A stretch of 64,000 bases of DNA from a virus: positions 1-64,000 of IMG/VR virus record IMGVR_UViG_3300020478_000003; one strand, written 5' to 3'. Below the pieces are notes generated by a model. It ran no database searches. It was not told the origin of the DNA and was given only the letters and a program-made list of their open reading frames with translations. Shown here one piece after another: positions 1 through 64,000 of this stretch. The position numbers and the translations under genes are program-made. The first letter of the stretch is position 1, and every line of letters begins with the position of its first letter.

Positions 1-300
1 AGCGGCAACCTTAGATGCTTCATCAATTTTAGTAGCAGTTTTAGTACCAGCTTCTGTTATATCTGAAGTAACTTTAGCACCTTTAGCCGCAACCTTAGAT
101 GCTTCATCTACCTTAGTTCCAACTTTGGTTCCAGCTTCTGTTACTTGAGTCCCAAGTTTTGCTACATCATCAACCTTTGCCGCCATCTTAGCGGCTTCAT
201 CTACCTTAGTTCCAACTTTTGCAACATCATCTACTTTTGATAATGGTTTAATGGCATCATCGACTTTGGATACTGCTTTTACAACTTCATCGGATTTACC
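1..300 (-). repeat. Degenerate coding repeats (KVDEASKVAA / KVDDVAK / TEAGTK)
   Basis: GCAACCTTAGATGCTTCATC occurs at about 5 and 89; CTACCTTAGTTCCAACTTT at about 108 and 201. Confidence 0.75.
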
Positions 301-1452
301 AGCAATCTTGGATCCTAATTCACCGGCTCTTGCAAGATCATCTGCTTTCGTGGACAGCCCAAGAATGTTTTTCATTCCTAACCAGCCTCCACCTAGTCCC
401 ATTAAAGGCATTAGAAATCTACCACCAAACTTCATTAGTTGCGATAGTAATCCTCCACCTTCTTTATCTTTCTTGTTCAATGAAGGTCCACCACCTAAAC
501 CCTTCATACCTTGAGCGAATTTTTTATCTCTGCGATCCTCTAAAGCCATTCTTGCGGCTTTAATCTCTCTTGCTTCTCTCCGCCTGTCCATAGCAAGTTC
601 TTCTCTTTCAATTTCGAGAAGTTCATCTATCTGTTCAGACTCTATTCCTAAAGGATCTCCATCGAGCATTGTCGCCATAGAAACGGGAGTACCTTCAGTT
701 CCTGGAGCATCTCCTGATACTTTCTCAGGGGCTTTAGTTGGTCCACCAGCTATACCTTTAAGAGATGGAGCATCTCCACCTGATTCCGCATCTTCTATTT
801 GCTCGTGCTTAATTCCTAAATACTCTTCTTCAGCCTTATTGATTTTTTCCTGAAGTTCTTTATTTGATGTTTCTAGTTCTTTCGCCTCGATTTTTTCAAT
901 AATTTGATCTTTAGTGAGTTCATTAAACTCTCCTAAATTCTTTAATTCTTCAGCAAGAGCCGATATTCTTAATTCGTTTGCTTTAGCATTAGCAATTGAC
1001 TTTTTCTTTAAGTCCCTTTCGGCTTGTCTTTTTCTTTGTACCGCTTCATTTCGTACTTGCTGTGCCGCATACTGTTCAGCCGATATTCCAGACATAGCGG
1101 AAGCCATACTTTGTTTTCGTACTTTATCCCTTTGGACTTTTGCTTTGGCTTCCTCTACTCCACGGGCATCGGCTATTTCCTTTTCTTCTTCAGTCAGAGC
1201 ATTATAACCGCTTACTCTATCCCTTATAGCTTGAATATAACTACCATTCTCACGCATCCAATCTCTATGCGTTGCCATTTCTTCGGCAAGCAGTATTTTT
1301 GATTGTTCTTTTTCTTCCGCCCTTTGTCGTTTTCTTTGTTGTTTTAAGGCTTTGGATTCCCCGGACAGCATCTTATTCATCTTTTCGATACCACCTCCAA
1401 TGACGGCTTTCGCCCCCATTACTTTAGCCCAGGTTTCCATTGTTGAAGCCAT
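1..1452 (-). CDS. Tape-measure/baseplate-hub-like protein (gp29-like position), C-terminus runs off the window
   Basis: ATG at 1452-1450 with an AGGAG RBS; begins MASTMETWAKVMGAKAVIGGGIEK. Lys/Glu/Ala-rich helical sequence with KVDEASKVAA-type repeats at 1-300. Lies directly downstream of gp26/gp51. Absent from the ORF track because it has no stop within the window. Confidence 0.55.
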   Translation of the reverse strand, partial: MASTMETWAKVMGAKAVIGGGIEKMNKMLSGESKALKQQRKRQRAEEKEQSKILLAEEMATHRDWMRENGSYIQAIRDRVSGYNALTEEEKEIADARGVEEAKAKVQRDKVRKQSMASAMSGISAEQYAAQQVRNEAVQRKRQAERDLKKKSIANAKANELRISALAEELKNLGEFNELTKDQIIEKIEAKELETSNKELQEKINKAEEEYLGIKHEQIEDAESGGDAPSLKGIAGGPTKAPEKVSGDAPGTEGTPVSMATMLDGDPLGIESEQIDELLEIEREELAMDRRREAREIKAARMALEDRRDKKFAQGMKGLGGGPSLNKKDKEGGGLLSQLMKFGGRFLMPLMGLGGGWLGMKNILGLSTKADDLARAGELGSKIAGKSDEVVKAVSKVDDAIKPLSKVDDVAKVGTKVDEAAKMAAKVDDVAKLGTQVTEAGTKVGTKVDEASKVAAKGAKVTSDITEAGTKTATKIDEASKVAA

Positions 1453-1622
1453 TAAGGTCTCCTATTTCTCATTTGTTCGTGTCGTTCTTTTTCTTGTTGT
1501 AAATGTTCCGCTAAAAGTGAAACATAAATTTCTCTTTCATACGGAATCATATGCTCTAAATCATATAAACTATAGTTGTGGTGTTGCATAAGCTGGAAGT
1601 TGGTCTTGTAATGATTGACCAA
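1452..1622 (-). CDS. gp51: gp51-like baseplate hub assembly catalyst (possibly made as a -1 frameshift extension of gp26)
   Basis: Hand translation: LVNHYKTNFQLMQHHNYSLYDLEHMIPYEREIYVSLLAEHLQQEKER. This fits the marine T4-like gp51 pattern (NFxLMQHHxYSLxxLExMxPxERxIY). Its stop overlaps the next ATG (TAATG). The start codon is uncertain. Confidence 0.75.
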   Translation of the reverse strand: MVNHYKTNFQLMQHHNYSLYDLEHMIPYEREIYVSLLAEHLQQEKERHEQMRNRRP

Positions 1623-1633
1623 CGTATCGTAGC

Positions 1634-2386
1634 TTATGCAAAGCCGAAAAAATCCTCCAGCCCCTCCAATGTGACTGGCTCTTTATGACCACACTTTGAA
1701 CACTTATAATCAATTACGTGTCTCAAACGTGGCTGATTTGCGAAAAAATCTTTAATTGCATCAAATGCTGGTTCGTGCATATGCTCTACAAATTGACTCA
1801 TTTCAGCTTTTGATGTTTCAGCTCCTTTATAAACATTCTCTGCATCAAATACATAATCTATTGAATCCACAATAACTTTAAACATTTTTTCAATAGAGTC
1901 GTTTTCATTATCGTGGACTTTCATCTCAGAAGTAGACAAATATTTTAACTGGATACCTATTGCATCCGTTAACATTACCTTAGAATAATCTTTGTCCGGA
2001 AAATCGATTTTGATTTCATCGATTTTAATAGAATACTTGTCTATATTTCCACAGGGTACTCCATCCTTTTCTTGATTACAGGTAAATGATGGCTCAATTA
2101 CTTCTCCTCTGCTTTTTGCTCTAATATTTAAGAACAAAAAATCCACATCAAACTGAGGTAATTTCTCTGTATCGAGTTTTCCATCTGTGCAGTTGTCGAT
2201 GATTCTTATAATTACATCCCTTACTGCATTTTGAAACTCAACTCCTTTTAATGTTTTCGCTCCTTCCATTGCTGTAAGAAGAATCTTTTCTTCTTTCACC
2301 AGAAATGGGCGATAAGTTACAGTTACTTTCTTGTCCGATGGCAAGGTCAACTTGTACATCGGAGTTTCTAACTTCGGTAATGCCAT
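1634..2386 (-). CDS. gp26: Baseplate hub assembly chaperone gp26
   Basis: MALPKL..P.Y.L.LPS...V.YRPFLVKEEKILL, FL.IRAKS.GE and a C-terminal CxxCG..LEGLEDFF, all typical of T4-like gp26. Confidence 0.9.
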   Translation of the reverse strand: MALPKLETPMYKLTLPSDKKVTVTYRPFLVKEEKILLTAMEGAKTLKGVEFQNAVRDVIIRIIDNCTDGKLDTEKLPQFDVDFLFLNIRAKSRGEVIEPSFTCNQEKDGVPCGNIDKYSIKIDEIKIDFPDKDYSKVMLTDAIGIQLKYLSTSEMKVHDNENDSIEKMFKVIVDSIDYVFDAENVYKGAETSKAEMSQFVEHMHEPAFDAIKDFFANQPRLRHVIDYKCSKCGHKEPVTLEGLEDFFGFA

Positions 2387-2420
2387 AATATTATCTCCTA
2401 TATTCGCATTATATAATCAA

Positions 2421-3146
2421 TTATGTTGGTCCTCTTCTGTCTGATAAAAAATGACCTTCATTAAATTTTCCGCCAGTAGCGGTAGTATCTGAATCAGCCC
2501 ACCATCCGTGTCCTGGATCAGTATGATTCCAATCTCTAAATACCCAAGTTACAGTAAAAGTAGCAATCTCTCCTTCTGAACCCCACATATATTCTACTGG
2601 TCCTAATGCTGATGGATATGCTTCTATTAATGCAATATTAGCAATTGCTCCACCTTGTCTATCGAGAGGTATAATTCTTATTTCTGAAGCAATATAATCT
2701 TGATAATAACTTAATGTGTATACCTGTCTATGAGAAGGTTTGGGACTATTTTTAGACACTCCAGTTCCGTGTTTTACTTGTCCCATAATAGCGGCTATCC
2801 ATCCATCAAAAAATCTATGTTCGGCATAGTCTTCACCAATCATAAATGTCATCGTTACAGTATCAATAATTAAATCGTTTGCTACTTTAAAGATGGGACC
2901 GAAACGTTTAACATCGATTGTACCTAGATTTTTGCCTGGAACAGATACTTGTTTTGCTTTATACGAAAGAAATTTGGTTCCGCCTTTTTCTTTTTCTACT
3001 CCAGTATAAAATTCTCCTAAGTATCCACCGCCACCAGACATACCCATATCTTTATGTCCTTTGGGCATATAAATTTCGATAGAATATAAATTATTTCTAG
3101 CGAAATCTTCTTTAGTTATTACTTCATTAAAATCCGATACTTGCAC
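2421..3146 (-). CDS. gp54: Tail-tube-fold baseplate protein (gp54-like tail tube initiator)
   Basis: FARNNLY, V.VPGK, FFDGW, AYP..LGPVEY.W and TFTVTW.FRDW are gp19/gp54 family motifs. The true gp19 is at 57852. Confidence 0.7.
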   Translation of the reverse strand: MQVSDFNEVITKEDFARNNLYSIEIYMPKGHKDMGMSGGGGYLGEFYTGVEKEKGGTKFLSYKAKQVSVPGKNLGTIDVKRFGPIFKVANDLIIDTVTMTFMIGEDYAEHRFFDGWIAAIMGQVKHGTGVSKNSPKPSHRQVYTLSYYQDYIASEIRIIPLDRQGGAIANIALIEAYPSALGPVEYMWGSEGEIATFTVTWVFRDWNHTDPGHGWWADSDTTATGGKFNEGHFLSDRRGPT

Positions 3147-3817
3147 TATTTACTCCAAACTGATTTAGCTGAGGCACCCACAAATCTTTGATAAGGTAGA
3201 AATATAGCATTCTCCCATTCATTAGGCGGTGCTTCTAATAGACTTGTTCTTACGTGTCCATATAGGTATTTATGTATCATCTTATCGGAGTTTTTGATGT
3301 TCTTTACCGATCTCCAAGTCATATTAAAACGTGCTTTGTCAGTCATATCTTCTACCTCTCCCTTTTGGGAAGCAAATTTCATTATCTTGTTCATAAATTT
3401 CATTCTTTCGATAGGATGTAAGTAATGAAAGTTCAGTCCCATAAAGCCGTCTTTATACGCATCTAGAACAATAATAAGAGGAAATTTATCCCAATATGGT
3501 AGAATCGCTTTCAGTTTGGCATCATATCCAAACGTGTACATCTTTCCAGGTCTTAACTGGGCTTTCTTCTTAAATCCTTTAGCAGATTCTCCAACTTTTT
3601 GTTTAAACCACGCTACCGACTTTTTTGTTTGTCTAGCTTTAGAAATTCTCTTCGGAGACAATTGGGCTTTTGTTAATTCGGCTCCAATTGCTCTTCTAGC
3701 CATTTGACCGACTTTATTCGTTCTGGTTACTTTGCCCCATTGACTGCCTATCCAACGATATTTGTTTCCGTCGGAAGCGACTCTTTCAGTTCCTTTTGCG
3801 ATGTCTACTACAGCCAT
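3146..3817 (-). CDS. gp2: DNA end protector protein gp2
   Basis: PGKMYTFGYDAK..LPYWDKFPLI...GLNFHYL and W..AIFLP.QRF motifs. Confidence 0.9.
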   Translation of the reverse strand: MAVVDIAKGTERVASDGNKYRWIGSQWGKVTRTNKVGQMARRAIGAELTKAQLSPKRISKARQTKKSVAWFKQKVGESAKGFKKKAQLRPGKMYTFGYDAKLKAILPYWDKFPLIIVLDAYKDGFMGLNFHYLHPIERMKFMNKIMKFASQKGEVEDMTDKARFNMTWRSVKNIKNSDKMIHKYLYGHVRTSLLEAPPNEWENAIFLPYQRFVGASAKSVWSK

Positions 3818-3818
3818 A

Positions 3819-4268
3819 TTACTTTACCAAATGATCCTCTGTTAGTATTTTAAATGTCCATTTTCTATCCGCACAAAATTCCTCGGCTGCTTTCCATTTT
3901 GCTTCATTTATTTTCCAAGTTTTTATAGCATTTAAATATCGAAACTTGCTCTTAGGATTCTTAGTTCTTGGTTTTTTGGGAGGACCGCATTGTTCTTTAG
4001 GCTTAACCTCAATAAGCAAATGTCGTAAATTTCCGTCTGCACCTTTCTGTTCAATCCAAAAATCAGGAAAGTATCTATGCACTTTGCCATCCACAGGACT
4101 CACATAAGGTAATACTATTTCCTCACTACTCCATCGTACAATATTCTTTTGTGTAATATCGCAATATACCATAAATCTACGTTCCCAGGCGGATCGATAT
4201 TGCACGTTATCCACTGCCCCAACATACTTATCACGATTTTTTACTTTATATTTTCCCTTATATGCCAT
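3819..4268 (-). CDS. gp4: Head completion nuclease gp4 (TnsA-like PD-(D/E)XK)
   Basis: MAYKGKY, YRS.WERRFM.YCD, WSSEE, HRYFPDF, IEVKP and NEAKW.AA motifs. Confidence 0.93.
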   Translation of the reverse strand: MAYKGKYKVKNRDKYVGAVDNVQYRSAWERRFMVYCDITQKNIVRWSSEEIVLPYVSPVDGKVHRYFPDFWIEQKGADGNLRHLLIEVKPKEQCGPPKKPRTKNPKSKFRYLNAIKTWKINEAKWKAAEEFCADRKWTFKILTEDHLVK

Positions 4269-4274
4269 CTCAGT

Positions 4275-4288
4275 TATTTATATAAATA
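4275..4288. promoter_or_regulatory. Overlapping divergent T4-type late promoters (TATAAATA on both strands)
   Basis: The palindrome TATTTATATAAATA gives a + strand TATAAATA at 4281-4288 (toward gp48) and a - strand copy at 4275-4282 (toward gp4). Confidence 0.8.
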
Positions 4289-4327
4289 GTTCAAATACTA
4301 CTTATTTAGCACGATTGAGGTACAACA

Positions 4328-5404
4328 ATGGCAGATGTTTATAAAGGACAAAAACGACCTAATATAGGTTCACACGGGTCCGCAGTACAAGTTGCAGATA
4401 TTCAGAGCGGATTAGCTGAACCAGCCCATCCAGTCTCTACATTTGCTCCTGATCCTTCTGATATTCCACCAGGAGATGGTGTTCGGATATTCAAATTCCC
4501 TTTAGAGGATGTATCCGCAGGGAATTTTTGGACAAGACTCATAATTAATTCTTGGGTTCCAGTCACTCGGAACAAAGAAGTCGTAACTGGACAAAACCAC
4601 TCATTGGATAAAGACACAATAGCGAATATCTGGCTTCCTATGCCTCTAACTCTTTCTACTTTATATCAGCAAAAATATACAGAAACCGAAAATATGATGG
4701 TCAATAGAGGTACTAAAGACTCTACTGGTATGGGAGGTTTACAAGGATACGCCGCAACTTTCTGGGATCAAGCTAAATCCGCAGTATCTGGAACCGCTCA
4801 AGAATTAGCAGGTTTCACTTCAGATATAGCGAATGTGAATGCTTCTGGTAAAATGGCAATGGGTTCAATCGCAAATCAGCAAATGGGGTTAGTATACGAT
4901 GGAGCATCTTTAAGACCACATACACTTTCTTGGAGAATGACTCCTAAAGACAGAGAAGAGCAAAATGCTATAGAAACAGTTTGTTTTGCTCTCAAAAAAT
5001 TCTCTTCTCCTGTAGTAAAGGGTGCTCTTGCTGGTGATTCTAATTTTGCAAATTCGGCAAAGGCTCACCAGAAAGCAGTAAAGGATGTAGAAAAAGAAAG
5101 TAAAAAAGGGAAAAAGGATATTGCGCCAGCCGCATTGAAAGATGTACAAGATTCATTGAGAAGTATTGGTCGTCTAGGTATACCTGTAACCGTCAATGTA
5201 GAATTCTGGTTTGGGAAAGAACGAAACCCACATCTATTTCAAATTAAAGATTCATTTATTCAATCAGTAGAGGTAAATTATACGCCTACAGGAACGTGGA
5301 ATGCTTATGAAGATGGTGCTCCAATTGAAACTCAGCTAACAGTACAATTGAAAGAAAATGCAATCATTACACAAGAGGATATTGAGTTTGGAGGAGGATA
5401 TTAA
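4328..5404 (+). CDS. gp48: Baseplate tail-tube cap gp48
   Basis: IWLPMP, R.H..SW.MTPK..EE...I..I and I.SVEVNYTP.G...DGAP....L..KE motifs; sits before gp53. Confidence 0.8.
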   Translation: MADVYKGQKRPNIGSHGSAVQVADIQSGLAEPAHPVSTFAPDPSDIPPGDGVRIFKFPLEDVSAGNFWTRLIINSWVPVTRNKEVVTGQNHSLDKDTIANIWLPMPLTLSTLYQQKYTETENMMVNRGTKDSTGMGGLQGYAATFWDQAKSAVSGTAQELAGFTSDIANVNASGKMAMGSIANQQMGLVYDGASLRPHTLSWRMTPKDREEQNAIETVCFALKKFSSPVVKGALAGDSNFANSAKAHQKAVKDVEKESKKGKKDIAPAALKDVQDSLRSIGRLGIPVTVNVEFWFGKERNPHLFQIKDSFIQSVEVNYTPTGTWNAYEDGAPIETQLTVQLKENAIITQEDIEFGGGY

Positions 5405-5907
5405 TGGCTAAGTACACAAAAATACTTCCTCAACTTACCTACAATGGTGTGAGTATATGTGATATTACTCATAGATTGGATATGCTTAAAACAGTAATGA
5501 ATTATGAAACAATGTATTATTCTGTAAATATTTTAGAGACTGATACTCCTGAAAAAATAGCAGAAAAATATTATGGAAATCAAGATTATTGGTGGATTGT
5601 ATGTGCAATCAACAAAGTCGTTGATCCATTTTATGATTGGGTAATGAGAGAAACAGAAGTCGAAGCATATGCTGAAATCCTTTATGATGATATAAATGCA
5701 ATTCATCATTACGAAGATGCTAATTATGTTCAATATGATGAACAAAATGGAGAAGGAACTTTAGTGCCAGTTACTAACTTAGAATGGGAAATATATGTAA
5801 ATGATAAGAAAAGACAAATAATGTTATTAAAACCAACGCATATTCCCAAAATAGCAGATGAATTTGCAAAATGGATGAAAGATACTAAACAACAATTTCA
5901 GGAATAA
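5404..5907 (+). CDS. gp53: Baseplate wedge subunit gp53
   Basis: DTPEKIAEKYYG..YWWIV..IN...DP.YDW, IHHYE and N..KR.I.LLKP motifs. Confidence 0.9.
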   Translation: MAKYTKILPQLTYNGVSICDITHRLDMLKTVMNYETMYYSVNILETDTPEKIAEKYYGNQDYWWIVCAINKVVDPFYDWVMRETEVEAYAEILYDDINAIHHYEDANYVQYDEQNGEGTLVPVTNLEWEIYVNDKKRQIMLLKPTHIPKIADEFAKWMKDTKQQFQE

Positions 5908-5913
5908 TATATT

Positions 5914-7209
5914 ATGGCTGAGCAAAGTCTTGAAACTCTAGATCCAAAAACTATTTCTGATTGGAATTGTGAGTTTACGAATTATAAAGGAGATAGTGAA
6001 GAATTAAGTGGAATTATTAAGCAGATGAGTATATACGAGTCTATCTACAATAATTGTATGTTTGGAAGTATACTGATTGATGATGGAACTGGTATGATTG
6101 AGGCTAATGGTATAGTCGGTTCTGGATTAGAACAATTTCATTTTGAAATAGTTACACCGAATTCGTCTTCTGCAAAAACTTCTAATCTTGAAAAAGAGTT
6201 TAAGATAGATTCTGTATCTGCTGGAATAAAAACCAAAACACATACTGAATATAATATAGGAATATCATCTCCGTATCTTTTCGTTAATAATCAGAAAAAA
6301 ATAAGTCGATCATTTATGAAAATGACGGCTTCTGAAATAGCAGAATATGTGGGTACAAGTGTTTTAGAATTTGGTTCATATCTATGGACTGATTTTGTGG
6401 TCTCTCCTTCCCTTCACGAAAAACAGATTGTTGTGCCAAATTGGAATCCATTTCAGTTGTTGAATTTCTTGGCTAAAAATTCCGTATCTGCTAAGGGAGA
6501 ATCTAATTATTTGTTCTTTGAAAACAATGATGGCTTTAAGTTTATGACTGTAGACGAATTAAAAGGTGGAGATATAATGCGAGCCTTTACATTGAAGAGT
6601 CAGCCTGTTCAAATAGCTGAAGATGCTCGAGGCTTCACGGTTGATAACTCAATGATGGAGAATTATTCAGAGCAAAGTAGATTTAATATATCTGGAGGGC
6701 AAGTGAGTGGTCAATATGGTGCATCCATATTGACTCATAATATTCTTGAGAAATCATTAGAATCATATGAGGTAGAATATGACGGAGAGAAAGATGTCGT
6801 ATTAGCAGAAGGTATTGGTCTCAATGGACCAAAAGATGCTCCATATGCAGACTTTAATGTGAGACAACACGAAGGCTTTATGAGTGCTAATTATCTTTAT
6901 GGTATCCACGATAAAGGAGAGAAGAGCCATTATCCGCATTATGATATGAAGAAGACCGAAATGAGAACAAATACCATCAAATTTGATGTTCCTGGTGACA
7001 CAAATTGTTGGGCTGGTGATGTTGTAATATTAAGAATACCGACAAATATTCACGTTCACGATTTACCTGAGGATCAATATTTGACGGGAAAATGGTTAGT
7101 CACGGCTATACATCATAAAATTAATAATAAGGAATATGTAATGACATTAGAATGTATGAAAGATGGATTCTTCGGAGATCCAGATATGGTAATAGAAGAG
7201 AGAGGATAG
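5914..7209 (+). CDS. Baseplate central hub protein (gp27-like)
   Basis: IYESI....FG.I.I.D, IS.SF, P.W.PF..L..LA, YLFFE...GF.F, VPGD...AGDV and GKWLVTAIHH; lies between gp53 and gp5. Confidence 0.7.
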   Translation: MAEQSLETLDPKTISDWNCEFTNYKGDSEELSGIIKQMSIYESIYNNCMFGSILIDDGTGMIEANGIVGSGLEQFHFEIVTPNSSSAKTSNLEKEFKIDSVSAGIKTKTHTEYNIGISSPYLFVNNQKKISRSFMKMTASEIAEYVGTSVLEFGSYLWTDFVVSPSLHEKQIVVPNWNPFQLLNFLAKNSVSAKGESNYLFFENNDGFKFMTVDELKGGDIMRAFTLKSQPVQIAEDARGFTVDNSMMENYSEQSRFNISGGQVSGQYGASILTHNILEKSLESYEVEYDGEKDVVLAEGIGLNGPKDAPYADFNVRQHEGFMSANYLYGIHDKGEKSHYPHYDMKKTEMRTNTIKFDVPGDTNCWAGDVVILRIPTNIHVHDLPEDQYLTGKWLVTAIHHKINNKEYVMTLECMKDGFFGDPDMVIEERG

Positions 7210-7212
7210 ATT

Positions 7213-8115
7213 ATGCAATTTATGGGATTTGATGGATTTGTTTGGTTTATGGGCGTAGTAGAAGACCGACGTGATCCAATGGCTTTGGGAAGATGTAGAG
7301 TAAGAATCGCTGGTTTACATACAGAGAAGATGGAACAAGGTATTGATGAAGGTATTCCTACAGAAGATTTACCTTGGGCTCATCCGATGCAACCAATTAC
7401 TTCTGCCGCAATGAATGGAATTGGGACAACTCCTCTGGGTCCTGTAGAAGGAACTTGGGTAGTAGGATTCTTTAGAGATGGAGAGAATTGTCAAGAACCA
7501 ATAATGATGGGAACTCTTGGAGGATATCCTACAAAAGCACCAGCAAAAACTGGGTTTAATGATCCGAATGGTATTTATCCAAAAGCTACTCATTTGGGAG
7601 AACCAGATACACATAGAAGAGCAAGAAAAAACTTTACAGGTCCACCGAGTGTAGGAGGAGGTTCGTCTAAGCCTGAAGAAGGTTTACCTATGGATAATTA
7701 TAAGGCTCAATATCCATTTAATCACGTAAGAGCAAGCGAAAGTGGACACGTAGAAGAATGGGATGATACTCCAGGTAGTGAAAGACTTATGAGATATCAC
7801 AAAGCAGGTACGTGGGAAGAAATTGGACCCGATGGGACACGCACCGTGAACGTACAGATGGACAATTATACTATTGTCGCGGCTAACGATGATCTTACCG
7901 TAACTGGAGATGCTAACATTAAAGTTGATGGAAAATTGACCATTGAAACTGGTGGAGATTTGGAGATGAAAGTTGGTGGTGAATGGAAGATGGAGGTAAC
8001 AGGAGATTGGAAACCTGACATAATGGGAGATTGTACAATCACTTCTGTTGGTAATTTAACAACGGAATCAGGTAAAATAAACTGGGTCAAAGGCGCAGGA
8101 TTAAAATTAAACTAG
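7213..8115 (+). CDS. gp5: Baseplate central spike gp5 (OB-fold plus beta-helix, no lysozyme domain)
   Basis: WFMGVVEDR.DP..LGR.RVR, LPWA.P, GTWV.GFF.DG..Q.P, YPFN.V..SESGH..E.DDTPG.ER, then beta-helix repeats. Confidence 0.93.
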   Translation: MQFMGFDGFVWFMGVVEDRRDPMALGRCRVRIAGLHTEKMEQGIDEGIPTEDLPWAHPMQPITSAAMNGIGTTPLGPVEGTWVVGFFRDGENCQEPIMMGTLGGYPTKAPAKTGFNDPNGIYPKATHLGEPDTHRRARKNFTGPPSVGGGSSKPEEGLPMDNYKAQYPFNHVRASESGHVEEWDDTPGSERLMRYHKAGTWEEIGPDGTRTVNVQMDNYTIVAANDDLTVTGDANIKVDGKLTIETGGDLEMKVGGEWKMEVTGDWKPDIMGDCTITSVGNLTTESGKINWVKGAGLKLN

Positions 8116-8129
8116 TAGGAACGAAATAA

Positions 8130-10559
8130 ATGGCAGTATCACCAAGTAGTGTAATATCAGCCTCACAAGGAACAGGAACGTTTACAAGCGTTAATGATGC
8201 AATGGGATCCGTTGGATCCACAATGCGATCCCCGGCTACGGGGAAATTAAATCAAATGAGAAGTGATGCTAAGCCTCTGGATGTTACAGGTCAAGTAGAT
8301 AAGACCGCTCTAGAGGCGGCATATGGAGCTGATGGAACTGAAATCTGGGACACTCTTCAAGGAGTACAAGAAGTTTCAGATGGCTTTACTCATTGTGGAG
8401 ATTTTTTAGAAGATGCCCTGCTAGCCGCTACACGAGACTTTATACGAAATTCTGGAATTCAGCAAGCTGGTAGAGAATTATCTAGAGCATTAGGTCAGTA
8501 TGATGATATGCTTGATTGTGCCGCTGGATTTGCTACATTACTTGAATCTGAAGGTGTTATTGATGATGCTATGGGAATGGGTGATCTCCCTCAGCTTTCT
8601 AATAGAACAAGAACACTAGTTGAAGATATAACCAATGCCTCAAGCGTATCTAATATGCTTGCTAATTGTGCTGTTATTAGAAATCTAACAAACGATTTCA
8701 ATAATATGTGCGGAGAGATGATGGAGAAGGTTAATGATCTTATCGGAAAAGATGTCGCCGCACTGGCAGCCGCCCTTACCAAATTAGCCCAATGGGCAGC
8801 CTTTGCAAAGATGGCAACTTCCGATCCTTGTGCATTAGTCAATAATAACAGAATGCTCCAGCACGTAACGCAACCCGTTATGGAAGACATTGTTAAGTTA
8901 TATAAAGGAGCTACAGGGCAACTCGATGAGCCAGAAGAACCTGAACTTCCTCTTGCTGATGAAGTTGGTAAACCTCCCGGAACAGTTATTGATGTACCCA
9001 AACATAAGCAAGCCGCGATGGAAGGGCAACCTTCATTCGCACAAGTAGCTGATGATTTGCCTGTTGGAACAGAAGTAGTTGAACAACAAAAAGCGGCTTC
9101 TCCAACTGGAGGATATGATTCTACACCACCTGAATATGTTCCTGGTGTAGGATGGACAACTCCAAATGATCCAGATTTTCCCGAAGATGTTGAAGCAAAG
9201 TCAGATTTTTCAAAAGGACTTGAGAAAGGTGAAACTCCATTTAATAATTCAACCGAATCGTTTAAGAAGAATAAAGATGAAGTTGAATATAAGGCAGTAG
9301 CCGAAGATAAAAAGAAAGTCGCAAAAGTCCATAAAGTAGGATGGTGTACAGGTGGCACAAATGGAGGTACTAATAGAAATGAAGATGCTTGTAAAGCTAC
9401 AGATGGTGAATGGCACGAAAAGGAAATGACTGATAATGAGGTCAAAATGGCTGGTTCAGTAGAAGCGGCTATGGGACCAATAGCTAAGACTTTAGCAGAT
9501 GTTTTTCCAGAATACGAGGCTGGTCCACCACCAAGCAGTCCTTCCTCTGCTTTGAAAGATGTACAAAGACCCAAAATTACTCCTAAGAGTCGGGACGTTC
9601 CCTCAGATCCTGGGAATCCAATGATCATAACTAAAGAACGAGATGCACTTGAGGGAGTGGGTTCATTTTACGGAACTTGGACTACACCGAGAAAAGTAAC
9701 TCCATTTACTCCAGCAGGAGTAGATCCGATATTATCAAAACAGGGGGCTCCTGTACCAAAGTCTAGTGCAGATCCTAATGATCCAAAACCATTTGCGGTT
9801 CCAACTTATGTACAAGCAGGTTTAGGGGTATTACCTGGAACATTTCGATTGAGTGAAGGTGCCGCCTTGCTTCCACCAGATAGAACAACACAGAAATCTA
9901 ATATTGGTGGAGATATCTCGGATTATGATCAATCTAGAGAAGTGGTCGAATTAGCAATGAAAACGGGAGATTGGTCGCAAGTAGAGACTTGTGGTTGTGA
10001 ACCAAGACAGGCTATACCTGATGCAAAAGAAGTGGGAGCTTGTGATTTTTCAGATTTAGAATATCCTAATGGATATCAATTGGTTCCACCTGAAAATTAT
10101 ACTGAATCATTAATTGCTAAAGTAGACGCGGCTGAAGCGGCAGGAACTGGTGCTTATATTGTGGTAGATGATAATATTTACGAATCAGTAGAAGCAGTAA
10201 TAATGGCTCAATACGGTGCTACTTTAGTTGAACCTTTTGAGCCAGGAAAAGAAGTATGTCTAAAACATTCAGGTAAATGGTATGTTATTTCGGCAGCCGT
10301 ACGAGCCGTCTCTGGAGCAAGTGCTTCTATACAAATTGATAATGCAAAATCTAAAGCAGTATGTGAAGAAGCAAATGGACAATGGGTATGCAAAAAAGGT
10401 CAAGCAGGAGTTACAAATGCGAAAAAAGCAATACAATCTTATGGAAAGTTTACAAACAAAAAGAATGTAAATACAAGATCAAAATTACCAACAGAGAAAC
10501 CTTTTGATACTGATAAATTACCTAGTTTAGAATTTAGTAGAATAGGTAGCAATGGATAG
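8130..10559 (+). CDS. Unknown 809-aa protein between gp5 and PAAR; helical N-half, C-x-G-x-W modules in C-half
   Basis: Long ORF with a GGA RBS in the late operon; no family recognised. Confidence 0.8.
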   Translation: MAVSPSSVISASQGTGTFTSVNDAMGSVGSTMRSPATGKLNQMRSDAKPLDVTGQVDKTALEAAYGADGTEIWDTLQGVQEVSDGFTHCGDFLEDALLAATRDFIRNSGIQQAGRELSRALGQYDDMLDCAAGFATLLESEGVIDDAMGMGDLPQLSNRTRTLVEDITNASSVSNMLANCAVIRNLTNDFNNMCGEMMEKVNDLIGKDVAALAAALTKLAQWAAFAKMATSDPCALVNNNRMLQHVTQPVMEDIVKLYKGATGQLDEPEEPELPLADEVGKPPGTVIDVPKHKQAAMEGQPSFAQVADDLPVGTEVVEQQKAASPTGGYDSTPPEYVPGVGWTTPNDPDFPEDVEAKSDFSKGLEKGETPFNNSTESFKKNKDEVEYKAVAEDKKKVAKVHKVGWCTGGTNGGTNRNEDACKATDGEWHEKEMTDNEVKMAGSVEAAMGPIAKTLADVFPEYEAGPPPSSPSSALKDVQRPKITPKSRDVPSDPGNPMIITKERDALEGVGSFYGTWTTPRKVTPFTPAGVDPILSKQGAPVPKSSADPNDPKPFAVPTYVQAGLGVLPGTFRLSEGAALLPPDRTTQKSNIGGDISDYDQSREVVELAMKTGDWSQVETCGCEPRQAIPDAKEVGACDFSDLEYPNGYQLVPPENYTESLIAKVDAAEAAGTGAYIVVDDNIYESVEAVIMAQYGATLVEPFEPGKEVCLKHSGKWYVISAAVRAVSGASASIQIDNAKSKAVCEEANGQWVCKKGQAGVTNAKKAIQSYGKFTNKKNVNTRSKLPTEKPFDTDKLPSLEFSRIGSNG

Positions 10560-10568
10560 GAGAAAAAT

Positions 10569-10862
10569 ATGCCAGGAGTAGTAAGATTAGGAGATATGTG
10601 TACCGGACACGGATGTTTTCCGACTAGAACCGTTTTAAGTGCATCCTGGGATGTACTAGTTGATGGTTTGCCGGTTGTTAGGGTAGGGGATGTCTGGGAA
10701 TCTCACGGATGTTCAGTATGTGATTCGCACGATGCAATACAAGCAAGCGGTTCACCTAACGTATTAATCAATGGAATACCAGTAGCAAGAATTGGAGATT
10801 CACTATCCTGTGGTTCTACAAATCTTTCGGGGTCGGGAACTTGCATTATAGATGAAGCCTGA
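10569..10862 (+). CDS. gp5.4: PAAR spike-tip protein (gp5.4)
   Basis: VRLGD.CTGHGCFP, VVRVGD..H.C, GS.NV.ING.PVARIGD..CG. Confidence 0.93.
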   Translation: MPGVVRLGDMCTGHGCFPTRTVLSASWDVLVDGLPVVRVGDVWESHGCSVCDSHDAIQASGSPNVLINGIPVARIGDSLSCGSTNLSGSGTCIIDEA

Positions 10863-10873
10863 CCGATCCACAG

Positions 10874-10881
10874 TATAAATA
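10874..10881 (+). promoter_or_regulatory. T4-type late promoter
   Basis: TATAAATA about 20 nt upstream of gp25. Confidence 0.75.
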
Positions 10882-10900
10882 TGATATAACGAGATAAAGA

Positions 10901-11308
10901 ATGCCTGAACCGATACGAACAACTAGACTTAGAAAATATAGAGACATAGACCTAGATATGTTGGTTCATCCAATGACCAATGATGTTGTTGGTCGATCCG
11001 ATGTCGATGCTATTAATGGAAGTATCATTCGTATTATCAGAACACAACGCGGAGAACGTGTATTTCAAAGTGAATTTGGTTCAACGATATATCACTCACT
11101 TTTTGAGCCAATGTCCATCGAAACACGAGTTGTTTTAGAAGGAGCTATTGAGCAGGCAATTAGAAGATTTGAATCCAGATGTCGATTAGAAGGCGTATCA
11201 GTGGAAGCAGATCCAGACAGAAATGGGTATGAGGTAACCATCGTTTATACTCCCATAAATGAAGGTTCACCTGTAACACTCGATTTCTTCTTAAATAGAT
11301 TGAGGTAA
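10901..11308 (+). CDS. gp25: Baseplate wedge subunit gp25
   Basis: Y.DIDL...HP.T.D, AI..SI..I..T..GER.F..EFG, LFEP and I.RFE.R motifs. Confidence 0.93.
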   Translation: MPEPIRTTRLRKYRDIDLDMLVHPMTNDVVGRSDVDAINGSIIRIIRTQRGERVFQSEFGSTIYHSLFEPMSIETRVVLEGAIEQAIRRFESRCRLEGVSVEADPDRNGYEVTIVYTPINEGSPVTLDFFLNRLR

Positions 11309-11311
11309 CAA

Positions 11312-13081
11312 ATGGCGACAACTTTTAATCCAAAAGCATTAAATTTAAGTAATCTTGAGTTTGATGGAATAAAAAAGAACATTAAAGAGTTTATGAAAGG
11401 TCAAAACGAATTCATAGATTATGATTTCGAAGGATCTGGAATGAGTGTATTGCTCGATGTAATGGCATACACAACTCATTATATGGGATTTCACACTAAT
11501 ATGGCTATCAATGAATCTTTTCTTGATACTGCTACCCTCCGAAATTCCGTAGTATCTCACGCAAAATCAATTGGCTATGTTCCAAAATCTGCGACTTCCG
11601 CAGAAGCCATTGTTAAACTCACCTTTGATACTACTGGTACAGATCCTTCCTACATTGTTGTTGAAAAAGGAACGCAATTTGTTTCTAATATCAATGGAGT
11701 AGCATTACCTTTTACTAATCTTGAAACAGTAAATATATTTGCAGATGAAGGTGGAGAGTTCTCGGGAGAAATTAAACTCAATCAAGGCACATTAAAAGGT
11801 CTAGAATGGACAATGGATGCTACCTCAGAAACGCAAAAGTTTATAATTAGAGATCCATATTGCGATAGAGCAACCATAAGTATGATTGTTGCGGAATGGC
11901 CGTGGGAGAATAATCAAATTCTTTCTGAATTAGATAATAACTCTTCCGTTTTCTTCCTTCAAGAGGGACTAGATGGAGTCACAGAAATTTATTTCGGAAA
12001 TGGAATGTTTGGAAGACGACCTCTTGATGGACAACTAATTACAATTGCATATTTAAGTACGAATGGCGATGCCGGGAATTATACATCAACCGTTCAAGAA
12101 CAAACATTTGCTCTGGAATCAACAATTATGGAAGCCTATACGGCTTCAACGGTTACTGTAGAAACTGTAGATATTTCATCTTTAGGTGCTGAACAGGAAA
12201 GTACAGCAAACATCAAAGAAACTGCTCCAAGAGCATATGAACGACAAGATAGAGCGGTTACTGCCGAAGATTATAAAACGATTCTTGTAGAGAAATACCC
12301 AAATATTGACTCTATTGCAGTTTGGGGAGGAGAAGAAAACGATCCACCACAATATGGTGCTGTATTCATTTGTATCAAACCAAAGCACGGTTTAGAATTA
12401 TCTCCCTTGACGAAGAAAAGACTTACAGATGATATACTTTCCAAATACAATATGTTGGCTATTAATCCAATCATAACTGCACCAGAATACACGTATATTG
12501 ATGTAGAATCAACGGTTAAGTATGATCCAGTAAAGACTACATTATCCGCTGGTGAAGTTCAGACTAAAATTATATCAGAAATTGAAGATTTCTTTGAGAA
12601 GGAACTTGCACAATTTAAGGTAACTTTACGATATTCTAGACTTATTACTATTATTGATAGCACCGATAATTCTATCAGTAATAACTTAACCAACATCAAA
12701 ATGTATAAAAAGTTTTTCATTCAAGCATCCAATACAGTTGGTAACTATATTTTCAGATTTGACAATGCGATTACGGCAGGTACTGCTGTATCTTCTGTAT
12801 TCGGTAATTCAGAAGCCGGAACCCAATTTGCATTACTAGACGATGGGCAAGGAAACATTCTTTTATATGATATTGCGAATGAACAATTTTTAAATACTGA
12901 ACAAGGAACCATCGATTACGAAAATGGAATTATTGAGTTAATTGGATTTAACCCAGTTTTAGATACTAACACAGTAATAAGTTTGTATACTACACCTCAG
13001 TCAAATGACATTTCAGCAATCCGGAGTAATTTGCTAGTTCTACAAAACAGTAATATTTCAATGGTAAGTGTTAATGCTTGA
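11312..13081 (+). CDS. gp6: Baseplate wedge subunit gp6
   Basis: L.FD.IK...F.DYDFEGSG.SVLLD..AY.THY, ESFLD.A.LR.SVVSHAK, Q.RAVTAEDY and WGGE.N.PP.YG.VFI. Confidence 0.95.
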   Translation: MATTFNPKALNLSNLEFDGIKKNIKEFMKGQNEFIDYDFEGSGMSVLLDVMAYTTHYMGFHTNMAINESFLDTATLRNSVVSHAKSIGYVPKSATSAEAIVKLTFDTTGTDPSYIVVEKGTQFVSNINGVALPFTNLETVNIFADEGGEFSGEIKLNQGTLKGLEWTMDATSETQKFIIRDPYCDRATISMIVAEWPWENNQILSELDNNSSVFFLQEGLDGVTEIYFGNGMFGRRPLDGQLITIAYLSTNGDAGNYTSTVQEQTFALESTIMEAYTASTVTVETVDISSLGAEQESTANIKETAPRAYERQDRAVTAEDYKTILVEKYPNIDSIAVWGGEENDPPQYGAVFICIKPKHGLELSPLTKKRLTDDILSKYNMLAINPIITAPEYTYIDVESTVKYDPVKTTLSAGEVQTKIISEIEDFFEKELAQFKVTLRYSRLITIIDSTDNSISNNLTNIKMYKKFFIQASNTVGNYIFRFDNAITAGTAVSSVFGNSEAGTQFALLDDGQGNILLYDIANEQFLNTEQGTIDYENGIIELIGFNPVLDTNTVISLYTTPQSNDISAIRSNLLVLQNSNISMVSVNA

Positions 13082-13095
13082 TGGTGTAATTACAA

Positions 13096-16000
13096 ATGGC
13101 TCAAAAAGATAACTTTACTACACATCCTGCAAAGTTTCTCTCACTCTTTGTAGAAAGAATGGTACCCGATTATGTTCGGGAAGACCATCCGATGTTCATC
13201 ACTTTCTTACGCAAGTATTTTGAATACTTGGAAAGGGAAACTGATGCTAATGGTGAATTAGGTGAATATAGACAAATCACCGATCTAATTCAGAACTTAG
13301 ATGTAGACCACGCCTTAGATTCTTTTATTCCAGAGTTTGAGAAACAGTATCTTCACGGTACTCCTCATACTGCTGTTGATCCTACCATAGATACCACAGA
13401 TAAGGCTTTTCTTACTAAGAATATTCAGCCCATCTATCGCCAAAAGGGTACTACCAACGCCCTTAACTTTCTCTTCAGACGAGATTTTGACAGTTCTGTA
13501 GAAACCATATATCCTAAACAATGGATGTGGAGAGCATCTGGTTCAGTTTGGTATGAGCCAGAGTGGATTACAATATTGACTGACAAAGAGACTGAAGATT
13601 CCAATTCACCATATTATGGTGAAACTGAAAATGTGGTTGTTCCTGAAACAGTAAAATCACTTTATAATAAGAAGATTGTAGGACAAACTTCGGGTGCTAC
13701 CGCTTTCGTTGATATGCCTGAGGACGTAACTGTTTCGACTTATGAAAAGTTATTACTCACAGAAGTTAACGGAGTATTTCTCAAAGATGAAGAAGTCTGG
13801 GAAGATATAGGAACACAACTTAATGTAGTTCCCTTTAAAGCAAGAATTATTTCAGAAGGAATAAGAACAGAAGGTGAATGTATTATCAACGGTCACACTT
13901 GGCAAGATAAGTGGATGCACGTTACTGGTCATCCAAATGAAGTGCCTGTTCTGTTTGAGAAGCCGTTAATCACTGGTTTAACTAGTGGAGCTACTGCACA
14001 GATTAAAGGATTAGATGTAGATTACACCAAGATAAATTTACTGAATGTTAATCTCGACTTTCAGGAAGGAGAATACATTGTAAATACTCTTGCGTATCAA
14101 TATGACAGTTCATATCCAGGAGATGCACCTGTACAGTCTTTCTGTACAGTATCGCCCGACTGGCCGGCAGACCCAATAACGCAATATTCTCCATTCGATA
14201 ATATGATTGATTGTCAGGCGGCATTACATCCTGAAGGTAATGAGTCTGCATCTCCATATTTTGGTGAGCCAGCATTTTTAGAGTGGTATCCAGTTCTTGA
14301 ATTAACTACAGGAATTCAAACTGTAGAAAATACGATTCTTCAAAATATTACAGAACCTCCAGAAACAAGAGAAGCCTGCGATGCTCTTCTTGATTCTGTA
14401 GCCCAGCCTAATGTAAAAACTGCTGTTTGGAAAACAAATGGATACTGGTTAGATAGTGCAGGTTTCTTGTCTTCGGACAGAAAGATGCAAGATAATGATT
14501 ATTATCAAGACTTTTCATATGTTGTAAAATCTTCAGTTCCTGTCCAAGCATACAGAGAAGTATTAAAGAAACTTGTCCACCCAGTTGGACTAAAACTATT
14601 CGCTGAATTCTCATACGATTCTAACGTAGACTTGGTGGTGGAAATGCCCACCGATTATGTCAAGTGGTTCATTACGATATTTTCATATCTTGATGTTGCA
14701 ATGGACATCTGGGATGCAGAATCAGAACAACACGGAACCCTTGGACACGCTCATACTGGATTTGAATTATTCCTCGAGACAGGATTTGATGAGTATGTAG
14801 TAGAAGTATTGAAGTCGTTAGAAGTACGTTCTGGACTTGTTGGTTCTGAAGAGTGGGATAACCCATCGGATCACTTTTCTGTTAACTGGCAGATAGATGG
14901 TGGAAGAATTGGTTCACGAATTCAAGAAAAATTATATACAATTTCTTGGATTAATGATGAAGTTAAGATTGGTCTTGCGGCTATTCCACATACTACGGTA
15001 CTTGATTTCACTCAGCATCTACTTGTTCTCCCAATTAAAGAATTTCCACCAAGTGTTCAGGAAATGGAAATCTACGATGCCCGGGGCAATGAAGCTGATG
15101 GTCGAATGATTTCTTGTTCGGTTTGGGAACTTACAGTACAGAAAGCACTTCAGAGATTTATTTCTTGGCTCGAAGCATTTATTCCAGAAGCAGAATATGC
15201 TCCAGAAAAATCTTATGGACATTTTGAGACATATAGAGAAGACACCATTGTACACAAAGTATATGGTATGACCAATGATGTGATTGATTCTGTTCAAGTA
15301 GGAACATTTGAAAATGCGGCACATATCATACATAATCACGGACGTAAGAATGGTTTTGCTCCTGTAGTAGATACAAAACTTACTAAAGGTCAGACAGCAC
15401 CAGATTTAAGTGTAGGGGCTGCCGCCTTTCACGTACACGAATTTGAGGATCCAGTCTGTTCTGATACACAATATACAGATAAAGCCTCTTGTGAAACTGC
15501 GGGAGAAACTTGGGGTTATGTTGAAATTAAGAATTTAATTGTTCACGGGAAAACGGCAACTACTGCCCCAATGACGGTACAACAAGCAAGAGATTTAGTA
15601 AATCGAGATGCTTTTGAGATACCAAAATTCTTTGCTGATAAGCATACTACGGCTTTCTTTCCAGAAGCAACAAATCACGTTCACTTTTTTGAAGAAGGTG
15701 AAATAGTAGACAGACAAAGAGGACGGGTAGCAAATTGTTTACGAAGAGAAGAAGCAAGAGACTTAATTGATGGAAATATTGCTTCAGTTACTTTGTACGA
15801 TAATATTGGAAAACTGCAAGATTCTCAAGATCCTATAGAAGATGCTCAAGGAGTTCATCAAGGTGGTACAATAGAAAACGGAACTGGTGGGGTAATGACT
15901 GCCCACTATCACGAATATACGGTGACCTATGATTCTAATTGGGAAAACGGTACTGATTTTCAAGGTAATCCACTAACTCACGGATTTGTTTATACTCCAG

Positions 16001-19000
16001 TTGCTACTTGGGTATGTTTCAACTTTCATCCTGAATTAGGAGTTGGAGGTAATAATTTATGGGTAGATGAGTTGCAGACATATTGGGAACAGAACGTATT
16101 TGCCGTTGTTGATGATGCTACTATGCAGACCTTATTGGGCGAACCATCATTCACATTTCATCACCCTCAGGTTTGGAGTCCGACATTAAATCCAAATGTA
16201 GATTGGGTTGAATTATATTCAAGCAACTTTATTCAGAGTGTTCCTGGATCAGGAGACACAGGAGATTTGGTTGGTTCTGCTCTAATAACAGATCAAGTTA
16301 CAGATATTGCAACTATTGTAGCATATCCTATGGATCCAGATGTAGTTGCTATTGTAGATCAATCGGGAATTATCAATCTCTTAGATACCACTACTGGAGT
16401 TGTATCGTTATTCTTTGATTTAACAAATTTAAATCTTACTATTGGTCTTGGACCATTCGGAGCTTACGATGAACGAGGATGCTTAGGTCTTGCCTGGCAT
16501 CCCGATTATGCAAACAATGGTAAGTTTTATGTTTATTATATGACGGAACAAGGACCAGCTACAGGTGCATATGGATATCCACTTTCAACTACTATTATTT
16601 CTGAATTTACTGCTAATGTGGCTACAAATGCGGTAGATCCAGCAAGTGAAAGAATTCTTTTAACAATTCCACAGCCAGATATGAATCATAACGGTGGTCA
16701 ATTAGCATTTGGACCAGATGATATGTTGTATATCGGTCTTGGTGATGGTGGATCAGCGGGAGATACTTCAAGTTCAAGTGGTCACGGAGGACACGGTCTT
16801 TATGGTAATGCACAAAATCCATCTAATCTTCTGGGCACAATTCTTAGAATAGATCCAGCAGAAGACACAGTAGCCGGAACTCCGTATACAATTCCTGCAG
16901 ATAATCCATTCAAAGAGACACCTAGATTATACGGAGATACTGGGTTAGTATATTTCAAAGAAGAGATATGGGCTTACGGATTACGTAATCCTTGGCGTTT
17001 CTCTTTCGATACTCAAGGAAGATTGTGGTGTGCAGATGTTGGTCAAAATATGTGGGAAGAAATTAACATCATAGAAAAAGGTGGAAACTATGGTTGGAGA
17101 GTAATTGAAGGATATCACAATTACGAACAAGATCAGGCTATTATCGATCAAATTGCTCTTGATCTCCAATATGCAAACACAAATGAATTTTTAAATGATT
17201 TAAAACATCCGATTCACGAATATAGCCACGGTATTGGTATTAGTATTGTAAGTGGATTCGTATATCGAGGCACAGCATTAGATGGAATGCTAGGTAAATA
17301 TATATTTGGTGATTGGAGTAAGACTTGGTCTGGTACTTCTGGACACATATATTCACTAGAAGAAAATCCAGAAGGGCTTACCGCTTATTTCGACATAACT
17401 CCTAATGCGGTTAATGGTGCTAATCATAGTCATACTTGCGAATTGTCTCCAGCCCAAGTTGCTTCTTTACAAGCAAATCCCGGCTCTACTGTTTTTGTAG
17501 TTCAAAGCGATAATACCCACGCAGAACATTACACGCATACCTTTGAGATTATGTGGAATTCACAATTTAATCAGTGGAATCTAGTAAGTCAAACAAATTT
17601 AGAAAATCACGATGTATTTACATTCAGAGAATATTCAGATACTCCAGGTTGGACAAGAAAAGCACTTTCATTCTGGGATCCAGTTTCTGAAATAGTAACT
17701 CTCACAACTCACGACCGATCATTACTAACAATTGGTGAAGATACAAATGGTGAAATTTATCTCTCCACTCGTGTTGGTATTGATAGTTATCAAGGTACTG
17801 GACCTAACAATACTTCTATATACAAATTAACCGAAACATTCGATTCATCAACCGAAACTCCTGCACAAAGTCAGATACCAGCAGGTGAAATGGCTCACGT
17901 TCACGGATATAGAATAGAATATGATGCCGCCGCAGAAACATTTACGGCACAAGAAATTTCAGATATTGAAATGACTGTATGGGATGCGTTTTATCCAGTA
18001 TGGACTTACAATGATCCAGTATCTCATCTTCATCCCGTAACTGTTAGCTGGATACCTTCATTTGATGAAGAAATACAAATCGGATCTTCTGGTGGTTGGC
18101 ATTACAATACAAATAAAGTTCCACCAGTTTGGGAACCATATGATATTGGAGCTGATACTCCTTGGCAAGCACAAGTTGATGAAGAAGATGTTACTACCTA
18201 TATTGAAACTGCACCTATAGTAGAGATTTTAGGTGCTAACGAATATGGTCAAACTTCCCATATACACTACTTTGACGGTTCTGAACTAGATACATTTGGA
18301 CCAAATTCAGATAGACTTGCAATGCCCATTACAAGAATAGAAGCAGAACAATTAGCTAATGGAATTATAGCTGAAAAGATAGTTTTTTGTTCAATAGCAA
18401 ATTCTGGATTACACGAGCATTATCACAAATATAGCATTACTTACAATACTGCTACAAAACAATTTCAAGCCGATGAAATAGAAGAATTATGGGACACTCA
18501 GGGAACTGGTCAATGGACTCCAGTTGATGAAATTAATAAAACACACGAACATCCAATAGCCGTGAATGGAATTATGACACATTTGGGCTGGAATGGTCAA
18601 CCTCTTTATAATGCTCCTGATATTACATTATCCCACGCACACGATTGGGACGAACTTCAAGGTTCTGAAGCTGACCATTTACACTCATTTAATGGAACAT
18701 ATCTAGACACAATTGGAGCAAATGCAGGACGACAATCGTTGGCATTAGATGATAATCAAACAACGGATTTGATTAATGGAGATATTGATTCGGTTAAATT
18801 ATACACAAGTATTGCAACAGGAGATCATTATCACGCAGTTACCGTAACATATGACGAAAATAATTTGGCATTCATAGCAACGGATGTAGAAAAATGGTCA
18901 TCGGCTGATGGATTACAATTCTATTTGGAAGATCCTCGTACTCACGCTCACCCAACAAATGTACAAGGATTAGCAAGTCAGCCTGGATTCAATGAAATGA

Positions 19001-20442
19001 TGACAGATATGCCGGTGTTTAGTTCTCCTGGATATCCCTATCCTGGTGGTTCTCACCCGCACTTTCATAATAATTCAATAGTTGGTCCATTCGCTTGGAA
19101 TAATCAAATTGATTATGCACACGGATTGAATGTTACAGAAGCAATGCAATTAATAGATGGTATAGTTTCTTCAGTTAAAATTTACGATTCGATTGAAGGT
19201 GCTCACTTTCACGAATATACAATAATGTGGAATGATTCGACTGATAAATTTTATGTCGATAATTCTATTACTTGGATTAGGGGTGGAATTGAAGATGCTA
19301 GTCAGGATCCGACAAAATATTATGTGTCTGTAGTTGAAAATCCTTCTGAAGGACTTCATTGGCACAACTTAGTGATTGATTGGAATCCACTTGATACAGA
19401 TCCTCCACATATGGAAGGTGGAGCAATCTATATAACTAAAATTGAACCGGTTGATGAAGTTCTTACTTCTCAGCCCAATGTTGTTACCGAAGTTACTTCT
19501 ACGGCATTAAATCCTGTTACTACATCTTATCCAGATACGCCAAATCCTGGTGATACCACGATAATAATTCAGTATCAAGATTTAGTTACTACTACGGTCA
19601 CCACTACTACACAGATTACAACCACTACTACGACCACTACATATTATTCAGATTATAGTACAAATGTGGTTGTTGGATCGCCAGTAACGACTTATGATGT
19701 TCAAACAAGTGTTTCAACACAAACAGTAGAGGATATGGATGAAAGGAAGACATATATAAACACAGTTCTTCAAGCAAATAATCCACCAATTCTTTATATT
19801 CAACCTTCATTTATTGAAGGAGAAGGCTCTCACGATCACTTATTGTATGAGGACTGCGAACTTGATACCACTGGTCCATACGCAGGTAGAATGTGCGAAC
19901 CTATTACGCTTGCTCAGGCGAATGAATTAATTAATGAGCAAAATGCGAATTATGGAATAATATTTTATGATTCGCCTAATGGAGCAGATAACCATTATCA
20001 CGCATATACGATTAAATTTAATCCATTTGCGGGAACGGATGGCGAATTTGAAGTAGATGGAATTGGTCAATATGACCAAATTTACGGATCAGGAACTACT
20101 ATTCATACTTTTAAGTTGTCTGGTGGGTATCACGATCACGATTATTGGATGACTGTGGCAGATTATACTTCTCTTTTGACGGGTACTCATATAGTTACAC
20201 CACAAAGAGATTCCACTCACGCCAGTTCATATACTCACGAATTAACGCTTTCGTGGAATGGTAGTACGTATAATATAGAAAATCAGACAAGTGATTATGA
20301 TAATCACGATACAATTAGTTATACAGGTGCTGTAGCCCAAGGAGGACAATGGGTTCAGAATACAGATGGAGGTGGAGTTGGAGATCACGTTCACTCAGTA
20401 ACGATTGATGATTCATCCGTCTGGCCGGTAGATCCTGATTGA
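13096..20442 (+). CDS. gp7: Baseplate wedge initiator gp7, greatly extended with a GSDH-like beta-propeller, HxH modules and a Cys mini-domain
   Basis: N-terminal P.YVR.DHP.F..FL..YFEYLE and Y..KGT..A..FLFR, plus QDNDYYQDFSYV.KS...K.LVHPVG...F, are gp7 motifs of marine T4-likes. Lies between gp6 and gp8. Confidence 0.8.
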   Translation: MAQKDNFTTHPAKFLSLFVERMVPDYVREDHPMFITFLRKYFEYLERETDANGELGEYRQITDLIQNLDVDHALDSFIPEFEKQYLHGTPHTAVDPTIDTTDKAFLTKNIQPIYRQKGTTNALNFLFRRDFDSSVETIYPKQWMWRASGSVWYEPEWITILTDKETEDSNSPYYGETENVVVPETVKSLYNKKIVGQTSGATAFVDMPEDVTVSTYEKLLLTEVNGVFLKDEEVWEDIGTQLNVVPFKARIISEGIRTEGECIINGHTWQDKWMHVTGHPNEVPVLFEKPLITGLTSGATAQIKGLDVDYTKINLLNVNLDFQEGEYIVNTLAYQYDSSYPGDAPVQSFCTVSPDWPADPITQYSPFDNMIDCQAALHPEGNESASPYFGEPAFLEWYPVLELTTGIQTVENTILQNITEPPETREACDALLDSVAQPNVKTAVWKTNGYWLDSAGFLSSDRKMQDNDYYQDFSYVVKSSVPVQAYREVLKKLVHPVGLKLFAEFSYDSNVDLVVEMPTDYVKWFITIFSYLDVAMDIWDAESEQHGTLGHAHTGFELFLETGFDEYVVEVLKSLEVRSGLVGSEEWDNPSDHFSVNWQIDGGRIGSRIQEKLYTISWINDEVKIGLAAIPHTTVLDFTQHLLVLPIKEFPPSVQEMEIYDARGNEADGRMISCSVWELTVQKALQRFISWLEAFIPEAEYAPEKSYGHFETYREDTIVHKVYGMTNDVIDSVQVGTFENAAHIIHNHGRKNGFAPVVDTKLTKGQTAPDLSVGAAAFHVHEFEDPVCSDTQYTDKASCETAGETWGYVEIKNLIVHGKTATTAPMTVQQARDLVNRDAFEIPKFFADKHTTAFFPEATNHVHFFEEGEIVDRQRGRVANCLRREEARDLIDGNIASVTLYDNIGKLQDSQDPIEDAQGVHQGGTIENGTGGVMTAHYHEYTVTYDSNWENGTDFQGNPLTHGFVYTPVATWVCFNFHPELGVGGNNLWVDELQTYWEQNVFAVVDDATMQTLLGEPSFTFHHPQVWSPTLNPNVDWVELYSSNFIQSVPGSGDTGDLVGSALITDQVTDIATIVAYPMDPDVVAIVDQSGIINLLDTTTGVVSLFFDLTNLNLTIGLGPFGAYDERGCLGLAWHPDYANNGKFYVYYMTEQGPATGAYGYPLSTTIISEFTANVATNAVDPASERILLTIPQPDMNHNGGQLAFGPDDMLYIGLGDGGSAGDTSSSSGHGGHGLYGNAQNPSNLLGTILRIDPAEDTVAGTPYTIPADNPFKETPRLYGDTGLVYFKEEIWAYGLRNPWRFSFDTQGRLWCADVGQNMWEEINIIEKGGNYGWRVIEGYHNYEQDQAIIDQIALDLQYANTNEFLNDLKHPIHEYSHGIGISIVSGFVYRGTALDGMLGKYIFGDWSKTWSGTSGHIYSLEENPEGLTAYFDITPNAVNGANHSHTCELSPAQVASLQANPGSTVFVVQSDNTHAEHYTHTFEIMWNSQFNQWNLVSQTNLENHDVFTFREYSDTPGWTRKALSFWDPVSEIVTLTTHDRSLLTIGEDTNGEIYLSTRVGIDSYQGTGPNNTSIYKLTETFDSSTETPAQSQIPAGEMAHVHGYRIEYDAAAETFTAQEISDIEMTVWDAFYPVWTYNDPVSHLHPVTVSWIPSFDEEIQIGSSGGWHYNTNKVPPVWEPYDIGADTPWQAQVDEEDVTTYIETAPIVEILGANEYGQTSHIHYFDGSELDTFGPNSDRLAMPITRIEAEQLANGIIAEKIVFCSIANSGLHEHYHKYSITYNTATKQFQADEIEELWDTQGTGQWTPVDEINKTHEHPIAVNGIMTHLGWNGQPLYNAPDITLSHAHDWDELQGSEADHLHSFNGTYLDTIGANAGRQSLALDDNQTTDLINGDIDSVKLYTSIATGDHYHAVTVTYDENNLAFIATDVEKWSSADGLQFYLEDPRTHAHPTNVQGLASQPGFNEMMTDMPVFSSPGYPYPGGSHPHFHNNSIVGPFAWNNQIDYAHGLNVTEAMQLIDGIVSSVKIYDSIEGAHFHEYTIMWNDSTDKFYVDNSITWIRGGIEDASQDPTKYYVSVVENPSEGLHWHNLVIDWNPLDTDPPHMEGGAIYITKIEPVDEVLTSQPNVVTEVTSTALNPVTTSYPDTPNPGDTTIIIQYQDLVTTTVTTTTQITTTTTTTTYYSDYSTNVVVGSPVTTYDVQTSVSTQTVEDMDERKTYINTVLQANNPPILYIQPSFIEGEGSHDHLLYEDCELDTTGPYAGRMCEPITLAQANELINEQNANYGIIFYDSPNGADNHYHAYTIKFNPFAGTDGEFEVDGIGQYDQIYGSGTTIHTFKLSGGYHDHDYWMTVADYTSLLTGTHIVTPQRDSTHASSYTHELTLSWNGSTYNIENQTSDYDNHDTISYTGAVAQGGQWVQNTDGGGVGDHVHSVTIDDSSVWPVDPD

Positions 20443-20479
20443 TCCATATAAACAATGGTGAGATTTTTAACTAAGGTAG

Positions 20480-20487
20480 TATAAATA
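20480..20487 (+). promoter_or_regulatory. T4-type late promoter
   Basis: TATAAATA upstream of gp8. Confidence 0.75.
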
Positions 20488-20540
20488 GTTCTGATTAATT
20501 AATCACAACTAATACTTGAATAATTTTAAGGAGTAATCAA

Positions 20541-21551
20541 ATGGGTGCAATTGTAACCAGTAAATTCAGAACACAGAACTTGATGGTTTTCATCGACCAG
20601 TTCAAAACTACTGGTTCTGTTGATGACAACTTCCTGTATCTCGGGTTCGGACGATCTGACGTGTGGCCGGATGATGCTCAAGGAAATGACGAGAGTTCAG
20701 GTAATTTTACATTACCTGATCCATTAGATGAGGATGAATCTCAGTATTGGGCTGACATTGTTGGCGCAAAACGAATTCAGGATGATGATATTTCTCCAGT
20801 ACTTCCCCGTATTGACTGGGATACAGGAGATACTATCGCATTTGATGGTGATGCCGCGGCAGGTATCACTGGAATCGCTGAGCCTGGTCGTTCATTCGTA
20901 TCAAAAGTAGGATATCATTCTGTAGTAATGAATTCCGAATATCGAGTTTATATGTGTGCAGGAGAACCATCTCTAGGAAAATGCTACGTTGGTGGTGTTT
21001 GGGATGGTGGAACCGCAGCCTCAAGAGCAGTTTGTGAAGCAACTTCTGGTGGACTTTGGCTACCTCAGGGTGCTACTGAAGAACCTTCAGGATTCACAGG
21101 AGATGCCGCAGGATTGACCGCACAGAACATATTGACTTCTGACAACTACGTTTGGACATTCCTGTATAAACTGGAATTGAACGATATCATTAACTCAACT
21201 ACAAACGACTGGATGCCAGTAATATCAGGTAGTGGAGTTTTAGCAGGATCAGAACAATCTGATTTCGGAGATGTAGATGCTATATTTACAGCAAAAACTC
21301 ACCACGGCCTTATTCACGTTAGATTAGAAACTGCTGACGGATTTCCCGAAAATGATGACTTTAGACAAATTGGTCTATTGCGTAATCCCGAACTAGCTGG
21401 AGGCGGAACGAAAGCCCAGGCGGCTGTATATGCTGATGCTGATGTCAGTTTGGAAACAGATAGTGGACAGTTAATCTATCTAGAAAACAGGCGTGCGATT
21501 ACTCGTGCTTCTGACCAGATTGAAGATTTAAAACTCGTAGTAGAATTCTAA
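20541..21551 (+). CDS. gp8: Baseplate wedge subunit gp8
   Basis: AIVT.KFR, YL.FGR...W, PR.DW..G, V.NSEYRVY.C, D.YVW.FLY, DFRQIGL..NP and YLENR..I.RASDQ.EDLKLV.EF. Confidence 0.92.
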   Translation: MGAIVTSKFRTQNLMVFIDQFKTTGSVDDNFLYLGFGRSDVWPDDAQGNDESSGNFTLPDPLDEDESQYWADIVGAKRIQDDDISPVLPRIDWDTGDTIAFDGDAAAGITGIAEPGRSFVSKVGYHSVVMNSEYRVYMCAGEPSLGKCYVGGVWDGGTAASRAVCEATSGGLWLPQGATEEPSGFTGDAAGLTAQNILTSDNYVWTFLYKLELNDIINSTTNDWMPVISGSGVLAGSEQSDFGDVDAIFTAKTHHGLIHVRLETADGFPENDDFRQIGLLRNPELAGGGTKAQAAVYADADVSLETDSGQLIYLENRRAITRASDQIEDLKLVVEF

Positions 21552-21577
21552 AATCTATTTTTAGAATTAGAAATATA

Positions 21578-21597
21578 TCCCTCCCAAAGGGGAGGGA
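21578..21597 (+). terminator. GC-rich intergenic hairpin (possible terminator or processing site)
   Basis: TCCCTCCC-AAAG-GGGAGGGA after the gp8 stop; no clear U-tract. Confidence 0.4.
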
Positions 21598-21629
21598 ATA
21601 TAATGCGAATATTTTTAGGATAATAGCGA

Positions 21630-24600
21630 ATGGCATATAATTTCAATACATCTCCATATTATGATGATTTTAATCCAGATGATAGATTTTTAAAAATCTT
21701 ATTCAATCCTGGACGTGCAGTTCAAGCAAGAGAATTAACACAAATACAATCCATTCTTCAGCACCAAATGTCGGCTGCGGCTAATCACATTTGGAAGAAT
21801 GGAGCTCCCGTTGTAGGTGGAGGAATTAGTATAGCTAAACGACCTTATATGGCTCTTGCTACCGCAGATGGAACTTGGTTAAACCGTATTGTATATGGAG
21901 AAAACTCTTTAGCGGTTGCTGTCATTGATCAATTACACGATGATGAAACCCAGCCTGTCTATTATTACAGAGCCCTTTCCGGAGAATTTGAAGCTAACGA
22001 AAATCTATTCACATACGATACAGTTTGTGATGGTGGTTTCGATGTTAATGGAAATTGTATTGATAACTCTTGGTACGACCCTACAATGTTGTACAAAGCT
22101 GGAGTTATTACTTCTGTAGGAAAAGCACTAGAAGGAAAAGTTGAAGCTGGAGTTTATTGGCTTGATGGTTTCTTCACCCCGGTGCTTCCTCAAACTATTT
22201 TTCTAGATGATCTATCCCCTACTCCTACTTGTAAGTTAGGATTCGATATTGAAGAAGTTATCGTAGAGTCAACTACGGATCCACGACTTCTTGATCCAGC
22301 TTCCGGATTTTACAATCAGAATGCTCCTGGCGGAGACAGATATCAAAAAACTATGACCCTTTGTAAGGAAACAGACTCAGGAGAGTCTAACAAATGGATG
22401 TGGATGATGGATGTCAATGCTGGAAAAATAATCCAGAAATATCAATCTACTGATTATTCATTGCTATCTACGGAGATGGCAAAACGTACATTTGACGAAT
22501 CGGGCAACTATACTATAAATCCATTTCCAATCGAAAAGAAACCGGGATTGACTGCGGATCAATATGGAATAAAAGTTGAACCCAGTAAAGCATACATAAA
22601 TGGATTTGAACACGAATTAATTTCTCCTATAACGATTTACGCTGACCGAGCCCGAACAACTCGCCATATAGCGAATGACCGCATTACTCCTGAATTTGGT
22701 CCATATTTTGAAGTAGAAACAGTAGACGACCTGCACGGTGTTTTTAATGTTGTAAATAAAGAATATGTTATATTTGTTACTGATGTTAACCACGATATTA
22801 CTAATACAACTCCTTCCACTATAGGTGTACATAAACGTATTACTCACGTTACGAATGCACTCTTATCTGGTACTAATATAATGGGATATAGAATATATCT
22901 CGAAGATAACATCGGATTAGATGCTGTAGCACCTGCACGATGGATTGTTTCGGAAACTAATGTTGGAGTATACGCAAAACTTTATCGACCTCTAGGACAC
23001 GCAGTATCAAAAGGAGTACATTATCCTTGGTTGTTTAGAACGCACGATATAACTTCAGCATTGACTCTAGGACAGATAACATACACGACCCAAAAGAATT
23101 CTACAGCAACATTAACTGGTGGTGTTGCTTCAGTTCCTGCAGTATTTAACGATATGCACTGGCAAAACATCTTATATATTTGGGATGATACTGCGGATGC
23201 ACTTATACCACAAAACGGAACTGTCGCCTCTGGTGATACTTGGGTTGCCGACTTATCAGGAAACACAACCGCACTTATTACAATTATAGATCAAGTATCT
23301 GGTAACGTATCTACAAACTTGTCAGGACGAACTATTTCGATTATGGCAAATATGTATATGAGTAATGCTTCTTGGAGAGCAGTATCTTTTGATACAACTA
23401 CTGCGGACTTTACTCTTGCGAATGAAAAATTGCCTATTCCTATAGCAGTAACAGAAGTAACTCAAATTATTGCTCCTGATACCACAGATGTAACTTCTTC
23501 ATTTACTTTTACCAAGGGAGATACTGATACGACTTATCATATGGCGAATCTTGAGTGGACTGACGAGGTTAATGCAAGTCAACCAGGTACTTATTCAGTA
23601 ACATACTCTGCATTTACTCACGGAAATATTACAACCGCAACATATTTTGCGGTAAACTCATATACTGATGCTGGTATTCTTTATGATGATGTTCCAGGAT
23701 ATGTTACATCCATAAACGAAAATCGTTCACTTCAAGATGAGATAGACTTTAGAGCATCGGAAGCTGATTACGCAGTAGGTACATATTTACCTCTACCTGA
23801 ATCAAATCTTTCAGTTTCTTATGATTATTATCTTGGACGAAGAGATAGAATAACAATTAACGATGACGGAAAAATTCAAATTAAACAAGGCTTCCCTTCA
23901 GAAGATCCAATGCTTCCAACAGAAGAATTGAATGAAATGACCTTGTATAATTTGTTTATACCTCCATATACCTTTAATCATAAAAATATTAATGTATCTC
24001 ACGTGGAACAAAAGCGTTTCACAATGCAAGATATTAGAGGTATAGAAGGACGACTTGAAAATTTAGAATATTATACTTCATTAAGTCTTCTAGAAAAATC
24101 TACTGCCGATATGCAGGTTGAAGATGAAAACGGATTACAAAGATATAAAAATGGTATTTTAGTAGACTCATTCACCGATCACGGTATTGGGGATGTAAAT
24201 GACGAAGCATATTACTGTACAATTTATCCTGAAGCGAGAATTTGTACTGTACCTTATGAAATGTATGGTCTAGATTGTGAACCTGGAGTAACTTCAGGTG
24301 TTGTACATAATAATTTAACATACACTTTAAACTATAATGTTGAAGAGGCGTGGATAAAACAAGATCACGGAACACAAGTTCTAAACTTGAATCCATTTGC
24401 AAGAAAATCTTGGGTCGGTTTTGCTACATTAACTCCTTCTACTGATACGTGGTTTGAAGAAACATATATGCCTGATGTTATTATTCAAAACAAAAATAAT
24501 AATGCTGTGGTAGAGGCAGTAGAACAATACGGAACACAAACAAGATGGAATGCTTGGGAGACAACTTGGTCTGGATTTAAAGATAAGGGTGGTAGAGATA

Positions 24601-27068
24601 ATGTTCAAACTGGACGAGAAGTAACCTTCAGTTCTAACGCACAAAGTGGATTTGGTGGAACCAGTATGGCTCGTGCTTTTGAAACTGGACGAGGAGGAAC
24701 AGTCAATATGGGCTTTCGTTCAAGACAAAGACAAGTTTGGAGACAAATTGTTACCACAGAAACTTGGGACCAACAGCAACAAAAAACGACTAATCAAGTT
24801 CGATCTGGAGAAAGATCCCATATGGAAATCAAGGATGTTCGTACAGAAGTTGGCGACCGTTCAGTAGATGTTTCGGCTATTCCTTGGATGAGATCGGTTC
24901 CTGTGTCTATCGATGTAGACAAATTGCGCCCAAATACTCATATGCACTTTCAATTTGATGAAGTGGATGTAGATGCTTATATTACTCCTGAAGGTGGATC
25001 ACAAGGCGATCCAGTAATAACTGATAATGTGGGTAAAATAAGAAATGCTGTATTCCAGATTCCTGCAGAAGGTCCAGATGGAATTCGATTCAGAACAGGT
25101 ATGAAAATACTTGCAATGAAAGATAATTTTGAGGACTTTGATGCGATGACTACACAAGCGGTAGCTACTTTCACCTCTAAAGGAACTCTTGATACACGCC
25201 AAAAAGATATACTGTCTACGTTTGAAAGTTACAGAGTAACCGAAACTCTTCAAGAGGATCGCACAGTTTTAGGAGAAACACGAACAGTTTCAAGAAGTCA
25301 AGAAACAGGAAGATCCAGAACAGAAAGAAATATTACCGAGTGGTATGATCCAGTAGCAGAATCATTTCTTATATCTGGATCTGATGGTGGAGCATTTATA
25401 CATTCAATTGATTTGTATTTTTACTCAAAAGATGATGAATCTACTCCAGTTCGATTAGAAGTTCGACCAATGGTAAATGGATATCCTACAGCAGTACCGA
25501 TACCCAATGCAACCGTTATGTTATATCCTGAAGATGTGTCTGTTTCTACAAATGGTTCAGTAAGCACGAGATTTACATTTGCCGATCCTGTTTATTTAAT
25601 GGATGGAACTGAATATTGTTTTGTTGTTATATCTGATTCACTCTTATATAACTTGTGGATTTCAGAATTAGGAGAAGTTGACTTACTTACTGGTGATTAT
25701 GTTTCGGAGCAACCTTATCTTGGTTCGATGTTTACTTCTCAGAATAATACGACTTGGACTCCAGAACAGTTAATGGATGTTAAGTTCAGAATGAATAGAT
25801 GTCAATTTGATCCTTCTGGAACAATACAAATTAACCTGAAAGAATTCGCTGGAACTAAAGAAGTTGCCTCATTTACACCAAACTTTCAACCAATGGTTCT
25901 ATCAGGAACTACATTGGATATGGAAGTAATTGTAAATGGTGATACAAATGATATTCATTATGGTATTCAAGATAACGAAGAAGTCATACTAGAAGAAGTT
26001 GCGATACTTGATGGTACTCAAACTATCAATGCTGGTTATCAATATACTCCAATATCATATACTGTAGCTTTAGGTACACAAAATCCTAATATTTCTCCTG
26101 TTCTTAACAAAGAAAGACTATCGACTATAGCGATTAATAATATTATATGGGATACGGCTCCTACTGAAAAGAATCAAATGGGCATCTATCAGTCTAAAGA
26201 TGTTAAATTAGCTAATGAGGCTGATGATTTGAAAATGTTTTTGAGTGTTCAAGAGGTTAATGAGACATACGTAAAAGTATATTACGATACTGGTACAGTA
26301 ACGCCAAGACATATTACAGTACAACCATATGCAAATACCGTGACACACGGTGATTATAACGTAAATGATTTTGAAGAATATTACGCATATATTTATCCTG
26401 CAGGTGCTTATAGCCCTGAATCACACATAACAAACCAGGGTGCAGGTATTGCCGCGTGGAATGGAATTATTGATGCTCCTGGAATGGGACCCACAGCATA
26501 CGTTTCTACAGCATATGTAGATGGAGATGATGATCCTCTCAATCTCACTACAATGAGTTTGGTAGATATAAGCAATATGAAAGATATTAAACAAACTTGT
26601 TTTATTTGTACTGAAGATTTATCCGGGGTGGGTGCCGATACTACTTCTGCAGGAACTGGAACAGATTTAACCGAATATGAAGTTGATGATATTTGGTTTG
26701 GAAGTTGGGATAATGATTTGGATAGAAAATTTTATAAGAAGATTCTGAAGCCTGATGGAACTTATGATAAAGAAGAAGTACCTATTTTAGAAATAGACAG
26801 TCAAGTACCCGCAGAACATCCAGATTTTCCTGATGGTCTTGCTGTTATTGAAGGAGAATCGATTACTTGGAGAGAAATGAAAGACGGAGGAGTTGAAATT
26901 ACTAATACTTCCGTAACTACTGATATGGAATTTATTGAACATACTTTTACTCCATTGAAGAAAATTACTAAACCTTTCGATCACTTTAGAGTGAAAATAG
27001 AATTGCATACTACTCATCGGTGCTCTCTACCAGCAATTAGAGAGATGAGAGTATTAGCAGTAACATAG
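21630..27068 (+). CDS. Large virion structural protein (DUF4815/VrlC-like family of marine T4-likes)
   Basis: N..PYYDDF....F.KILF.PG.AVQARELTQ.QSILQ, APG.DR, RTFDESG.Y, TM.DI..IE.R..NLEYYTSLSLLE, DP.A.SF and GS.F.SQN..TW...Q..D.KF. Confidence 0.85.
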   Translation: MAYNFNTSPYYDDFNPDDRFLKILFNPGRAVQARELTQIQSILQHQMSAAANHIWKNGAPVVGGGISIAKRPYMALATADGTWLNRIVYGENSLAVAVIDQLHDDETQPVYYYRALSGEFEANENLFTYDTVCDGGFDVNGNCIDNSWYDPTMLYKAGVITSVGKALEGKVEAGVYWLDGFFTPVLPQTIFLDDLSPTPTCKLGFDIEEVIVESTTDPRLLDPASGFYNQNAPGGDRYQKTMTLCKETDSGESNKWMWMMDVNAGKIIQKYQSTDYSLLSTEMAKRTFDESGNYTINPFPIEKKPGLTADQYGIKVEPSKAYINGFEHELISPITIYADRARTTRHIANDRITPEFGPYFEVETVDDLHGVFNVVNKEYVIFVTDVNHDITNTTPSTIGVHKRITHVTNALLSGTNIMGYRIYLEDNIGLDAVAPARWIVSETNVGVYAKLYRPLGHAVSKGVHYPWLFRTHDITSALTLGQITYTTQKNSTATLTGGVASVPAVFNDMHWQNILYIWDDTADALIPQNGTVASGDTWVADLSGNTTALITIIDQVSGNVSTNLSGRTISIMANMYMSNASWRAVSFDTTTADFTLANEKLPIPIAVTEVTQIIAPDTTDVTSSFTFTKGDTDTTYHMANLEWTDEVNASQPGTYSVTYSAFTHGNITTATYFAVNSYTDAGILYDDVPGYVTSINENRSLQDEIDFRASEADYAVGTYLPLPESNLSVSYDYYLGRRDRITINDDGKIQIKQGFPSEDPMLPTEELNEMTLYNLFIPPYTFNHKNINVSHVEQKRFTMQDIRGIEGRLENLEYYTSLSLLEKSTADMQVEDENGLQRYKNGILVDSFTDHGIGDVNDEAYYCTIYPEARICTVPYEMYGLDCEPGVTSGVVHNNLTYTLNYNVEEAWIKQDHGTQVLNLNPFARKSWVGFATLTPSTDTWFEETYMPDVIIQNKNNNAVVEAVEQYGTQTRWNAWETTWSGFKDKGGRDNVQTGREVTFSSNAQSGFGGTSMARAFETGRGGTVNMGFRSRQRQVWRQIVTTETWDQQQQKTTNQVRSGERSHMEIKDVRTEVGDRSVDVSAIPWMRSVPVSIDVDKLRPNTHMHFQFDEVDVDAYITPEGGSQGDPVITDNVGKIRNAVFQIPAEGPDGIRFRTGMKILAMKDNFEDFDAMTTQAVATFTSKGTLDTRQKDILSTFESYRVTETLQEDRTVLGETRTVSRSQETGRSRTERNITEWYDPVAESFLISGSDGGAFIHSIDLYFYSKDDESTPVRLEVRPMVNGYPTAVPIPNATVMLYPEDVSVSTNGSVSTRFTFADPVYLMDGTEYCFVVISDSLLYNLWISELGEVDLLTGDYVSEQPYLGSMFTSQNNTTWTPEQLMDVKFRMNRCQFDPSGTIQINLKEFAGTKEVASFTPNFQPMVLSGTTLDMEVIVNGDTNDIHYGIQDNEEVILEEVAILDGTQTINAGYQYTPISYTVALGTQNPNISPVLNKERLSTIAINNIIWDTAPTEKNQMGIYQSKDVKLANEADDLKMFLSVQEVNETYVKVYYDTGTVTPRHITVQPYANTVTHGDYNVNDFEEYYAYIYPAGAYSPESHITNQGAGIAAWNGIIDAPGMGPTAYVSTAYVDGDDDPLNLTTMSLVDISNMKDIKQTCFICTEDLSGVGADTTSAGTGTDLTEYEVDDIWFGSWDNDLDRKFYKKILKPDGTYDKEEVPILEIDSQVPAEHPDFPDGLAVIEGESITWREMKDGGVEITNTSVTTDMEFIEHTFTPLKKITKPFDHFRVKIELHTTHRCSLPAIREMRVLAVT

Positions 27069-27078
27069 GAAATAAATA

Positions 27079-27294
27079 ATGGCTAAAATACCCGCATACG
27101 AAAAAGACGAAGAAACTGGTGCTGTAATATTCAAAGATGCTACTGCCCTTGCCGCAAGAAGAAAAGTTATTGAAGCAAACAAACTGAAGGCAAAAGCAGA
27201 GAAAGACAAGAAACTTAGTATAAATAGTATGAAGAGGGAAATAAAAGACCTCAAAAAACTTGTATACGATTTGCTTGAAGAGAAAGCGGGGTAA
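27079..27294 (+). CDS. Small conserved coiled-coil protein of T4-like virion regions
   Basis: KD..TGAVI motif followed by a coiled coil; AGGA RBS. Confidence 0.75.
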   Translation: MAKIPAYEKDEETGAVIFKDATALAARRKVIEANKLKAKAEKDKKLSINSMKREIKDLKKLVYDLLEEKAG

Positions 27295-27297
27295 TGA

Positions 27298-27510
27298 ATG
27301 GCACAACAAGGTTATGAAATAGGTCAGACGGAGATACCATTTGTAAGAAAGGATGAAACCTTTAAAAAGTGGAGAGAACGTACTAATCAAATGATACAGC
27401 AACAAAATAATTTTGTCCGCTTGCAAGAATTACATATGTTGGGAGTTGCCGATCCGTTTGTAACTACATCAATGCAACTAAATTATCAAAGCGAAATGTT
27501 GGATCAGTAA
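27298..27510 (+). CDS. Small virion protein with a fibre/gp9-like N-terminal anchor motif
   Basis: V..DETF..WR..TN motif; TATAAATA at 27219-27226 upstream. Confidence 0.6.
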   Translation: MAQQGYEIGQTEIPFVRKDETFKKWRERTNQMIQQQNNFVRLQELHMLGVADPFVTTSMQLNYQSEMLDQ

Positions 27511-27526
27511 ATATAGGAAATAAAAA

Positions 27527-30500
27527 ATGCACTACACAGGTCACACCTTCAGTTTAAAAGAGTTGAACACTTTAGAACATCAAAAAAGTGCTTTTATTGA
27601 ATCTTTAAATATTAAGCTGGATGATCCCGAACTTTTAGTTAAAGATTTGGCATTGATGCTCCGTTCTCTTGAAGTGATGGAAAATTTAGAGCATCTTCCC
27701 GAATTTAAAACTTTTTTACTTAAAATTGCAGACACAGCGGCAGATTTTGTATCTCCCACAGAGATGATACCTAATGGTGGGATGGATATTACTTATGAAA
27801 CTGCAAACTTAGTTACGAATAGTTCATTTGCCGCCGATGCTTTTGAGGTAGAATTGCTCAAAAATGCTGGCTTTGATTCTCCTGTAGATATGACCCAGCC
27901 TTGGGCGAATGGTATTGCATACAAATACGATATTCTTTATACTGAAGGTACTCAAATAGTACAAGCATATAGTGACGGATTACAAGTAGCACTTGCTTGG
28001 TTTGAGGCTCCTTTAAAAGCAAACACACAATATAAATTTGCATACGATCTAATAGTTAGTGATGTAAACTGGGATTTACCAGACGGTGCTGTTAATATGG
28101 TCGACCAACTGGCTCCCGATACAGGAACGTTCTCTGAACAAGGTGGTGGACCAGACCCAAAAACATATATTTGTTCTGTTCTTGAAGATCCGAATCTTGT
28201 TCGTCCAACTTGTGATGGTGTTGAAGTTCAATGGGATACTTCAATTGCTCATATGGAAACTACTTGTACAGGTGCTGGTGGAACTTGGTTTGAAGGAAAC
28301 ATTAATGACCCAAATACACAAGCACATACGCTCGTACCTTATCACTTAGAAGCAAGAGAAGGCGACACAATTATTTTTACAAATCCTTCCACTTCTATTT
28401 TAGTTCACAATGCAGTTTCCGATGATAATATTTCTTTTGCTTCTCCTGATTTAAATCCTGGAGAAGATTGGGCTTGGGTAGTTGACGGTTATCACGATCT
28501 ATATTTCCACTGTACTTTCCACCCTCTTGAAGAAGGACGACTCACAAGTACGACAAATCACAGATTTGTTTATTCTATTGATCACGCTTTAAATCCTGGT
28601 GATACAATCAAAGTTCCAATCAACTACGGAACAAATGATCCTCTACCATCGTTAAGTAATTCATATCCAATTAACATAGCAATGCCTCAAACTTGTACTT
28701 CAATCGGAGGTGCAGGTAATCAGAATGTTATAGAATCACTTTATCACAATCTTTCACTTGATGATATTGTAACATTTCAATCTGGTGATGTTGAAACTAA
28801 TCCACAAGCTGGTGTTCCAGTAGATGTTTTATTTTCTGGTGGAGCAGATGATAATACAGTACACGCAATTGCTAATACGACTGTATCTGGTGGTGTTGTA
28901 ACTGATTTACAACTCGTAAGTATTGGTTCTGGCTATATTAGTATTCCAACAGTATATATTACTGGTGGAGGCGGAGCAGGTGCCACAGCAACTATTGAAT
29001 TTAGTGGGATCCTTTCCGATATTTCAGTAACAGATGTAGGTGTTGGATATACATCTCCTCCTACTGTAAGTATTTCTGCACCTGATGTTGCGACTATTCC
29101 TGATGGAGCAGGAGGACAGCAGGCTAGTATACAAGCTACAGCCACGTGTCAAATTACTGCCGGTGGAGAAGTTGATTTTATTACGATTGTTGAGCCTGGT
29201 ACTGGATATCACTCTCCTCCAACAATATCACTCGTTGGTGGTGGTCCTACTGTAACAGGAACAGTAGAAGGTACACTTAATGGTGCTGTTCTTGCAATTA
29301 CACTAACTTCAGGTGGAACTGGATATGGTTCAGGATCTAATGCTGTTCCAGTGGGTGAAAGAAAATGGGAAGAATTTATTGTTACCGCAGTACAAAAAGG
29401 TAATGCAAGAGTAGATGTATTTTTCAATGATGAAAATAATATAGGACACGTACATACTGCCGAATTGACTACGGCTGAATATGCCGCAATTCAACTTGGA
29501 AATCCAACAGTTGTTATGAGTTCTACGGATGGTGATGGATCAGGTGAAAATGCGCCACACGCACACTCTGTAACATATGATTGGGATCCTGCATTAAATA
29601 ATGGTGCTGGAGGAATGTATGTTGTGGGTATGTCAGGTTCGCATACACACGGTATGGATGCTTACTACGATATTAGTGGTGGAACAAAAATTGAACTTAC
29701 CAACTTCGGTCACTATCACGAACTTTTACTCGATACAACCGACGAAGCTACGCTTAAAGCAAATCCTCTTACTGGAATAACACAAGATAATGACGGAACT
29801 TGGAGTGCTACAGGTGGAACAACATTAATTCGTACTTCTGATTATGGTACTTCCGATCCACAGCATTTTCATACATTAGAAATGGGTTGTTCCGATCCGG
29901 CAAATGATATATACCTGATTATAGCAATCGATCAGCATATTCACGATTTTGATAGAGTTTGGTATCCAGGATCAAGTCAATTCACAATTGGACATTATAA
30001 CTTTGCACTTGGAGGTGATGATCTTAATCCAACATCTATCACAACTCCTATTACAGATGTTCCTGGATATGTTAAGAAATTACGAGGTATCGAAAGTGAT
30101 ACTCACGGATTAGAGGCTGGAGACAGAGTACATTATCAGAATATTTACAATGGTATTCATCACGGTAACACAAACTACTATGTTGATTATGTTATTGATC
30201 AGGATCACTTTGTACTCACAGAAACAGTAATTTATCCTTTAGAAAATGCACCAGGAACTACTCCAACAGAATACAATGTTGTAGAAGAATATACAGTAGT
30301 TACCGATATGGCATCATATCGATTTGAGGTTGATAGAGATTTTACAAACCATTTTGGTGATCCCTTTGTTTCTGGAGTTGAAATGCTCTGGTCACGACCA
30401 CGTACTGTTAAATCGAACAATCACGGATTAAGTGTTGGTGACATTGTTCAATTACCTTCTGGACCTCTCCCATATACTCCTACAGAATTACCTGGAGAAA

Positions 30501-33500
30501 TGAGAGATCACGTTGTAATTGCTCTTGGTGATGGCTATGGACCAACCGATAACTTAGAAATTACAGTAGACACAGCGGCATCAATAACATTTGCCGATCC
30601 AAACACTACGACTGTCGAAGGTGCTCAGGATACTCCTTGGTATTGGAGCTGGTGGGATAGAAGTGATCCTTCCTATTTTCCTTATCAAAGAGATGAAGCA
30701 GTCCACGCAAACTTAGGAGGTAACGAAGGTATTGTTGGTGGATTTGATGTGTTTAGAGGTGGTACTTATACATTTATTAATAATGCTTGGCACCACACTG
30801 GTTATGCTACAATGATAGATCCTTTCACGGGTGCACCTATGTCAATGTATTTGCACGCCGCGGGTATTAAAGCAATACCTGGAGCAGGATGGGATAATCT
30901 AGTTCAAGCAGGAATGACAAGAGGACTGGGTGATCCAGATGAAGGGTATCATTGTATCTCTAAAAATGCAAATCACGGATTAACAATTGTCTCAGGTGAT
31001 CATAATGAATTCATAAGTACAGACGAAGAGCCTGGTACTTGGGTATCAAATCAATCATTTCCAGAATGTATGGCATTAGATGGTTGGTGTGAAGCACTAG
31101 ACGTAGATGGATGGTACTATAATGGCGTAGATGATTACTCAGCTTGTGAAGCATTAAATCCTGGGTTTGGTGATGTTGGACTTCCTCAGTGGAGAGCATC
31201 ACAATGGATTGGTAACTTCTCAAAAGAATTTACTTGGAAAATCCCAGAAGATTTTGGACTTACAGGTGCAGACGGGCAGACTGGATTTGGACCATTTAAT
31301 CCTCCCGGTGCAGTCAACGGATATTATGCAGTTACTTCAGATCAAGGATTATACAAATTTGACAAAGAAGGAATGATTGAAGGTACTAATCGTACAATCA
31401 ATCTATATCGTGGTGGTACATATCGATTCAGAGTTAATGCTCCAGGACATCCTATGTACATAACTACTGATGATGGTTCTCATTTTACACCCGGTGCATA
31501 CTTTGGAGAATATCTATTAGGTGTTTCAGGAACACGGGCTGAAGAAGGTGCTGGAGATCAAAATTATACTGGTTCATCCCCATTTGGACTCGATGGTTCA
31601 GGTGTTGAAAAATACGAAGTATTAGAATTTACTGTACCTTCAGTAGCACCAGATACATTGTATTATCAATGTGCGTGGCACGCCTCGATGATAGGAACAC
31701 TTAATATTATTGACATACCTGTAGTTAATGCAGGTGATGATATTCACGTTTATTATCATCACGGTCAAGATAATATGTATACTCCGATACACGTTTTAGA
31801 TAAGATTCTTGTAGATAACGGATCAAGTCCTAATTACTTTCAAGTTCAACCAGAACCAGAACACGCATTTCCTGTAGCAGGGACACAAGCAGATATTCTA
31901 GGAACTGGTAATCTGGCGACAGCAACCGGCCCAGGTGATACACCAAGTATTCAAGCGGCAAACATCGAACTTGGCTCCGAGCAATATATTGATCCTGTGA
32001 CTATGATTCCTGGTATTGGTTCAGAACAATTTCTTGTTACAAATCAATATAACGGAAATGCCGTAGTTTATATGAGTACCGATATTGACAAGAGAGCAAA
32101 TATTGCCCTAAATAACGTAACTTTCAAAGAAGTTGTTTGGACAGAAACTGGCTCTTGGCAAGTAGGAGGAGGTTCAGCGTGGACATCCACTACAGAAGCA
32201 GGATATCTTGAACAACTCATAACTGGAGCACTTACCGAAGGAGTTACATACGAAGTTCAATATGATATAACCGAAGATTTCAAAGATGATTTTGGTGCAC
32301 CTAGTGGAACAATTACTGCTTCTATTATAGGAGACACTACGGTTACACTTACACCCAACACATTAGTTGGACATTATACTGAAACAATTACCGCACCTGC
32401 GAATACTACTACATTCAGATTAGATAGTACAGGAATGGGTAAGATTGATAATGCTTCAATTCGAGAACGTGTCACTGGTCAAAATGCTTGGTATATGGGT
32501 GAAGGATGGAGTTCAACGGCTGGAGCTAAAGCATATATTGATGGTTCAATAGCATCTCCTACAGAAATTAGTCAAACAGTTGCATTTGATGCAGGAAAAT
32601 TATACGAAGTTAAGTATAATGTAGCAGATATGGATCCAAATGATGACGGTATGACTGGACGATTGAGAGTTACCCTTGGGCATAATCCTAACAATCTTAT
32701 TTCAAACTGGAATTTTGATATTATTGATACTGCGGCAGTAAACTGGGCATTCAGTGGAGTTGATGTATCTATCGTTAATGAGAAAATGGAATTTCTCTCT
32801 TCAGTCAACGGTACAGCAACATACACACTTGCAAGTTCCCTTGTTAAGAATGCTCATTACGAAGTTACGCTTGATACAACATTACAGACTCATAACATTT
32901 ATATATTTACTGTTGGTCCAGGACCTAGTGGTTCTCACTCACATACTTTCCAGATTACTCAGGAAGATGCTGATTGGTTGATGGAAGATGAAACTAGAAC
33001 ACGAGCATTTCCACAATCGGATGCTTATCACGCAGAAACTTATACTCACGAATTTACTCTTTCTTATGCTACAGTAAATCAAGAATGGATATTAGTGAGT
33101 CAAACTATTCCTGAAGGACACGAAGATTTAGCATTGACCTCTACGGTGACAAATAATCCATCTATAGAAATTATATTAGATTCTGTTGTTCTAGCTACAG
33201 TTACAGAAAGCGGAATTCACCATCTTGATATAATTGGAGAAAATACTGCTGATTTTGTCGTTAGAGTAAACGGTACAGGTTCTATTGATCATATTAAATT
33301 GTTTGAAGAAGAAATTCCAATTTTAGATTACGATTCTACTGGACTTGTTCATCAAGGAGAAGTGGTTCATCACGTAAGAGCGGGATCGCACGATTCTCTA
33401 ATTCACTTTATTGCGGATGTAGATAATAACAGACCAGAAGAAAATAATCCATATTATCTTCAGACTGGTTGGGAAGGAAGTATTGATGAAGTTTCGGTTC

Positions 33501-35935
33501 GAGAAATCGAAGAGAAATGGACATTTGCTCCTCAGCAAGGAGCTTCTGCTTATGTAGATCAAATAGCAGGACAAATTTATACTGCTGGAACTGGAACTTC
33601 TGCAAGAGGAATTGCTCATATCAGTTTTGAAATAATTGATCAAATGAGTTATAAGGTAAACTTTAACGTAGATAGACCTACTGATTCTATAATTAAAATT
33701 GGACCATCTCCCGATACCGATACTTATGGTAGTATGGTTATTGCCGCAAACGATACGGATGGAGATAAAGATTTTGTCTTTAAGGCTCCAGTAACTGGAG
33801 TTGCATACTTAACACTCACAACAACTGGTAATGGATTCACATACTGGGATAATATTTCAGTTAAGACTATTCCAAATCTTTCATCCGATGAATATTTGCT
33901 TCTTGCACGTTCATTGAATATATTTGGAGTACCTATTGGTGGAGAAGAGAGATGGAAAGTTCAGCATATGGATATGGAGAATTTAGATTATGCTGGAATG
34001 CCAATTGCAGGATTACGTACACTAGAATCATATGGTGAATCAATAATTGAGGATTACTATGATGTCAATAAGCGACAAACAGATATATTGAATCCACCTA
34101 TCCGAATTGACAGTTTGAGTGTTGAATTTGGATTTAGGGCAATTGCGGCAGTAAATCCGTCTTGTTCTGATTTTAATACTCAAGCTAGTTTACCAGCTTA
34201 TACTTCAGCGGCAGATTGTACTCAACCTAACGGAATATGGTATGCTGAAGTATTTGAATTCTGTTCGGATGCAACTTATACTACTGAAGTCAATTGTATA
34301 GAACCTAACGGTACTTGGTCCCCAGGAACTTGTTCTGGTGGAGGATTTACAGAACAAGGAACTTGTCTAGCCGCAGGAACTTGTACTGATGCCGCCTATA
34401 ACAACAATCAAGCAATGTGTCTCGGTGCAGGAACTTGTGATAATAGCCTGTACAATAATAATGAAACACAATGTATGAATAATGGTGGAGCTTGGACAAG
34501 TGCAGGAAATAGTTTTACTCCGGCTGGTTATACTTGGACCCCAGGAACTTGTTCTGATATTGCATTTGGATCTCAATCTGCTTGTGAAGCACCAAGAGCA
34601 GTATGGACTCCAACAGTTGCGGCTCATTGTAAAGAATCTCTCGGTGGAGCACTTGCTCCGGCATTCACAACTCAGTCGGCTTGTGAACAACAAAGAGGAA
34701 TTTGGGATCCAACGCTTGTTAGTGCAATGAATGGAGATGAAATAGAAGCAACAGGAGAAGGTATTGATATAAATTGGGATATAACAATTGGAGGTGTTTC
34801 ACAGATCACATCCGCAATTCTACTACCTAGCAGAGTTAAATATGAAGTTACGGTAGATACTCCTTTAGGAGGACAAGAATGGAAGATCACTAATACTGCA
34901 GGAGATTATTTTACTTATCCTGATCCATTTGTTGTAAATGATCCTATGAGAATCATTACGATTTATCAGCCTGATCCTCAAATAGCTCCTAACGGAAAAG
35001 CGTATGGGGAAGATCCATCTTCTCCAAATCACGGCACAGCCGCTGGTGGACAATTTGCGGCAAACGAAGCAGAATTTTACATATATGGAATTGGATTTGA
35101 TCCTGCTTCTACTGTTAAAGTTCAAAAATCTTCCTCTGATGATATGCCTGGAAACTATGCAGTCGGAGGGGATAATACCACTATCTATGAAACTGGATCG
35201 GGAGTAATAGCTACCTATGTTTCTTCTACAGAAATAAAAGTACATCTTACTACAAGTGATATTCCAGCAGGACACGATGCTAGTTTAGGTTCAGCCGGTG
35301 GATGGGGTGTGATGTATTATGATGTAACAGTAACAAATCCTGATGGTCAGACATTCACAGAAAAAGCGAATGCAGTACCAGGAAGTTATGCTGGAGAATG
35401 GATAACAGTCTCAGATGGTAAATATTCCGGAATTACTCCGCCTGTTCATTCAAATCAACCATTCCCAGAATATGCTGTCATTGGATGGGACCCAAATCGA
35501 TATTCTTCTGGTAACGGAGTTAGAGTTTTCGGATATACTTTAGAGCCAGCAGTTAGAATTCAGCAGATTTCAAATAATTTGATGGAGACTATGCCGGATA
35601 TTTTTGATTTGGGAACAAATCCAGAATGGGCACCAGCTGGAGTTGTATCAGCTACAGAATATGAGATGCAAGTAATGGGAGCTTCAGACGATGGAGCTGG
35701 TAATCAATCTTGTGTGGTAACTTTAGTTCCTGCAGAAGGCACAGGCTTAGTATATACACCTGAAATTGCGACTGCCGCAAATGCGACTGCCGTAAGAATT
35801 ATCAACGGTGCGGTAGATGTGAATACTGGGTTATATCCACCACACGGAAGTTATGATATAATATTAACCAATGATGACGGTTCATACGATATAGTGAAAA
35901 AAGGTTTTCATTATGGTCCTGGTCCTTGGTCATAA
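27527..35935 (+). CDS. Giant multidomain fibre/appendage protein (cupredoxin domains, HxH modules, GSGY repeats, CBM-like jelly-rolls, Cys repeats, IPT-like C-terminus)
   Basis: 2802-aa ORF. Motifs include HNAV..YFHCTFHP, GHPMYI..YYQCAWHASMIG, GSGY..P.V.I.GGGG.GA.A, N.NFD..YEV...IDNxSxRE and YYDVTVTNPDGQ. Confidence 0.75.
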   Translation: MHYTGHTFSLKELNTLEHQKSAFIESLNIKLDDPELLVKDLALMLRSLEVMENLEHLPEFKTFLLKIADTAADFVSPTEMIPNGGMDITYETANLVTNSSFAADAFEVELLKNAGFDSPVDMTQPWANGIAYKYDILYTEGTQIVQAYSDGLQVALAWFEAPLKANTQYKFAYDLIVSDVNWDLPDGAVNMVDQLAPDTGTFSEQGGGPDPKTYICSVLEDPNLVRPTCDGVEVQWDTSIAHMETTCTGAGGTWFEGNINDPNTQAHTLVPYHLEAREGDTIIFTNPSTSILVHNAVSDDNISFASPDLNPGEDWAWVVDGYHDLYFHCTFHPLEEGRLTSTTNHRFVYSIDHALNPGDTIKVPINYGTNDPLPSLSNSYPINIAMPQTCTSIGGAGNQNVIESLYHNLSLDDIVTFQSGDVETNPQAGVPVDVLFSGGADDNTVHAIANTTVSGGVVTDLQLVSIGSGYISIPTVYITGGGGAGATATIEFSGILSDISVTDVGVGYTSPPTVSISAPDVATIPDGAGGQQASIQATATCQITAGGEVDFITIVEPGTGYHSPPTISLVGGGPTVTGTVEGTLNGAVLAITLTSGGTGYGSGSNAVPVGERKWEEFIVTAVQKGNARVDVFFNDENNIGHVHTAELTTAEYAAIQLGNPTVVMSSTDGDGSGENAPHAHSVTYDWDPALNNGAGGMYVVGMSGSHTHGMDAYYDISGGTKIELTNFGHYHELLLDTTDEATLKANPLTGITQDNDGTWSATGGTTLIRTSDYGTSDPQHFHTLEMGCSDPANDIYLIIAIDQHIHDFDRVWYPGSSQFTIGHYNFALGGDDLNPTSITTPITDVPGYVKKLRGIESDTHGLEAGDRVHYQNIYNGIHHGNTNYYVDYVIDQDHFVLTETVIYPLENAPGTTPTEYNVVEEYTVVTDMASYRFEVDRDFTNHFGDPFVSGVEMLWSRPRTVKSNNHGLSVGDIVQLPSGPLPYTPTELPGEMRDHVVIALGDGYGPTDNLEITVDTAASITFADPNTTTVEGAQDTPWYWSWWDRSDPSYFPYQRDEAVHANLGGNEGIVGGFDVFRGGTYTFINNAWHHTGYATMIDPFTGAPMSMYLHAAGIKAIPGAGWDNLVQAGMTRGLGDPDEGYHCISKNANHGLTIVSGDHNEFISTDEEPGTWVSNQSFPECMALDGWCEALDVDGWYYNGVDDYSACEALNPGFGDVGLPQWRASQWIGNFSKEFTWKIPEDFGLTGADGQTGFGPFNPPGAVNGYYAVTSDQGLYKFDKEGMIEGTNRTINLYRGGTYRFRVNAPGHPMYITTDDGSHFTPGAYFGEYLLGVSGTRAEEGAGDQNYTGSSPFGLDGSGVEKYEVLEFTVPSVAPDTLYYQCAWHASMIGTLNIIDIPVVNAGDDIHVYYHHGQDNMYTPIHVLDKILVDNGSSPNYFQVQPEPEHAFPVAGTQADILGTGNLATATGPGDTPSIQAANIELGSEQYIDPVTMIPGIGSEQFLVTNQYNGNAVVYMSTDIDKRANIALNNVTFKEVVWTETGSWQVGGGSAWTSTTEAGYLEQLITGALTEGVTYEVQYDITEDFKDDFGAPSGTITASIIGDTTVTLTPNTLVGHYTETITAPANTTTFRLDSTGMGKIDNASIRERVTGQNAWYMGEGWSSTAGAKAYIDGSIASPTEISQTVAFDAGKLYEVKYNVADMDPNDDGMTGRLRVTLGHNPNNLISNWNFDIIDTAAVNWAFSGVDVSIVNEKMEFLSSVNGTATYTLASSLVKNAHYEVTLDTTLQTHNIYIFTVGPGPSGSHSHTFQITQEDADWLMEDETRTRAFPQSDAYHAETYTHEFTLSYATVNQEWILVSQTIPEGHEDLALTSTVTNNPSIEIILDSVVLATVTESGIHHLDIIGENTADFVVRVNGTGSIDHIKLFEEEIPILDYDSTGLVHQGEVVHHVRAGSHDSLIHFIADVDNNRPEENNPYYLQTGWEGSIDEVSVREIEEKWTFAPQQGASAYVDQIAGQIYTAGTGTSARGIAHISFEIIDQMSYKVNFNVDRPTDSIIKIGPSPDTDTYGSMVIAANDTDGDKDFVFKAPVTGVAYLTLTTTGNGFTYWDNISVKTIPNLSSDEYLLLARSLNIFGVPIGGEERWKVQHMDMENLDYAGMPIAGLRTLESYGESIIEDYYDVNKRQTDILNPPIRIDSLSVEFGFRAIAAVNPSCSDFNTQASLPAYTSAADCTQPNGIWYAEVFEFCSDATYTTEVNCIEPNGTWSPGTCSGGGFTEQGTCLAAGTCTDAAYNNNQAMCLGAGTCDNSLYNNNETQCMNNGGAWTSAGNSFTPAGYTWTPGTCSDIAFGSQSACEAPRAVWTPTVAAHCKESLGGALAPAFTTQSACEQQRGIWDPTLVSAMNGDEIEATGEGIDINWDITIGGVSQITSAILLPSRVKYEVTVDTPLGGQEWKITNTAGDYFTYPDPFVVNDPMRIITIYQPDPQIAPNGKAYGEDPSSPNHGTAAGGQFAANEAEFYIYGIGFDPASTVKVQKSSSDDMPGNYAVGGDNTTIYETGSGVIATYVSSTEIKVHLTTSDIPAGHDASLGSAGGWGVMYYDVTVTNPDGQTFTEKANAVPGSYAGEWITVSDGKYSGITPPVHSNQPFPEYAVIGWDPNRYSSGNGVRVFGYTLEPAVRIQQISNNLMETMPDIFDLGTNPEWAPAGVVSATEYEMQVMGASDDGAGNQSCVVTLVPAEGTGLVYTPEIATAANATAVRIINGAVDVNTGLYPPHGSYDIILTNDDGSYDIVKKGFHYGPGPWS
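34160..34710 (+). repeat. Tandem array of two-Cys mini-repeats (C.D..Y..Q..C....G.W)
   Basis: About seven consecutive units; GGAACTTG recurs at the DNA level. Confidence 0.8.
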
Positions 35936-35968
35936 TATGGATCATAAGTAAAAAATAACACTGGATGA

Positions 35969-35988
35969 TATAAATAGTATTATAAATA
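35969..35988 (+). promoter_or_regulatory. Tandem T4-type late promoters
   Basis: TATAAATA at 35969-35976 and 35981-35988. Confidence 0.75.
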
Positions 35989-36022
35989 TATCAAGAGAAT
36001 ATAATTTTGGAGATAAATTAAA

Positions 36023-39000
36023 ATGTCAGTAACACTATCAAACATTACTACTGCGGTAGATCCGTTTAACGATATACCCGATATTACATTTGACAGTATC
36101 GATGTATCGGCGTATACCGAAGAAGTAGAGATATATACCAATACGCCAGCGGTAATGATACCGGCTAAATTGAACGCTATGGCGGCTTCAATGAAAAACT
36201 GGTTAAATGATAATGTTTCTGCTCCTTTAGAAAATCAACAAAATACATTTAAAAACGAAGTTGTAGTTAGAACAAATACAGCAATGAATGCTGTGGAAAC
36301 TTATATGAACAATGAAGTTCAAAGTTTCGTAAATACAGTCTTTGTTCCTTGGGCAAACGATGCAGGATTAGTTCTCTCTAATCACGCCAACTTACAAGAA
36401 AGCAATGTAACCACTACATTAAATCAATTACAGGCTGATTATACAGCCCACGTAATATCTCAAGATGCTCTTATTGCTCAAGCCCTTGTAGATATGTTGG
36501 CTAGTCTTTCTCAATATACATCGGGTGCAGCCGATTCTGGTTATACCGTTCATCAAACAAACGAATTACTTGCCGATATTACAATGACTCGGCAGATTGA
36601 TTTTAGCGATTATTTGTATGACCACAATAATGATGTTATATTTGCCCACGAAGGTCCAAACATTACTCATCACATTAATTACAAACCTACTGACGGTACA
36701 GTTTTATCGTTTGGTGAGTCAATGCAAATTTTTGGTGAGCCTCGACCATTCATTCAACATTTAAGATTAGAAATAAGTCCAGAAGATACACCTTCAGTTA
36801 AGCAGATTAAAGCATATGATATTTTTAAGAACACTTCTGCTGGAGGTGTTCATTCATTCAGAGGTACTGGACACGAAGCAGATGGTGAGCCAGCTGTAGA
36901 ATTAACAATCTTGAACAATCTATCCGTTGCTGATACTGATAATCCAGAAATTATCCTGAGACGAGGATCTGAAGCCGCATTAATGTTTGGAGGAATTGAT
37001 AAGGGAGATTATGCCAAATTAGTAGAGATAGATGGTACCACAGTTTACAATAAAGGTGTTGTTGGTAACTATGCTCAAGATTATGACACGATATTATTTA
37101 AACCACATCAATCATACTGCCACGATGGCGCATCCGGAGTAACTGGATGGGGAGTCATAGCCGATGACCACGCAAGTGGTATCGATGGTGACGGAGGAGC
37201 TTATGATACTCCAACTAAATGCGAAGAATATGTAGATAGTTCCGTTGCTCTTTTAGATGATCTTTCCCGTTCTTATGAATATAATATTCCTGGAGAATCT
37301 TATGAATCTGCAATATCTGACGGACTGATTTATAAAGTTTATATCAATGATGATACTGGATTTATTGATTCTTACGCATACTCAATTGATGCTAATGGTA
37401 AAACAGGAACTGGAGCTATACTTACACCTTACTATGATGACGGAGTTTCAGATGTCACAATGACTTCTGGTGGAACTAAATATTCCACTAATACTAAAGC
37501 AAGAATATTTGACTTAGGTGCTGTAGATCAAACCGGTTCAGTCGAAACAAAAGCTACGGCTACTTTTACTCTTAAAGATGGTATGATAAGAGATGTTGGC
37601 TTTACTGATTACGGAGCAGGTTATACTGGATATTGGGAAGTAGATGTTGCCGCTGAAGTTGGTGGTGACGGACACACACATAAAGTTCATTTAACTCAAA
37701 CAGAAGTAAATACAATTATGGGTGGTGGAACTGTTGTTTCAACAACGGTTGATGCTGGTCATACACACGATCAAACTGTTGGTTGGAATGCTTTCAATCA
37801 ATCTTTTGAATTTATTTCTACCACAGGTGCTCACGTTCATCCATTAGAAGTTACCACTCACGTAGTTAATCCCACTTTATCAATTAATGTTGCTACTTCA
37901 ACCGGAGGTCTAGCCGAAGGAACAGTTTATCTTAAAGAAGATGATTCTATAGATTATGTAGTAATGACAAATGGCGGAGCCGATTATGATGCCGCTGATA
38001 CACTTACTATTAGTGGAGGAACTCCTTCAACTCCTGCAGTCTGTACGTTCACACTTGCAAACGGTGGAATTGCAGGCTTTTCAATGGTAGATCAAGGAAC
38101 TGGATATACCGATTCAACCGCAAAAACAGTTGCAGTTAATATTCAAAACGATGCGTTTTCGCCAAGTGTAATTACAGCAAATGTTGGTGATACAGTAACT
38201 TTTACAAATTTAGATATTCAACCACATACAGTTACACATTCGGGTGGAATGTTTGATTCATTAGATATTCCTCAGAATGCTGTATTCTCATACGTTGTTA
38301 CTAAAGCCACAGAATTAACTGACAAGTACGAACTTTACGATACAAATAATACACAAATTACCGCAACTCTTTGGGTTCGTGATAATCCTTGCTACATTGA
38401 TATGGTTACCTCTACTGGAGGTGGACTTTATGGAAAAGCTACGGTTAATGCTAGTGGAAACGTTACGAACATTGCTGTAGAGAGACCCGGAGAAGGTTAT
38501 CAAAATACTGATACAGTTAAAGTAATTGATATATCTGGCGCTGGAGAAGGTGCTTATGCTACTGTGGAGACAGACAGAAGTGTAGGATCAGTTATTATAA
38601 CTAACGGTGGATCTGGCTATGATCAAGAAACAGAAGTTTTTGCATATGATCCTACTGGATTTCCTGATGGTTCTGGTGGTACAATTTATGGTTCAGGAGC
38701 AATTCTGAAACCTACAATTAATACAGAATATCAGGCGGCATATTGTGCAGATCCTCAGTATACAGATCAAGCCGCTTGTGAAGCCGCTTTAAATGTTTGG
38801 TATCCTGCAATTGAACTTGGACAAATTACAGATATAAAAGTACAAGCTGGAGGATCAGGCTATAAAGATATCGAGTTCATAATTAATGATGTGACAGAAT
38901 CTGGATCAGGATGTATTTTAGCTCCAGATCAAAACAATGTAGTTACGGCAGTCAACTTTAGTTCACGAGGCGGACAAGGAACTGCTGGAGGAAACGCATA

Positions 39001-39616
39001 TGTTGAACCTTTCATAATCATTCAAGATGCAGGCGGAACTGTTGGAACTGATGATTGGTCAGTCGGAAATGGATTTGCTGGTACCGTTGTACTAAATAAT
39101 GGTATAGGAGCAGTATCGATTGTTGATGACTGGGCAGATTATGTAGATGGAGAACAAAGGGTTGTTATTGTTGATGCTCACGCCGAACCAACCGGATTCG
39201 GAGCCACGGGTACTGCTACTGTAGGAGTATCTGGAAACGTAGAATCAGTTTCAGTAACTAATGCCGGTTCAGCATACAAGACACCAGTCGTAATGGTTGC
39301 TGGTCCAGTTAGTATGACTGCCCATATGTCTTCTATTAATAATGTTAATACTAATTTAGCATTATATGGACCTGAAGGAAATTCAAATGATTCACCATTC
39401 TCAAATAATAATACTGCTAATACTAACAAGAAGAATGGAATAATGATTCAATTTGAAAATCCAAACGGACATACATTGAACGATAATTGGGTATTCAAAA
39501 CGCAATCTTGGAAATTGGGTACTCCTGCAAGTATACTATATACTTCTAGTAGATACGATGGTAACCTTGAAAATATGCGAGGAATTATAACTCTTAAAGA
39601 TGTTTGGGAAACATAA
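36023..39616 (+). CDS. Tail-fibre/appendage protein with GSGY-type repeats, an HxH module and a plastocyanin-like domain
   Basis: Coiled-coil N-terminus, many (V/I)xxxGxGY repeats, GHTH..GHTH..AHVH, and F.P..IT..VGDTVTFTN.D..PHTVT. Confidence 0.75.
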   Translation: MSVTLSNITTAVDPFNDIPDITFDSIDVSAYTEEVEIYTNTPAVMIPAKLNAMAASMKNWLNDNVSAPLENQQNTFKNEVVVRTNTAMNAVETYMNNEVQSFVNTVFVPWANDAGLVLSNHANLQESNVTTTLNQLQADYTAHVISQDALIAQALVDMLASLSQYTSGAADSGYTVHQTNELLADITMTRQIDFSDYLYDHNNDVIFAHEGPNITHHINYKPTDGTVLSFGESMQIFGEPRPFIQHLRLEISPEDTPSVKQIKAYDIFKNTSAGGVHSFRGTGHEADGEPAVELTILNNLSVADTDNPEIILRRGSEAALMFGGIDKGDYAKLVEIDGTTVYNKGVVGNYAQDYDTILFKPHQSYCHDGASGVTGWGVIADDHASGIDGDGGAYDTPTKCEEYVDSSVALLDDLSRSYEYNIPGESYESAISDGLIYKVYINDDTGFIDSYAYSIDANGKTGTGAILTPYYDDGVSDVTMTSGGTKYSTNTKARIFDLGAVDQTGSVETKATATFTLKDGMIRDVGFTDYGAGYTGYWEVDVAAEVGGDGHTHKVHLTQTEVNTIMGGGTVVSTTVDAGHTHDQTVGWNAFNQSFEFISTTGAHVHPLEVTTHVVNPTLSINVATSTGGLAEGTVYLKEDDSIDYVVMTNGGADYDAADTLTISGGTPSTPAVCTFTLANGGIAGFSMVDQGTGYTDSTAKTVAVNIQNDAFSPSVITANVGDTVTFTNLDIQPHTVTHSGGMFDSLDIPQNAVFSYVVTKATELTDKYELYDTNNTQITATLWVRDNPCYIDMVTSTGGGLYGKATVNASGNVTNIAVERPGEGYQNTDTVKVIDISGAGEGAYATVETDRSVGSVIITNGGSGYDQETEVFAYDPTGFPDGSGGTIYGSGAILKPTINTEYQAAYCADPQYTDQAACEAALNVWYPAIELGQITDIKVQAGGSGYKDIEFIINDVTESGSGCILAPDQNNVVTAVNFSSRGGQGTAGGNAYVEPFIIIQDAGGTVGTDDWSVGNGFAGTVVLNNGIGAVSIVDDWADYVDGEQRVVIVDAHAEPTGFGATGTATVGVSGNVESVSVTNAGSAYKTPVVMVAGPVSMTAHMSSINNVNTNLALYGPEGNSNDSPFSNNNTANTNKKNGIMIQFENPNGHTLNDNWVFKTQSWKLGTPASILYTSSRYDGNLENMRGIITLKDVWET

Positions 39617-39629
39617 TATTAAGAGTTCA

Positions 39630-39649
39630 TATAAATAGTAATATAAATA
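39630..39649 (+). promoter_or_regulatory. Tandem T4-type late promoters
   Basis: TATAAATA at 39630-39637 and 39642-39649. Confidence 0.75.
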
Positions 39650-39687
39650 GAAATGAATATTAAAGAACATTTGGAGAAAAAAGTCTA

Positions 39688-40686
39688 ATGGATATTTTAA
39701 CACTAGGAAAAATGAACGCTATGGCGCGGGATGTTGACGTAACGTTGGAATATCTAGCCAATGCAACCTTCCAAGCCCTAAAAGATGTTTGTGATATACA
39801 AGCCGGGATGGAGGCAAATTTAAATACCATCGCTCAAAATAACATTGATGAAGTAAATGCCGCTGGACCAAATCGTGGAATACAGACAAGAGAATATTTC
39901 AACGATTGTGCCCGAGGCTGTCATTGTATGGTAGGATGTTCAGATACCTTTACTGTTCCTCCCGGAACAAAAACTATTATGTTTGAAGCCTGGGGTGGCG
40001 GTGGAGCCGGTGCAGGACATTGTTGTCAAGGTTGCTGGTGTGATGTGGCATCTTGTGGATCAAATGGCGGATTTTATGGAAGAAAGACTATCTGTGCAGA
40101 AGCAGGGCATTTCGACGGTGTTAACGGAGGAGATGTTTATACGATTTGTGTAGGAGATGGAGGTAACGGTGGAAGTCATTGTTGGACTGCTTGTTGCGAT
40201 GCTCCTCGAGGTTGTGCTTCATATGTAACTGGACCAGGACTTACAAACTTTTGTGCTGTAGGTGGACGAGGTGGATATAATCTTTATTGTACTTGTCAAT
40301 GTAATATGAGTCATTGTTGGGCTGAAGCCGCACATTGTAACGGAATGATAATGTGTGCTCCAGTTGGGTGTAATCAAGCAACAAATATGGATTCAACAGG
40401 AACAGGAGCAGTTAACGGTCAAATGTTTGAAAAAGAACAATTGAGTGCTGGACATTGTGATTGTGGCGGAAGATTTACAAGAACAGGTCAATCAGATGGT
40501 TTAACAAATTCAATAATGCAACACATTGGACACTCAATGTCTTATTGTGGATGCGAAACACCTTGCTATAGCTTCCGACACGCAGGTGGTGGAATGAACA
40601 CTATGAAAGCATACTGCGGAAATCCACTAGAAAATTGTCTAGGTTCTCCTGGAAGACCAGGCTTAGTTAGAGTAACATACGCATAA
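39688..40686 (+). CDS. Cys/Gly-rich putative adhesin/fibre-tip protein (gp38-like glycine-rich fold), copy 1
   Basis: FTVP.G...FE.WGGGG.G, YTI.VG.GG, A.GG.GG and G.PGLV.VTY glycine-rich-domain signature; about 30 Cys. Confidence 0.65.
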   Translation: MDILTLGKMNAMARDVDVTLEYLANATFQALKDVCDIQAGMEANLNTIAQNNIDEVNAAGPNRGIQTREYFNDCARGCHCMVGCSDTFTVPPGTKTIMFEAWGGGGAGAGHCCQGCWCDVASCGSNGGFYGRKTICAEAGHFDGVNGGDVYTICVGDGGNGGSHCWTACCDAPRGCASYVTGPGLTNFCAVGGRGGYNLYCTCQCNMSHCWAEAAHCNGMIMCAPVGCNQATNMDSTGTGAVNGQMFEKEQLSAGHCDCGGRFTRTGQSDGLTNSIMQHIGHSMSYCGCETPCYSFRHAGGGMNTMKAYCGNPLENCLGSPGRPGLVRVTYA

Positions 40687-40699
40687 GGATAATAGTAAA

Positions 40700-41392
40700 A
40701 TGAGCGACACTTGGCAAGAAACTGTAGATGTAGATTATCAATATGATTGTCCCTCGGAGAATTATCTTGATGGTCCGGCGTCTGAAAGTATAACAGAAAA
40801 TTACAACGGACCAGCCAGGTTGGTTGCTCTTGTTGATAAAGAAACTAAATTAGTTGAAGTAACATTACGAGAATGGGAAGCATATGATGGTCGCCCAGAC
40901 AGAATAAATTGCGATAACGTAGTTATTGACTGTTCAGCAAATGCTTTAGTATGCGAAGTTCTTTCTGATTATCATAATAATCATTTAGATACATCCGAAG
41001 TGCATCCCGAAGAACCTAGAGAAATGAAATCGATTCCAACTCCTGACGGTTACGAAGAATTTACTTGGTTCTATCCAATTCATCCAGACGAATTATATGA
41101 TTCAAACAAAACTACATATGAAGATGGTGAATGGAAGTTATATAAGAACACAAATCAAGATATTTTAGGACAGGGAGAACCTGCAAATTGGGACGAAATA
41201 CGACAAATGCGAAATGGAATGTTGTGGATGACAGATGCGACCGCAAATGCAGCCGATGCTCCCGCAGACCTTAAAGCAGGAGTAACTGAACTAAGGCAAA
41301 AATTACGGGACTTGCCTGAGGCATTAAAGGATATAGACGATATCTTTGTTCCTTCATCGTTCCCATCAACTAAAATTTTGGAGCAAAAGTAA
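40700..41392 (+). CDS. Tail fibre assembly chaperone (Phage_tail_APC-like), copy 1
   Basis: C-terminal W..IR..RN.ML..TD......P.......RQKLRDLP motif. Confidence 0.75.
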   Translation: MSDTWQETVDVDYQYDCPSENYLDGPASESITENYNGPARLVALVDKETKLVEVTLREWEAYDGRPDRINCDNVVIDCSANALVCEVLSDYHNNHLDTSEVHPEEPREMKSIPTPDGYEEFTWFYPIHPDELYDSNKTTYEDGEWKLYKNTNQDILGQGEPANWDEIRQMRNGMLWMTDATANAADAPADLKAGVTELRQKLRDLPEALKDIDDIFVPSSFPSTKILEQK

Positions 41393-42363
41393 TGGATATA
41401 TTAACGCTAGGAAAAATGAATGCGATGGCCCGGAACACGGACCAGGCTCTCGAATTAATGTCCAATCATCTATATGAAACTCAACAAGAGATATGTGCTT
41501 TTCAAGCATCTAATGTAGATAATATTAACTCCGCTGTAGCTACAGGATTGGCACAACTAAGCCAAAACGTTGCAGTTACAATGTCTACGGATCAAAAACA
41601 TTTTTACATTTATAATACTTCTCACTGGTCAGCATATAATGGAGGATGTTGTTTACAATGGACAGTTCCTGAAGGAACATCAATTATTACTTTTGAGATT
41701 CTTTCTGGAGGTGGACCAGGTGGTTCAGCTGGATACGATTATGATATCGGACACGGTGGAGCCGGTGGAAACTATAACGAAAAAACTATATGTTTAGCAG
41801 GTGGACATTTTCAATCGTCTGCTGGAAACGAATCAGTTTATACATTATGTGCAGGCGGAACATCAGGATGTTCTTGCTGTACAACTTGTAACCGAGCGTG
41901 TAGACACGGATGTACTTCATTTGTAACAGGAGATGGATTATCCAACTTCTGTGCAATTGGCGGACACGGTGGATCAACATCTTGGGACGTACAATCATCT
42001 TGTTATAACTGTCATATCGGTGGAGTACAATGTGATAGAGGTAACTACAACGCAGGTTGGGTAACACATAACTGTAACGAAGCCGCTTATGGTGGTGATA
42101 TGTGTTTCAGAGGTATTGCCGCTGGTATGCACAAAGGATACAGTTGTTGTAATGAAATTACAAATGGTCAAGGAAGTCCTGCAGGACCGTTCACAGCACC
42201 TTGGTCCGGTGCGGCAAACCATTATTGTGCAGGAGATTATGCTTGTTGTGCTGGTCACTCAGCATTCCCTGGTGGAGGTGGAGTAGGTGACGGAAACGCC
42301 GCTGGTACACCTTGTACAGGATCTTGGGGAGCCGGTGGTCTTGTTAAAGTGACTTATCAATAG
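41392..42363 (+). CDS. Cys/Gly-rich putative adhesin/fibre-tip protein, copy 2
   Basis: CC.WTVP.G...TFE..SGGG.GG, GG.GGNY..KTI, FCAIGG, PGGGG and GAGGLVKVTY; about 23 Cys; paralog of 39688. Confidence 0.65.
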   Translation: MDILTLGKMNAMARNTDQALELMSNHLYETQQEICAFQASNVDNINSAVATGLAQLSQNVAVTMSTDQKHFYIYNTSHWSAYNGGCCLQWTVPEGTSIITFEILSGGGPGGSAGYDYDIGHGGAGGNYNEKTICLAGGHFQSSAGNESVYTLCAGGTSGCSCCTTCNRACRHGCTSFVTGDGLSNFCAIGGHGGSTSWDVQSSCYNCHIGGVQCDRGNYNAGWVTHNCNEAAYGGDMCFRGIAAGMHKGYSCCNEITNGQGSPAGPFTAPWSGAANHYCAGDYACCAGHSAFPGGGGVGDGNAAGTPCTGSWGAGGLVKVTYQ

Positions 42364-42382
42364 AATTAGGAGAAATTAGAAA

Positions 42383-43141
42383 ATGGCTAAAGTACAAAGA
42401 ACCGTAACATACAATATGCCTGATGAGTTTGAGCAGGAAGTGCCTACTACTGCGTTGGGTAAAACCTCTACGCAGGAGTATAACGGGCCGGAAACTCTAA
42501 TTCTCTGGATAGACAAAGAATCAAAAGATATTGAGCAAACTTGGGACAAGGATGATTATACAGAACAACCAGTTCCATTAAATTGCGAAGTACACGAATT
42601 ACACGCAGATTCAGACGAAAATTGTATTAAAATTGGAATACTGTTCGGTGGATTTGCTCAACGCAAACTTTATGAAATTCAAGTTGGTCCAGCCGCAGAT
42701 AAGAACAGAGTTATTCCAGATCCTTCGGATCCTAGACAAATCTTTTCTGAAAATGATATTGTCGATGATTATACTCAGCCTCTAAAATTTAGGACAGATT
42801 GGCGCCGATATGATGATGATTTCATACGTGCAGAACGTAATGGTAGATTAAAAGAATCTGATGGAAGAATTGCAGAAGATATGCCTGCAGACCTTAAAGC
42901 AGAATGGGAAGCATATCGCCAGAAATTACGTGATATTCCTGCTGATTGGGCTGCCGTACCTAATCATTTAATTATGTTTCCTCAAGCTCCAGATGGAGAA
43001 TATGACGATAGGTATATTAAGAATGAAGATCCAGAACACGAAGTAACTTTAATTTCGGCTCGTACGGCTGCGGATAATGATGCAATTGGTCAATTAATCC
43101 CGATTGCTGGAATAGATGAAGATGAAAGTTCTCTTAAATAG
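42383..43141 (+). CDS. Tail fibre assembly chaperone (Phage_tail_APC-like), copy 2
   Basis: IR.ERN..L..SD..I..DMP..LK..W..YRQKLRDIP; shares YNGP..L...DKE with copy 1. Confidence 0.78.
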   Translation: MAKVQRTVTYNMPDEFEQEVPTTALGKTSTQEYNGPETLILWIDKESKDIEQTWDKDDYTEQPVPLNCEVHELHADSDENCIKIGILFGGFAQRKLYEIQVGPAADKNRVIPDPSDPRQIFSENDIVDDYTQPLKFRTDWRRYDDDFIRAERNGRLKESDGRIAEDMPADLKAEWEAYRQKLRDIPADWAAVPNHLIMFPQAPDGEYDDRYIKNEDPEHEVTLISARTAADNDAIGQLIPIAGIDEDESSLK

Positions 43142-43167
43142 GACCAAAAGAAAAAATTAATATTTTG

Positions 43168-43193
43168 AAGGCTTCTTTCGGGAAGCCTTTTTT
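43168..43193 (+). terminator. Rho-independent terminator with UUCG loop
   Basis: AAGGCTTCT-TTCG-GGAAGCCTT followed by a T-run. Confidence 0.85.
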
Positions 43194-43220
43194 ATTTGTA
43201 ATATAAGTATAGAAAAAGAC

Positions 43221-43249
43221 TTGACAAGTCTGATTGGTTATGTTATAAT
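43221..43249 (+). promoter_or_regulatory. Consensus sigma70 promoter with extended -10
   Basis: TTGACA (43221-43226), a 17-nt spacer, then TGn-TATAAT (43244-43249). Confidence 0.85.
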
Positions 43250-43281
43250 TGTCGTTAAAATTTAATCTGAATTGAGGTGAT

Positions 43282-44427
43282 GTGATGAAAAAAGGTCGTT
43301 CTAAGGCTTTCTTTATTAATGGTGGCGCTGGAAGAGTAATATGTTCTATACCTGCATTTGAAAAATATGCAAAAGATTCTGGTGATAAAAATTTTGTAAT
43401 TGTCTGTGAAGGCGGAATGGACTTCTACCGAGGTCATCCTGTCTTACAAAAACACTCATACGAAGTATGGCATAAAGGTCTTTTCGACCAACATCTCCGC
43501 GATAAAGATATCGTAACTCCAGAGCCATACAGAATCAACGAATATTTCAATCAAAAATGTTCTCTTGCTCAAGCATTTGATATCGAAATCAATGGTCTTG
43601 ATAAGCCTAGAGAATTACCTCCCCCTTCCATCACTCTCAATAAGATGGAATCAGTTACTGGATATCAAGCGATTCAGCAAATCAAATCTCAATTAAACAA
43701 AGACAAAGCACTTATTGTTCAACCATTTGGTCGATCCGTAACACAAGTAGGAGAATATTTAATTGACGGCACTTCAAGATCCTTTGAAGTACAGAATATA
43801 ATCAATATTATTGATGGTCTCCGTAAGTTTTATGCAGTAATTGTAATGGCGGATCTTGCACTTCCTATTCCAGAAAATAAAGAAGCACCAGTTGCAATGC
43901 CCAGAGAACCCAATTTAAGATTGTGGGCTTCTATGATAAATTCCGCAGATCATTTCTTGGGATGTGATTCTGTTGGACAACATATGGCAAAAGCACTTGG
44001 TAAAACCGCTACTGTAGTTATTGGTTCTACTGTACCAATTAATATTTCTTATCCTAATGATGATAATATTGACATTATAGATATTGGAAAAGAAAATGGA
44101 AGAGATTATGCTCCTATTAGACTCACTATGGATGATGAGAAAGATAGGGCGAATGATGGTTCAATGATGCTAACTGAAGAACAAGAGCAACGGGTTATCG
44201 ATTCGTGTATAGAATATTTAGGCGAAGGAAAGGGATTTCAAGGAAGATTTATTCCTACCGGACATACTCAAAGTTGTTCAATGCACAATCCTACTGAAGA
44301 AGCAATTAAAGAATCTAAATATGATTTCAAAGCGGAAAATCTTTTAGCAGATTCTAACAAAGATAAAAACGCTACTATTGAACCGTTTGGAAAAGTTGAG
44401 CCTTACGAAGTGAAAGTAAATGAGTGA
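43282..44427 (+). CDS. GT9/heptosyltransferase-like GT-B glycosyltransferase
   Basis: NGG.GR.I.SIPA, I.QPFG and I..AD.FLGCDS...H.A.ALGK...V..GST.P resemble the GT9 C-terminal motif. Confidence 0.65.
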   Translation: MMKKGRSKAFFINGGAGRVICSIPAFEKYAKDSGDKNFVIVCEGGMDFYRGHPVLQKHSYEVWHKGLFDQHLRDKDIVTPEPYRINEYFNQKCSLAQAFDIEINGLDKPRELPPPSITLNKMESVTGYQAIQQIKSQLNKDKALIVQPFGRSVTQVGEYLIDGTSRSFEVQNIINIIDGLRKFYAVIVMADLALPIPENKEAPVAMPREPNLRLWASMINSADHFLGCDSVGQHMAKALGKTATVVIGSTVPINISYPNDDNIDIIDIGKENGRDYAPIRLTMDDEKDRANDGSMMLTEEQEQRVIDSCIEYLGEGKGFQGRFIPTGHTQSCSMHNPTEEAIKESKYDFKAENLLADSNKDKNATIEPFGKVEPYEVKVNE

Positions 44428-46156
44428 GTGGATAGCTGGTATTGCTCTAGGGCATAATGCTGGCGTTTGTTTATTAAAAGATGGTGAAATTGTTTTCTCT
44501 GTTGAGGAAGAAAGACTATCAAAGTTTAAGCACGACGGTGGTCCTCTTCTCAGTATGATGAAAATCTTAGACTATACAGATAAACTTGATTATCTGGTAA
44601 TCTCTCATTTAATAGCTAATCCAGAAGACATAAAAGAATACACGGTTTTAGAATATACTAGAGAACCTCTTTATCAAGGATTTGCCAGAAGATTAGGATT
44701 AATTGAACAATCAAGACTAGTTAAAGAACAATCACCACAAGTTATCAATATGATTGATAACCATCATCAATGTCACTCCGCAATTGCTTTTTACAATTCT
44801 GGATTTCAGACAGCGGCGAGTGTTATTGTAGATAGCAATGGAAGTTCTAATCGATTAACTGATGACGGAGTAATATATTATGAAACAGAATCTATTTTTG
44901 ATTGTTCTTATACAAAAGGAATAAAAACAATATATAAAAAGGTTCATTGTACTAAGGGAAAAAGTTATTTATTACTAAAAAATTATAATCCCGATTTGAA
45001 CGAAACGTTTGATTTAGAAGCAGATGAAGGTCCGGGAATTGGAAAAGTATGGGATGCGGTCACAGATTATTGTGGATTTCACGTAAACGAATGTGGAAAG
45101 ACAATGGGATTATCTGCATACGGCGCACCAAACCCAAACTTACCAGACTTATTTCAAAATGATACTGCTAATAAAGATTTGATAAAAGCATTTTATCCAT
45201 ACAGATCCGAACTGAATACAAACAAATATAATATTTTAGATGTTTTGGAATCAGCCGATCAGGATATGGCTTTCAAAGTACAAGAGGAAACCCAAGAACA
45301 AGTCTTAAAGTTAATTATCAAAGCATCCGAGATGAGTAACAATAAGAATGTGGTATTAAGTGGAGGCTATGCTCTCAATTGTGTTTCTAATTATTATTAC
45401 TTGGATAAACTGAAAGAACACGATATTAATTTGTATGTAGAACCAAATTCGTCTGATGCTGGAACTGCAACTGGTGCCGCCTTGTTATATCATTATCGAA
45501 AAGGTGATATAAATAAACGAGAAAGAATTGAGAGTTTATATCTAGGGCCGGAACAAGAGTATACCGGTTACGATGTTTTTCAAATTATTGACAGTTACAA
45601 TGGACAAGTGAATGATGCTTCATATAAAGAAATTGCCGAACTAATTAAAGAAGGAAATATAGTTGCTATATTTCAGGGTAGGTCTGAAAATGGACCTAGA
45701 GCATTAGGAAATAGAAGTATTTTGTTCAATCCAACCATAAAAAATGGCAAAGATATCGTAAACAAAGTAAAGAAACGGGAATGGTTTAGACCATTTGCCG
45801 CTTCAGTAATGAAAGAATATGCTCACGATTGGTTTGATATGAAAGGCTTAAAAGAGTCTCCTCATATGATGTATGCGGTTGATGTTAAAGAAGATAAGAA
45901 AAATTTAATACCAGCAGTTTTACACGTAGATGATACTTGCAGAATACAGACCGTTAATAAAAATGTAAATGAACATTATTATAATCTCATTGAGGAGTTT
46001 TATAAATTAACAGGTATACCGTTATTGTTCAATACTTCATTGAATCTAGCAGGAGATCCTTTAGCGGAAACTCTTGATGATGTGATGAAAATTTTAACCG
46101 ATTCGGAAATGGAATATTGTTATATGCCCGAACACGCAACTTTAATTAAATTATAA
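44420..46156 (+). CDS. Carbamoyltransferase, NodU/CmcH/TobZ family (copy 1)
   Basis: GHNA..L..DGEI...EEERLS..K, HH..H...AFY.S.F, GKTMGL..YG, SGG.ALNC..N, D.G.A.G, GR.E.GPRALGNRS, KREWFRPFA and NTS.N. Confidence 0.93.
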   Translation: MSEWIAGIALGHNAGVCLLKDGEIVFSVEEERLSKFKHDGGPLLSMMKILDYTDKLDYLVISHLIANPEDIKEYTVLEYTREPLYQGFARRLGLIEQSRLVKEQSPQVINMIDNHHQCHSAIAFYNSGFQTAASVIVDSNGSSNRLTDDGVIYYETESIFDCSYTKGIKTIYKKVHCTKGKSYLLLKNYNPDLNETFDLEADEGPGIGKVWDAVTDYCGFHVNECGKTMGLSAYGAPNPNLPDLFQNDTANKDLIKAFYPYRSELNTNKYNILDVLESADQDMAFKVQEETQEQVLKLIIKASEMSNNKNVVLSGGYALNCVSNYYYLDKLKEHDINLYVEPNSSDAGTATGAALLYHYRKGDINKRERIESLYLGPEQEYTGYDVFQIIDSYNGQVNDASYKEIAELIKEGNIVAIFQGRSENGPRALGNRSILFNPTIKNGKDIVNKVKKREWFRPFAASVMKEYAHDWFDMKGLKESPHMMYAVDVKEDKKNLIPAVLHVDDTCRIQTVNKNVNEHYYNLIEEFYKLTGIPLLFNTSLNLAGDPLAETLDDVMKILTDSEMEYCYMPEHATLIKL

Positions 46157-46165
46157 GGATAAAAA

Positions 46166-47947
46166 ATGAGTCAGTGGATTGCAGGAATGTCTCGTGGACA
46201 TAACGCTACAGTATGTTTATTGAAAGACGGAGAAATCGTGATGCAAATCGAAGAAGAAAGATTATCACGAAGAAAATATGATGGCGGACCATATGCCGGA
46301 ATAGTTAAAATTTTGGACTATACAGATAAACTTGATTATCTAGTGATTGCTCATACCCAGCCAGATGTTAGTAATGTAGATTTTAGGGGTGGAAGCATAT
46401 ACAATGGACTTGCTCAAAAATTGGGTCTAATTAATGATGATTCTCAAGTATTGGATATGCACAAATGGCACCATAAATTACACGCCGCTTGTGCTTTTTA
46501 TAGGTCTGGATTTGATGAAGCAGTGGCAGTTATTGTTGATGGTGCCGGAACATTTATTCCATTGATTTTGAATCAAGAAGAAGTTATGTCTTGGGAATTG
46601 GAAACGATAATGACTTGTAATTATCCAGATGAGTTTAAAACTCTCTATAAACATCAAGGAGGTAGAGGACCTTGGGCATCTTATTATGATGCAGAACAGG
46701 AATCTAGTCGAGAAGGCGAAACAGGAACACACGAATTGATACTTGATGATTCTGGTGGTATCGTAAAAGCATATGAAGCCGTAACACAATATTGTGGATG
46801 GGCGCCTATCGAAGCTGGAAAAACGATGGGTTTATTTCCATATGGCGGACCATCTGATTATTTTCCTCCTATATATTCTGATGGAGGTGGTGGAGAATGG
46901 AAAACTACAGACAGAAATTTAATTATTCCAACATTTCCCAATGGAGCAGTGGTCAATGAAACTCGTTACAAAGGATTGAGAAGTACCGCAGAAGATATGC
47001 GAGGTGATGTAACTTTGCTCCAGAATCGTAGAGATATGGCTTGGGCTATTCAAAAAGAATCTCAACAAATGGTTCTTGATTTGATTCGCAAAGCGGTTGA
47101 GATGAGTGGTAAGAAAAATGTTGTTCTTTCTGGTGGATATGGATTGAATTGTGTCGCTAATTACTGGTATCTTGATCAATTAAAAGACGAAGATATAAAT
47201 TTTTATGTAGAACCTGTCAGTAATGATGCAGGAACTGCTATGGGTGCGGCATTCCTGGCCCATTATTCTCTTACTAAAGACACAAAAGTACGACCATATG
47301 GAGAGAATCTGTGTTTGGGTCCTGAGGTAATGCAATCTACTGAAGATATTATTAAAATTGCAGAAAAATATGGAGCAACTGGTGTATATGAAAAACAATA
47401 TGCAATAGATGCCGTTAAATTAATTTTGAAAGAAAACATTGTTACCTTATTTCAAGATAGGTGTGAGAGCGGTCCAAGGGCTTTGGGCAATCGTTCTATC
47501 CTATATGATCCACGAACGGTTGAGGGAAAAGACTATGTTAACTCCGTAAAAAAGAGGGAATATTTTCGACCGTTCGCAGGATCTATTCTTCACGAACACG
47601 CCCACGATTGGTTTGATATGCGTGGAATGGAAGAATCTCCTCATATGATGTATGCAATGTATTGTAAAACAGAAGAATATGCAAAACAAATTCCGGCTAT
47701 TATTCACATAGACGGAACTTGTAGAATACAAACTGTTAAAGAACATCAAAATCCAATTTACTATGAAATCATTAATGAGTTTTATAAGCAAACTGGAGTT
47801 CCAATTATCTTTAATACATCTTTCAATCTTGCTGGTGAACCCTTGGTGGAAACTATCGATGATGCGATTAGAACATTAGCGGAAAGCGATATCGAATACC
47901 TATATATACCAGAGAAAGAACTTATTATAGAAGTAGCAAACAAGTAG
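46166..47947 (+). CDS. Carbamoyltransferase, NodU/CmcH/TobZ family (copy 2)
   Basis: Same Kae1-like and YrdC-like motifs: EEERLSR.K, HH.LHA..AF, VDGAG, AGKTMGL, GPRALGNRS, RPFAGS, NTSFN. Confidence 0.93.
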   Translation: MSQWIAGMSRGHNATVCLLKDGEIVMQIEEERLSRRKYDGGPYAGIVKILDYTDKLDYLVIAHTQPDVSNVDFRGGSIYNGLAQKLGLINDDSQVLDMHKWHHKLHAACAFYRSGFDEAVAVIVDGAGTFIPLILNQEEVMSWELETIMTCNYPDEFKTLYKHQGGRGPWASYYDAEQESSREGETGTHELILDDSGGIVKAYEAVTQYCGWAPIEAGKTMGLFPYGGPSDYFPPIYSDGGGGEWKTTDRNLIIPTFPNGAVVNETRYKGLRSTAEDMRGDVTLLQNRRDMAWAIQKESQQMVLDLIRKAVEMSGKKNVVLSGGYGLNCVANYWYLDQLKDEDINFYVEPVSNDAGTAMGAAFLAHYSLTKDTKVRPYGENLCLGPEVMQSTEDIIKIAEKYGATGVYEKQYAIDAVKLILKENIVTLFQDRCESGPRALGNRSILYDPRTVEGKDYVNSVKKREYFRPFAGSILHEHAHDWFDMRGMEESPHMMYAMYCKTEEYAKQIPAIIHIDGTCRIQTVKEHQNPIYYEIINEFYKQTGVPIIFNTSFNLAGEPLVETIDDAIRTLAESDIEYLYIPEKELIIEVANK

Positions 47948-47954
47948 GAGAAAA

Positions 47955-49382
47955 ATGCAAAATGCTGAGGAAAAATATTTGTCGGAATTAACCGAAGAAG
48001 AATTAGAAGAAGAAAGAAAACTGAGAGTAGTAGATCCAGCTAGGAGCAAAATTTATGAAGAGGAAAGGAAAATGAAGAAAGAAAAAGATCCTACTGGAAT
48101 ACATCGCAATGATTCATTGATTCCTCCACGAGAATTTGAAGGAGCAGATCCGAAAAATTTAGGTAGGGAAGGAGATGTAGATGGTTCTATTCCTGTCGAT
48201 GCTCTTCCTGGTCAATCAGATGGTTTAATTTATAAGAATAAAATTCCTGTGAGTACTGGCGGAGTTCTTGGAGTTGATATGTCTCCGGAGGAACAACGAG
48301 AAAAAAGAAAAGAACTTCCGGACGAACTTAATATTTACGGTCAACCTTCAGAACCTCTTCAGCCTCCACCAAATGCTCCTAAGACAGAAGGATATAGTCT
48401 TGAGGAAGTAAGAGAAATTGTTCAAAAGAAATGGAGAGAAGAACACGGACAACCCGAGACGCCAATATCTGATGAAGAACAAGCAAAACGTACCAAAGCC
48501 GCCCAAAAATTAATTGTCGTTACTGGTGCCGCAGGTTTTATGGGGTCACATTTGGTAAGAGCATTAAATAGTGCAGGACGAGAGGATTTATTGCTTGTTG
48601 ATGATTTGAGCGATCCTGCTAAACTAAAAAATATTTCTAATTGTGTATTTCAGGACTATTCAGATAAAAGTAAGTTTCTAGAACTTTTTGCTTTTATTGC
48701 AGAAAATGGAATGGTTGAACGTATATATCATCTTGGTGCAGAAAGCGACCGTAATTGTCAAGATGGAAAATATTTAATGGAAAACAATTTTCAATATACA
48801 GCCAATCTTATGGACCTATGTCATATGCACAAAATACCTATGGTATATGCTTCTAGTGCCGCAGTATATGGTCAATCAAAAACTTTCGATGATACCACAG
48901 ATAATTATGTTCCAGAAAGTTATTATGCTTTAAGTAAACTCCAAGCAGATAGATATCAAAGAAAATTTACGGCTCACGCGGAAAGTAGAATTATCGGATT
49001 AAGATACTTTAATGTTGTATCAGAAGGAGAATATGAGCAACATAAAGGAGATATGAAATCAGCGGTAGCTTGGATGACAGAACAATTTGACTGGAAGGGA
49101 GAAATAGAATTATTTGAAGGTTCAAAAAACTTCCGTCGTGATTTTGTACACGTTAAAGCCGCTATTTGGATGACAATGAATGCTATGGACAAGGGACGTT
49201 CTGGAATTTATAATATAGGAACAGGAACAGCAAGATCATTTTATGATATGGCTATGGAGATTTGCGAAGATGACCAGAAAATTAAATACATTCCTATGCC
49301 GGAAGAAATAGCAAAAGGATATCAAAAACTAACTAAAGCAAATATGGATAATGCTTGTTTTGGAATAACTACCAGACCTTAA
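47955..49382 (+). CDS. hldD: ADP-L-glycero-D-manno-heptose-6-epimerase-like extended SDR with a ~180-aa N-terminal extension
   Basis: IVVTGAAGFMGS.LV..LN, HLGA.S, YLM.NN..YT, YASSAAVYG, Y..SK, GLRYFNV....E.HKG.M.S, RDFVHV, YN.GTG.ARSF and YQ..T.A. Confidence 0.85.
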   Translation: MQNAEEKYLSELTEEELEEERKLRVVDPARSKIYEEERKMKKEKDPTGIHRNDSLIPPREFEGADPKNLGREGDVDGSIPVDALPGQSDGLIYKNKIPVSTGGVLGVDMSPEEQREKRKELPDELNIYGQPSEPLQPPPNAPKTEGYSLEEVREIVQKKWREEHGQPETPISDEEQAKRTKAAQKLIVVTGAAGFMGSHLVRALNSAGREDLLLVDDLSDPAKLKNISNCVFQDYSDKSKFLELFAFIAENGMVERIYHLGAESDRNCQDGKYLMENNFQYTANLMDLCHMHKIPMVYASSAAVYGQSKTFDDTTDNYVPESYYALSKLQADRYQRKFTAHAESRIIGLRYFNVVSEGEYEQHKGDMKSAVAWMTEQFDWKGEIELFEGSKNFRRDFVHVKAAIWMTMNAMDKGRSGIYNIGTGTARSFYDMAMEICEDDQKIKYIPMPEEIAKGYQKLTKANMDNACFGITTRP

Positions 49383-49383
49383 T

Positions 49384-49584
49384 ATGATTACAATAATTTG
49401 GTTATTAACATTAACGGTATGCGGAGCAAAGGGAGAATGTGTAAGTCAAGTAATACAAGATTTTGAAGATCAAGATAAATGTTTAACAATTCAACAGGAA
49501 TATGAAGATTTTCCTAAAGATCGAAATCCTAGATGGAAGACGGTAAAATACGAATGTAAGATCAAGGACGGTGAGCAAGTTTGA
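49384..49584 (+). CDS. Small exported/membrane-anchored Cys protein (DUF1482/YebW-like pattern)
   Basis: Hydrophobic N-terminus, then C-x5-C...F..Q..C...C. Confidence 0.5.
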   Translation: MITIIWLLTLTVCGAKGECVSQVIQDFEDQDKCLTIQQEYEDFPKDRNPRWKTVKYECKIKDGEQV

Positions 49585-50072
49585 GGGAAATTCTAGTAAA
49601 GGATAATTATCTAGATATCGAAGATTTTGAGGTTATCCGAGATACAATGTCCACAGATATGTTTCCTTGGTTTTTCAATGAGGAGAAGATTTATAATGTA
49701 ACCGAAAATACTCTTTTCAATTATCAATTTACCCATACCTTTTACCACGAAGACGAAAGAAAATCCCACCATTTTAATATTCTTCATCCTTTACTGGAAA
49801 AACTGGAACCGAAGAAGTTGATAAGAATTAAAGCTAATCTGAATCCAATCTCTCATAAGCTGATAGAATTTGAATCCCATACAGATCAAGAATACGAGTG
49901 TAATGGAGCGATATACTATATAAATGGGAACAATGGATACACGAGATTCGGAGATGAGAAAATACAATCAAAAGAAAATCGAATAGTATTTTTTGGAGCG
50001 GAGATGATTCATACAGGAACCAATTCTACCGATTGTAAGAATAGGATGGTTATTAATTTTAACTATTTTTAG
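49581..50072 (+). CDS. 2OG-Fe(II) oxygenase-like protein
   Basis: FPW, RIKANL, HxD (SHTD), AIYY.N..NG.T, ENR.V.F....H.G and R.VIN.NY; TTG start. Confidence 0.8.
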   Translation: MREILVKDNYLDIEDFEVIRDTMSTDMFPWFFNEEKIYNVTENTLFNYQFTHTFYHEDERKSHHFNILHPLLEKLEPKKLIRIKANLNPISHKLIEFESHTDQEYECNGAIYYINGNNGYTRFGDEKIQSKENRIVFFGAEMIHTGTNSTDCKNRMVINFNYF

Positions 50073-50084
50073 TTAAATCCATAT

Positions 50085-50282
50085 TTATCCTGGATCTTTC
50101 TTTTTAAGTTCTTTTTTGAAATTGTCAATCATTCCTAAGATTGTTTCATATTCCTCTAATTCTCGGCTTAATTCGTTATTACATCCGATAAGATAGTCAA
50201 TACGTTTTCCGTACTTTTCTTCCATCTTTCTCTCAATTTCAATCTCAAGACCTTTCTTCCACACAAGTTCGGCTAGATTCAT
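50085..50282 (-). CDS. Hypothetical coiled-coil protein
   Basis: 65-aa ORF overlapping the upstream gene's stop (ATGA coupling). Confidence 0.6.
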   Translation of the reverse strand: MNLAELVWKKGLEIEIERKMEEKYGKRIDYLIGCNNELSRELEEYETILGMIDNFKKELKKKDPG

Positions 50283-50509
50283 AGCATTTCTTCATTTTCC
50301 AATAATTTTGTGAGAATAAGATGCTTCATTTCCTCATAATCCTTATCAAATTCTGCCGTTGCTGGATCACCGTGCATTACAAAGGTGTGAGACTCTATAG
50401 GAAATCTCTCCCGTTTGATTACATAGAAATCTGACAGTATTTTATCTAAAACTTCAGAATATCGCTTGTAACGGCGTTGATGAAAAGGGACATAGTCTTT
50501 TTCTTCCAT
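50279..50509 (-). CDS. Hypothetical protein
   Basis: 76-aa ORF with an AAGGTGA RBS and a minus-strand TATAAATA at 50559-50566. Confidence 0.65.
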   Translation of the reverse strand: MEEKDYVPFHQRRYKRYSEVLDKILSDFYVIKRERFPIESHTFVMHGDPATAEFDKDYEEMKHLILTKLLENEEML

Positions 50510-50522
50510 ATCACCTTTATTA

Positions 50523-50566
50523 TATAAATAGTTAAAACACGTTTTCGTTTCTGTTTATTATTTATA
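50523..50566. promoter_or_regulatory. Face-to-face late promoters (+ strand 50523-50530; - strand 50559-50566)
   Basis: TATAAATA on each strand in the intergenic region. Confidence 0.65.
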
Positions 50567-50630
50567 CGCTTAAAGTGAACTGATTCCAGAAACGGAAAAT
50601 CACATAAATAACTATAGGAATAAGGGTACA

Positions 50631-50954
50631 ATGGAAACTTTACTGGCAGTATTTGGAGCAAAATGGTGTTGTGTATTTGCATCCACAGCTGGTGGAATAA
50701 CTAATGGATTGGTTCACACTTGGATTGGATGGAAAGGCGAATTAAAAAATGTCGCATTGGCGGCTGCGGCAGGTTGGATAGCCGCAGAATTTTTTATACC
50801 AGCTTTAATGGAACAATTTGAATTTGGTCCATACACGGCATTAGCAATAGCATTTATGATAGGATATATGGGAATCCGAATACTTCCCCATTTGGAGAAG
50901 AAAATTGTCAAAAAGGTCGATAATGCTATAGACAAAATTGGCGAAGACAAATAA
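50631..50954 (+). CDS. Holin-like membrane protein
   Basis: Three hydrophobic segments, an AF.IG..G motif and a charged C-terminal tail. Confidence 0.5.
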   Translation: METLLAVFGAKWCCVFASTAGGITNGLVHTWIGWKGELKNVALAAAAGWIAAEFFIPALMEQFEFGPYTALAIAFMIGYMGIRILPHLEKKIVKKVDNAIDKIGEDK

Positions 50955-50968
50955 AGGAAAAGGTTGTA

Positions 50969-51712
50969 ATGGCTAAATTACAAACAATAGATGAATTGAG
51001 GGATTATGCGTATCGAAAACTTGGAGCTCCGAAGATTGAGATCCAAGTGGACGATTCTCAAGCATATGACAGAATAGATGATGCTCTCCAATTATTTGTG
51101 GAGCGACATTTTGATGGAGCTGAAGAGAAATTCATAACAATTGAATTTACCGCGGCTGACGAAACAAACGAATATTTAACCTTGTCGGATGATATCGTGG
51201 CAGTAACACGAATCTACGAACCGGGGAGATATAGTTCTGAAGCAATGTCTGATGTTCGCTACAGAATTATGTTTGATGAAATGTTCGATATGACCAAAGT
51301 CAATATGCAGTTTTTTGAGATAACGATGGAACATCTTGAAATGATCCAAAGTTATTTCAGACTAGACAGAACCTTCACATTTAATAAGGCTAGTCATAGG
51401 CTTTATTCACATTCAGGAAAGATCATAGAAGGAAATAAAATTCTTATCCGAGCCTGGCAAGCAGTTAGACCTGATGAATCAAACGGCTATGCTGTGGATA
51501 TATTTAATGACGAATGGATTAAAAAGTACGCCACTGCTCAAATTAAACAGCAATGGGGTGCTAATATGAAACAATTTGACGGAATGCCTCTTCCTGGTGG
51601 AATCACCATTAATGGGCAACAAGTTTGGGATGAAGCTAAAGAAGAGATAGATAAACTCGAAGAAGAATTTTCCCTTAACTACGAACTTCCAGTAAACTTT
51701 ATAGTGGGGTAA
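50969..51712 (+). CDS. gp13: Neck protein gp13
   Basis: L.DY..R.LGAP.I.I.V...Q..DRID.AL..F...HFDG and W.K.YATA..K.QWG.N...F.G..LPGG.T.NG. Confidence 0.95.
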   Translation: MAKLQTIDELRDYAYRKLGAPKIEIQVDDSQAYDRIDDALQLFVERHFDGAEEKFITIEFTAADETNEYLTLSDDIVAVTRIYEPGRYSSEAMSDVRYRIMFDEMFDMTKVNMQFFEITMEHLEMIQSYFRLDRTFTFNKASHRLYSHSGKIIEGNKILIRAWQAVRPDESNGYAVDIFNDEWIKKYATAQIKQQWGANMKQFDGMPLPGGITINGQQVWDEAKEEIDKLEEEFSLNYELPVNFIVG

Positions 51713-51716
51713 TCTT

Positions 51717-52328
51717 GTGGGAATGTTTGACAATATGTCTAAGTCACCTATCATCCAAGATATGGTGGAAGAGGTTGTCGAAGTTATAGGTTTTCAAGCT
51801 AAATACCTTCCTCGCAAATACAGTACGGCTCTTGATCCTATCTTCGGAGAGGACCCATCGAGCAAATTTGATACTGTATGGACATTGCAGATTCTTATTG
51901 ATGAATATCAAGAATACGGAGATGTAGGAGATTTCTACGGTAAATTTGGTATAAGTGTAACCGATGAAATGAAGGTTACTTTCACTAAGAAATCTTTTGC
52001 CGAACAGACAGCCGCCACGGATGATGATACACCGATTGCTGGTGATTTGTTATACTTCACGGATGCGGAAGCATTATTTGAAGTTACTTTTGTAGGAAAT
52101 GATAGCACGTTTTATCCATCACCAGAAGGTCCTGCACACGTTTGGACATTAACTCTTAAACCTTGGGAATACGGTGGAGAAGATATTGATGTGGCTGATG
52201 CAGAAATAACCGCATTAGAAACAGAAATTGAAACGGCTGTAACTAATGAATTAGCAACTCCTGATTGGGATAGTATGGATGATGATATTCTTGATCTATC
52301 AGAAATGAATCCGTTTGGAAGTACATAA
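51717..52328 (+). CDS. gp14: Neck protein gp14
   Basis: YLPR, D..FGED..SKF, GD...KFG....DE, GDL.YF, LFEV.FV and SE.NPFG; GTG start. Confidence 0.92.
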   Translation: MGMFDNMSKSPIIQDMVEEVVEVIGFQAKYLPRKYSTALDPIFGEDPSSKFDTVWTLQILIDEYQEYGDVGDFYGKFGISVTDEMKVTFTKKSFAEQTAATDDDTPIAGDLLYFTDAEALFEVTFVGNDSTFYPSPEGPAHVWTLTLKPWEYGGEDIDVADAEITALETEIETAVTNELATPDWDSMDDDILDLSEMNPFGST

Positions 52329-52338
52329 GGAATAAATT

Positions 52339-53031
52339 ATGTTAGGTACAACTTTTTATCACGGAACAACAAAAAAATTAATCATCGCCTTTGGATCAGT
52401 ATTTAATAATATTCACGTTCAACGGAAGGAGTCTGACGGTACACTTATAAAAGATATTCAAGTACCGCTTGCTTATGAATCCAGAAAGAAATATCTTGCA
52501 CGATTGATTCAAGACGCCAAAAAGAACAAACAAGTTCCTCGTATGGGTTTTATCTTAACGGGATTACAGGCTGACTATTCACGGGCTGGGAATCAAATGA
52601 ATCAGTATAAATTTACTTCGGCAGTACCCAATATGGGAACTGTTATGTATGCTCCCATTCCGTACAATTACACTTTTGCTCTTGATATTTACGTGGATTA
52701 TATGGATGATGGACTTCAAATCATTGAACAGATTTTACCTTATTTTCAGCCCGATTTTAATATAGTAATCGAAGAGGTTCCTGAATTAGAGTTAAAAAGA
52801 GATATTCCCATTGAGTTGACTGGAATAAATATGGTAGATGAATTTGAGGGAGATTTTGCAGAACAAAGAATTGTCAACTGGCAACTAGACTTTGAAATTA
52901 AAGGCTGGCTTTATCCACCAATACGAGAACAAGGAGTGGTCAAAACTGTTACCACAAAATATTCTACTCCTGATATTATAGGAGATGACAAACAGCCAGA
53001 AGAAAAAGACTGGTTTGTGTTAAACGAGTAG
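52339..53031 (+). CDS. gp15: Tail sheath stabiliser/terminator gp15
   Basis: FYH...KK.I.AFG..FNNI, VPL.Y...K.L, PRM.F, P.PYN, DD.LQI.EQILPYFQP and RDIPI.L. Confidence 0.95.
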   Translation: MLGTTFYHGTTKKLIIAFGSVFNNIHVQRKESDGTLIKDIQVPLAYESRKKYLARLIQDAKKNKQVPRMGFILTGLQADYSRAGNQMNQYKFTSAVPNMGTVMYAPIPYNYTFALDIYVDYMDDGLQIIEQILPYFQPDFNIVIEEVPELELKRDIPIELTGINMVDEFEGDFAEQRIVNWQLDFEIKGWLYPPIREQGVVKTVTTKYSTPDIIGDDKQPEEKDWFVLNE

Positions 53032-53037
53032 AGTTAA

Positions 53038-53271
53038 ATGATTGATGTTAACAGATTTATCCTGTTACTGAAACAGACAAAGATTGTACCGGCTCCAGAG
53101 ATAAACAAGGTAAAGACTGTACTTAAAAAACTTGAAAGAGGACAAAAATTGAATATTAAACAGATGGAAATTTTTCAAGATATAGCAACAAAAGCATCGG
53201 TAGATCCGATGACAAATAATCTGGCGATATTGTCTTTAACTAAGCAGGTCTTGAAAAGACAAATGAAATGA
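53038..53271 (+). CDS. Hypothetical protein
   Basis: 77-aa ORF within the operon. Confidence 0.65.
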   Translation: MIDVNRFILLLKQTKIVPAPEINKVKTVLKKLERGQKLNIKQMEIFQDIATKASVDPMTNNLAILSLTKQVLKRQMK

Positions 53272-53489
53272 TTACTTTTAAAAAATACAATGAAATTGTT
53301 AATGGTATTGCGAAAAAGCTAAAAACCTCAAAAGATAGTGCGGTTAATGCTCTTGTAAAAGCACAGGAAAAAGGAATGAATCCTTTGAAATGGCAGAAGC
53401 ATTTGGCTATGTTGCAAACGTTTGTTCAAATAGTAGCACATTATGATGGAGATTATGAAAAAACCAAGAACAACGCAAAAAAGCATTAA
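53268..53489 (+). CDS. Hypothetical protein (possible internal head protein; MxTFKxY start)
   Basis: 73-aa ORF with an ATGA overlap; its N-terminus resembles T4-like capsid-targeting starts. Confidence 0.55.
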   Translation: MITFKKYNEIVNGIAKKLKTSKDSAVNALVKAQEKGMNPLKWQKHLAMLQTFVQIVAHYDGDYEKTKNNAKKH

Positions 53490-53973
53490 AGATAAGCTAG
53501 ACGCGGAATTAGCGGTAGCCGAAGACATTATTGGAGATTTTGAAAATGGTGAAATTTTCCCTCCAGTTGAAGAAAAACGAATTGTAAACACACGCCGAGA
53601 ACGTGGGTTAGCACCACGTACGGCAATACAATCAAATCCGGATTCGGGAGACCTTAACAATGATTATCAATATGCTAGAGAGAATCTATATAATCTTATA
53701 GAAAGAGGAAATGATGCTCTTGAAGGTATTCTTGAACTTGCAAAAGAAATGGAACATCCTAGAGCATATGAGGTAGCTAGCGGATTAATCAAAAATGTAT
53801 CTGAAACAACAATGGAATTGTTGAAGATGCAGAAAGAATTAAAATCACTAAAAGAGGGTGAAGCCCCAAAAACAAACGTTAATAACCTTTATGTAGGCAG
53901 TACCGCCGAACTGCAAGAAATGCTAAAAGGAAAAACATTAGGTAATGGTGGACGTGATGATAAAGAAAGCTAA
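53443..53973 (+). CDS. gp16: Terminase small subunit gp16
   Basis: DY.YAR.NLY.LIE.G..AL....ELA.E.EHPRAYEV and NNLYVGST.ELQ.ML; the true start may be a few codons downstream. Confidence 0.92.
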   Translation: MMEIMKKPRTTQKSIKDKLDAELAVAEDIIGDFENGEIFPPVEEKRIVNTRRERGLAPRTAIQSNPDSGDLNNDYQYARENLYNLIERGNDALEGILELAKEMEHPRAYEVASGLIKNVSETTMELLKMQKELKSLKEGEAPKTNVNNLYVGSTAELQEMLKGKTLGNGGRDDKES

Positions 53974-54124
53974 AGAATGGGCACTCGACAAAATGTTCAA
54001 TGTCTTTGGAAAAGACAAGTCAGGAGATAAACTATACGAAACTCGATGGGTATGGTATCATACAGTCCTCGTAGTAGAACTTTTCATAATAATCATCCTT
54101 TTATTATACATAGCAATTCGATAG
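53957..54124 (+). CDS. Small single-TM membrane protein (55 aa, not in ORF track)
   Basis: Hand translation MIKKAKEWALDKMFNVFGKDKSGDKLYETRWVWYHTVLVVELFIIIILLLYIAIR; fills the gap after gp16. Confidence 0.65.
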   Translation: MIKKAKEWALDKMFNVFGKDKSGDKLYETRWVWYHTVLVVELFIIIILLLYIAIR

Positions 54125-54141
54125 TCTTGCTATAAGAAATT

Positions 54142-54390
54142 ATGGCAAATATCGTAATTAAGAAATGGACAGTTGCTTCCGTACAGGTAGTATATCATAT
54201 TCCAGATTATATACATATTATTAATGAATTTGTATGGCAGACTGAAGATCAAATACCAGAGTTTCCAAGAATTACCCAGTTTCTTGACTATTGGGATAAG
54301 AACATTGATGGACCAATAAAAGAAGCATATATCTATGACCACGGTTCATCTCAAGTTAGACACGTGGACAGAAGATTTAAAATCAACTAG
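54142..54390 (+). CDS. Usg-like protein
   Basis: V.Y..PD......F.WQ..D..PEFP....FL..W...IDGP matches the Usg family pattern. Confidence 0.7.
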   Translation: MANIVIKKWTVASVQVVYHIPDYIHIINEFVWQTEDQIPEFPRITQFLDYWDKNIDGPIKEAYIYDHGSSQVRHVDRRFKIN

Positions 54391-54398
54391 TTTATATT

Positions 54399-55973
54399 AT
54401 GACAAAAATTGCCTACCTAGGAAATCCCCTACTAAAAAGAATCAATGTTCCTCAGAATTATACTCAAGAAGAAATAGCCGAGTATATAAAATGCAGGGAC
54501 GATCCAATTTATTTCATTAAAGAATATATCTACATTGTCAACGTAGATAAAGGATTAATGAAATTTGATTTATATCCGTTTCAGGAAGAATTAATCAATG
54601 GTCTAGTTGATAACAGATTTAGTATAGTCAAATGTCCAAGACAGTCTGGAAAATCTCAGACAAGTCTTGCGTTTATGCTACATTATGTTTTATTTAACGA
54701 CCAGAGAAACGTAGCAATTTTAGCTAATAAAGGGATGACTGCAAGAGAATTGTTGGGTCGTCTTCAAATGGCTTATGAAAAACTTCCTATGTTCTTGCAA
54801 CAAGGTGTATTGGAATGGAACAAAGGTTCTATTCATTTAGAAAACGGATCTAGAATTCTTGCATCTTCTACATCGGCAAGTACCATTCGAGGTTATGCTT
54901 TTAATCTGATTTTTCTAGATGAGTTTGCATTTATTCCACAAAATCTAGCAGAAGATTTTTTCAATTCTGTTTATCCTACCATATCATCTGGAGAAACTTC
55001 CCAAGTTATTATTGTTTCTACACCGAATGGTATGAATCATTTTTATAAGATGTGGCAGAATGCAATAGATGAAAGATCGGAATATAAAGCATTTGAAATC
55101 AATTGGTGGGATGTTCCTGGACGAGATGAAGCGTGGAAGAAACAAACAATTGCAAATACGAGTGAGGAGCAATTCAAACAGGAATTTGAAACTGAATTCC
55201 TAGGTAGTGCTGGTACTCTAATTGCTCCTGCAAAAATTTCTTCACTAGCGGTTAAAAATCCTCTTTCACGAAAAGATGGTCTGGACGTTTATGAAGAAAC
55301 AATACTAAATAACAGATATTTTATAGCCGTAGATGTAGCAGAAGGACGTGGACAAGATTACTCAGCCTTTAGTGTAATTGATATTACAGAAATGCCGTGG
55401 AAACAGGTAGCAAAATATCATTCAAATACAATATCTCCTCTGCTCCTTCCCACTATCATCCACCAAGTCGCATCCGCATATAATAATGCTACAGTTTTAA
55501 TTGAATCGAATGGTCCCGGAGCAGAAGTTTGTAATATTCTTCATTACGACCTGGAATATGAACACTCTATTAATGAATCCGGGGTTCAATCAAAATTAGG
55601 AATCAAAATGACTAAGCGAGTTAAAGCGGTTGGTTGTTCTAATTTTAAAGACCTTATAGAAAATGATAAATTAATTATTAATGATTTGGAGACAATATCA
55701 GAAATATCTCAATTTGTTGAACGTGGTAAAAGCTGGAAAGCAGAAGATGGTGGAAATGATGATTTGGTTATGGCTCTTGTATTATTCTCGTGGTTTTCAT
55801 CTCAAGATTTGTTTAAGGAATTGAATAACGTAGACTTGAGGACTAAATTATATGATGAACAAATGCAACAATACGAAGATGAATTGACTCCATTCGGATT
55901 TATCGATGATGGTCAAATGGAAGAAGATAAGTATACGGTTGAAGGTGGAGAAGTCTGGCAGATTTATAATTAG
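54399..55973 (+). CDS. gp17: Terminase large subunit gp17
   Basis: YLGNP.LKR, F.LYPFQ, PRQSGKS (Walker A), IFLDEFAF (Walker B), VSTPNG.NHFY, F.QEFE..FLGS, DV.EG.GQDYS and DDLVM.L. Confidence 0.97.
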   Translation: MTKIAYLGNPLLKRINVPQNYTQEEIAEYIKCRDDPIYFIKEYIYIVNVDKGLMKFDLYPFQEELINGLVDNRFSIVKCPRQSGKSQTSLAFMLHYVLFNDQRNVAILANKGMTARELLGRLQMAYEKLPMFLQQGVLEWNKGSIHLENGSRILASSTSASTIRGYAFNLIFLDEFAFIPQNLAEDFFNSVYPTISSGETSQVIIVSTPNGMNHFYKMWQNAIDERSEYKAFEINWWDVPGRDEAWKKQTIANTSEEQFKQEFETEFLGSAGTLIAPAKISSLAVKNPLSRKDGLDVYEETILNNRYFIAVDVAEGRGQDYSAFSVIDITEMPWKQVAKYHSNTISPLLLPTIIHQVASAYNNATVLIESNGPGAEVCNILHYDLEYEHSINESGVQSKLGIKMTKRVKAVGCSNFKDLIENDKLIINDLETISEISQFVERGKSWKAEDGGNDDLVMALVLFSWFSSQDLFKELNNVDLRTKLYDEQMQQYEDELTPFGFIDDGQMEEDKYTVEGGEVWQIYN

Positions 55974-55992
55974 GTGATGAAATTTATAAAAT

Positions 55993-56000
55993 TATAAATA
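55993..56000 (+). promoter_or_regulatory. T4-type late promoter
   Basis: TATAAATA 130 nt upstream of gp18. Confidence 0.75.
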
Positions 56001-56130
56001 GTTACAATGGTAGAAGGAGATAGTCTTTTCCCTCGGACCTCATCGGAATTATCGCATAATAACTCAATAACGGTAGAACGATAGGGGTAAACCATAATTT
56101 GAACATCTATTTTAATATAGGAGAAAAACG

Positions 56131-57843
56131 ATGGGATTTCAATTAAGCCCAGGCGTACAAACGAAAGAAATTGATCTTAGTACGTCTATTCCCGCGGTTG
56201 CTACTTCCTTAGGAGGTACAGTCGGTCGTTTTACTTGGGGACCTGCATTTGAGCCTTATCTATGCACCTCAGAAGCCGACCTGCTTGCTGTCTTCGGAAA
56301 ACCAACCAACGACACATTTCCAGCGTTTCTTTCTTCTGCCGCGTTCTTGAAGTACACAAACAGTCTTCAAGTAGTAAGAGTTGTTGATTCGGGAGCGATG
56401 AATGCCGCGCCTTCTGGAAACGTAACTCAAATAACCGGTGAAGAAGATTTTGAAACACAACTGGACTCCGGTACTTTGACTGAAGGCTTTTATGCTCGAT
56501 ATCCTGGTACATACGGAAATGGCATTAGTGTACATACACACGATGGTTCCGCATCTTGGAGCTCCTGGCAGTATGCCGGTGCATTTGATGTGCAACCAGA
56601 TACTGGAAACAACGAAATGGCAGTTGTCGTTGTCGTTGATTCAGAAGTTGTAGAAAGTTATCTTGTAGGTTTAGCACAGGGCGACAAAAATAGCGATGGT
56701 GGAAACATCTGGGGTATGGATGTTATTAATCCTCAGTCCAAATTGATTTGGATTGTAACCGCAAACGTTACAAATTCAGGAGCCGGAAGTCACACTTTTA
56801 GTGGTGGATTAGCAGTATCGGCTCAAGTCGATGCACATTGCGATGACGGATCAAACGATGATCAATCAACTTGCGAAGGTAACGGCAATACTTGGGTCCC
56901 ACAAGTGGATGCAGGTACTGTTGGAGCAAATGAGTATATGCAAGGTTGGGATAAACTAGCAAATGCTGATGAAGTTAATATTTCACTAGCAATTGCAGGT
57001 GGACTTTCTAACGAGAATTCTGCTCAAGTTGCAACCGTTTCTAAGTACATCATTGAGACAGTAGCAGAAGGTCGTAAAGACTGTATGGCTATTGTATCAC
57101 CTCCAAAAGAAGAAGTTGTTAATGTTGGTGGAGCCACTAACGCAGTTAACAATGTAATTGCTTGGAGAACGGATGTTGCATTTAATAGTGCTTCATCTTA
57201 CGGTACTCTTGATGGAAACTACAAATACGTTTATGATGTCTACAATGACACATACCGCTGGATTGGATTCAGTGGAGATGTTGCAGGATTAATGGCTCAT
57301 ACTGATTCGGTAAGAGATGCTTGGTGGAGTCCAGGTGGTCTTAATCGTGGTCAGATTAAAGGAGTTGTAAAACTTGCTTATCAACCGACTCTAGCACATA
57401 GAGATCAATTGTATATGCTTCCTAACGGAATCAATCCGATTGTAACTTTCCCAGGTCAAGGCACAGTCCTCTGGGGAGATAGAACTCTGCTAGTTAAACC
57501 TAGTGCTTTCGATAGAATCAATGTTCGCAGATTGTTCATAATTCTAGAAAAAGCAATAGCAATATCCGCAAAATACTTCTTGTTTGAATTCAATAACGAA
57601 TTCACTCGTAAGAATTTCTTGAATATGGTTAACCCATATCTCGCAGGAATTAAAGCGAGACAAGGAATGTATGATTTTTATGTTCAATGCGACGGAGATA
57701 ATAACACACCTGAAGTCATTGATGCAAATCAGTTCGTTGCGAGTATTTTTCTTAAACCTTCCAAATCAATCAACTTTATCACGCTTAACTTTGTTGCGAC
57801 AAAGACTGGCGTTGATTTTGCTGAAGTGATTGGACAAGTATAG
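56131..57843 (+). CDS. gp18: Tail sheath protein gp18
   Basis: SPGV..KEIDL, G.F.WGP, FL.Y...L.VVRV, W.SPGG.NRG, GINPI..FPG.G..LWGD.T and SAFDRINVRRLF. Confidence 0.97.
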   Translation: MGFQLSPGVQTKEIDLSTSIPAVATSLGGTVGRFTWGPAFEPYLCTSEADLLAVFGKPTNDTFPAFLSSAAFLKYTNSLQVVRVVDSGAMNAAPSGNVTQITGEEDFETQLDSGTLTEGFYARYPGTYGNGISVHTHDGSASWSSWQYAGAFDVQPDTGNNEMAVVVVVDSEVVESYLVGLAQGDKNSDGGNIWGMDVINPQSKLIWIVTANVTNSGAGSHTFSGGLAVSAQVDAHCDDGSNDDQSTCEGNGNTWVPQVDAGTVGANEYMQGWDKLANADEVNISLAIAGGLSNENSAQVATVSKYIIETVAEGRKDCMAIVSPPKEEVVNVGGATNAVNNVIAWRTDVAFNSASSYGTLDGNYKYVYDVYNDTYRWIGFSGDVAGLMAHTDSVRDAWWSPGGLNRGQIKGVVKLAYQPTLAHRDQLYMLPNGINPIVTFPGQGTVLWGDRTLLVKPSAFDRINVRRLFIILEKAIAISAKYFLFEFNNEFTRKNFLNMVNPYLAGIKARQGMYDFYVQCDGDNNTPEVIDANQFVASIFLKPSKSINFITLNFVATKTGVDFAEVIGQV

Positions 57844-57851
57844 GAGGAAAA

Positions 57852-58370
57852 ATGAACGTTGCAGATTTTGGAAAACAATATTCGGGTGACTACGCACGTC
57901 CTAATTTATTTAAGGTAAATATTGCCCAAATAGATTCAGAAATGTGGATTAAAACTGCTTCACTTCCAGCAACTACTGTTGGAGTAGTAGAAGTTCCTTA
58001 CCAGAACCGCAAATTAAAGGTTCCTGGTGACAGAACATTCGCAGATTGGACAGCCACAGTAATTAACGATGAATCATATGTCGTTAGGAGTGCATTGTTA
58101 TCTTGGCAAGAAGCCATAACCGGATTCACCAGTATGGCATCTACAATGGGAGTTTCGACTGCCCATAGAAAGATAGAAATTCAACCTCTCAAACGAGATG
58201 GTTCCAATGATACACATATAGTAAATGTGTATGGCTGGCCGTCTGAGATAGGTGCGATTGATCTTTCTTGGGAGACTGTTGATGCTGTCCAGGAATATAC
58301 TGTTACATTTACAGTATCTTGGGATGACGGTGGTGTTGACTCGGAAAAAGTAGACGTTTTAGCGGCATAA
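57852..58370 (+). CDS. gp19: Tail tube protein gp19
   Basis: ARPNLF.V, K.ASLPA...G..EVP...R.LK..GDRTF.DW..TV.ND, P..IG.I.LSW and EY.VTF. Confidence 0.95.
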   Translation: MNVADFGKQYSGDYARPNLFKVNIAQIDSEMWIKTASLPATTVGVVEVPYQNRKLKVPGDRTFADWTATVINDESYVVRSALLSWQEAITGFTSMASTMGVSTAHRKIEIQPLKRDGSNDTHIVNVYGWPSEIGAIDLSWETVDAVQEYTVTFTVSWDDGGVDSEKVDVLAA

Positions 58371-58431
58371 TACGCTTAAAACAATTTTCCGAACATACGG
58401 TCTTGGTAATAAAAATTTGTTATTTGAGTCG

Positions 58432-58439
58432 TATAAATA
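58432..58439 (+). promoter_or_regulatory. T4-type late promoter
   Basis: TATAAATA upstream of gp20. Confidence 0.75.
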
Positions 58440-58475
58440 TAGTAATACTTACTTAAATTAACAAACAATGGTGAT

Positions 58476-59999
58476 ATGGAACTATTTGGTTATAAGATAG
58501 AGAAGAAAATCGGCTCATCTGTGGTAGATAAAGGATCAAAATCTTTTGTCGCACCAAACCTAGACGATGGTTCCACAGTTATTGACGGAGGAGGAGTACA
58601 CGCCTTCTCCGTTAATTTCGATACCGCATTTAAAACACAGCAAGAATTAATTGCTAAATATCGGGCTTGTGCGAGAAATCCAGAAGCTGAATCGGCAATT
58701 GATGACATAGTTAATGAAGCTGTGGTTCTGGATCCTTATAAGGACCCAGTTACAATCTATCTTGATAAACTGGACACAGTTGATGTGCCTAAGAATATCA
58801 AAGATATGATTGCAACCGAATTTGATGTTATTTCCAAGAAATTGGAGTTTAATAAGTCTGGACCAGAAATATTCAGACGGTGGTATGAAGATGGAGCAAT
58901 CCATTATCATATAATCTTTGATAACGATAATGTCAAAAAAGGTATTAAGGAGTTAAGATACATTGATTCCACTAATATCAAAAAGATCAAAGAAGTTATC
59001 AAAGAAAAAGACAAAGATGGAATTGAGGTAGTTAAAGGAGTTGATGAGTATTGGATCTACACTAAAGAAAGTAGAGGAATAACTCAGACACTAAAAGTTG
59101 CCCTAGAAGCGGTCGCCTATTGCGACTCTGGTCTTTATGACAAAGATAAGGAAGTTACTCTTTCTTACCTTCACAAGGCAATGAAGCCGATTAACCAATT
59201 GAGAATGTTAGAAGACTCAATGGTTATTTATCGGATTACTAGAGCACCAGAAAGAAGGGTGTTCTACATTGATGTTGGTAATTTACCAAAAACAAAAGCG
59301 GAACAGTACCTCCGTAACATTATGAACAAGTTTAAGAATAAGATGGTTTATGATGCGAGTAGTGGTACTGTAGCTGATGGTAAAGATACAATGTCAATGA
59401 TGGAAGATTTTTGGCTACCTAGAAAAGAGGGTGGTCGAGGAACTGAAGTCGAAACATTACCAGGAGGACAAAATCTTGGTGATATGGATGATGTAGCTTA
59501 TTTTCAGAAAAAGGTATATCAATCACTTCACGTTCCGTCAAGTCGGATGGAAACTGAACAATCTTGGAGTTTCTCTAGAACAGGTGAAATAACAAGAGAT
59601 GAAATAAAGTTTCAGAAATATGTAACAAAGTTACGTAAACGTTTCTCCGATTTACTGTATTCATTATTAAGGACTCAGCTTTTAGCGAAAGGTATTATCG
59701 ATAAAGGCGAGTGGAATGTCTATCAAGAGAATATTAATTTCATATTTCAAGATGATGGATATTTCTCAGAATTGAAAAAATTAGAGATAATGACCTCGAG
59801 GATTGAAATGCTTGATACTATATCAAGTGGAGAAATGATAGGTCGTTATTATTCAATTGAATGGGTTCGAAAAAATATTTTAATGCAATCTGAAGAAGAT
59901 ATGGATGTATTAGATAAACAAATGGAAGCAGAGAAAAAAGAAAAACAAGCTAAAAACACCGGCGGCGACGGCGATGACAAAGCACCCGATCTATATTAG
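58476..59999 (+). CDS. gp20: Portal protein gp20
   Basis: SYLHKA.KP.NQLRM.ED..VIYRI.RAPERRVFYIDVGNLPK.KAEQYL and EDFWLPR.EGGRGTE..TLPGGQNLG. Confidence 0.98.
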   Translation: MELFGYKIEKKIGSSVVDKGSKSFVAPNLDDGSTVIDGGGVHAFSVNFDTAFKTQQELIAKYRACARNPEAESAIDDIVNEAVVLDPYKDPVTIYLDKLDTVDVPKNIKDMIATEFDVISKKLEFNKSGPEIFRRWYEDGAIHYHIIFDNDNVKKGIKELRYIDSTNIKKIKEVIKEKDKDGIEVVKGVDEYWIYTKESRGITQTLKVALEAVAYCDSGLYDKDKEVTLSYLHKAMKPINQLRMLEDSMVIYRITRAPERRVFYIDVGNLPKTKAEQYLRNIMNKFKNKMVYDASSGTVADGKDTMSMMEDFWLPRKEGGRGTEVETLPGGQNLGDMDDVAYFQKKVYQSLHVPSSRMETEQSWSFSRTGEITRDEIKFQKYVTKLRKRFSDLLYSLLRTQLLAKGIIDKGEWNVYQENINFIFQDDGYFSELKKLEIMTSRIEMLDTISSGEMIGRYYSIEWVRKNILMQSEEDMDVLDKQMEAEKKEKQAKNTGGDGDDKAPDLY

Positions 60000-60011
60000 G
60001 AGATAAATATT

Positions 60012-60614
60012 ATGCCTACTGAGAATTTAGAAAAACTTGTGCAAGCCGCACGAGATAAAAAACCCACCGCATTTAAACAACATTTACACGCTGAAATTGG
60101 AACTAGAGCAGAAAAAGGTATCGCAGAAATAAGAGCCGATCTTGCTAAAAATATGTTCGTAAGCAAACCAGAAGAAATTCAGGAACATCATTGTAATGAA
60201 GAAGGCGAAGAAGGAGTAGAACATACACACGATGATGGAACTACTCACACTCACGAAGGTGGTGATAAACCTCATACTCACGATGAAGAAGTAGAAGAAG
60301 GTAAACTACCACCCGCACTCCAAAAAGCTATAGATGCAAAGAAGAAAAATAACTCAAAATCTGATGATGTTGACAAAACTCCTGCTAAAGAATCATACGA
60401 TGATGAAGAAGATGAGGACGAAGATCCTGTAGGAGAAGACACGGATAAGAGTGAGCCTGGGACACAAGGTGATGATAAAGAATATGCAAAGAAACGTGAT
60501 GCTGTTCTAAAGAAGTTTGGTGTAACCAGTTGTGCTATGATTAAAGATGAAGCGGAAAAGAAAGCCTGTTTTAAAGCACTAGATGATGCTCACGTTGCAG
60601 ATCACGAGGAGTAA
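60012..60614 (+). CDS. gp67: Prohead core protein (gp67-like), acidic with a His-rich insert
   Basis: Position after gp20; helical N-terminus ending A..MF, an acidic tract, EG.LPPALQKAI, and EHTHDDGTTHTHEGG. Confidence 0.6.
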   Translation: MPTENLEKLVQAARDKKPTAFKQHLHAEIGTRAEKGIAEIRADLAKNMFVSKPEEIQEHHCNEEGEEGVEHTHDDGTTHTHEGGDKPHTHDEEVEEGKLPPALQKAIDAKKKNNSKSDDVDKTPAKESYDDEEDEDEDPVGEDTDKSEPGTQGDDKEYAKKRDAVLKKFGVTSCAMIKDEAEKKACFKALDDAHVADHEE

Positions 60615-60616
60615 AA

Positions 60617-61192
60617 ATGAGTCTGATTAAATTCGGAGATTATCTAGACGAACTATTAAATGCTCCTATTATTGAAACATTAGGAGAAGATGAAGTAATT
60701 GTCGAGTGGGCAGAAGAAGATTGGAATAAATTTACTGTTGCCGAAAAACTTGAACTGGAGACTGAAGCTAATGGTTGGTCAATGTGGCAAATTGGATCTA
60801 TTGAAGATCCAGGCAAATCGGGGATGTACATTGTTGCAGAAGATGAGCATATCTGGGAATATATTCATCAATTAGAAGAAGCAACCTGTGATGCGTGTGG
60901 AGAAGATCCGTGTATATGTAATAAAACTGAAGCAGATATAAATGCGGAAGAATGGCTTAAGGAATACAAAGCTAGAACTACTCAACAACGCAGACAAACG
61001 CAGAAAAATAAAGATCGGTTAAAATTTCAAAATCGTAGTCAGAAATTAAAAGATAAAATTGAGCGTAAAAAAGGCGGCAATAAAGTCAAACGTATGAAAT
61101 TAAGAAAAAAGTGGTTGAAAGTTAACCGTGCTAAAATCGCTAATGCTCAAAAAGTATATGGCGGGAAAGTCAAATCGAAATATACAAAATAG
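60617..61192 (+). CDS. gp68: Prohead core protein (gp68-like)
   Basis: Position before gp21; acidic N-half and highly basic C-half. Confidence 0.55.
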   Translation: MSLIKFGDYLDELLNAPIIETLGEDEVIVEWAEEDWNKFTVAEKLELETEANGWSMWQIGSIEDPGKSGMYIVAEDEHIWEYIHQLEEATCDACGEDPCICNKTEADINAEEWLKEYKARTTQQRRQTQKNKDRLKFQNRSQKLKDKIERKKGGNKVKRMKLRKKWLKVNRAKIANAQKVYGGKVKSKYTK

Positions 61193-61199
61193 GAGTTAA

Positions 61200-61841
61200 A
61201 TGAGATTAATATCGGAAATTACCGAAAATGTAGAGTATATTCAAGAAGCTAACGGAAAGGATCTCTATATAGAGGGTGTTTTCTTGCAGGCGGACGTAAA
61301 AAATCGCAATGGCAGAATGTATCCTAGCAAAGTTATGGAGAAAGAAGTCAAGCGATATACAAAAGAATATATTGATAAGAAACGAGCGTTTGGTGAACTA
61401 GGACATCCTGAGGGACCAACTGTCAATTTAGATAGAGTTTCGCATATGATTACTGAATTGACTCAAGATGGAACAAATTGGAGAGGAAAAGCTAAAGTAA
61501 CTGATACTCCACACGGAAATATCGTTAAAAGCCTTATCAAAGAGGGAGCCCAACTTGGAGTCTCTTCTCGTGGTATGGGTTCGCTTAAAGCGAATAAAAA
61601 AGGATATCAAGAAGTGCAAGATGATTTCTATCTTGCTACAGCCGCGGATATTGTCGCGGACCCATCTGCTCCTGATGCTTTCGTAAATGGTGTTATGGAA
61701 GGAAAAGAGTGGGTATGGGATAATGGAGCAATCAAAGAAAAAGAGATTGCAAAGTATAATAAAATAATCAAAAAGACGCCGAAAAATCGATTAACATCGA
61801 TTGAAGCAACAATTTTTGAAGATTTTATGAATAAGTTGTAG
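61200..61841 (+). CDS. gp21: Prohead protease gp21
   Basis: IEG.FLQ...KNRNGR.YP, A.GELGHP.GPT.NLDRVSH, GVSSRG.GS and D.VADPSAPDAFV. Confidence 0.98.
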   Translation: MRLISEITENVEYIQEANGKDLYIEGVFLQADVKNRNGRMYPSKVMEKEVKRYTKEYIDKKRAFGELGHPEGPTVNLDRVSHMITELTQDGTNWRGKAKVTDTPHGNIVKSLIKEGAQLGVSSRGMGSLKANKKGYQEVQDDFYLATAADIVADPSAPDAFVNGVMEGKEWVWDNGAIKEKEIAKYNKIIKKTPKNRLTSIEATIFEDFMNKL

Positions 61842-61881
61842 TAAAATGGAGACATATTGCTACGGTTAAACTAATTAGTTT

Positions 61882-61889
61882 TATAAATA
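61882..61889 (+). promoter_or_regulatory. T4-type late promoter
   Basis: TATAAATA upstream of gp22/gp23. Confidence 0.75.
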
Positions 61890-61949
61890 TAGTTACATAA
61901 TCGATTAGAACTAATTTATAGATTAATCAATAGGATTAGGAGAACCCTG

Positions 61950-63077
61950 ATGAAGTTAAAAACAGAAACTGGCGAAATGTTGGTTTTGGACGAAGAAACC
62001 CAAGTCTGGAAAGGCGAGGAAGAAGAGTCCACAACTTCTATTACGGTGTCAGAGGCTGATGAACTTTTAGAGAAGGGTGACCTGGAAATGGTTGCTGACT
62101 CATCTGAAATTGAAACTGCCGAAGAATCTCTTGAAGAAGCCGGAGAACCCAAAGGTAAACCGCTAAAGAAGAAAAAAATAGCGGTAGCTGGTTCAGGCGA
62201 AGTCGAAGTCCACGAAGATGATGACGAGGACGAAGATGACGAAGCTGATGGGGACGAGGCGGACGAAGATGACGATGACGAAGTAGAAGAAACCAAAGCA
62301 AAATCTGCCAAAAAAGAAGAAGTGGAATTGGAAGTTGATGTTGATGTTGAAGACGATGTTAAGGCATTGTTTGATGGTCAAGATTTGACAGAAGATTTTA
62401 AGGCACGAACAAAACTCGTTTTTGAGACTGCGGTTAAAGCTAAGGTTAAGGAGAATATTGCATCTCTTGAAGAAAAGATGCAAGAACAACTTGCCGAACA
62501 GACAGCCGCACAACTTGCCGATATTACAGAGAAATTAGATGGTTATCTAGACTATATGATTTCCGAGTGGATCGAAGATAATAGCAAGGCTATCGAACAC
62601 GAGCAGAAAAACGAAATTCTAGAAGGTTTCGTTAGTGGAATGCAGAAGTTGTTTGCTGACCATTACATTGAAGTTCCAGATGAACGATACAATGTAGTTG
62701 ATGAGCAAGCTAAAGAGATTGAAACTCTTAAAGAACAACTGGACGCTGAAATGAATAAAAACGTTGAAGCAAAAGGTAAACTTGCTGAAGCATCCGCTGA
62801 AAAGATTTTCAGAGAAGTAACAGAAGATTTGACTGAAACACAAAAAGCTAAGATGAAAAGTCTCGCAGATGGTGTGGAATTTGAAGATGCTGAGACCTTT
62901 GCTGAAAAACTCAACACTCTGAAGAAAACTTATTTTCCTTCAGAGGCAGAGAAAGAAGAAGTTGTTGCAGAAGAGGGTGCTAATGGTACTTCCTCGGAGG
63001 TAGTGATGTCTGATGCAATGAAAAAGGTTATGGCTTCACTTTCACAAACACGGGAAACAAGCATCTTAGGTGCTTAA
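61950..63077 (+). CDS. gp22: Prohead scaffolding protein gp22
   Basis: DV.ALF.G..L.EDFK.....VFE.AV, D.YL.Y...EW, F..G...LF..HYIEVP, L.ETQ..K..SL..G.EF and KL..LK..YF. Confidence 0.95.
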   Translation: MKLKTETGEMLVLDEETQVWKGEEEESTTSITVSEADELLEKGDLEMVADSSEIETAEESLEEAGEPKGKPLKKKKIAVAGSGEVEVHEDDDEDEDDEADGDEADEDDDDEVEETKAKSAKKEEVELEVDVDVEDDVKALFDGQDLTEDFKARTKLVFETAVKAKVKENIASLEEKMQEQLAEQTAAQLADITEKLDGYLDYMISEWIEDNSKAIEHEQKNEILEGFVSGMQKLFADHYIEVPDERYNVVDEQAKEIETLKEQLDAEMNKNVEAKGKLAEASAEKIFREVTEDLTETQKAKMKSLADGVEFEDAETFAEKLNTLKKTYFPSEAEKEEVVAEEGANGTSSEVVMSDAMKKVMASLSQTRETSILGA

Positions 63078-63110
63078 CATCATTTATCAAACTACTAGGA
63101 GAAACTGAAA

Positions 63111-64000
63111 ATGTTTTTATCAGAAGAAATTAAAGATAAGTGGCAGCCAGTTATGGAGCACGAAGATCTCCCAAAGATCGATGATGCTACCAAACGTGCG
63201 ATAACACTTCGTCTTTTAGAAAATCAAGAAAAGGCTTTGCAAGAAGCCAACGTTACAGGTGCTAACGTAGACAATTGGGATCCAATTCTCATTTCGTTGG
63301 TACGTAGAACTATGCCTCAGTTAATGGCGTATGATACTATTGGAGTCCAGCCTATGTCCGGACCTACTGGTCTCATTTTCGCTATGAAATCACACTATAC
63401 TGGCGAAGCCAGCACAGGTGCTGAAGCATTAACAACTGCCGCTGGTCAACCCGATGTCGATTTCTCAGGGAATGACGGTGCAACTCCAGCCACTACTACT
63501 TACACTACGTCCGACGGCGAAGCGTTAGGTGGATTTGTTTCAGGTGGAGGAGACTTCAAAGAAATGTCTTTCTCAATCGAGAAGTCGAGCGTTACAGCCG
63601 CTACTCGTGCGTTGAAAGCTAAGTATTCTTTGGAACTTGCTCAAGACCTTAAGGCTATCCATGGATTGGATGCTGAGTCAGAATTAAGCAACATTTTGTC
63701 TGCTGAAATTCTTGCTGAGATCAATCGTGAAGTTATCGAGAAAATTCTTTCTCAAGCGACTGCAGGAGCAGCCGCTGGAACAACTACTGCCGGAACATTT
63801 GACGTTGCAGATTCCACTGATAACAGAGGAGCACGTTGGGGTGGTGAGCGTTACAAGTCACTATTGATTCAAATCAACCGTGAAGCTAACTTAATTGCTA
63901 AGAATACCGGCCGTGGTGCTGGTAACTGGTTGCTTGTAAGTCCAGATGTTGCATCTGCACTTGATATGGTTGCCGGATTAGCAGTTCCTAATATGGATGT
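63111..64000 (+). CDS. gp23: Major capsid protein gp23 (partial, runs off the window)
   Basis: MFLSEEIKDKWQPVMEH...LLENQ...DPILISLVRR.MP.LMAYD..GVQPMSGPTGLIFAM, and EMSFSIEK..V.A..RALKA.YSLELAQDLKAIHGLDAE; AGGAG RBS. Confidence 0.97.
   Translation, partial: MFLSEEIKDKWQPVMEHEDLPKIDDATKRAITLRLLENQEKALQEANVTGANVDNWDPILISLVRRTMPQLMAYDTIGVQPMSGPTGLIFAMKSHYTGEASTGAEALTTAAGQPDVDFSGNDGATPATTTYTTSDGEALGGFVSGGGDFKEMSFSIEKSSVTAATRALKAKYSLELAQDLKAIHGLDAESELSNILSAEILAEINREVIEKILSQATAGAAAGTTTAGTFDVADSTDNRGARWGGERYKSLLIQINREANLIAKNTGRGAGNWLLVSPDVASALDMVAGLAVPNMD

What the first reader, a model, noticed from the sequence alone, without database searches (positions are those of the whole stretch)
16280..17830. 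Glucose/sorbosone dehydrogenase (GSDH/HHIP-like) six-bladed propeller embedded in baseplate wedge gp7
Seen: DERGCLGLAWHPDY..NGKFYVYY, ERILL..PQP..NHNGGQLAFGPD.MLYIGLGDGG, NLLGTILRID, Y.IP.DNPF, EIWAYGLRNPWRFSFD, DVGQ..WEEIN....GGNYGW and a final blade GED.NGEIY. This is a near-complete cellular-type GSDH domain inside a core baseplate protein. The His (HNGG) and Arg-Asn (LRNP) equivalent to the soluble PQQ-GDH active site are present. The C-terminal RxR PQQ-binding motif is not evident, which suggests the HHIP-like subgroup. Inference: it is either an enzyme or a repurposed sugar/receptor-binding propeller.
Basis: partly seen in the sequence, partly recalled or inferred. Interest (0 to 1): 0.8.

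Follow-up and report, generated by a model that had tools for sequence, protein, structure and literature searches.

The report
Sugar-dehydrogenase-like propeller inside a phage baseplate protein
An uncultured marine T4-like phage carries a complete cellular-type glucose/sorbosone-dehydrogenase (HHIP-like) beta-propeller, with a histidine-rich module nested inside it, as a conserved part of its giant gp7 baseplate protein, probably to recognise or modify host surface sugars.

Summary
Residues ~1052-1582 of a 2448-aa ORF (window 13096-20442) form a complete six-bladed GSDH propeller. Pfam PF07995 gives E 2.2e-32. The AF2 model has pLDDT 86 and matches HHIP at Z 39.3 and PQQ sugar dehydrogenases at Z 37-39.

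The ORF is gp7-like: PF23786, phrog_17744, and gp6-like and gp8-like neighbours. The fusion is not a chimera. It recurs in 32 metagenomic protein clusters and 33 IMG/VR loci, and independent assemblies bridge both junctions.

The catalytic-type His (H1198) and Arg-Asn (R1297-N1298) are kept in 33 of 33 clade members, and dN/dS is about 0.12-0.16. The Lys and Arg-x-Arg that hold PQQ in sGDH are not kept. The nearest cellular relatives lack them too.

It is a paralogue of other modules in gp7 and has no Pfam or PDB match.

My best reading is a virion-displayed module that recognises host surface carbohydrate. Catalysis is unresolved. No cultured phage in the collection searched has this domain, and seven literature searches found no description. 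I rate it a new variant of a known kind, of moderate interest.

The parts
13096..20442 (+). gp7-like baseplate wedge protein, 2448 aa (P0001), which carries the GSDH propeller
   Evidence: ORF. Pfam PF23786 and PF07995. phrog_17744 'baseplate wedge subunit' at E 9.2e-43. tblastn of the N-terminal 560 aa hits 'baseplate wedge initiator' genes of cyanophages.
13132..14661 (+). Region of gp7 homology (residues ~13-522)
   Evidence: phrog_17744 matches residues 13-237, PF23786 matches 453-506, and phrog_4406/2885/701 match 428-522. Residues 451-500 are the most conserved stretch across 21 relatives, at 0.89 identity.
16249..17409 (+). GSDH/HHIP-like propeller, blades 1-5 (residues 1052-1438)
   Evidence: PF07995, AF2 model, VIA-align Z 37-39 to HHIP and PQQ sugar dehydrogenases. 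dN/dS 0.12-0.16 against four relatives.
16687..16689 (+). His1198, the equivalent of the sGDH catalytic base His144
   Evidence: MAFFT and hhalign against an Acinetobacter GdhB ortholog numbered against PDB 1c9u. His is present in 33 of 33 clade sequences and 84 of 85 cellular relatives.
16984..16989 (+). Arg1297-Asn1298, the equivalents of sGDH Arg228-Asn229
   Evidence: Both residues are present in 33 of 33 clade sequences. HHIP has His-Asp at this position (alignment).
17410..17628 (+). His-rich module nested in the propeller (residues 1439-1511; pattern HxH ... H ... H)
   Evidence: It matches a second copy at residues ~2343-2409 (phmmer E about 1e-5 in relatives; profile E 1.6e-10). Cellular homologues have only a short loop at this site. 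It has no Pfam hit.
17629..17841 (+). Return segment and last blade of the propeller (residues 1512-1582, includes TIGEDTNGEIY)
   Evidence: The model aligns to HHIP and 3a9g up to model residues 542-544. hhalign places sGDH R406-Y-R408 on R1541-S-L1543.
15670..15936 (+). His-rich module, long type (residues 859-947)
   Evidence: Profile search with the clade's module alignment, E 2.4e-5 and 3e-3.
18247..20322 (+). Five more His-rich modules (residues 1718-1800, 1858-1935, 1986-2057, 2243-2310 and 2343-2409)
   Evidence: E 1e-43 to 1.6e-10. The His residues are invariant in 26 sequences. The model of residues 2235-2448 has pLDDT 72.9 and no PDB fold match.
11312..13081 (+). gp6-like baseplate wedge subunit, directly upstream
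   Evidence: phrog_219, E 5.9e-164.
20541..21551 (+). gp8-like baseplate wedge subunit, directly downstream
   Evidence: phrog_438 at E 6.8e-37 and phrog_977 at E 1.7e-35.
10901..11308 (+). gp25-like baseplate wedge subunit
   Evidence: phrog_261, E 9.4e-37.

Best explanation
A cellular extracellular-type GSDH/HHIP-like six-bladed propeller was captured by a lineage of uncultured marine T4-like myoviruses. It became a fixed internal domain of the gp7 baseplate wedge protein. By analogy with T4, that would put six copies on each baseplate (inferred). The domain keeps the ligand pocket of its cellular subfamily and carries a phage-specific His-rich module that is probably metal-binding. By my reading of the model's strand order, this module sits in the loop just before the last blade, on the same face as the pocket (inferred). 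I think the propeller most likely works as a host-envelope carbohydrate recognition module during adsorption. It would bind a sugar in the conserved pocket, with or without oxidising it. Shown: the fold, the fusion, its conservation, the retained residues and purifying selection. Inferred: exposure on the baseplate periphery, a carbohydrate ligand and a role in adsorption.
For: - Fold and family.
- The fusion is real and old. Of 32 related protein clusters (53-99% identity), 27 carry both PF23786 and PF07995; the other 5 are shorter proteins. 33 IMG/VR loci hold the full domain at 54-82% identity. One 14,442-nt contig from another study spans 15800-18300 without gaps, and contigs from two more runs bridge both junctions.
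- Constraint: GSDH dN/dS is 0.12-0.16, as low as the gp7 core. Identity to 21 relatives is 0.64-0.81. Strain variants show 15 synonymous against 9 non-synonymous codons, and 11 against 6 (the source table was truncated).
- Pocket kept: 53 of the 66 columns that are at least 90% conserved in 85 cellular relatives keep the same residue in at least 31 of 33 phage sequences. These include every conserved polar residue (E1126, N1197, H1198, D1217, R1251, R1297, N1298, Q1317, E1321/1322, W1334, Y1376, D1406).
- Extracellular, carbohydrate-related setting of cellular relatives: the Pfam lists show fusions to Ig-like, PKD, SprB, T9SS, lectin and glycoside hydrolase domains (domain names are recalled from the accessions).
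- The same domain recurs in other phage tail and baseplate settings: at the C-terminus of another gp7 (L039), and as a standalone 674-aa protein inside a tail-fibre gene cluster next to an Mtd_N protein (L040-L043).
- The closest solved relative, HHIP, is a non-enzymatic binder, and two of its entries are complexes with heparin or a glycosaminoglycan mimic (7pgm, 7pgn; titles).
Against: - No ligand, host or virion location has been observed.
- Receptor-binding tips are usually hypervariable, but this domain is among the most conserved parts of the protein. That fits an enzyme or a structural role equally well.
- Full retention of the His and Arg-Asn catalytic-type residues is more than a simple lectin would need.
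- No solved T4 gp7 matched by sequence, so where the extension sits in the baseplate is inferred only by analogy.
Confidence: 0.5

Rival explanations
1. The domain is an active virion-borne PQQ/Ca-dependent sugar dehydrogenase. It would oxidise a host surface sugar, for example C1 of an aldose residue, as part of receptor processing.
For: - The catalytic-base His and the Arg-Asn pair that flank the PQQ ketones (roles as described in the passage of PMC6881810 read) are kept in 33 of 33 sequences.
- The whole conserved pocket of the subfamily is kept, and dN/dS is as low as in the gp7 core.
- At least 17 of the 86 listed cellular relatives are fused to cupredoxin, cytochrome c or multicopper-oxidase domains (Pfam lists; domain names are recalled; JGI names two of them 'plastocyanin/glucose/arabinose dehydrogenase'). 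This suggests the subfamily is redox-active.
- Missing the classical PQQ-binding residues does not exclude PQQ use. CcSDH lacks them and is still PQQ-dependent (passage of PMC4133262 read).
Against: - The sGDH Lys377, Arg406 and Arg408 equivalents are S1408, a non-conserved R1541, and L1543.
- NCBIfam TIGR03606 scores 78.5 bits against a cut-off of 434.55.
- By sequence the domain is closer to the non-enzyme HHIP.
- A virion has no obvious electron acceptor or PQQ supply.
- No pqqC was found in the 124-kb record, but that search's control did not ring either, so it is uninformative.
- I recall no precedent for a virion oxidoreductase.
Confidence: 0.22
2. The propeller is mainly a rigid scaffold or spacer that displays inserted modules. 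The pocket itself would have no ligand, and host contact would be made by the nested His-rich module or by lineage-specific inserts.
For: - All 33 clade members carry the nested module.
- Relatives carry further inserts at three other sites: Cys-rich repeats, a dockerin/EF-hand-like motif, and a helical segment.
- Variation is concentrated in the inserts, not in the propeller itself.
Against: A pure scaffold would not be expected to keep every polar pocket residue of the cellular subfamily after a stem branch of 0.77 substitutions per site. The group-2 phage GSDH domains have no nested module and still keep the His and Arg-Asn residues.
Confidence: 0.18
3. The domain is an HHIP-style protein binder. 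It would dock a zinc-peptidase-like (Hedgehog/LAS-fold) or other protein partner, from the phage or the host, in the way HHIP sequesters Hedgehog.
For: HHIP is the best PDB match by both sequence and structure.
Against: - No Peptidase_M15_4, M15_3 or M23 gene is present in the 124-kb record, which is 69% complete.
- The domain keeps Arg-Asn where HHIP has His-Asp.
- The HHIP Hedgehog-binding loop was not examined.
Confidence: 0.05
4. The fusion is an assembly chimera or a misjoin of a bacterial GSDH gene into a phage contig.
For: None found.
Against: - The same architecture appears in 27 clusters from ENA, JGI and Logan sources and in 33 IMG/VR loci.
- 20 runs from 6 studies hold at least 79% of the sampled 31-mers of window 15800-18300.
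- Contigs from runs in three studies cross the junctions.
- The frame is continuous and GC content is even across the region.
Confidence: 0.01

Closest known systems
Hedgehog-interacting protein (HHIP) beta-propeller domain (PDB 7pgm, 2wfx, 3ho5)
   Same: It is the best solved match: phmmer E 5.6e-22, clade profile E 6.9e-31, VIA-align Z 39.3 with rmsd 2.7 over 354 residues at 29% identity. It shares the last-blade motif 'FGED..GE.Y' in place of Arg-x-Arg. It is an extracellular binder and not an enzyme.
   Different: HHIP has His-Asp where the phage keeps Arg-Asn. HHIP's flanking EGF and Frizzled-like domains are absent (Pfam). The phage domain has a nested His-rich module and sits inside a virion protein.
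Soluble PQQ-dependent glucose/aldose dehydrogenases (A. calcoaceticus sGDH 1c9u, E. coli Asd 2g8s, P. aerophilum 3a9g, S. coelicolor 3das)
   Same: Same six-bladed fold (Z 33-39) and same Pfam family. The catalytic His and the Arg-Asn pair are conserved, as is the EEIN/GGNYGW loop motif.
   Different: The equivalents of Lys377, Arg406 and Arg408 are missing. Gln231 becomes Trp, Gln246 becomes Val and Pro248 becomes Gln. The score is far below the TIGR03606 cut-off. Identity is 18-24%.
Multidomain bacterial and archaeal extracellular 'PQQ-dependent sugar dehydrogenase' / TIGR03806-type proteins (nearest cellular relatives; Bacteroidota, Planctomycetota, Verrucomicrobiota and others)
   Same: They are 38-46% identical and have the same conserved pocket and last-blade motif. 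Like the phage domain, they are modules within giant surface or secreted proteins.
   Different: They have no nested module and are not in a virion protein. None is a clear donor: the phage clade sits on a 0.77 stem branch inside an unresolved polytomy.
T4 gp7 baseplate wedge protein and cyanophage 'baseplate wedge initiator' proteins
   Same: There is N-terminal homology (PF23786, phrog_17744, tblastn to cyanophage gp7) and the gp25-gp6-gp7-gp8 gene order is shared.
   Different: N-terminal gp7 homology is found in 359 phage records, but the GSDH domain is found in no phage record except four Acinetobacter 'phage MD-2021a' contigs, where the match lies on genes annotated yliI, aldose sugar dehydrogenase. 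The protein is 2448 aa against 1032 aa for T4 gp7 (T4 length recalled).
Phage tail proteins that contain beta-propellers: K1F endosialidase (a six-bladed propeller with a nested domain) and phiKZ gp131 (recalled, not tested here)
   Same: In these too a propeller is used as a peripheral tail or baseplate module. Endosialidase also has a domain nested inside its propeller (recalled).
   Different: They belong to different propeller families (sialidase, seven-bladed). They are hydrolases or of unknown function, not GSDH-type.

Membership tests
Pfam GSDH (PF07995) | HMM score above the gathering threshold | tested here: met
   113.1 bits against a cut-off of 25, E 2.2e-32. 117.6 bits in the six-frame search of the window's own record.
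Pfam GSDH (PF07995) | Six-bladed beta-propeller fold | tested here: met
   The AF2 model (pLDDT 86.1) aligns over the full length of 3a9g (334 of 338 residues, Z 38.9) and of HHIP (Z 39.3).
PQQ-dependent soluble sugar dehydrogenase (sGDH/Asd; NCBIfam TIGR03606) | Catalytic base His (sGDH His144) | tested here: met
   H1198, present in 33 of 33 clade sequences.
PQQ-dependent soluble sugar dehydrogenase (sGDH/Asd; NCBIfam TIGR03606) | Arg-Asn pair next to the PQQ ketones (Arg228-Asn229) | tested here: met
   R1297-N1298, present in 33 of 33 sequences. Their role is as described in the PMC6881810 passage.
PQQ-dependent soluble sugar dehydrogenase (sGDH/Asd; NCBIfam TIGR03606) | PQQ carboxylate-binding Lys377, Arg406 and Arg408 (roles recalled from Oubrie et al. 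1999, which is not held in the library) | tested here: not met
   hhalign gives K377 to S1408, R406 to R1541 (which is R, M, E or A across the clade) and R408 to L1543. The alignment in this C-terminal part is of low confidence.
PQQ-dependent soluble sugar dehydrogenase (sGDH/Asd; NCBIfam TIGR03606) | NCBIfam curated cut-off | tested here: not met
   78.5 bits against a cut-off of 434.55.
PQQ-dependent soluble sugar dehydrogenase (sGDH/Asd; NCBIfam TIGR03606) | PQQ and Ca2+ binding, and dehydrogenase activity | not testable with these tools
   This needs recombinant protein. PQQ is not among the ligands the complex predictor offers.
HHIP (vertebrate Hedgehog-interacting protein) | Propeller flanked by Frizzled-like and EGF domains | tested here: not met
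   Pfam finds only GSDH and Baseplate_wedge in the 2448-aa protein.
HHIP (vertebrate Hedgehog-interacting protein) | Hedgehog-binding loop with the zinc-coordinating Asp (recalled) | not tested
   No residue-level structural superposition was available.
T4-type gp7 baseplate wedge protein | Family HMMs above threshold | tested here: met
   PF23786 at 33.4 bits against a cut-off of 27, and phrog_17744 at E 9.2e-43.
T4-type gp7 baseplate wedge protein | Position between gp6 and gp8 in a T4-like baseplate gene module | tested here: met
   phrog_219 upstream and phrog_438/977 downstream. gp25-, gp5-, gp53- and gp48-like genes lie further upstream.
T4-type gp7 baseplate wedge protein | Structural match to solved T4 gp7 | tested here: inconclusive
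   No PDB sequence hit with the N-terminal 585 aa or with the whole-protein profile. No model of the N-terminal part was made.

The most novel reading that the evidence does not exclude
The baseplate of these marine phages carries six copies of a working cofactor-dependent sugar oxidoreductase, with the nested 4-His module helping to hold a cofactor or metal. The virion would chemically oxidise a host surface glycan as a step in receptor recognition or penetration. That would be a receptor-modifying chemistry not known from any phage virion; the known ones are hydrolases, lyases and esterases (recalled).
Probability: 0.15. Interest if true: 0.8.

Novelty: new variant of a known kind. Interest (0 to 1): 0.5.

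Why it matters
Phage baseplate and fibre proteins are known to recruit cellular carbohydrate-binding or carbohydrate-degrading domains. A GSDH/HHIP-like propeller has not been reported in that role: seven full-text searches found no such report (I saw listings, plus passages of three papers). No cultured phage among 50,697 records has the domain.

The domain is fixed under purifying selection in a widespread marine phage lineage. Twenty marine or seawater runs from six studies hold near-identical DNA.

If the domain is catalytic, it would add redox chemistry to the ways phages are known to process their receptors. If it only binds, it is a bacterial-world counterpart of HHIP's use of this fold as a non-enzymatic binder. 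It also gives a tractable ~550-aa domain for identifying the receptor, and from that the unknown host, of an uncultured phage group.

Tried and rejected
- **Cultured-phage matches.** megablast of the gene against the phage collection found nothing. tblastn with the domain hit only four Acinetobacter 'phage MD-2021a' contigs, on genes annotated yliI, aldose sugar dehydrogenase. I treat these as cellular-type genes, not as phage parallels.
- **gp7 in the PDB.** The N-terminal 585 aa and the whole-protein profile found no solved gp7.
- **Donor lineage.** The best cellular hits (45-46% identity; Dyadobacter, a Cytophagia MAG, Pedobacter, a Thermoplasmatales MAG) are spread over many phyla. In the 102-row tree the phage clade sits in an unresolved polytomy.
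- **One capture or two.** The AU test for a single origin of the two phage GSDH groups did not finish on 102 rows. On 42 rows the two groups fall together with support of only 41.6, so a single origin is neither shown nor rejected.
- **Identity of the His-rich module.**
  - No Pfam hit at E up to 5.
  - No Foldseek hit (best E 0.13).
  - Best VIA-wide Z is 3.9.
  - No usable ESM Atlas hit.
  - Only 7 proteins at E up to 0.001 among 1.84 billion representatives; 4 of them are the same clade.
  - One of the seven, P0140, is a SprB/T9SS adhesin. It turned out to be a repeat-driven match: it has no HxH motif and does not match the module profiles. I rejected it.
- **Cofactor and partner genes in the 124-kb record.**
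  - No pqqC, but the control did not ring either, so this is uninformative.
  - No psbA.
  - No M15 or M23 peptidases.
  - The record is only 69% complete, so none of these absences is proof.
- **tRNAs.** None in the window.
- **Papers not held.** The sGDH and HHIP structure papers were unavailable. The roles of Lys377, Arg406 and Arg408 are therefore recalled.
Full report
**What is there**

The finding lies in one ORF, window 13096-20442 (+), of 2448 aa. Pfam GSDH (PF07995) matches residues 1126-1404 at 113.1 bits (cut-off 25), E 2.2e-32.

A PDB sequence search returns only this family, 13 of 13 hits. HHIP scores E 5.6e-22 and A. calcoaceticus sGDH about E 4-6e-18.

An AF2 model of residues 1041-1589, built on a 51-sequence alignment, has pLDDT 86.1 and pTM 0.89. 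VIA-align gives:
- HHIP: Z 39.3 (rmsd 2.7, 354 aa, 29% identity)
- 3a9g: Z 38.9
- 7cgz: Z 37.6
- 3das: Z 37.5
- 2ism: Z 37.4
- 2g8s: Z 37.2
- sGDH: Z 33.7
- fungal AA12 enzymes: Z about 27

Unrelated six-bladed propellers score Z 22 or less (Foldseek agrees). So the domain is a complete six-bladed GSDH propeller spanning residues ~1052-1582 (nt 16249-17841).

**The host protein is gp7-like**

- PF23786 (Baseplate_wedge) scores 33.4 bits against a cut-off of 27.
- phrog_17744 ('baseplate wedge subunit') scores E 9.2e-43 over the N-terminus.
- tblastn of the first 560 aa hits 359 phage records, including cyanophage genes annotated 'baseplate wedge initiator'.
- The neighbours are gp6-like (phrog_219, E 6e-164) and gp8-like (phrog_438/977). 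gp25-, gp5-, gp53- and gp48-like genes lie upstream.

The window is part of a 124-kb IMG/VR record that CheckV estimates as 69% complete. Its terminase and portal are about 55% and 49% identical to those of cyanophages and of Methylophilales phage Melnitz. No psbA was found in the record. The host is unknown.

**The fusion is not an artefact**

The region search listed 120 proteins. Among them, 32 clusters are 53-99% identical over the domain. Twenty-seven of the 32 carry both PF23786 and PF07995; the other five are shorter proteins.

An IMG/VR scan returned 48 loci. Thirty-three of them hold the whole domain, including its insert, at 54-82% identity, inside ORFs of about 2400-3100 aa wherever the contig is long enough.

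Twenty of 24 listed runs, from six studies and all labelled marine or seawater, hold at least 79% of the sampled 31-mers of window 15800-18300. One of these runs may be the source sample.

Contigs from runs in other studies cover the junctions:
- Run X4: one 14,442-nt contig spans the whole stretch with 28 differences and no gaps.
- Run X12: contigs of 17,289 and 10,165 nt cover 15800-16872 and 16928-18300.
- Run X7: an 806-nt contig covers 16067-16872, and a 25,028-nt contig covers 16928-18300.

**Constraint**

Across 21 full-length relatives, the GSDH region is 0.64-0.81 identical to the window. That is similar to the gp7 core and higher than residues 301-450 and 751-850.

Nei-Gojobori dN/dS against four relatives is 0.12-0.16 for the propeller. 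The gp7 core gives 0.13-0.16 and residues 561-1051 give 0.23-0.29. dS is above 1, so these ratios are rough.

Among the strain differences listed by read laying, X4 has 15 synonymous and 9 non-synonymous codons. The X12/X7 haplotype has 11 and 6. The table was truncated, with 13 rows not shown.

**Active-site comparison**

I numbered sGDH through an Acinetobacter GdhB ortholog that aligns end to end with PDB 1c9u. MAFFT and hhalign then give the following equivalences:

| sGDH residue | Phage gp7 residue | Conservation |
|---|---|---|
| His144 | H1198 | 33 of 33 clade sequences |
| Arg228-Asn229 | R1297-N1298 | 33 of 33 clade sequences |
| Gln76 | E1126 | |
| Asp143 | N1197 | |
| Gln231 | W1300 | |
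| Gln246 | V1315 | |
| Pro248 | Q1317 | |
| Lys377 | S1408 | |
| Arg406 | R1541 | R, M, E or A across the clade |
| Arg408 | L1543 | |

The alignment of the last three rows is of low confidence.

The roles of His144, Arg228 and Asn229 are as described in a passage of PMC6881810. The roles of Lys377, Arg406 and Arg408 are recalled, because the original papers were not held.

The nearest cellular relatives also lack Arg-x-Arg. They share HHIP's 'FGED..GE.Y' last-blade motif. This includes relatives fused to cupredoxin, cytochrome c or multicopper-oxidase domains, which are at least 17 of the 86 listed (domain names recalled from accessions).

HHIP itself has His-Asp where the phage has Arg-Asn.

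Of the 66 columns that are at least 90% conserved in 85 cellular relatives, 53 keep the same residue in at least 31 of 33 phage sequences. Every conserved polar residue is among them.

A passage of PMC4133262 says the catalytic His is conserved in all six-bladed quinoproteins. It also says CcSDH lacks the bacterial PQQ-binding residues yet is PQQ-dependent. The missing Arg-x-Arg therefore does not settle whether this domain is an enzyme.

**The nested module**

The Pfam match ends at residue 1404 because residues 1439-1511 are foreign to the propeller. They match a second copy near the C-terminus, at residues 2343-2409 (E about 1e-5 by phmmer in most relatives; E 1.6e-10 by profile).

They are also related to a longer module found at residues 859-947, 1718-1800, 1858-1935, 1986-2057 and 2243-2310.

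The histidines follow the pattern HxH ... H ... H and are invariant in 26 sequences. This suggests a metal site, which is an inference.

The module has no identified relative outside this clade:
- No Pfam hit.
- No PDB fold match: Foldseek best E 0.13, VIA-wide best Z 3.9.
- Only 7 proteins at E up to 0.001 among 1.84 billion representatives, and four of them are the same clade.
- One of the seven, P0140, proved to be a repeat-driven false lead.

From the model's strand order, the insert lies in the loop between the fifth blade's last strand and the sixth blade's first strand. That is the face that carries the pocket in sGDH. This rests on my reading of the DSSP string and on recalled propeller conventions.

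Relatives carry additional inserts at three other sites in the propeller: Cys-rich repeats, a dockerin/EF-hand-like motif and a helical segment.

**Origin and spread**

The best cellular matches among 185,579 species genomes are 45-46% identical and spread across many phyla.

In a 102-row quick ML tree the gp7-internal clade is monophyletic (SH-aLRT 100) on a stem branch of 0.77.

A second phage group (37-42% identity) is also monophyletic (100). It groups with a Thermoplasmatales MAG sequence at support 93. Both phage groups lie in an unresolved polytomy.

A 42-row tree joins the two phage groups with support of only 41.6. The AU test on the full set did not finish. One capture or two cannot be decided.

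The second group is informative in another way:
- In L039 the propeller is at the C-terminus of a 2852-aa gp7.
- In L040-L043 it is in a standalone 674-aa protein. That protein lies between a tail-fibre protein and a protein with an Mtd_N domain and a gp9-like connector region.

So this propeller has been used repeatedly as a tail or baseplate module in marine phages.

**Interpretation**

I commit to a virion-displayed module that recognises host surface carbohydrate and uses the retained pocket (confidence 0.5).

The rivals are:
- a true PQQ/Ca-dependent enzyme (0.22);
- mainly a scaffold for inserted modules (0.18);
- an HHIP-style protein binder (0.05); no LAS-type peptidase gene was found in the record;
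- an assembly chimera (0.01).

Seven full-text searches found no paper that links this family to a phage baseplate. For these I saw listings and the passages cited above. A mangrove virome paper only lists AA12 'sorbosone dehydrogenase' among putative auxiliary genes (passage).

Noticed in passing
window 15670-15936, 17410-17628 and 18247-20322 (gp7 residues 859-947, 1439-1511, 1718-2409): At least seven copies of a ~70-85-aa His-rich module with invariant HxH ... H(Y)H motifs. It has no Pfam family, no PDB fold match, and essentially no relatives outside this phage clade among 1.84 billion representatives. A metal-binding role is inferred.
   Followed up: partly
window about 15430-15520 (gp7 residues ~780-810); also inserts in P0004, P0010-P0012 and P0022: Short Cys-rich repeats of the type 'C-S-D-x-x-[YFW] ... 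C ... G-x-x-W'. They occur in the window's gp7 and as lineage-specific inserts inside the propeller of relatives.
   Followed up: no
P0030 residues 286-368 and P0031 residues 1302-1394 (relatives, blade 1 of the propeller): An ~85-aa insert with a dockerin/EF-hand-like calcium-loop motif (DFNKDGVINQLDLD). P0032 has a different ~120-aa helical insert elsewhere in the propeller.
   Followed up: no
L040 9095-11119 (also L041-L043, and similar in L037, L038, L044); L039 2594-11152: A second marine phage group carries a related GSDH propeller. In some it is a standalone 674-aa protein inside a tail-fibre gene cluster, next to an Mtd_N-domain protein. In L039 it is at the C-terminus of a 2852-aa gp7.
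   Followed up: partly
window 21630-27068, 27527-35935 and 36023-39616: Three more giant ORFs (1812, 2802 and 1197 aa) lie downstream of gp8. They match only PHROGs of unknown function or generic 'virion structural protein' families.
   Followed up: no
window 8130-10559: An 809-aa ORF between the gp5-like hub and the gp25-like gene has no PHROG match at E up to 0.001.
   Followed up: no
window 7213-8115: The gp5-like hub protein is only 300 aa. It matches the N-terminal part (profile positions 10-146) and a later part (524-642) of 'hub subunit and tail lysozyme' profiles, so it may lack the lysozyme domain. I did not test this directly.
   Followed up: no
L045 and L048 (IMG/VR giant-virus MAG contigs); L046 and L049 (contigs of 582 and 391 kb): More distant GSDH homologues (29-32% identity) occur as 345-600-aa ORFs on giant-virus-type contigs.
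   Followed up: no
P0034 (1397 aa, from a 5-kb contig): A protein with two tandem GSDH domains (residues 360-699 and 795-1150), each about 38% identical to the window's domain. Its origin is unknown.
   Followed up: no
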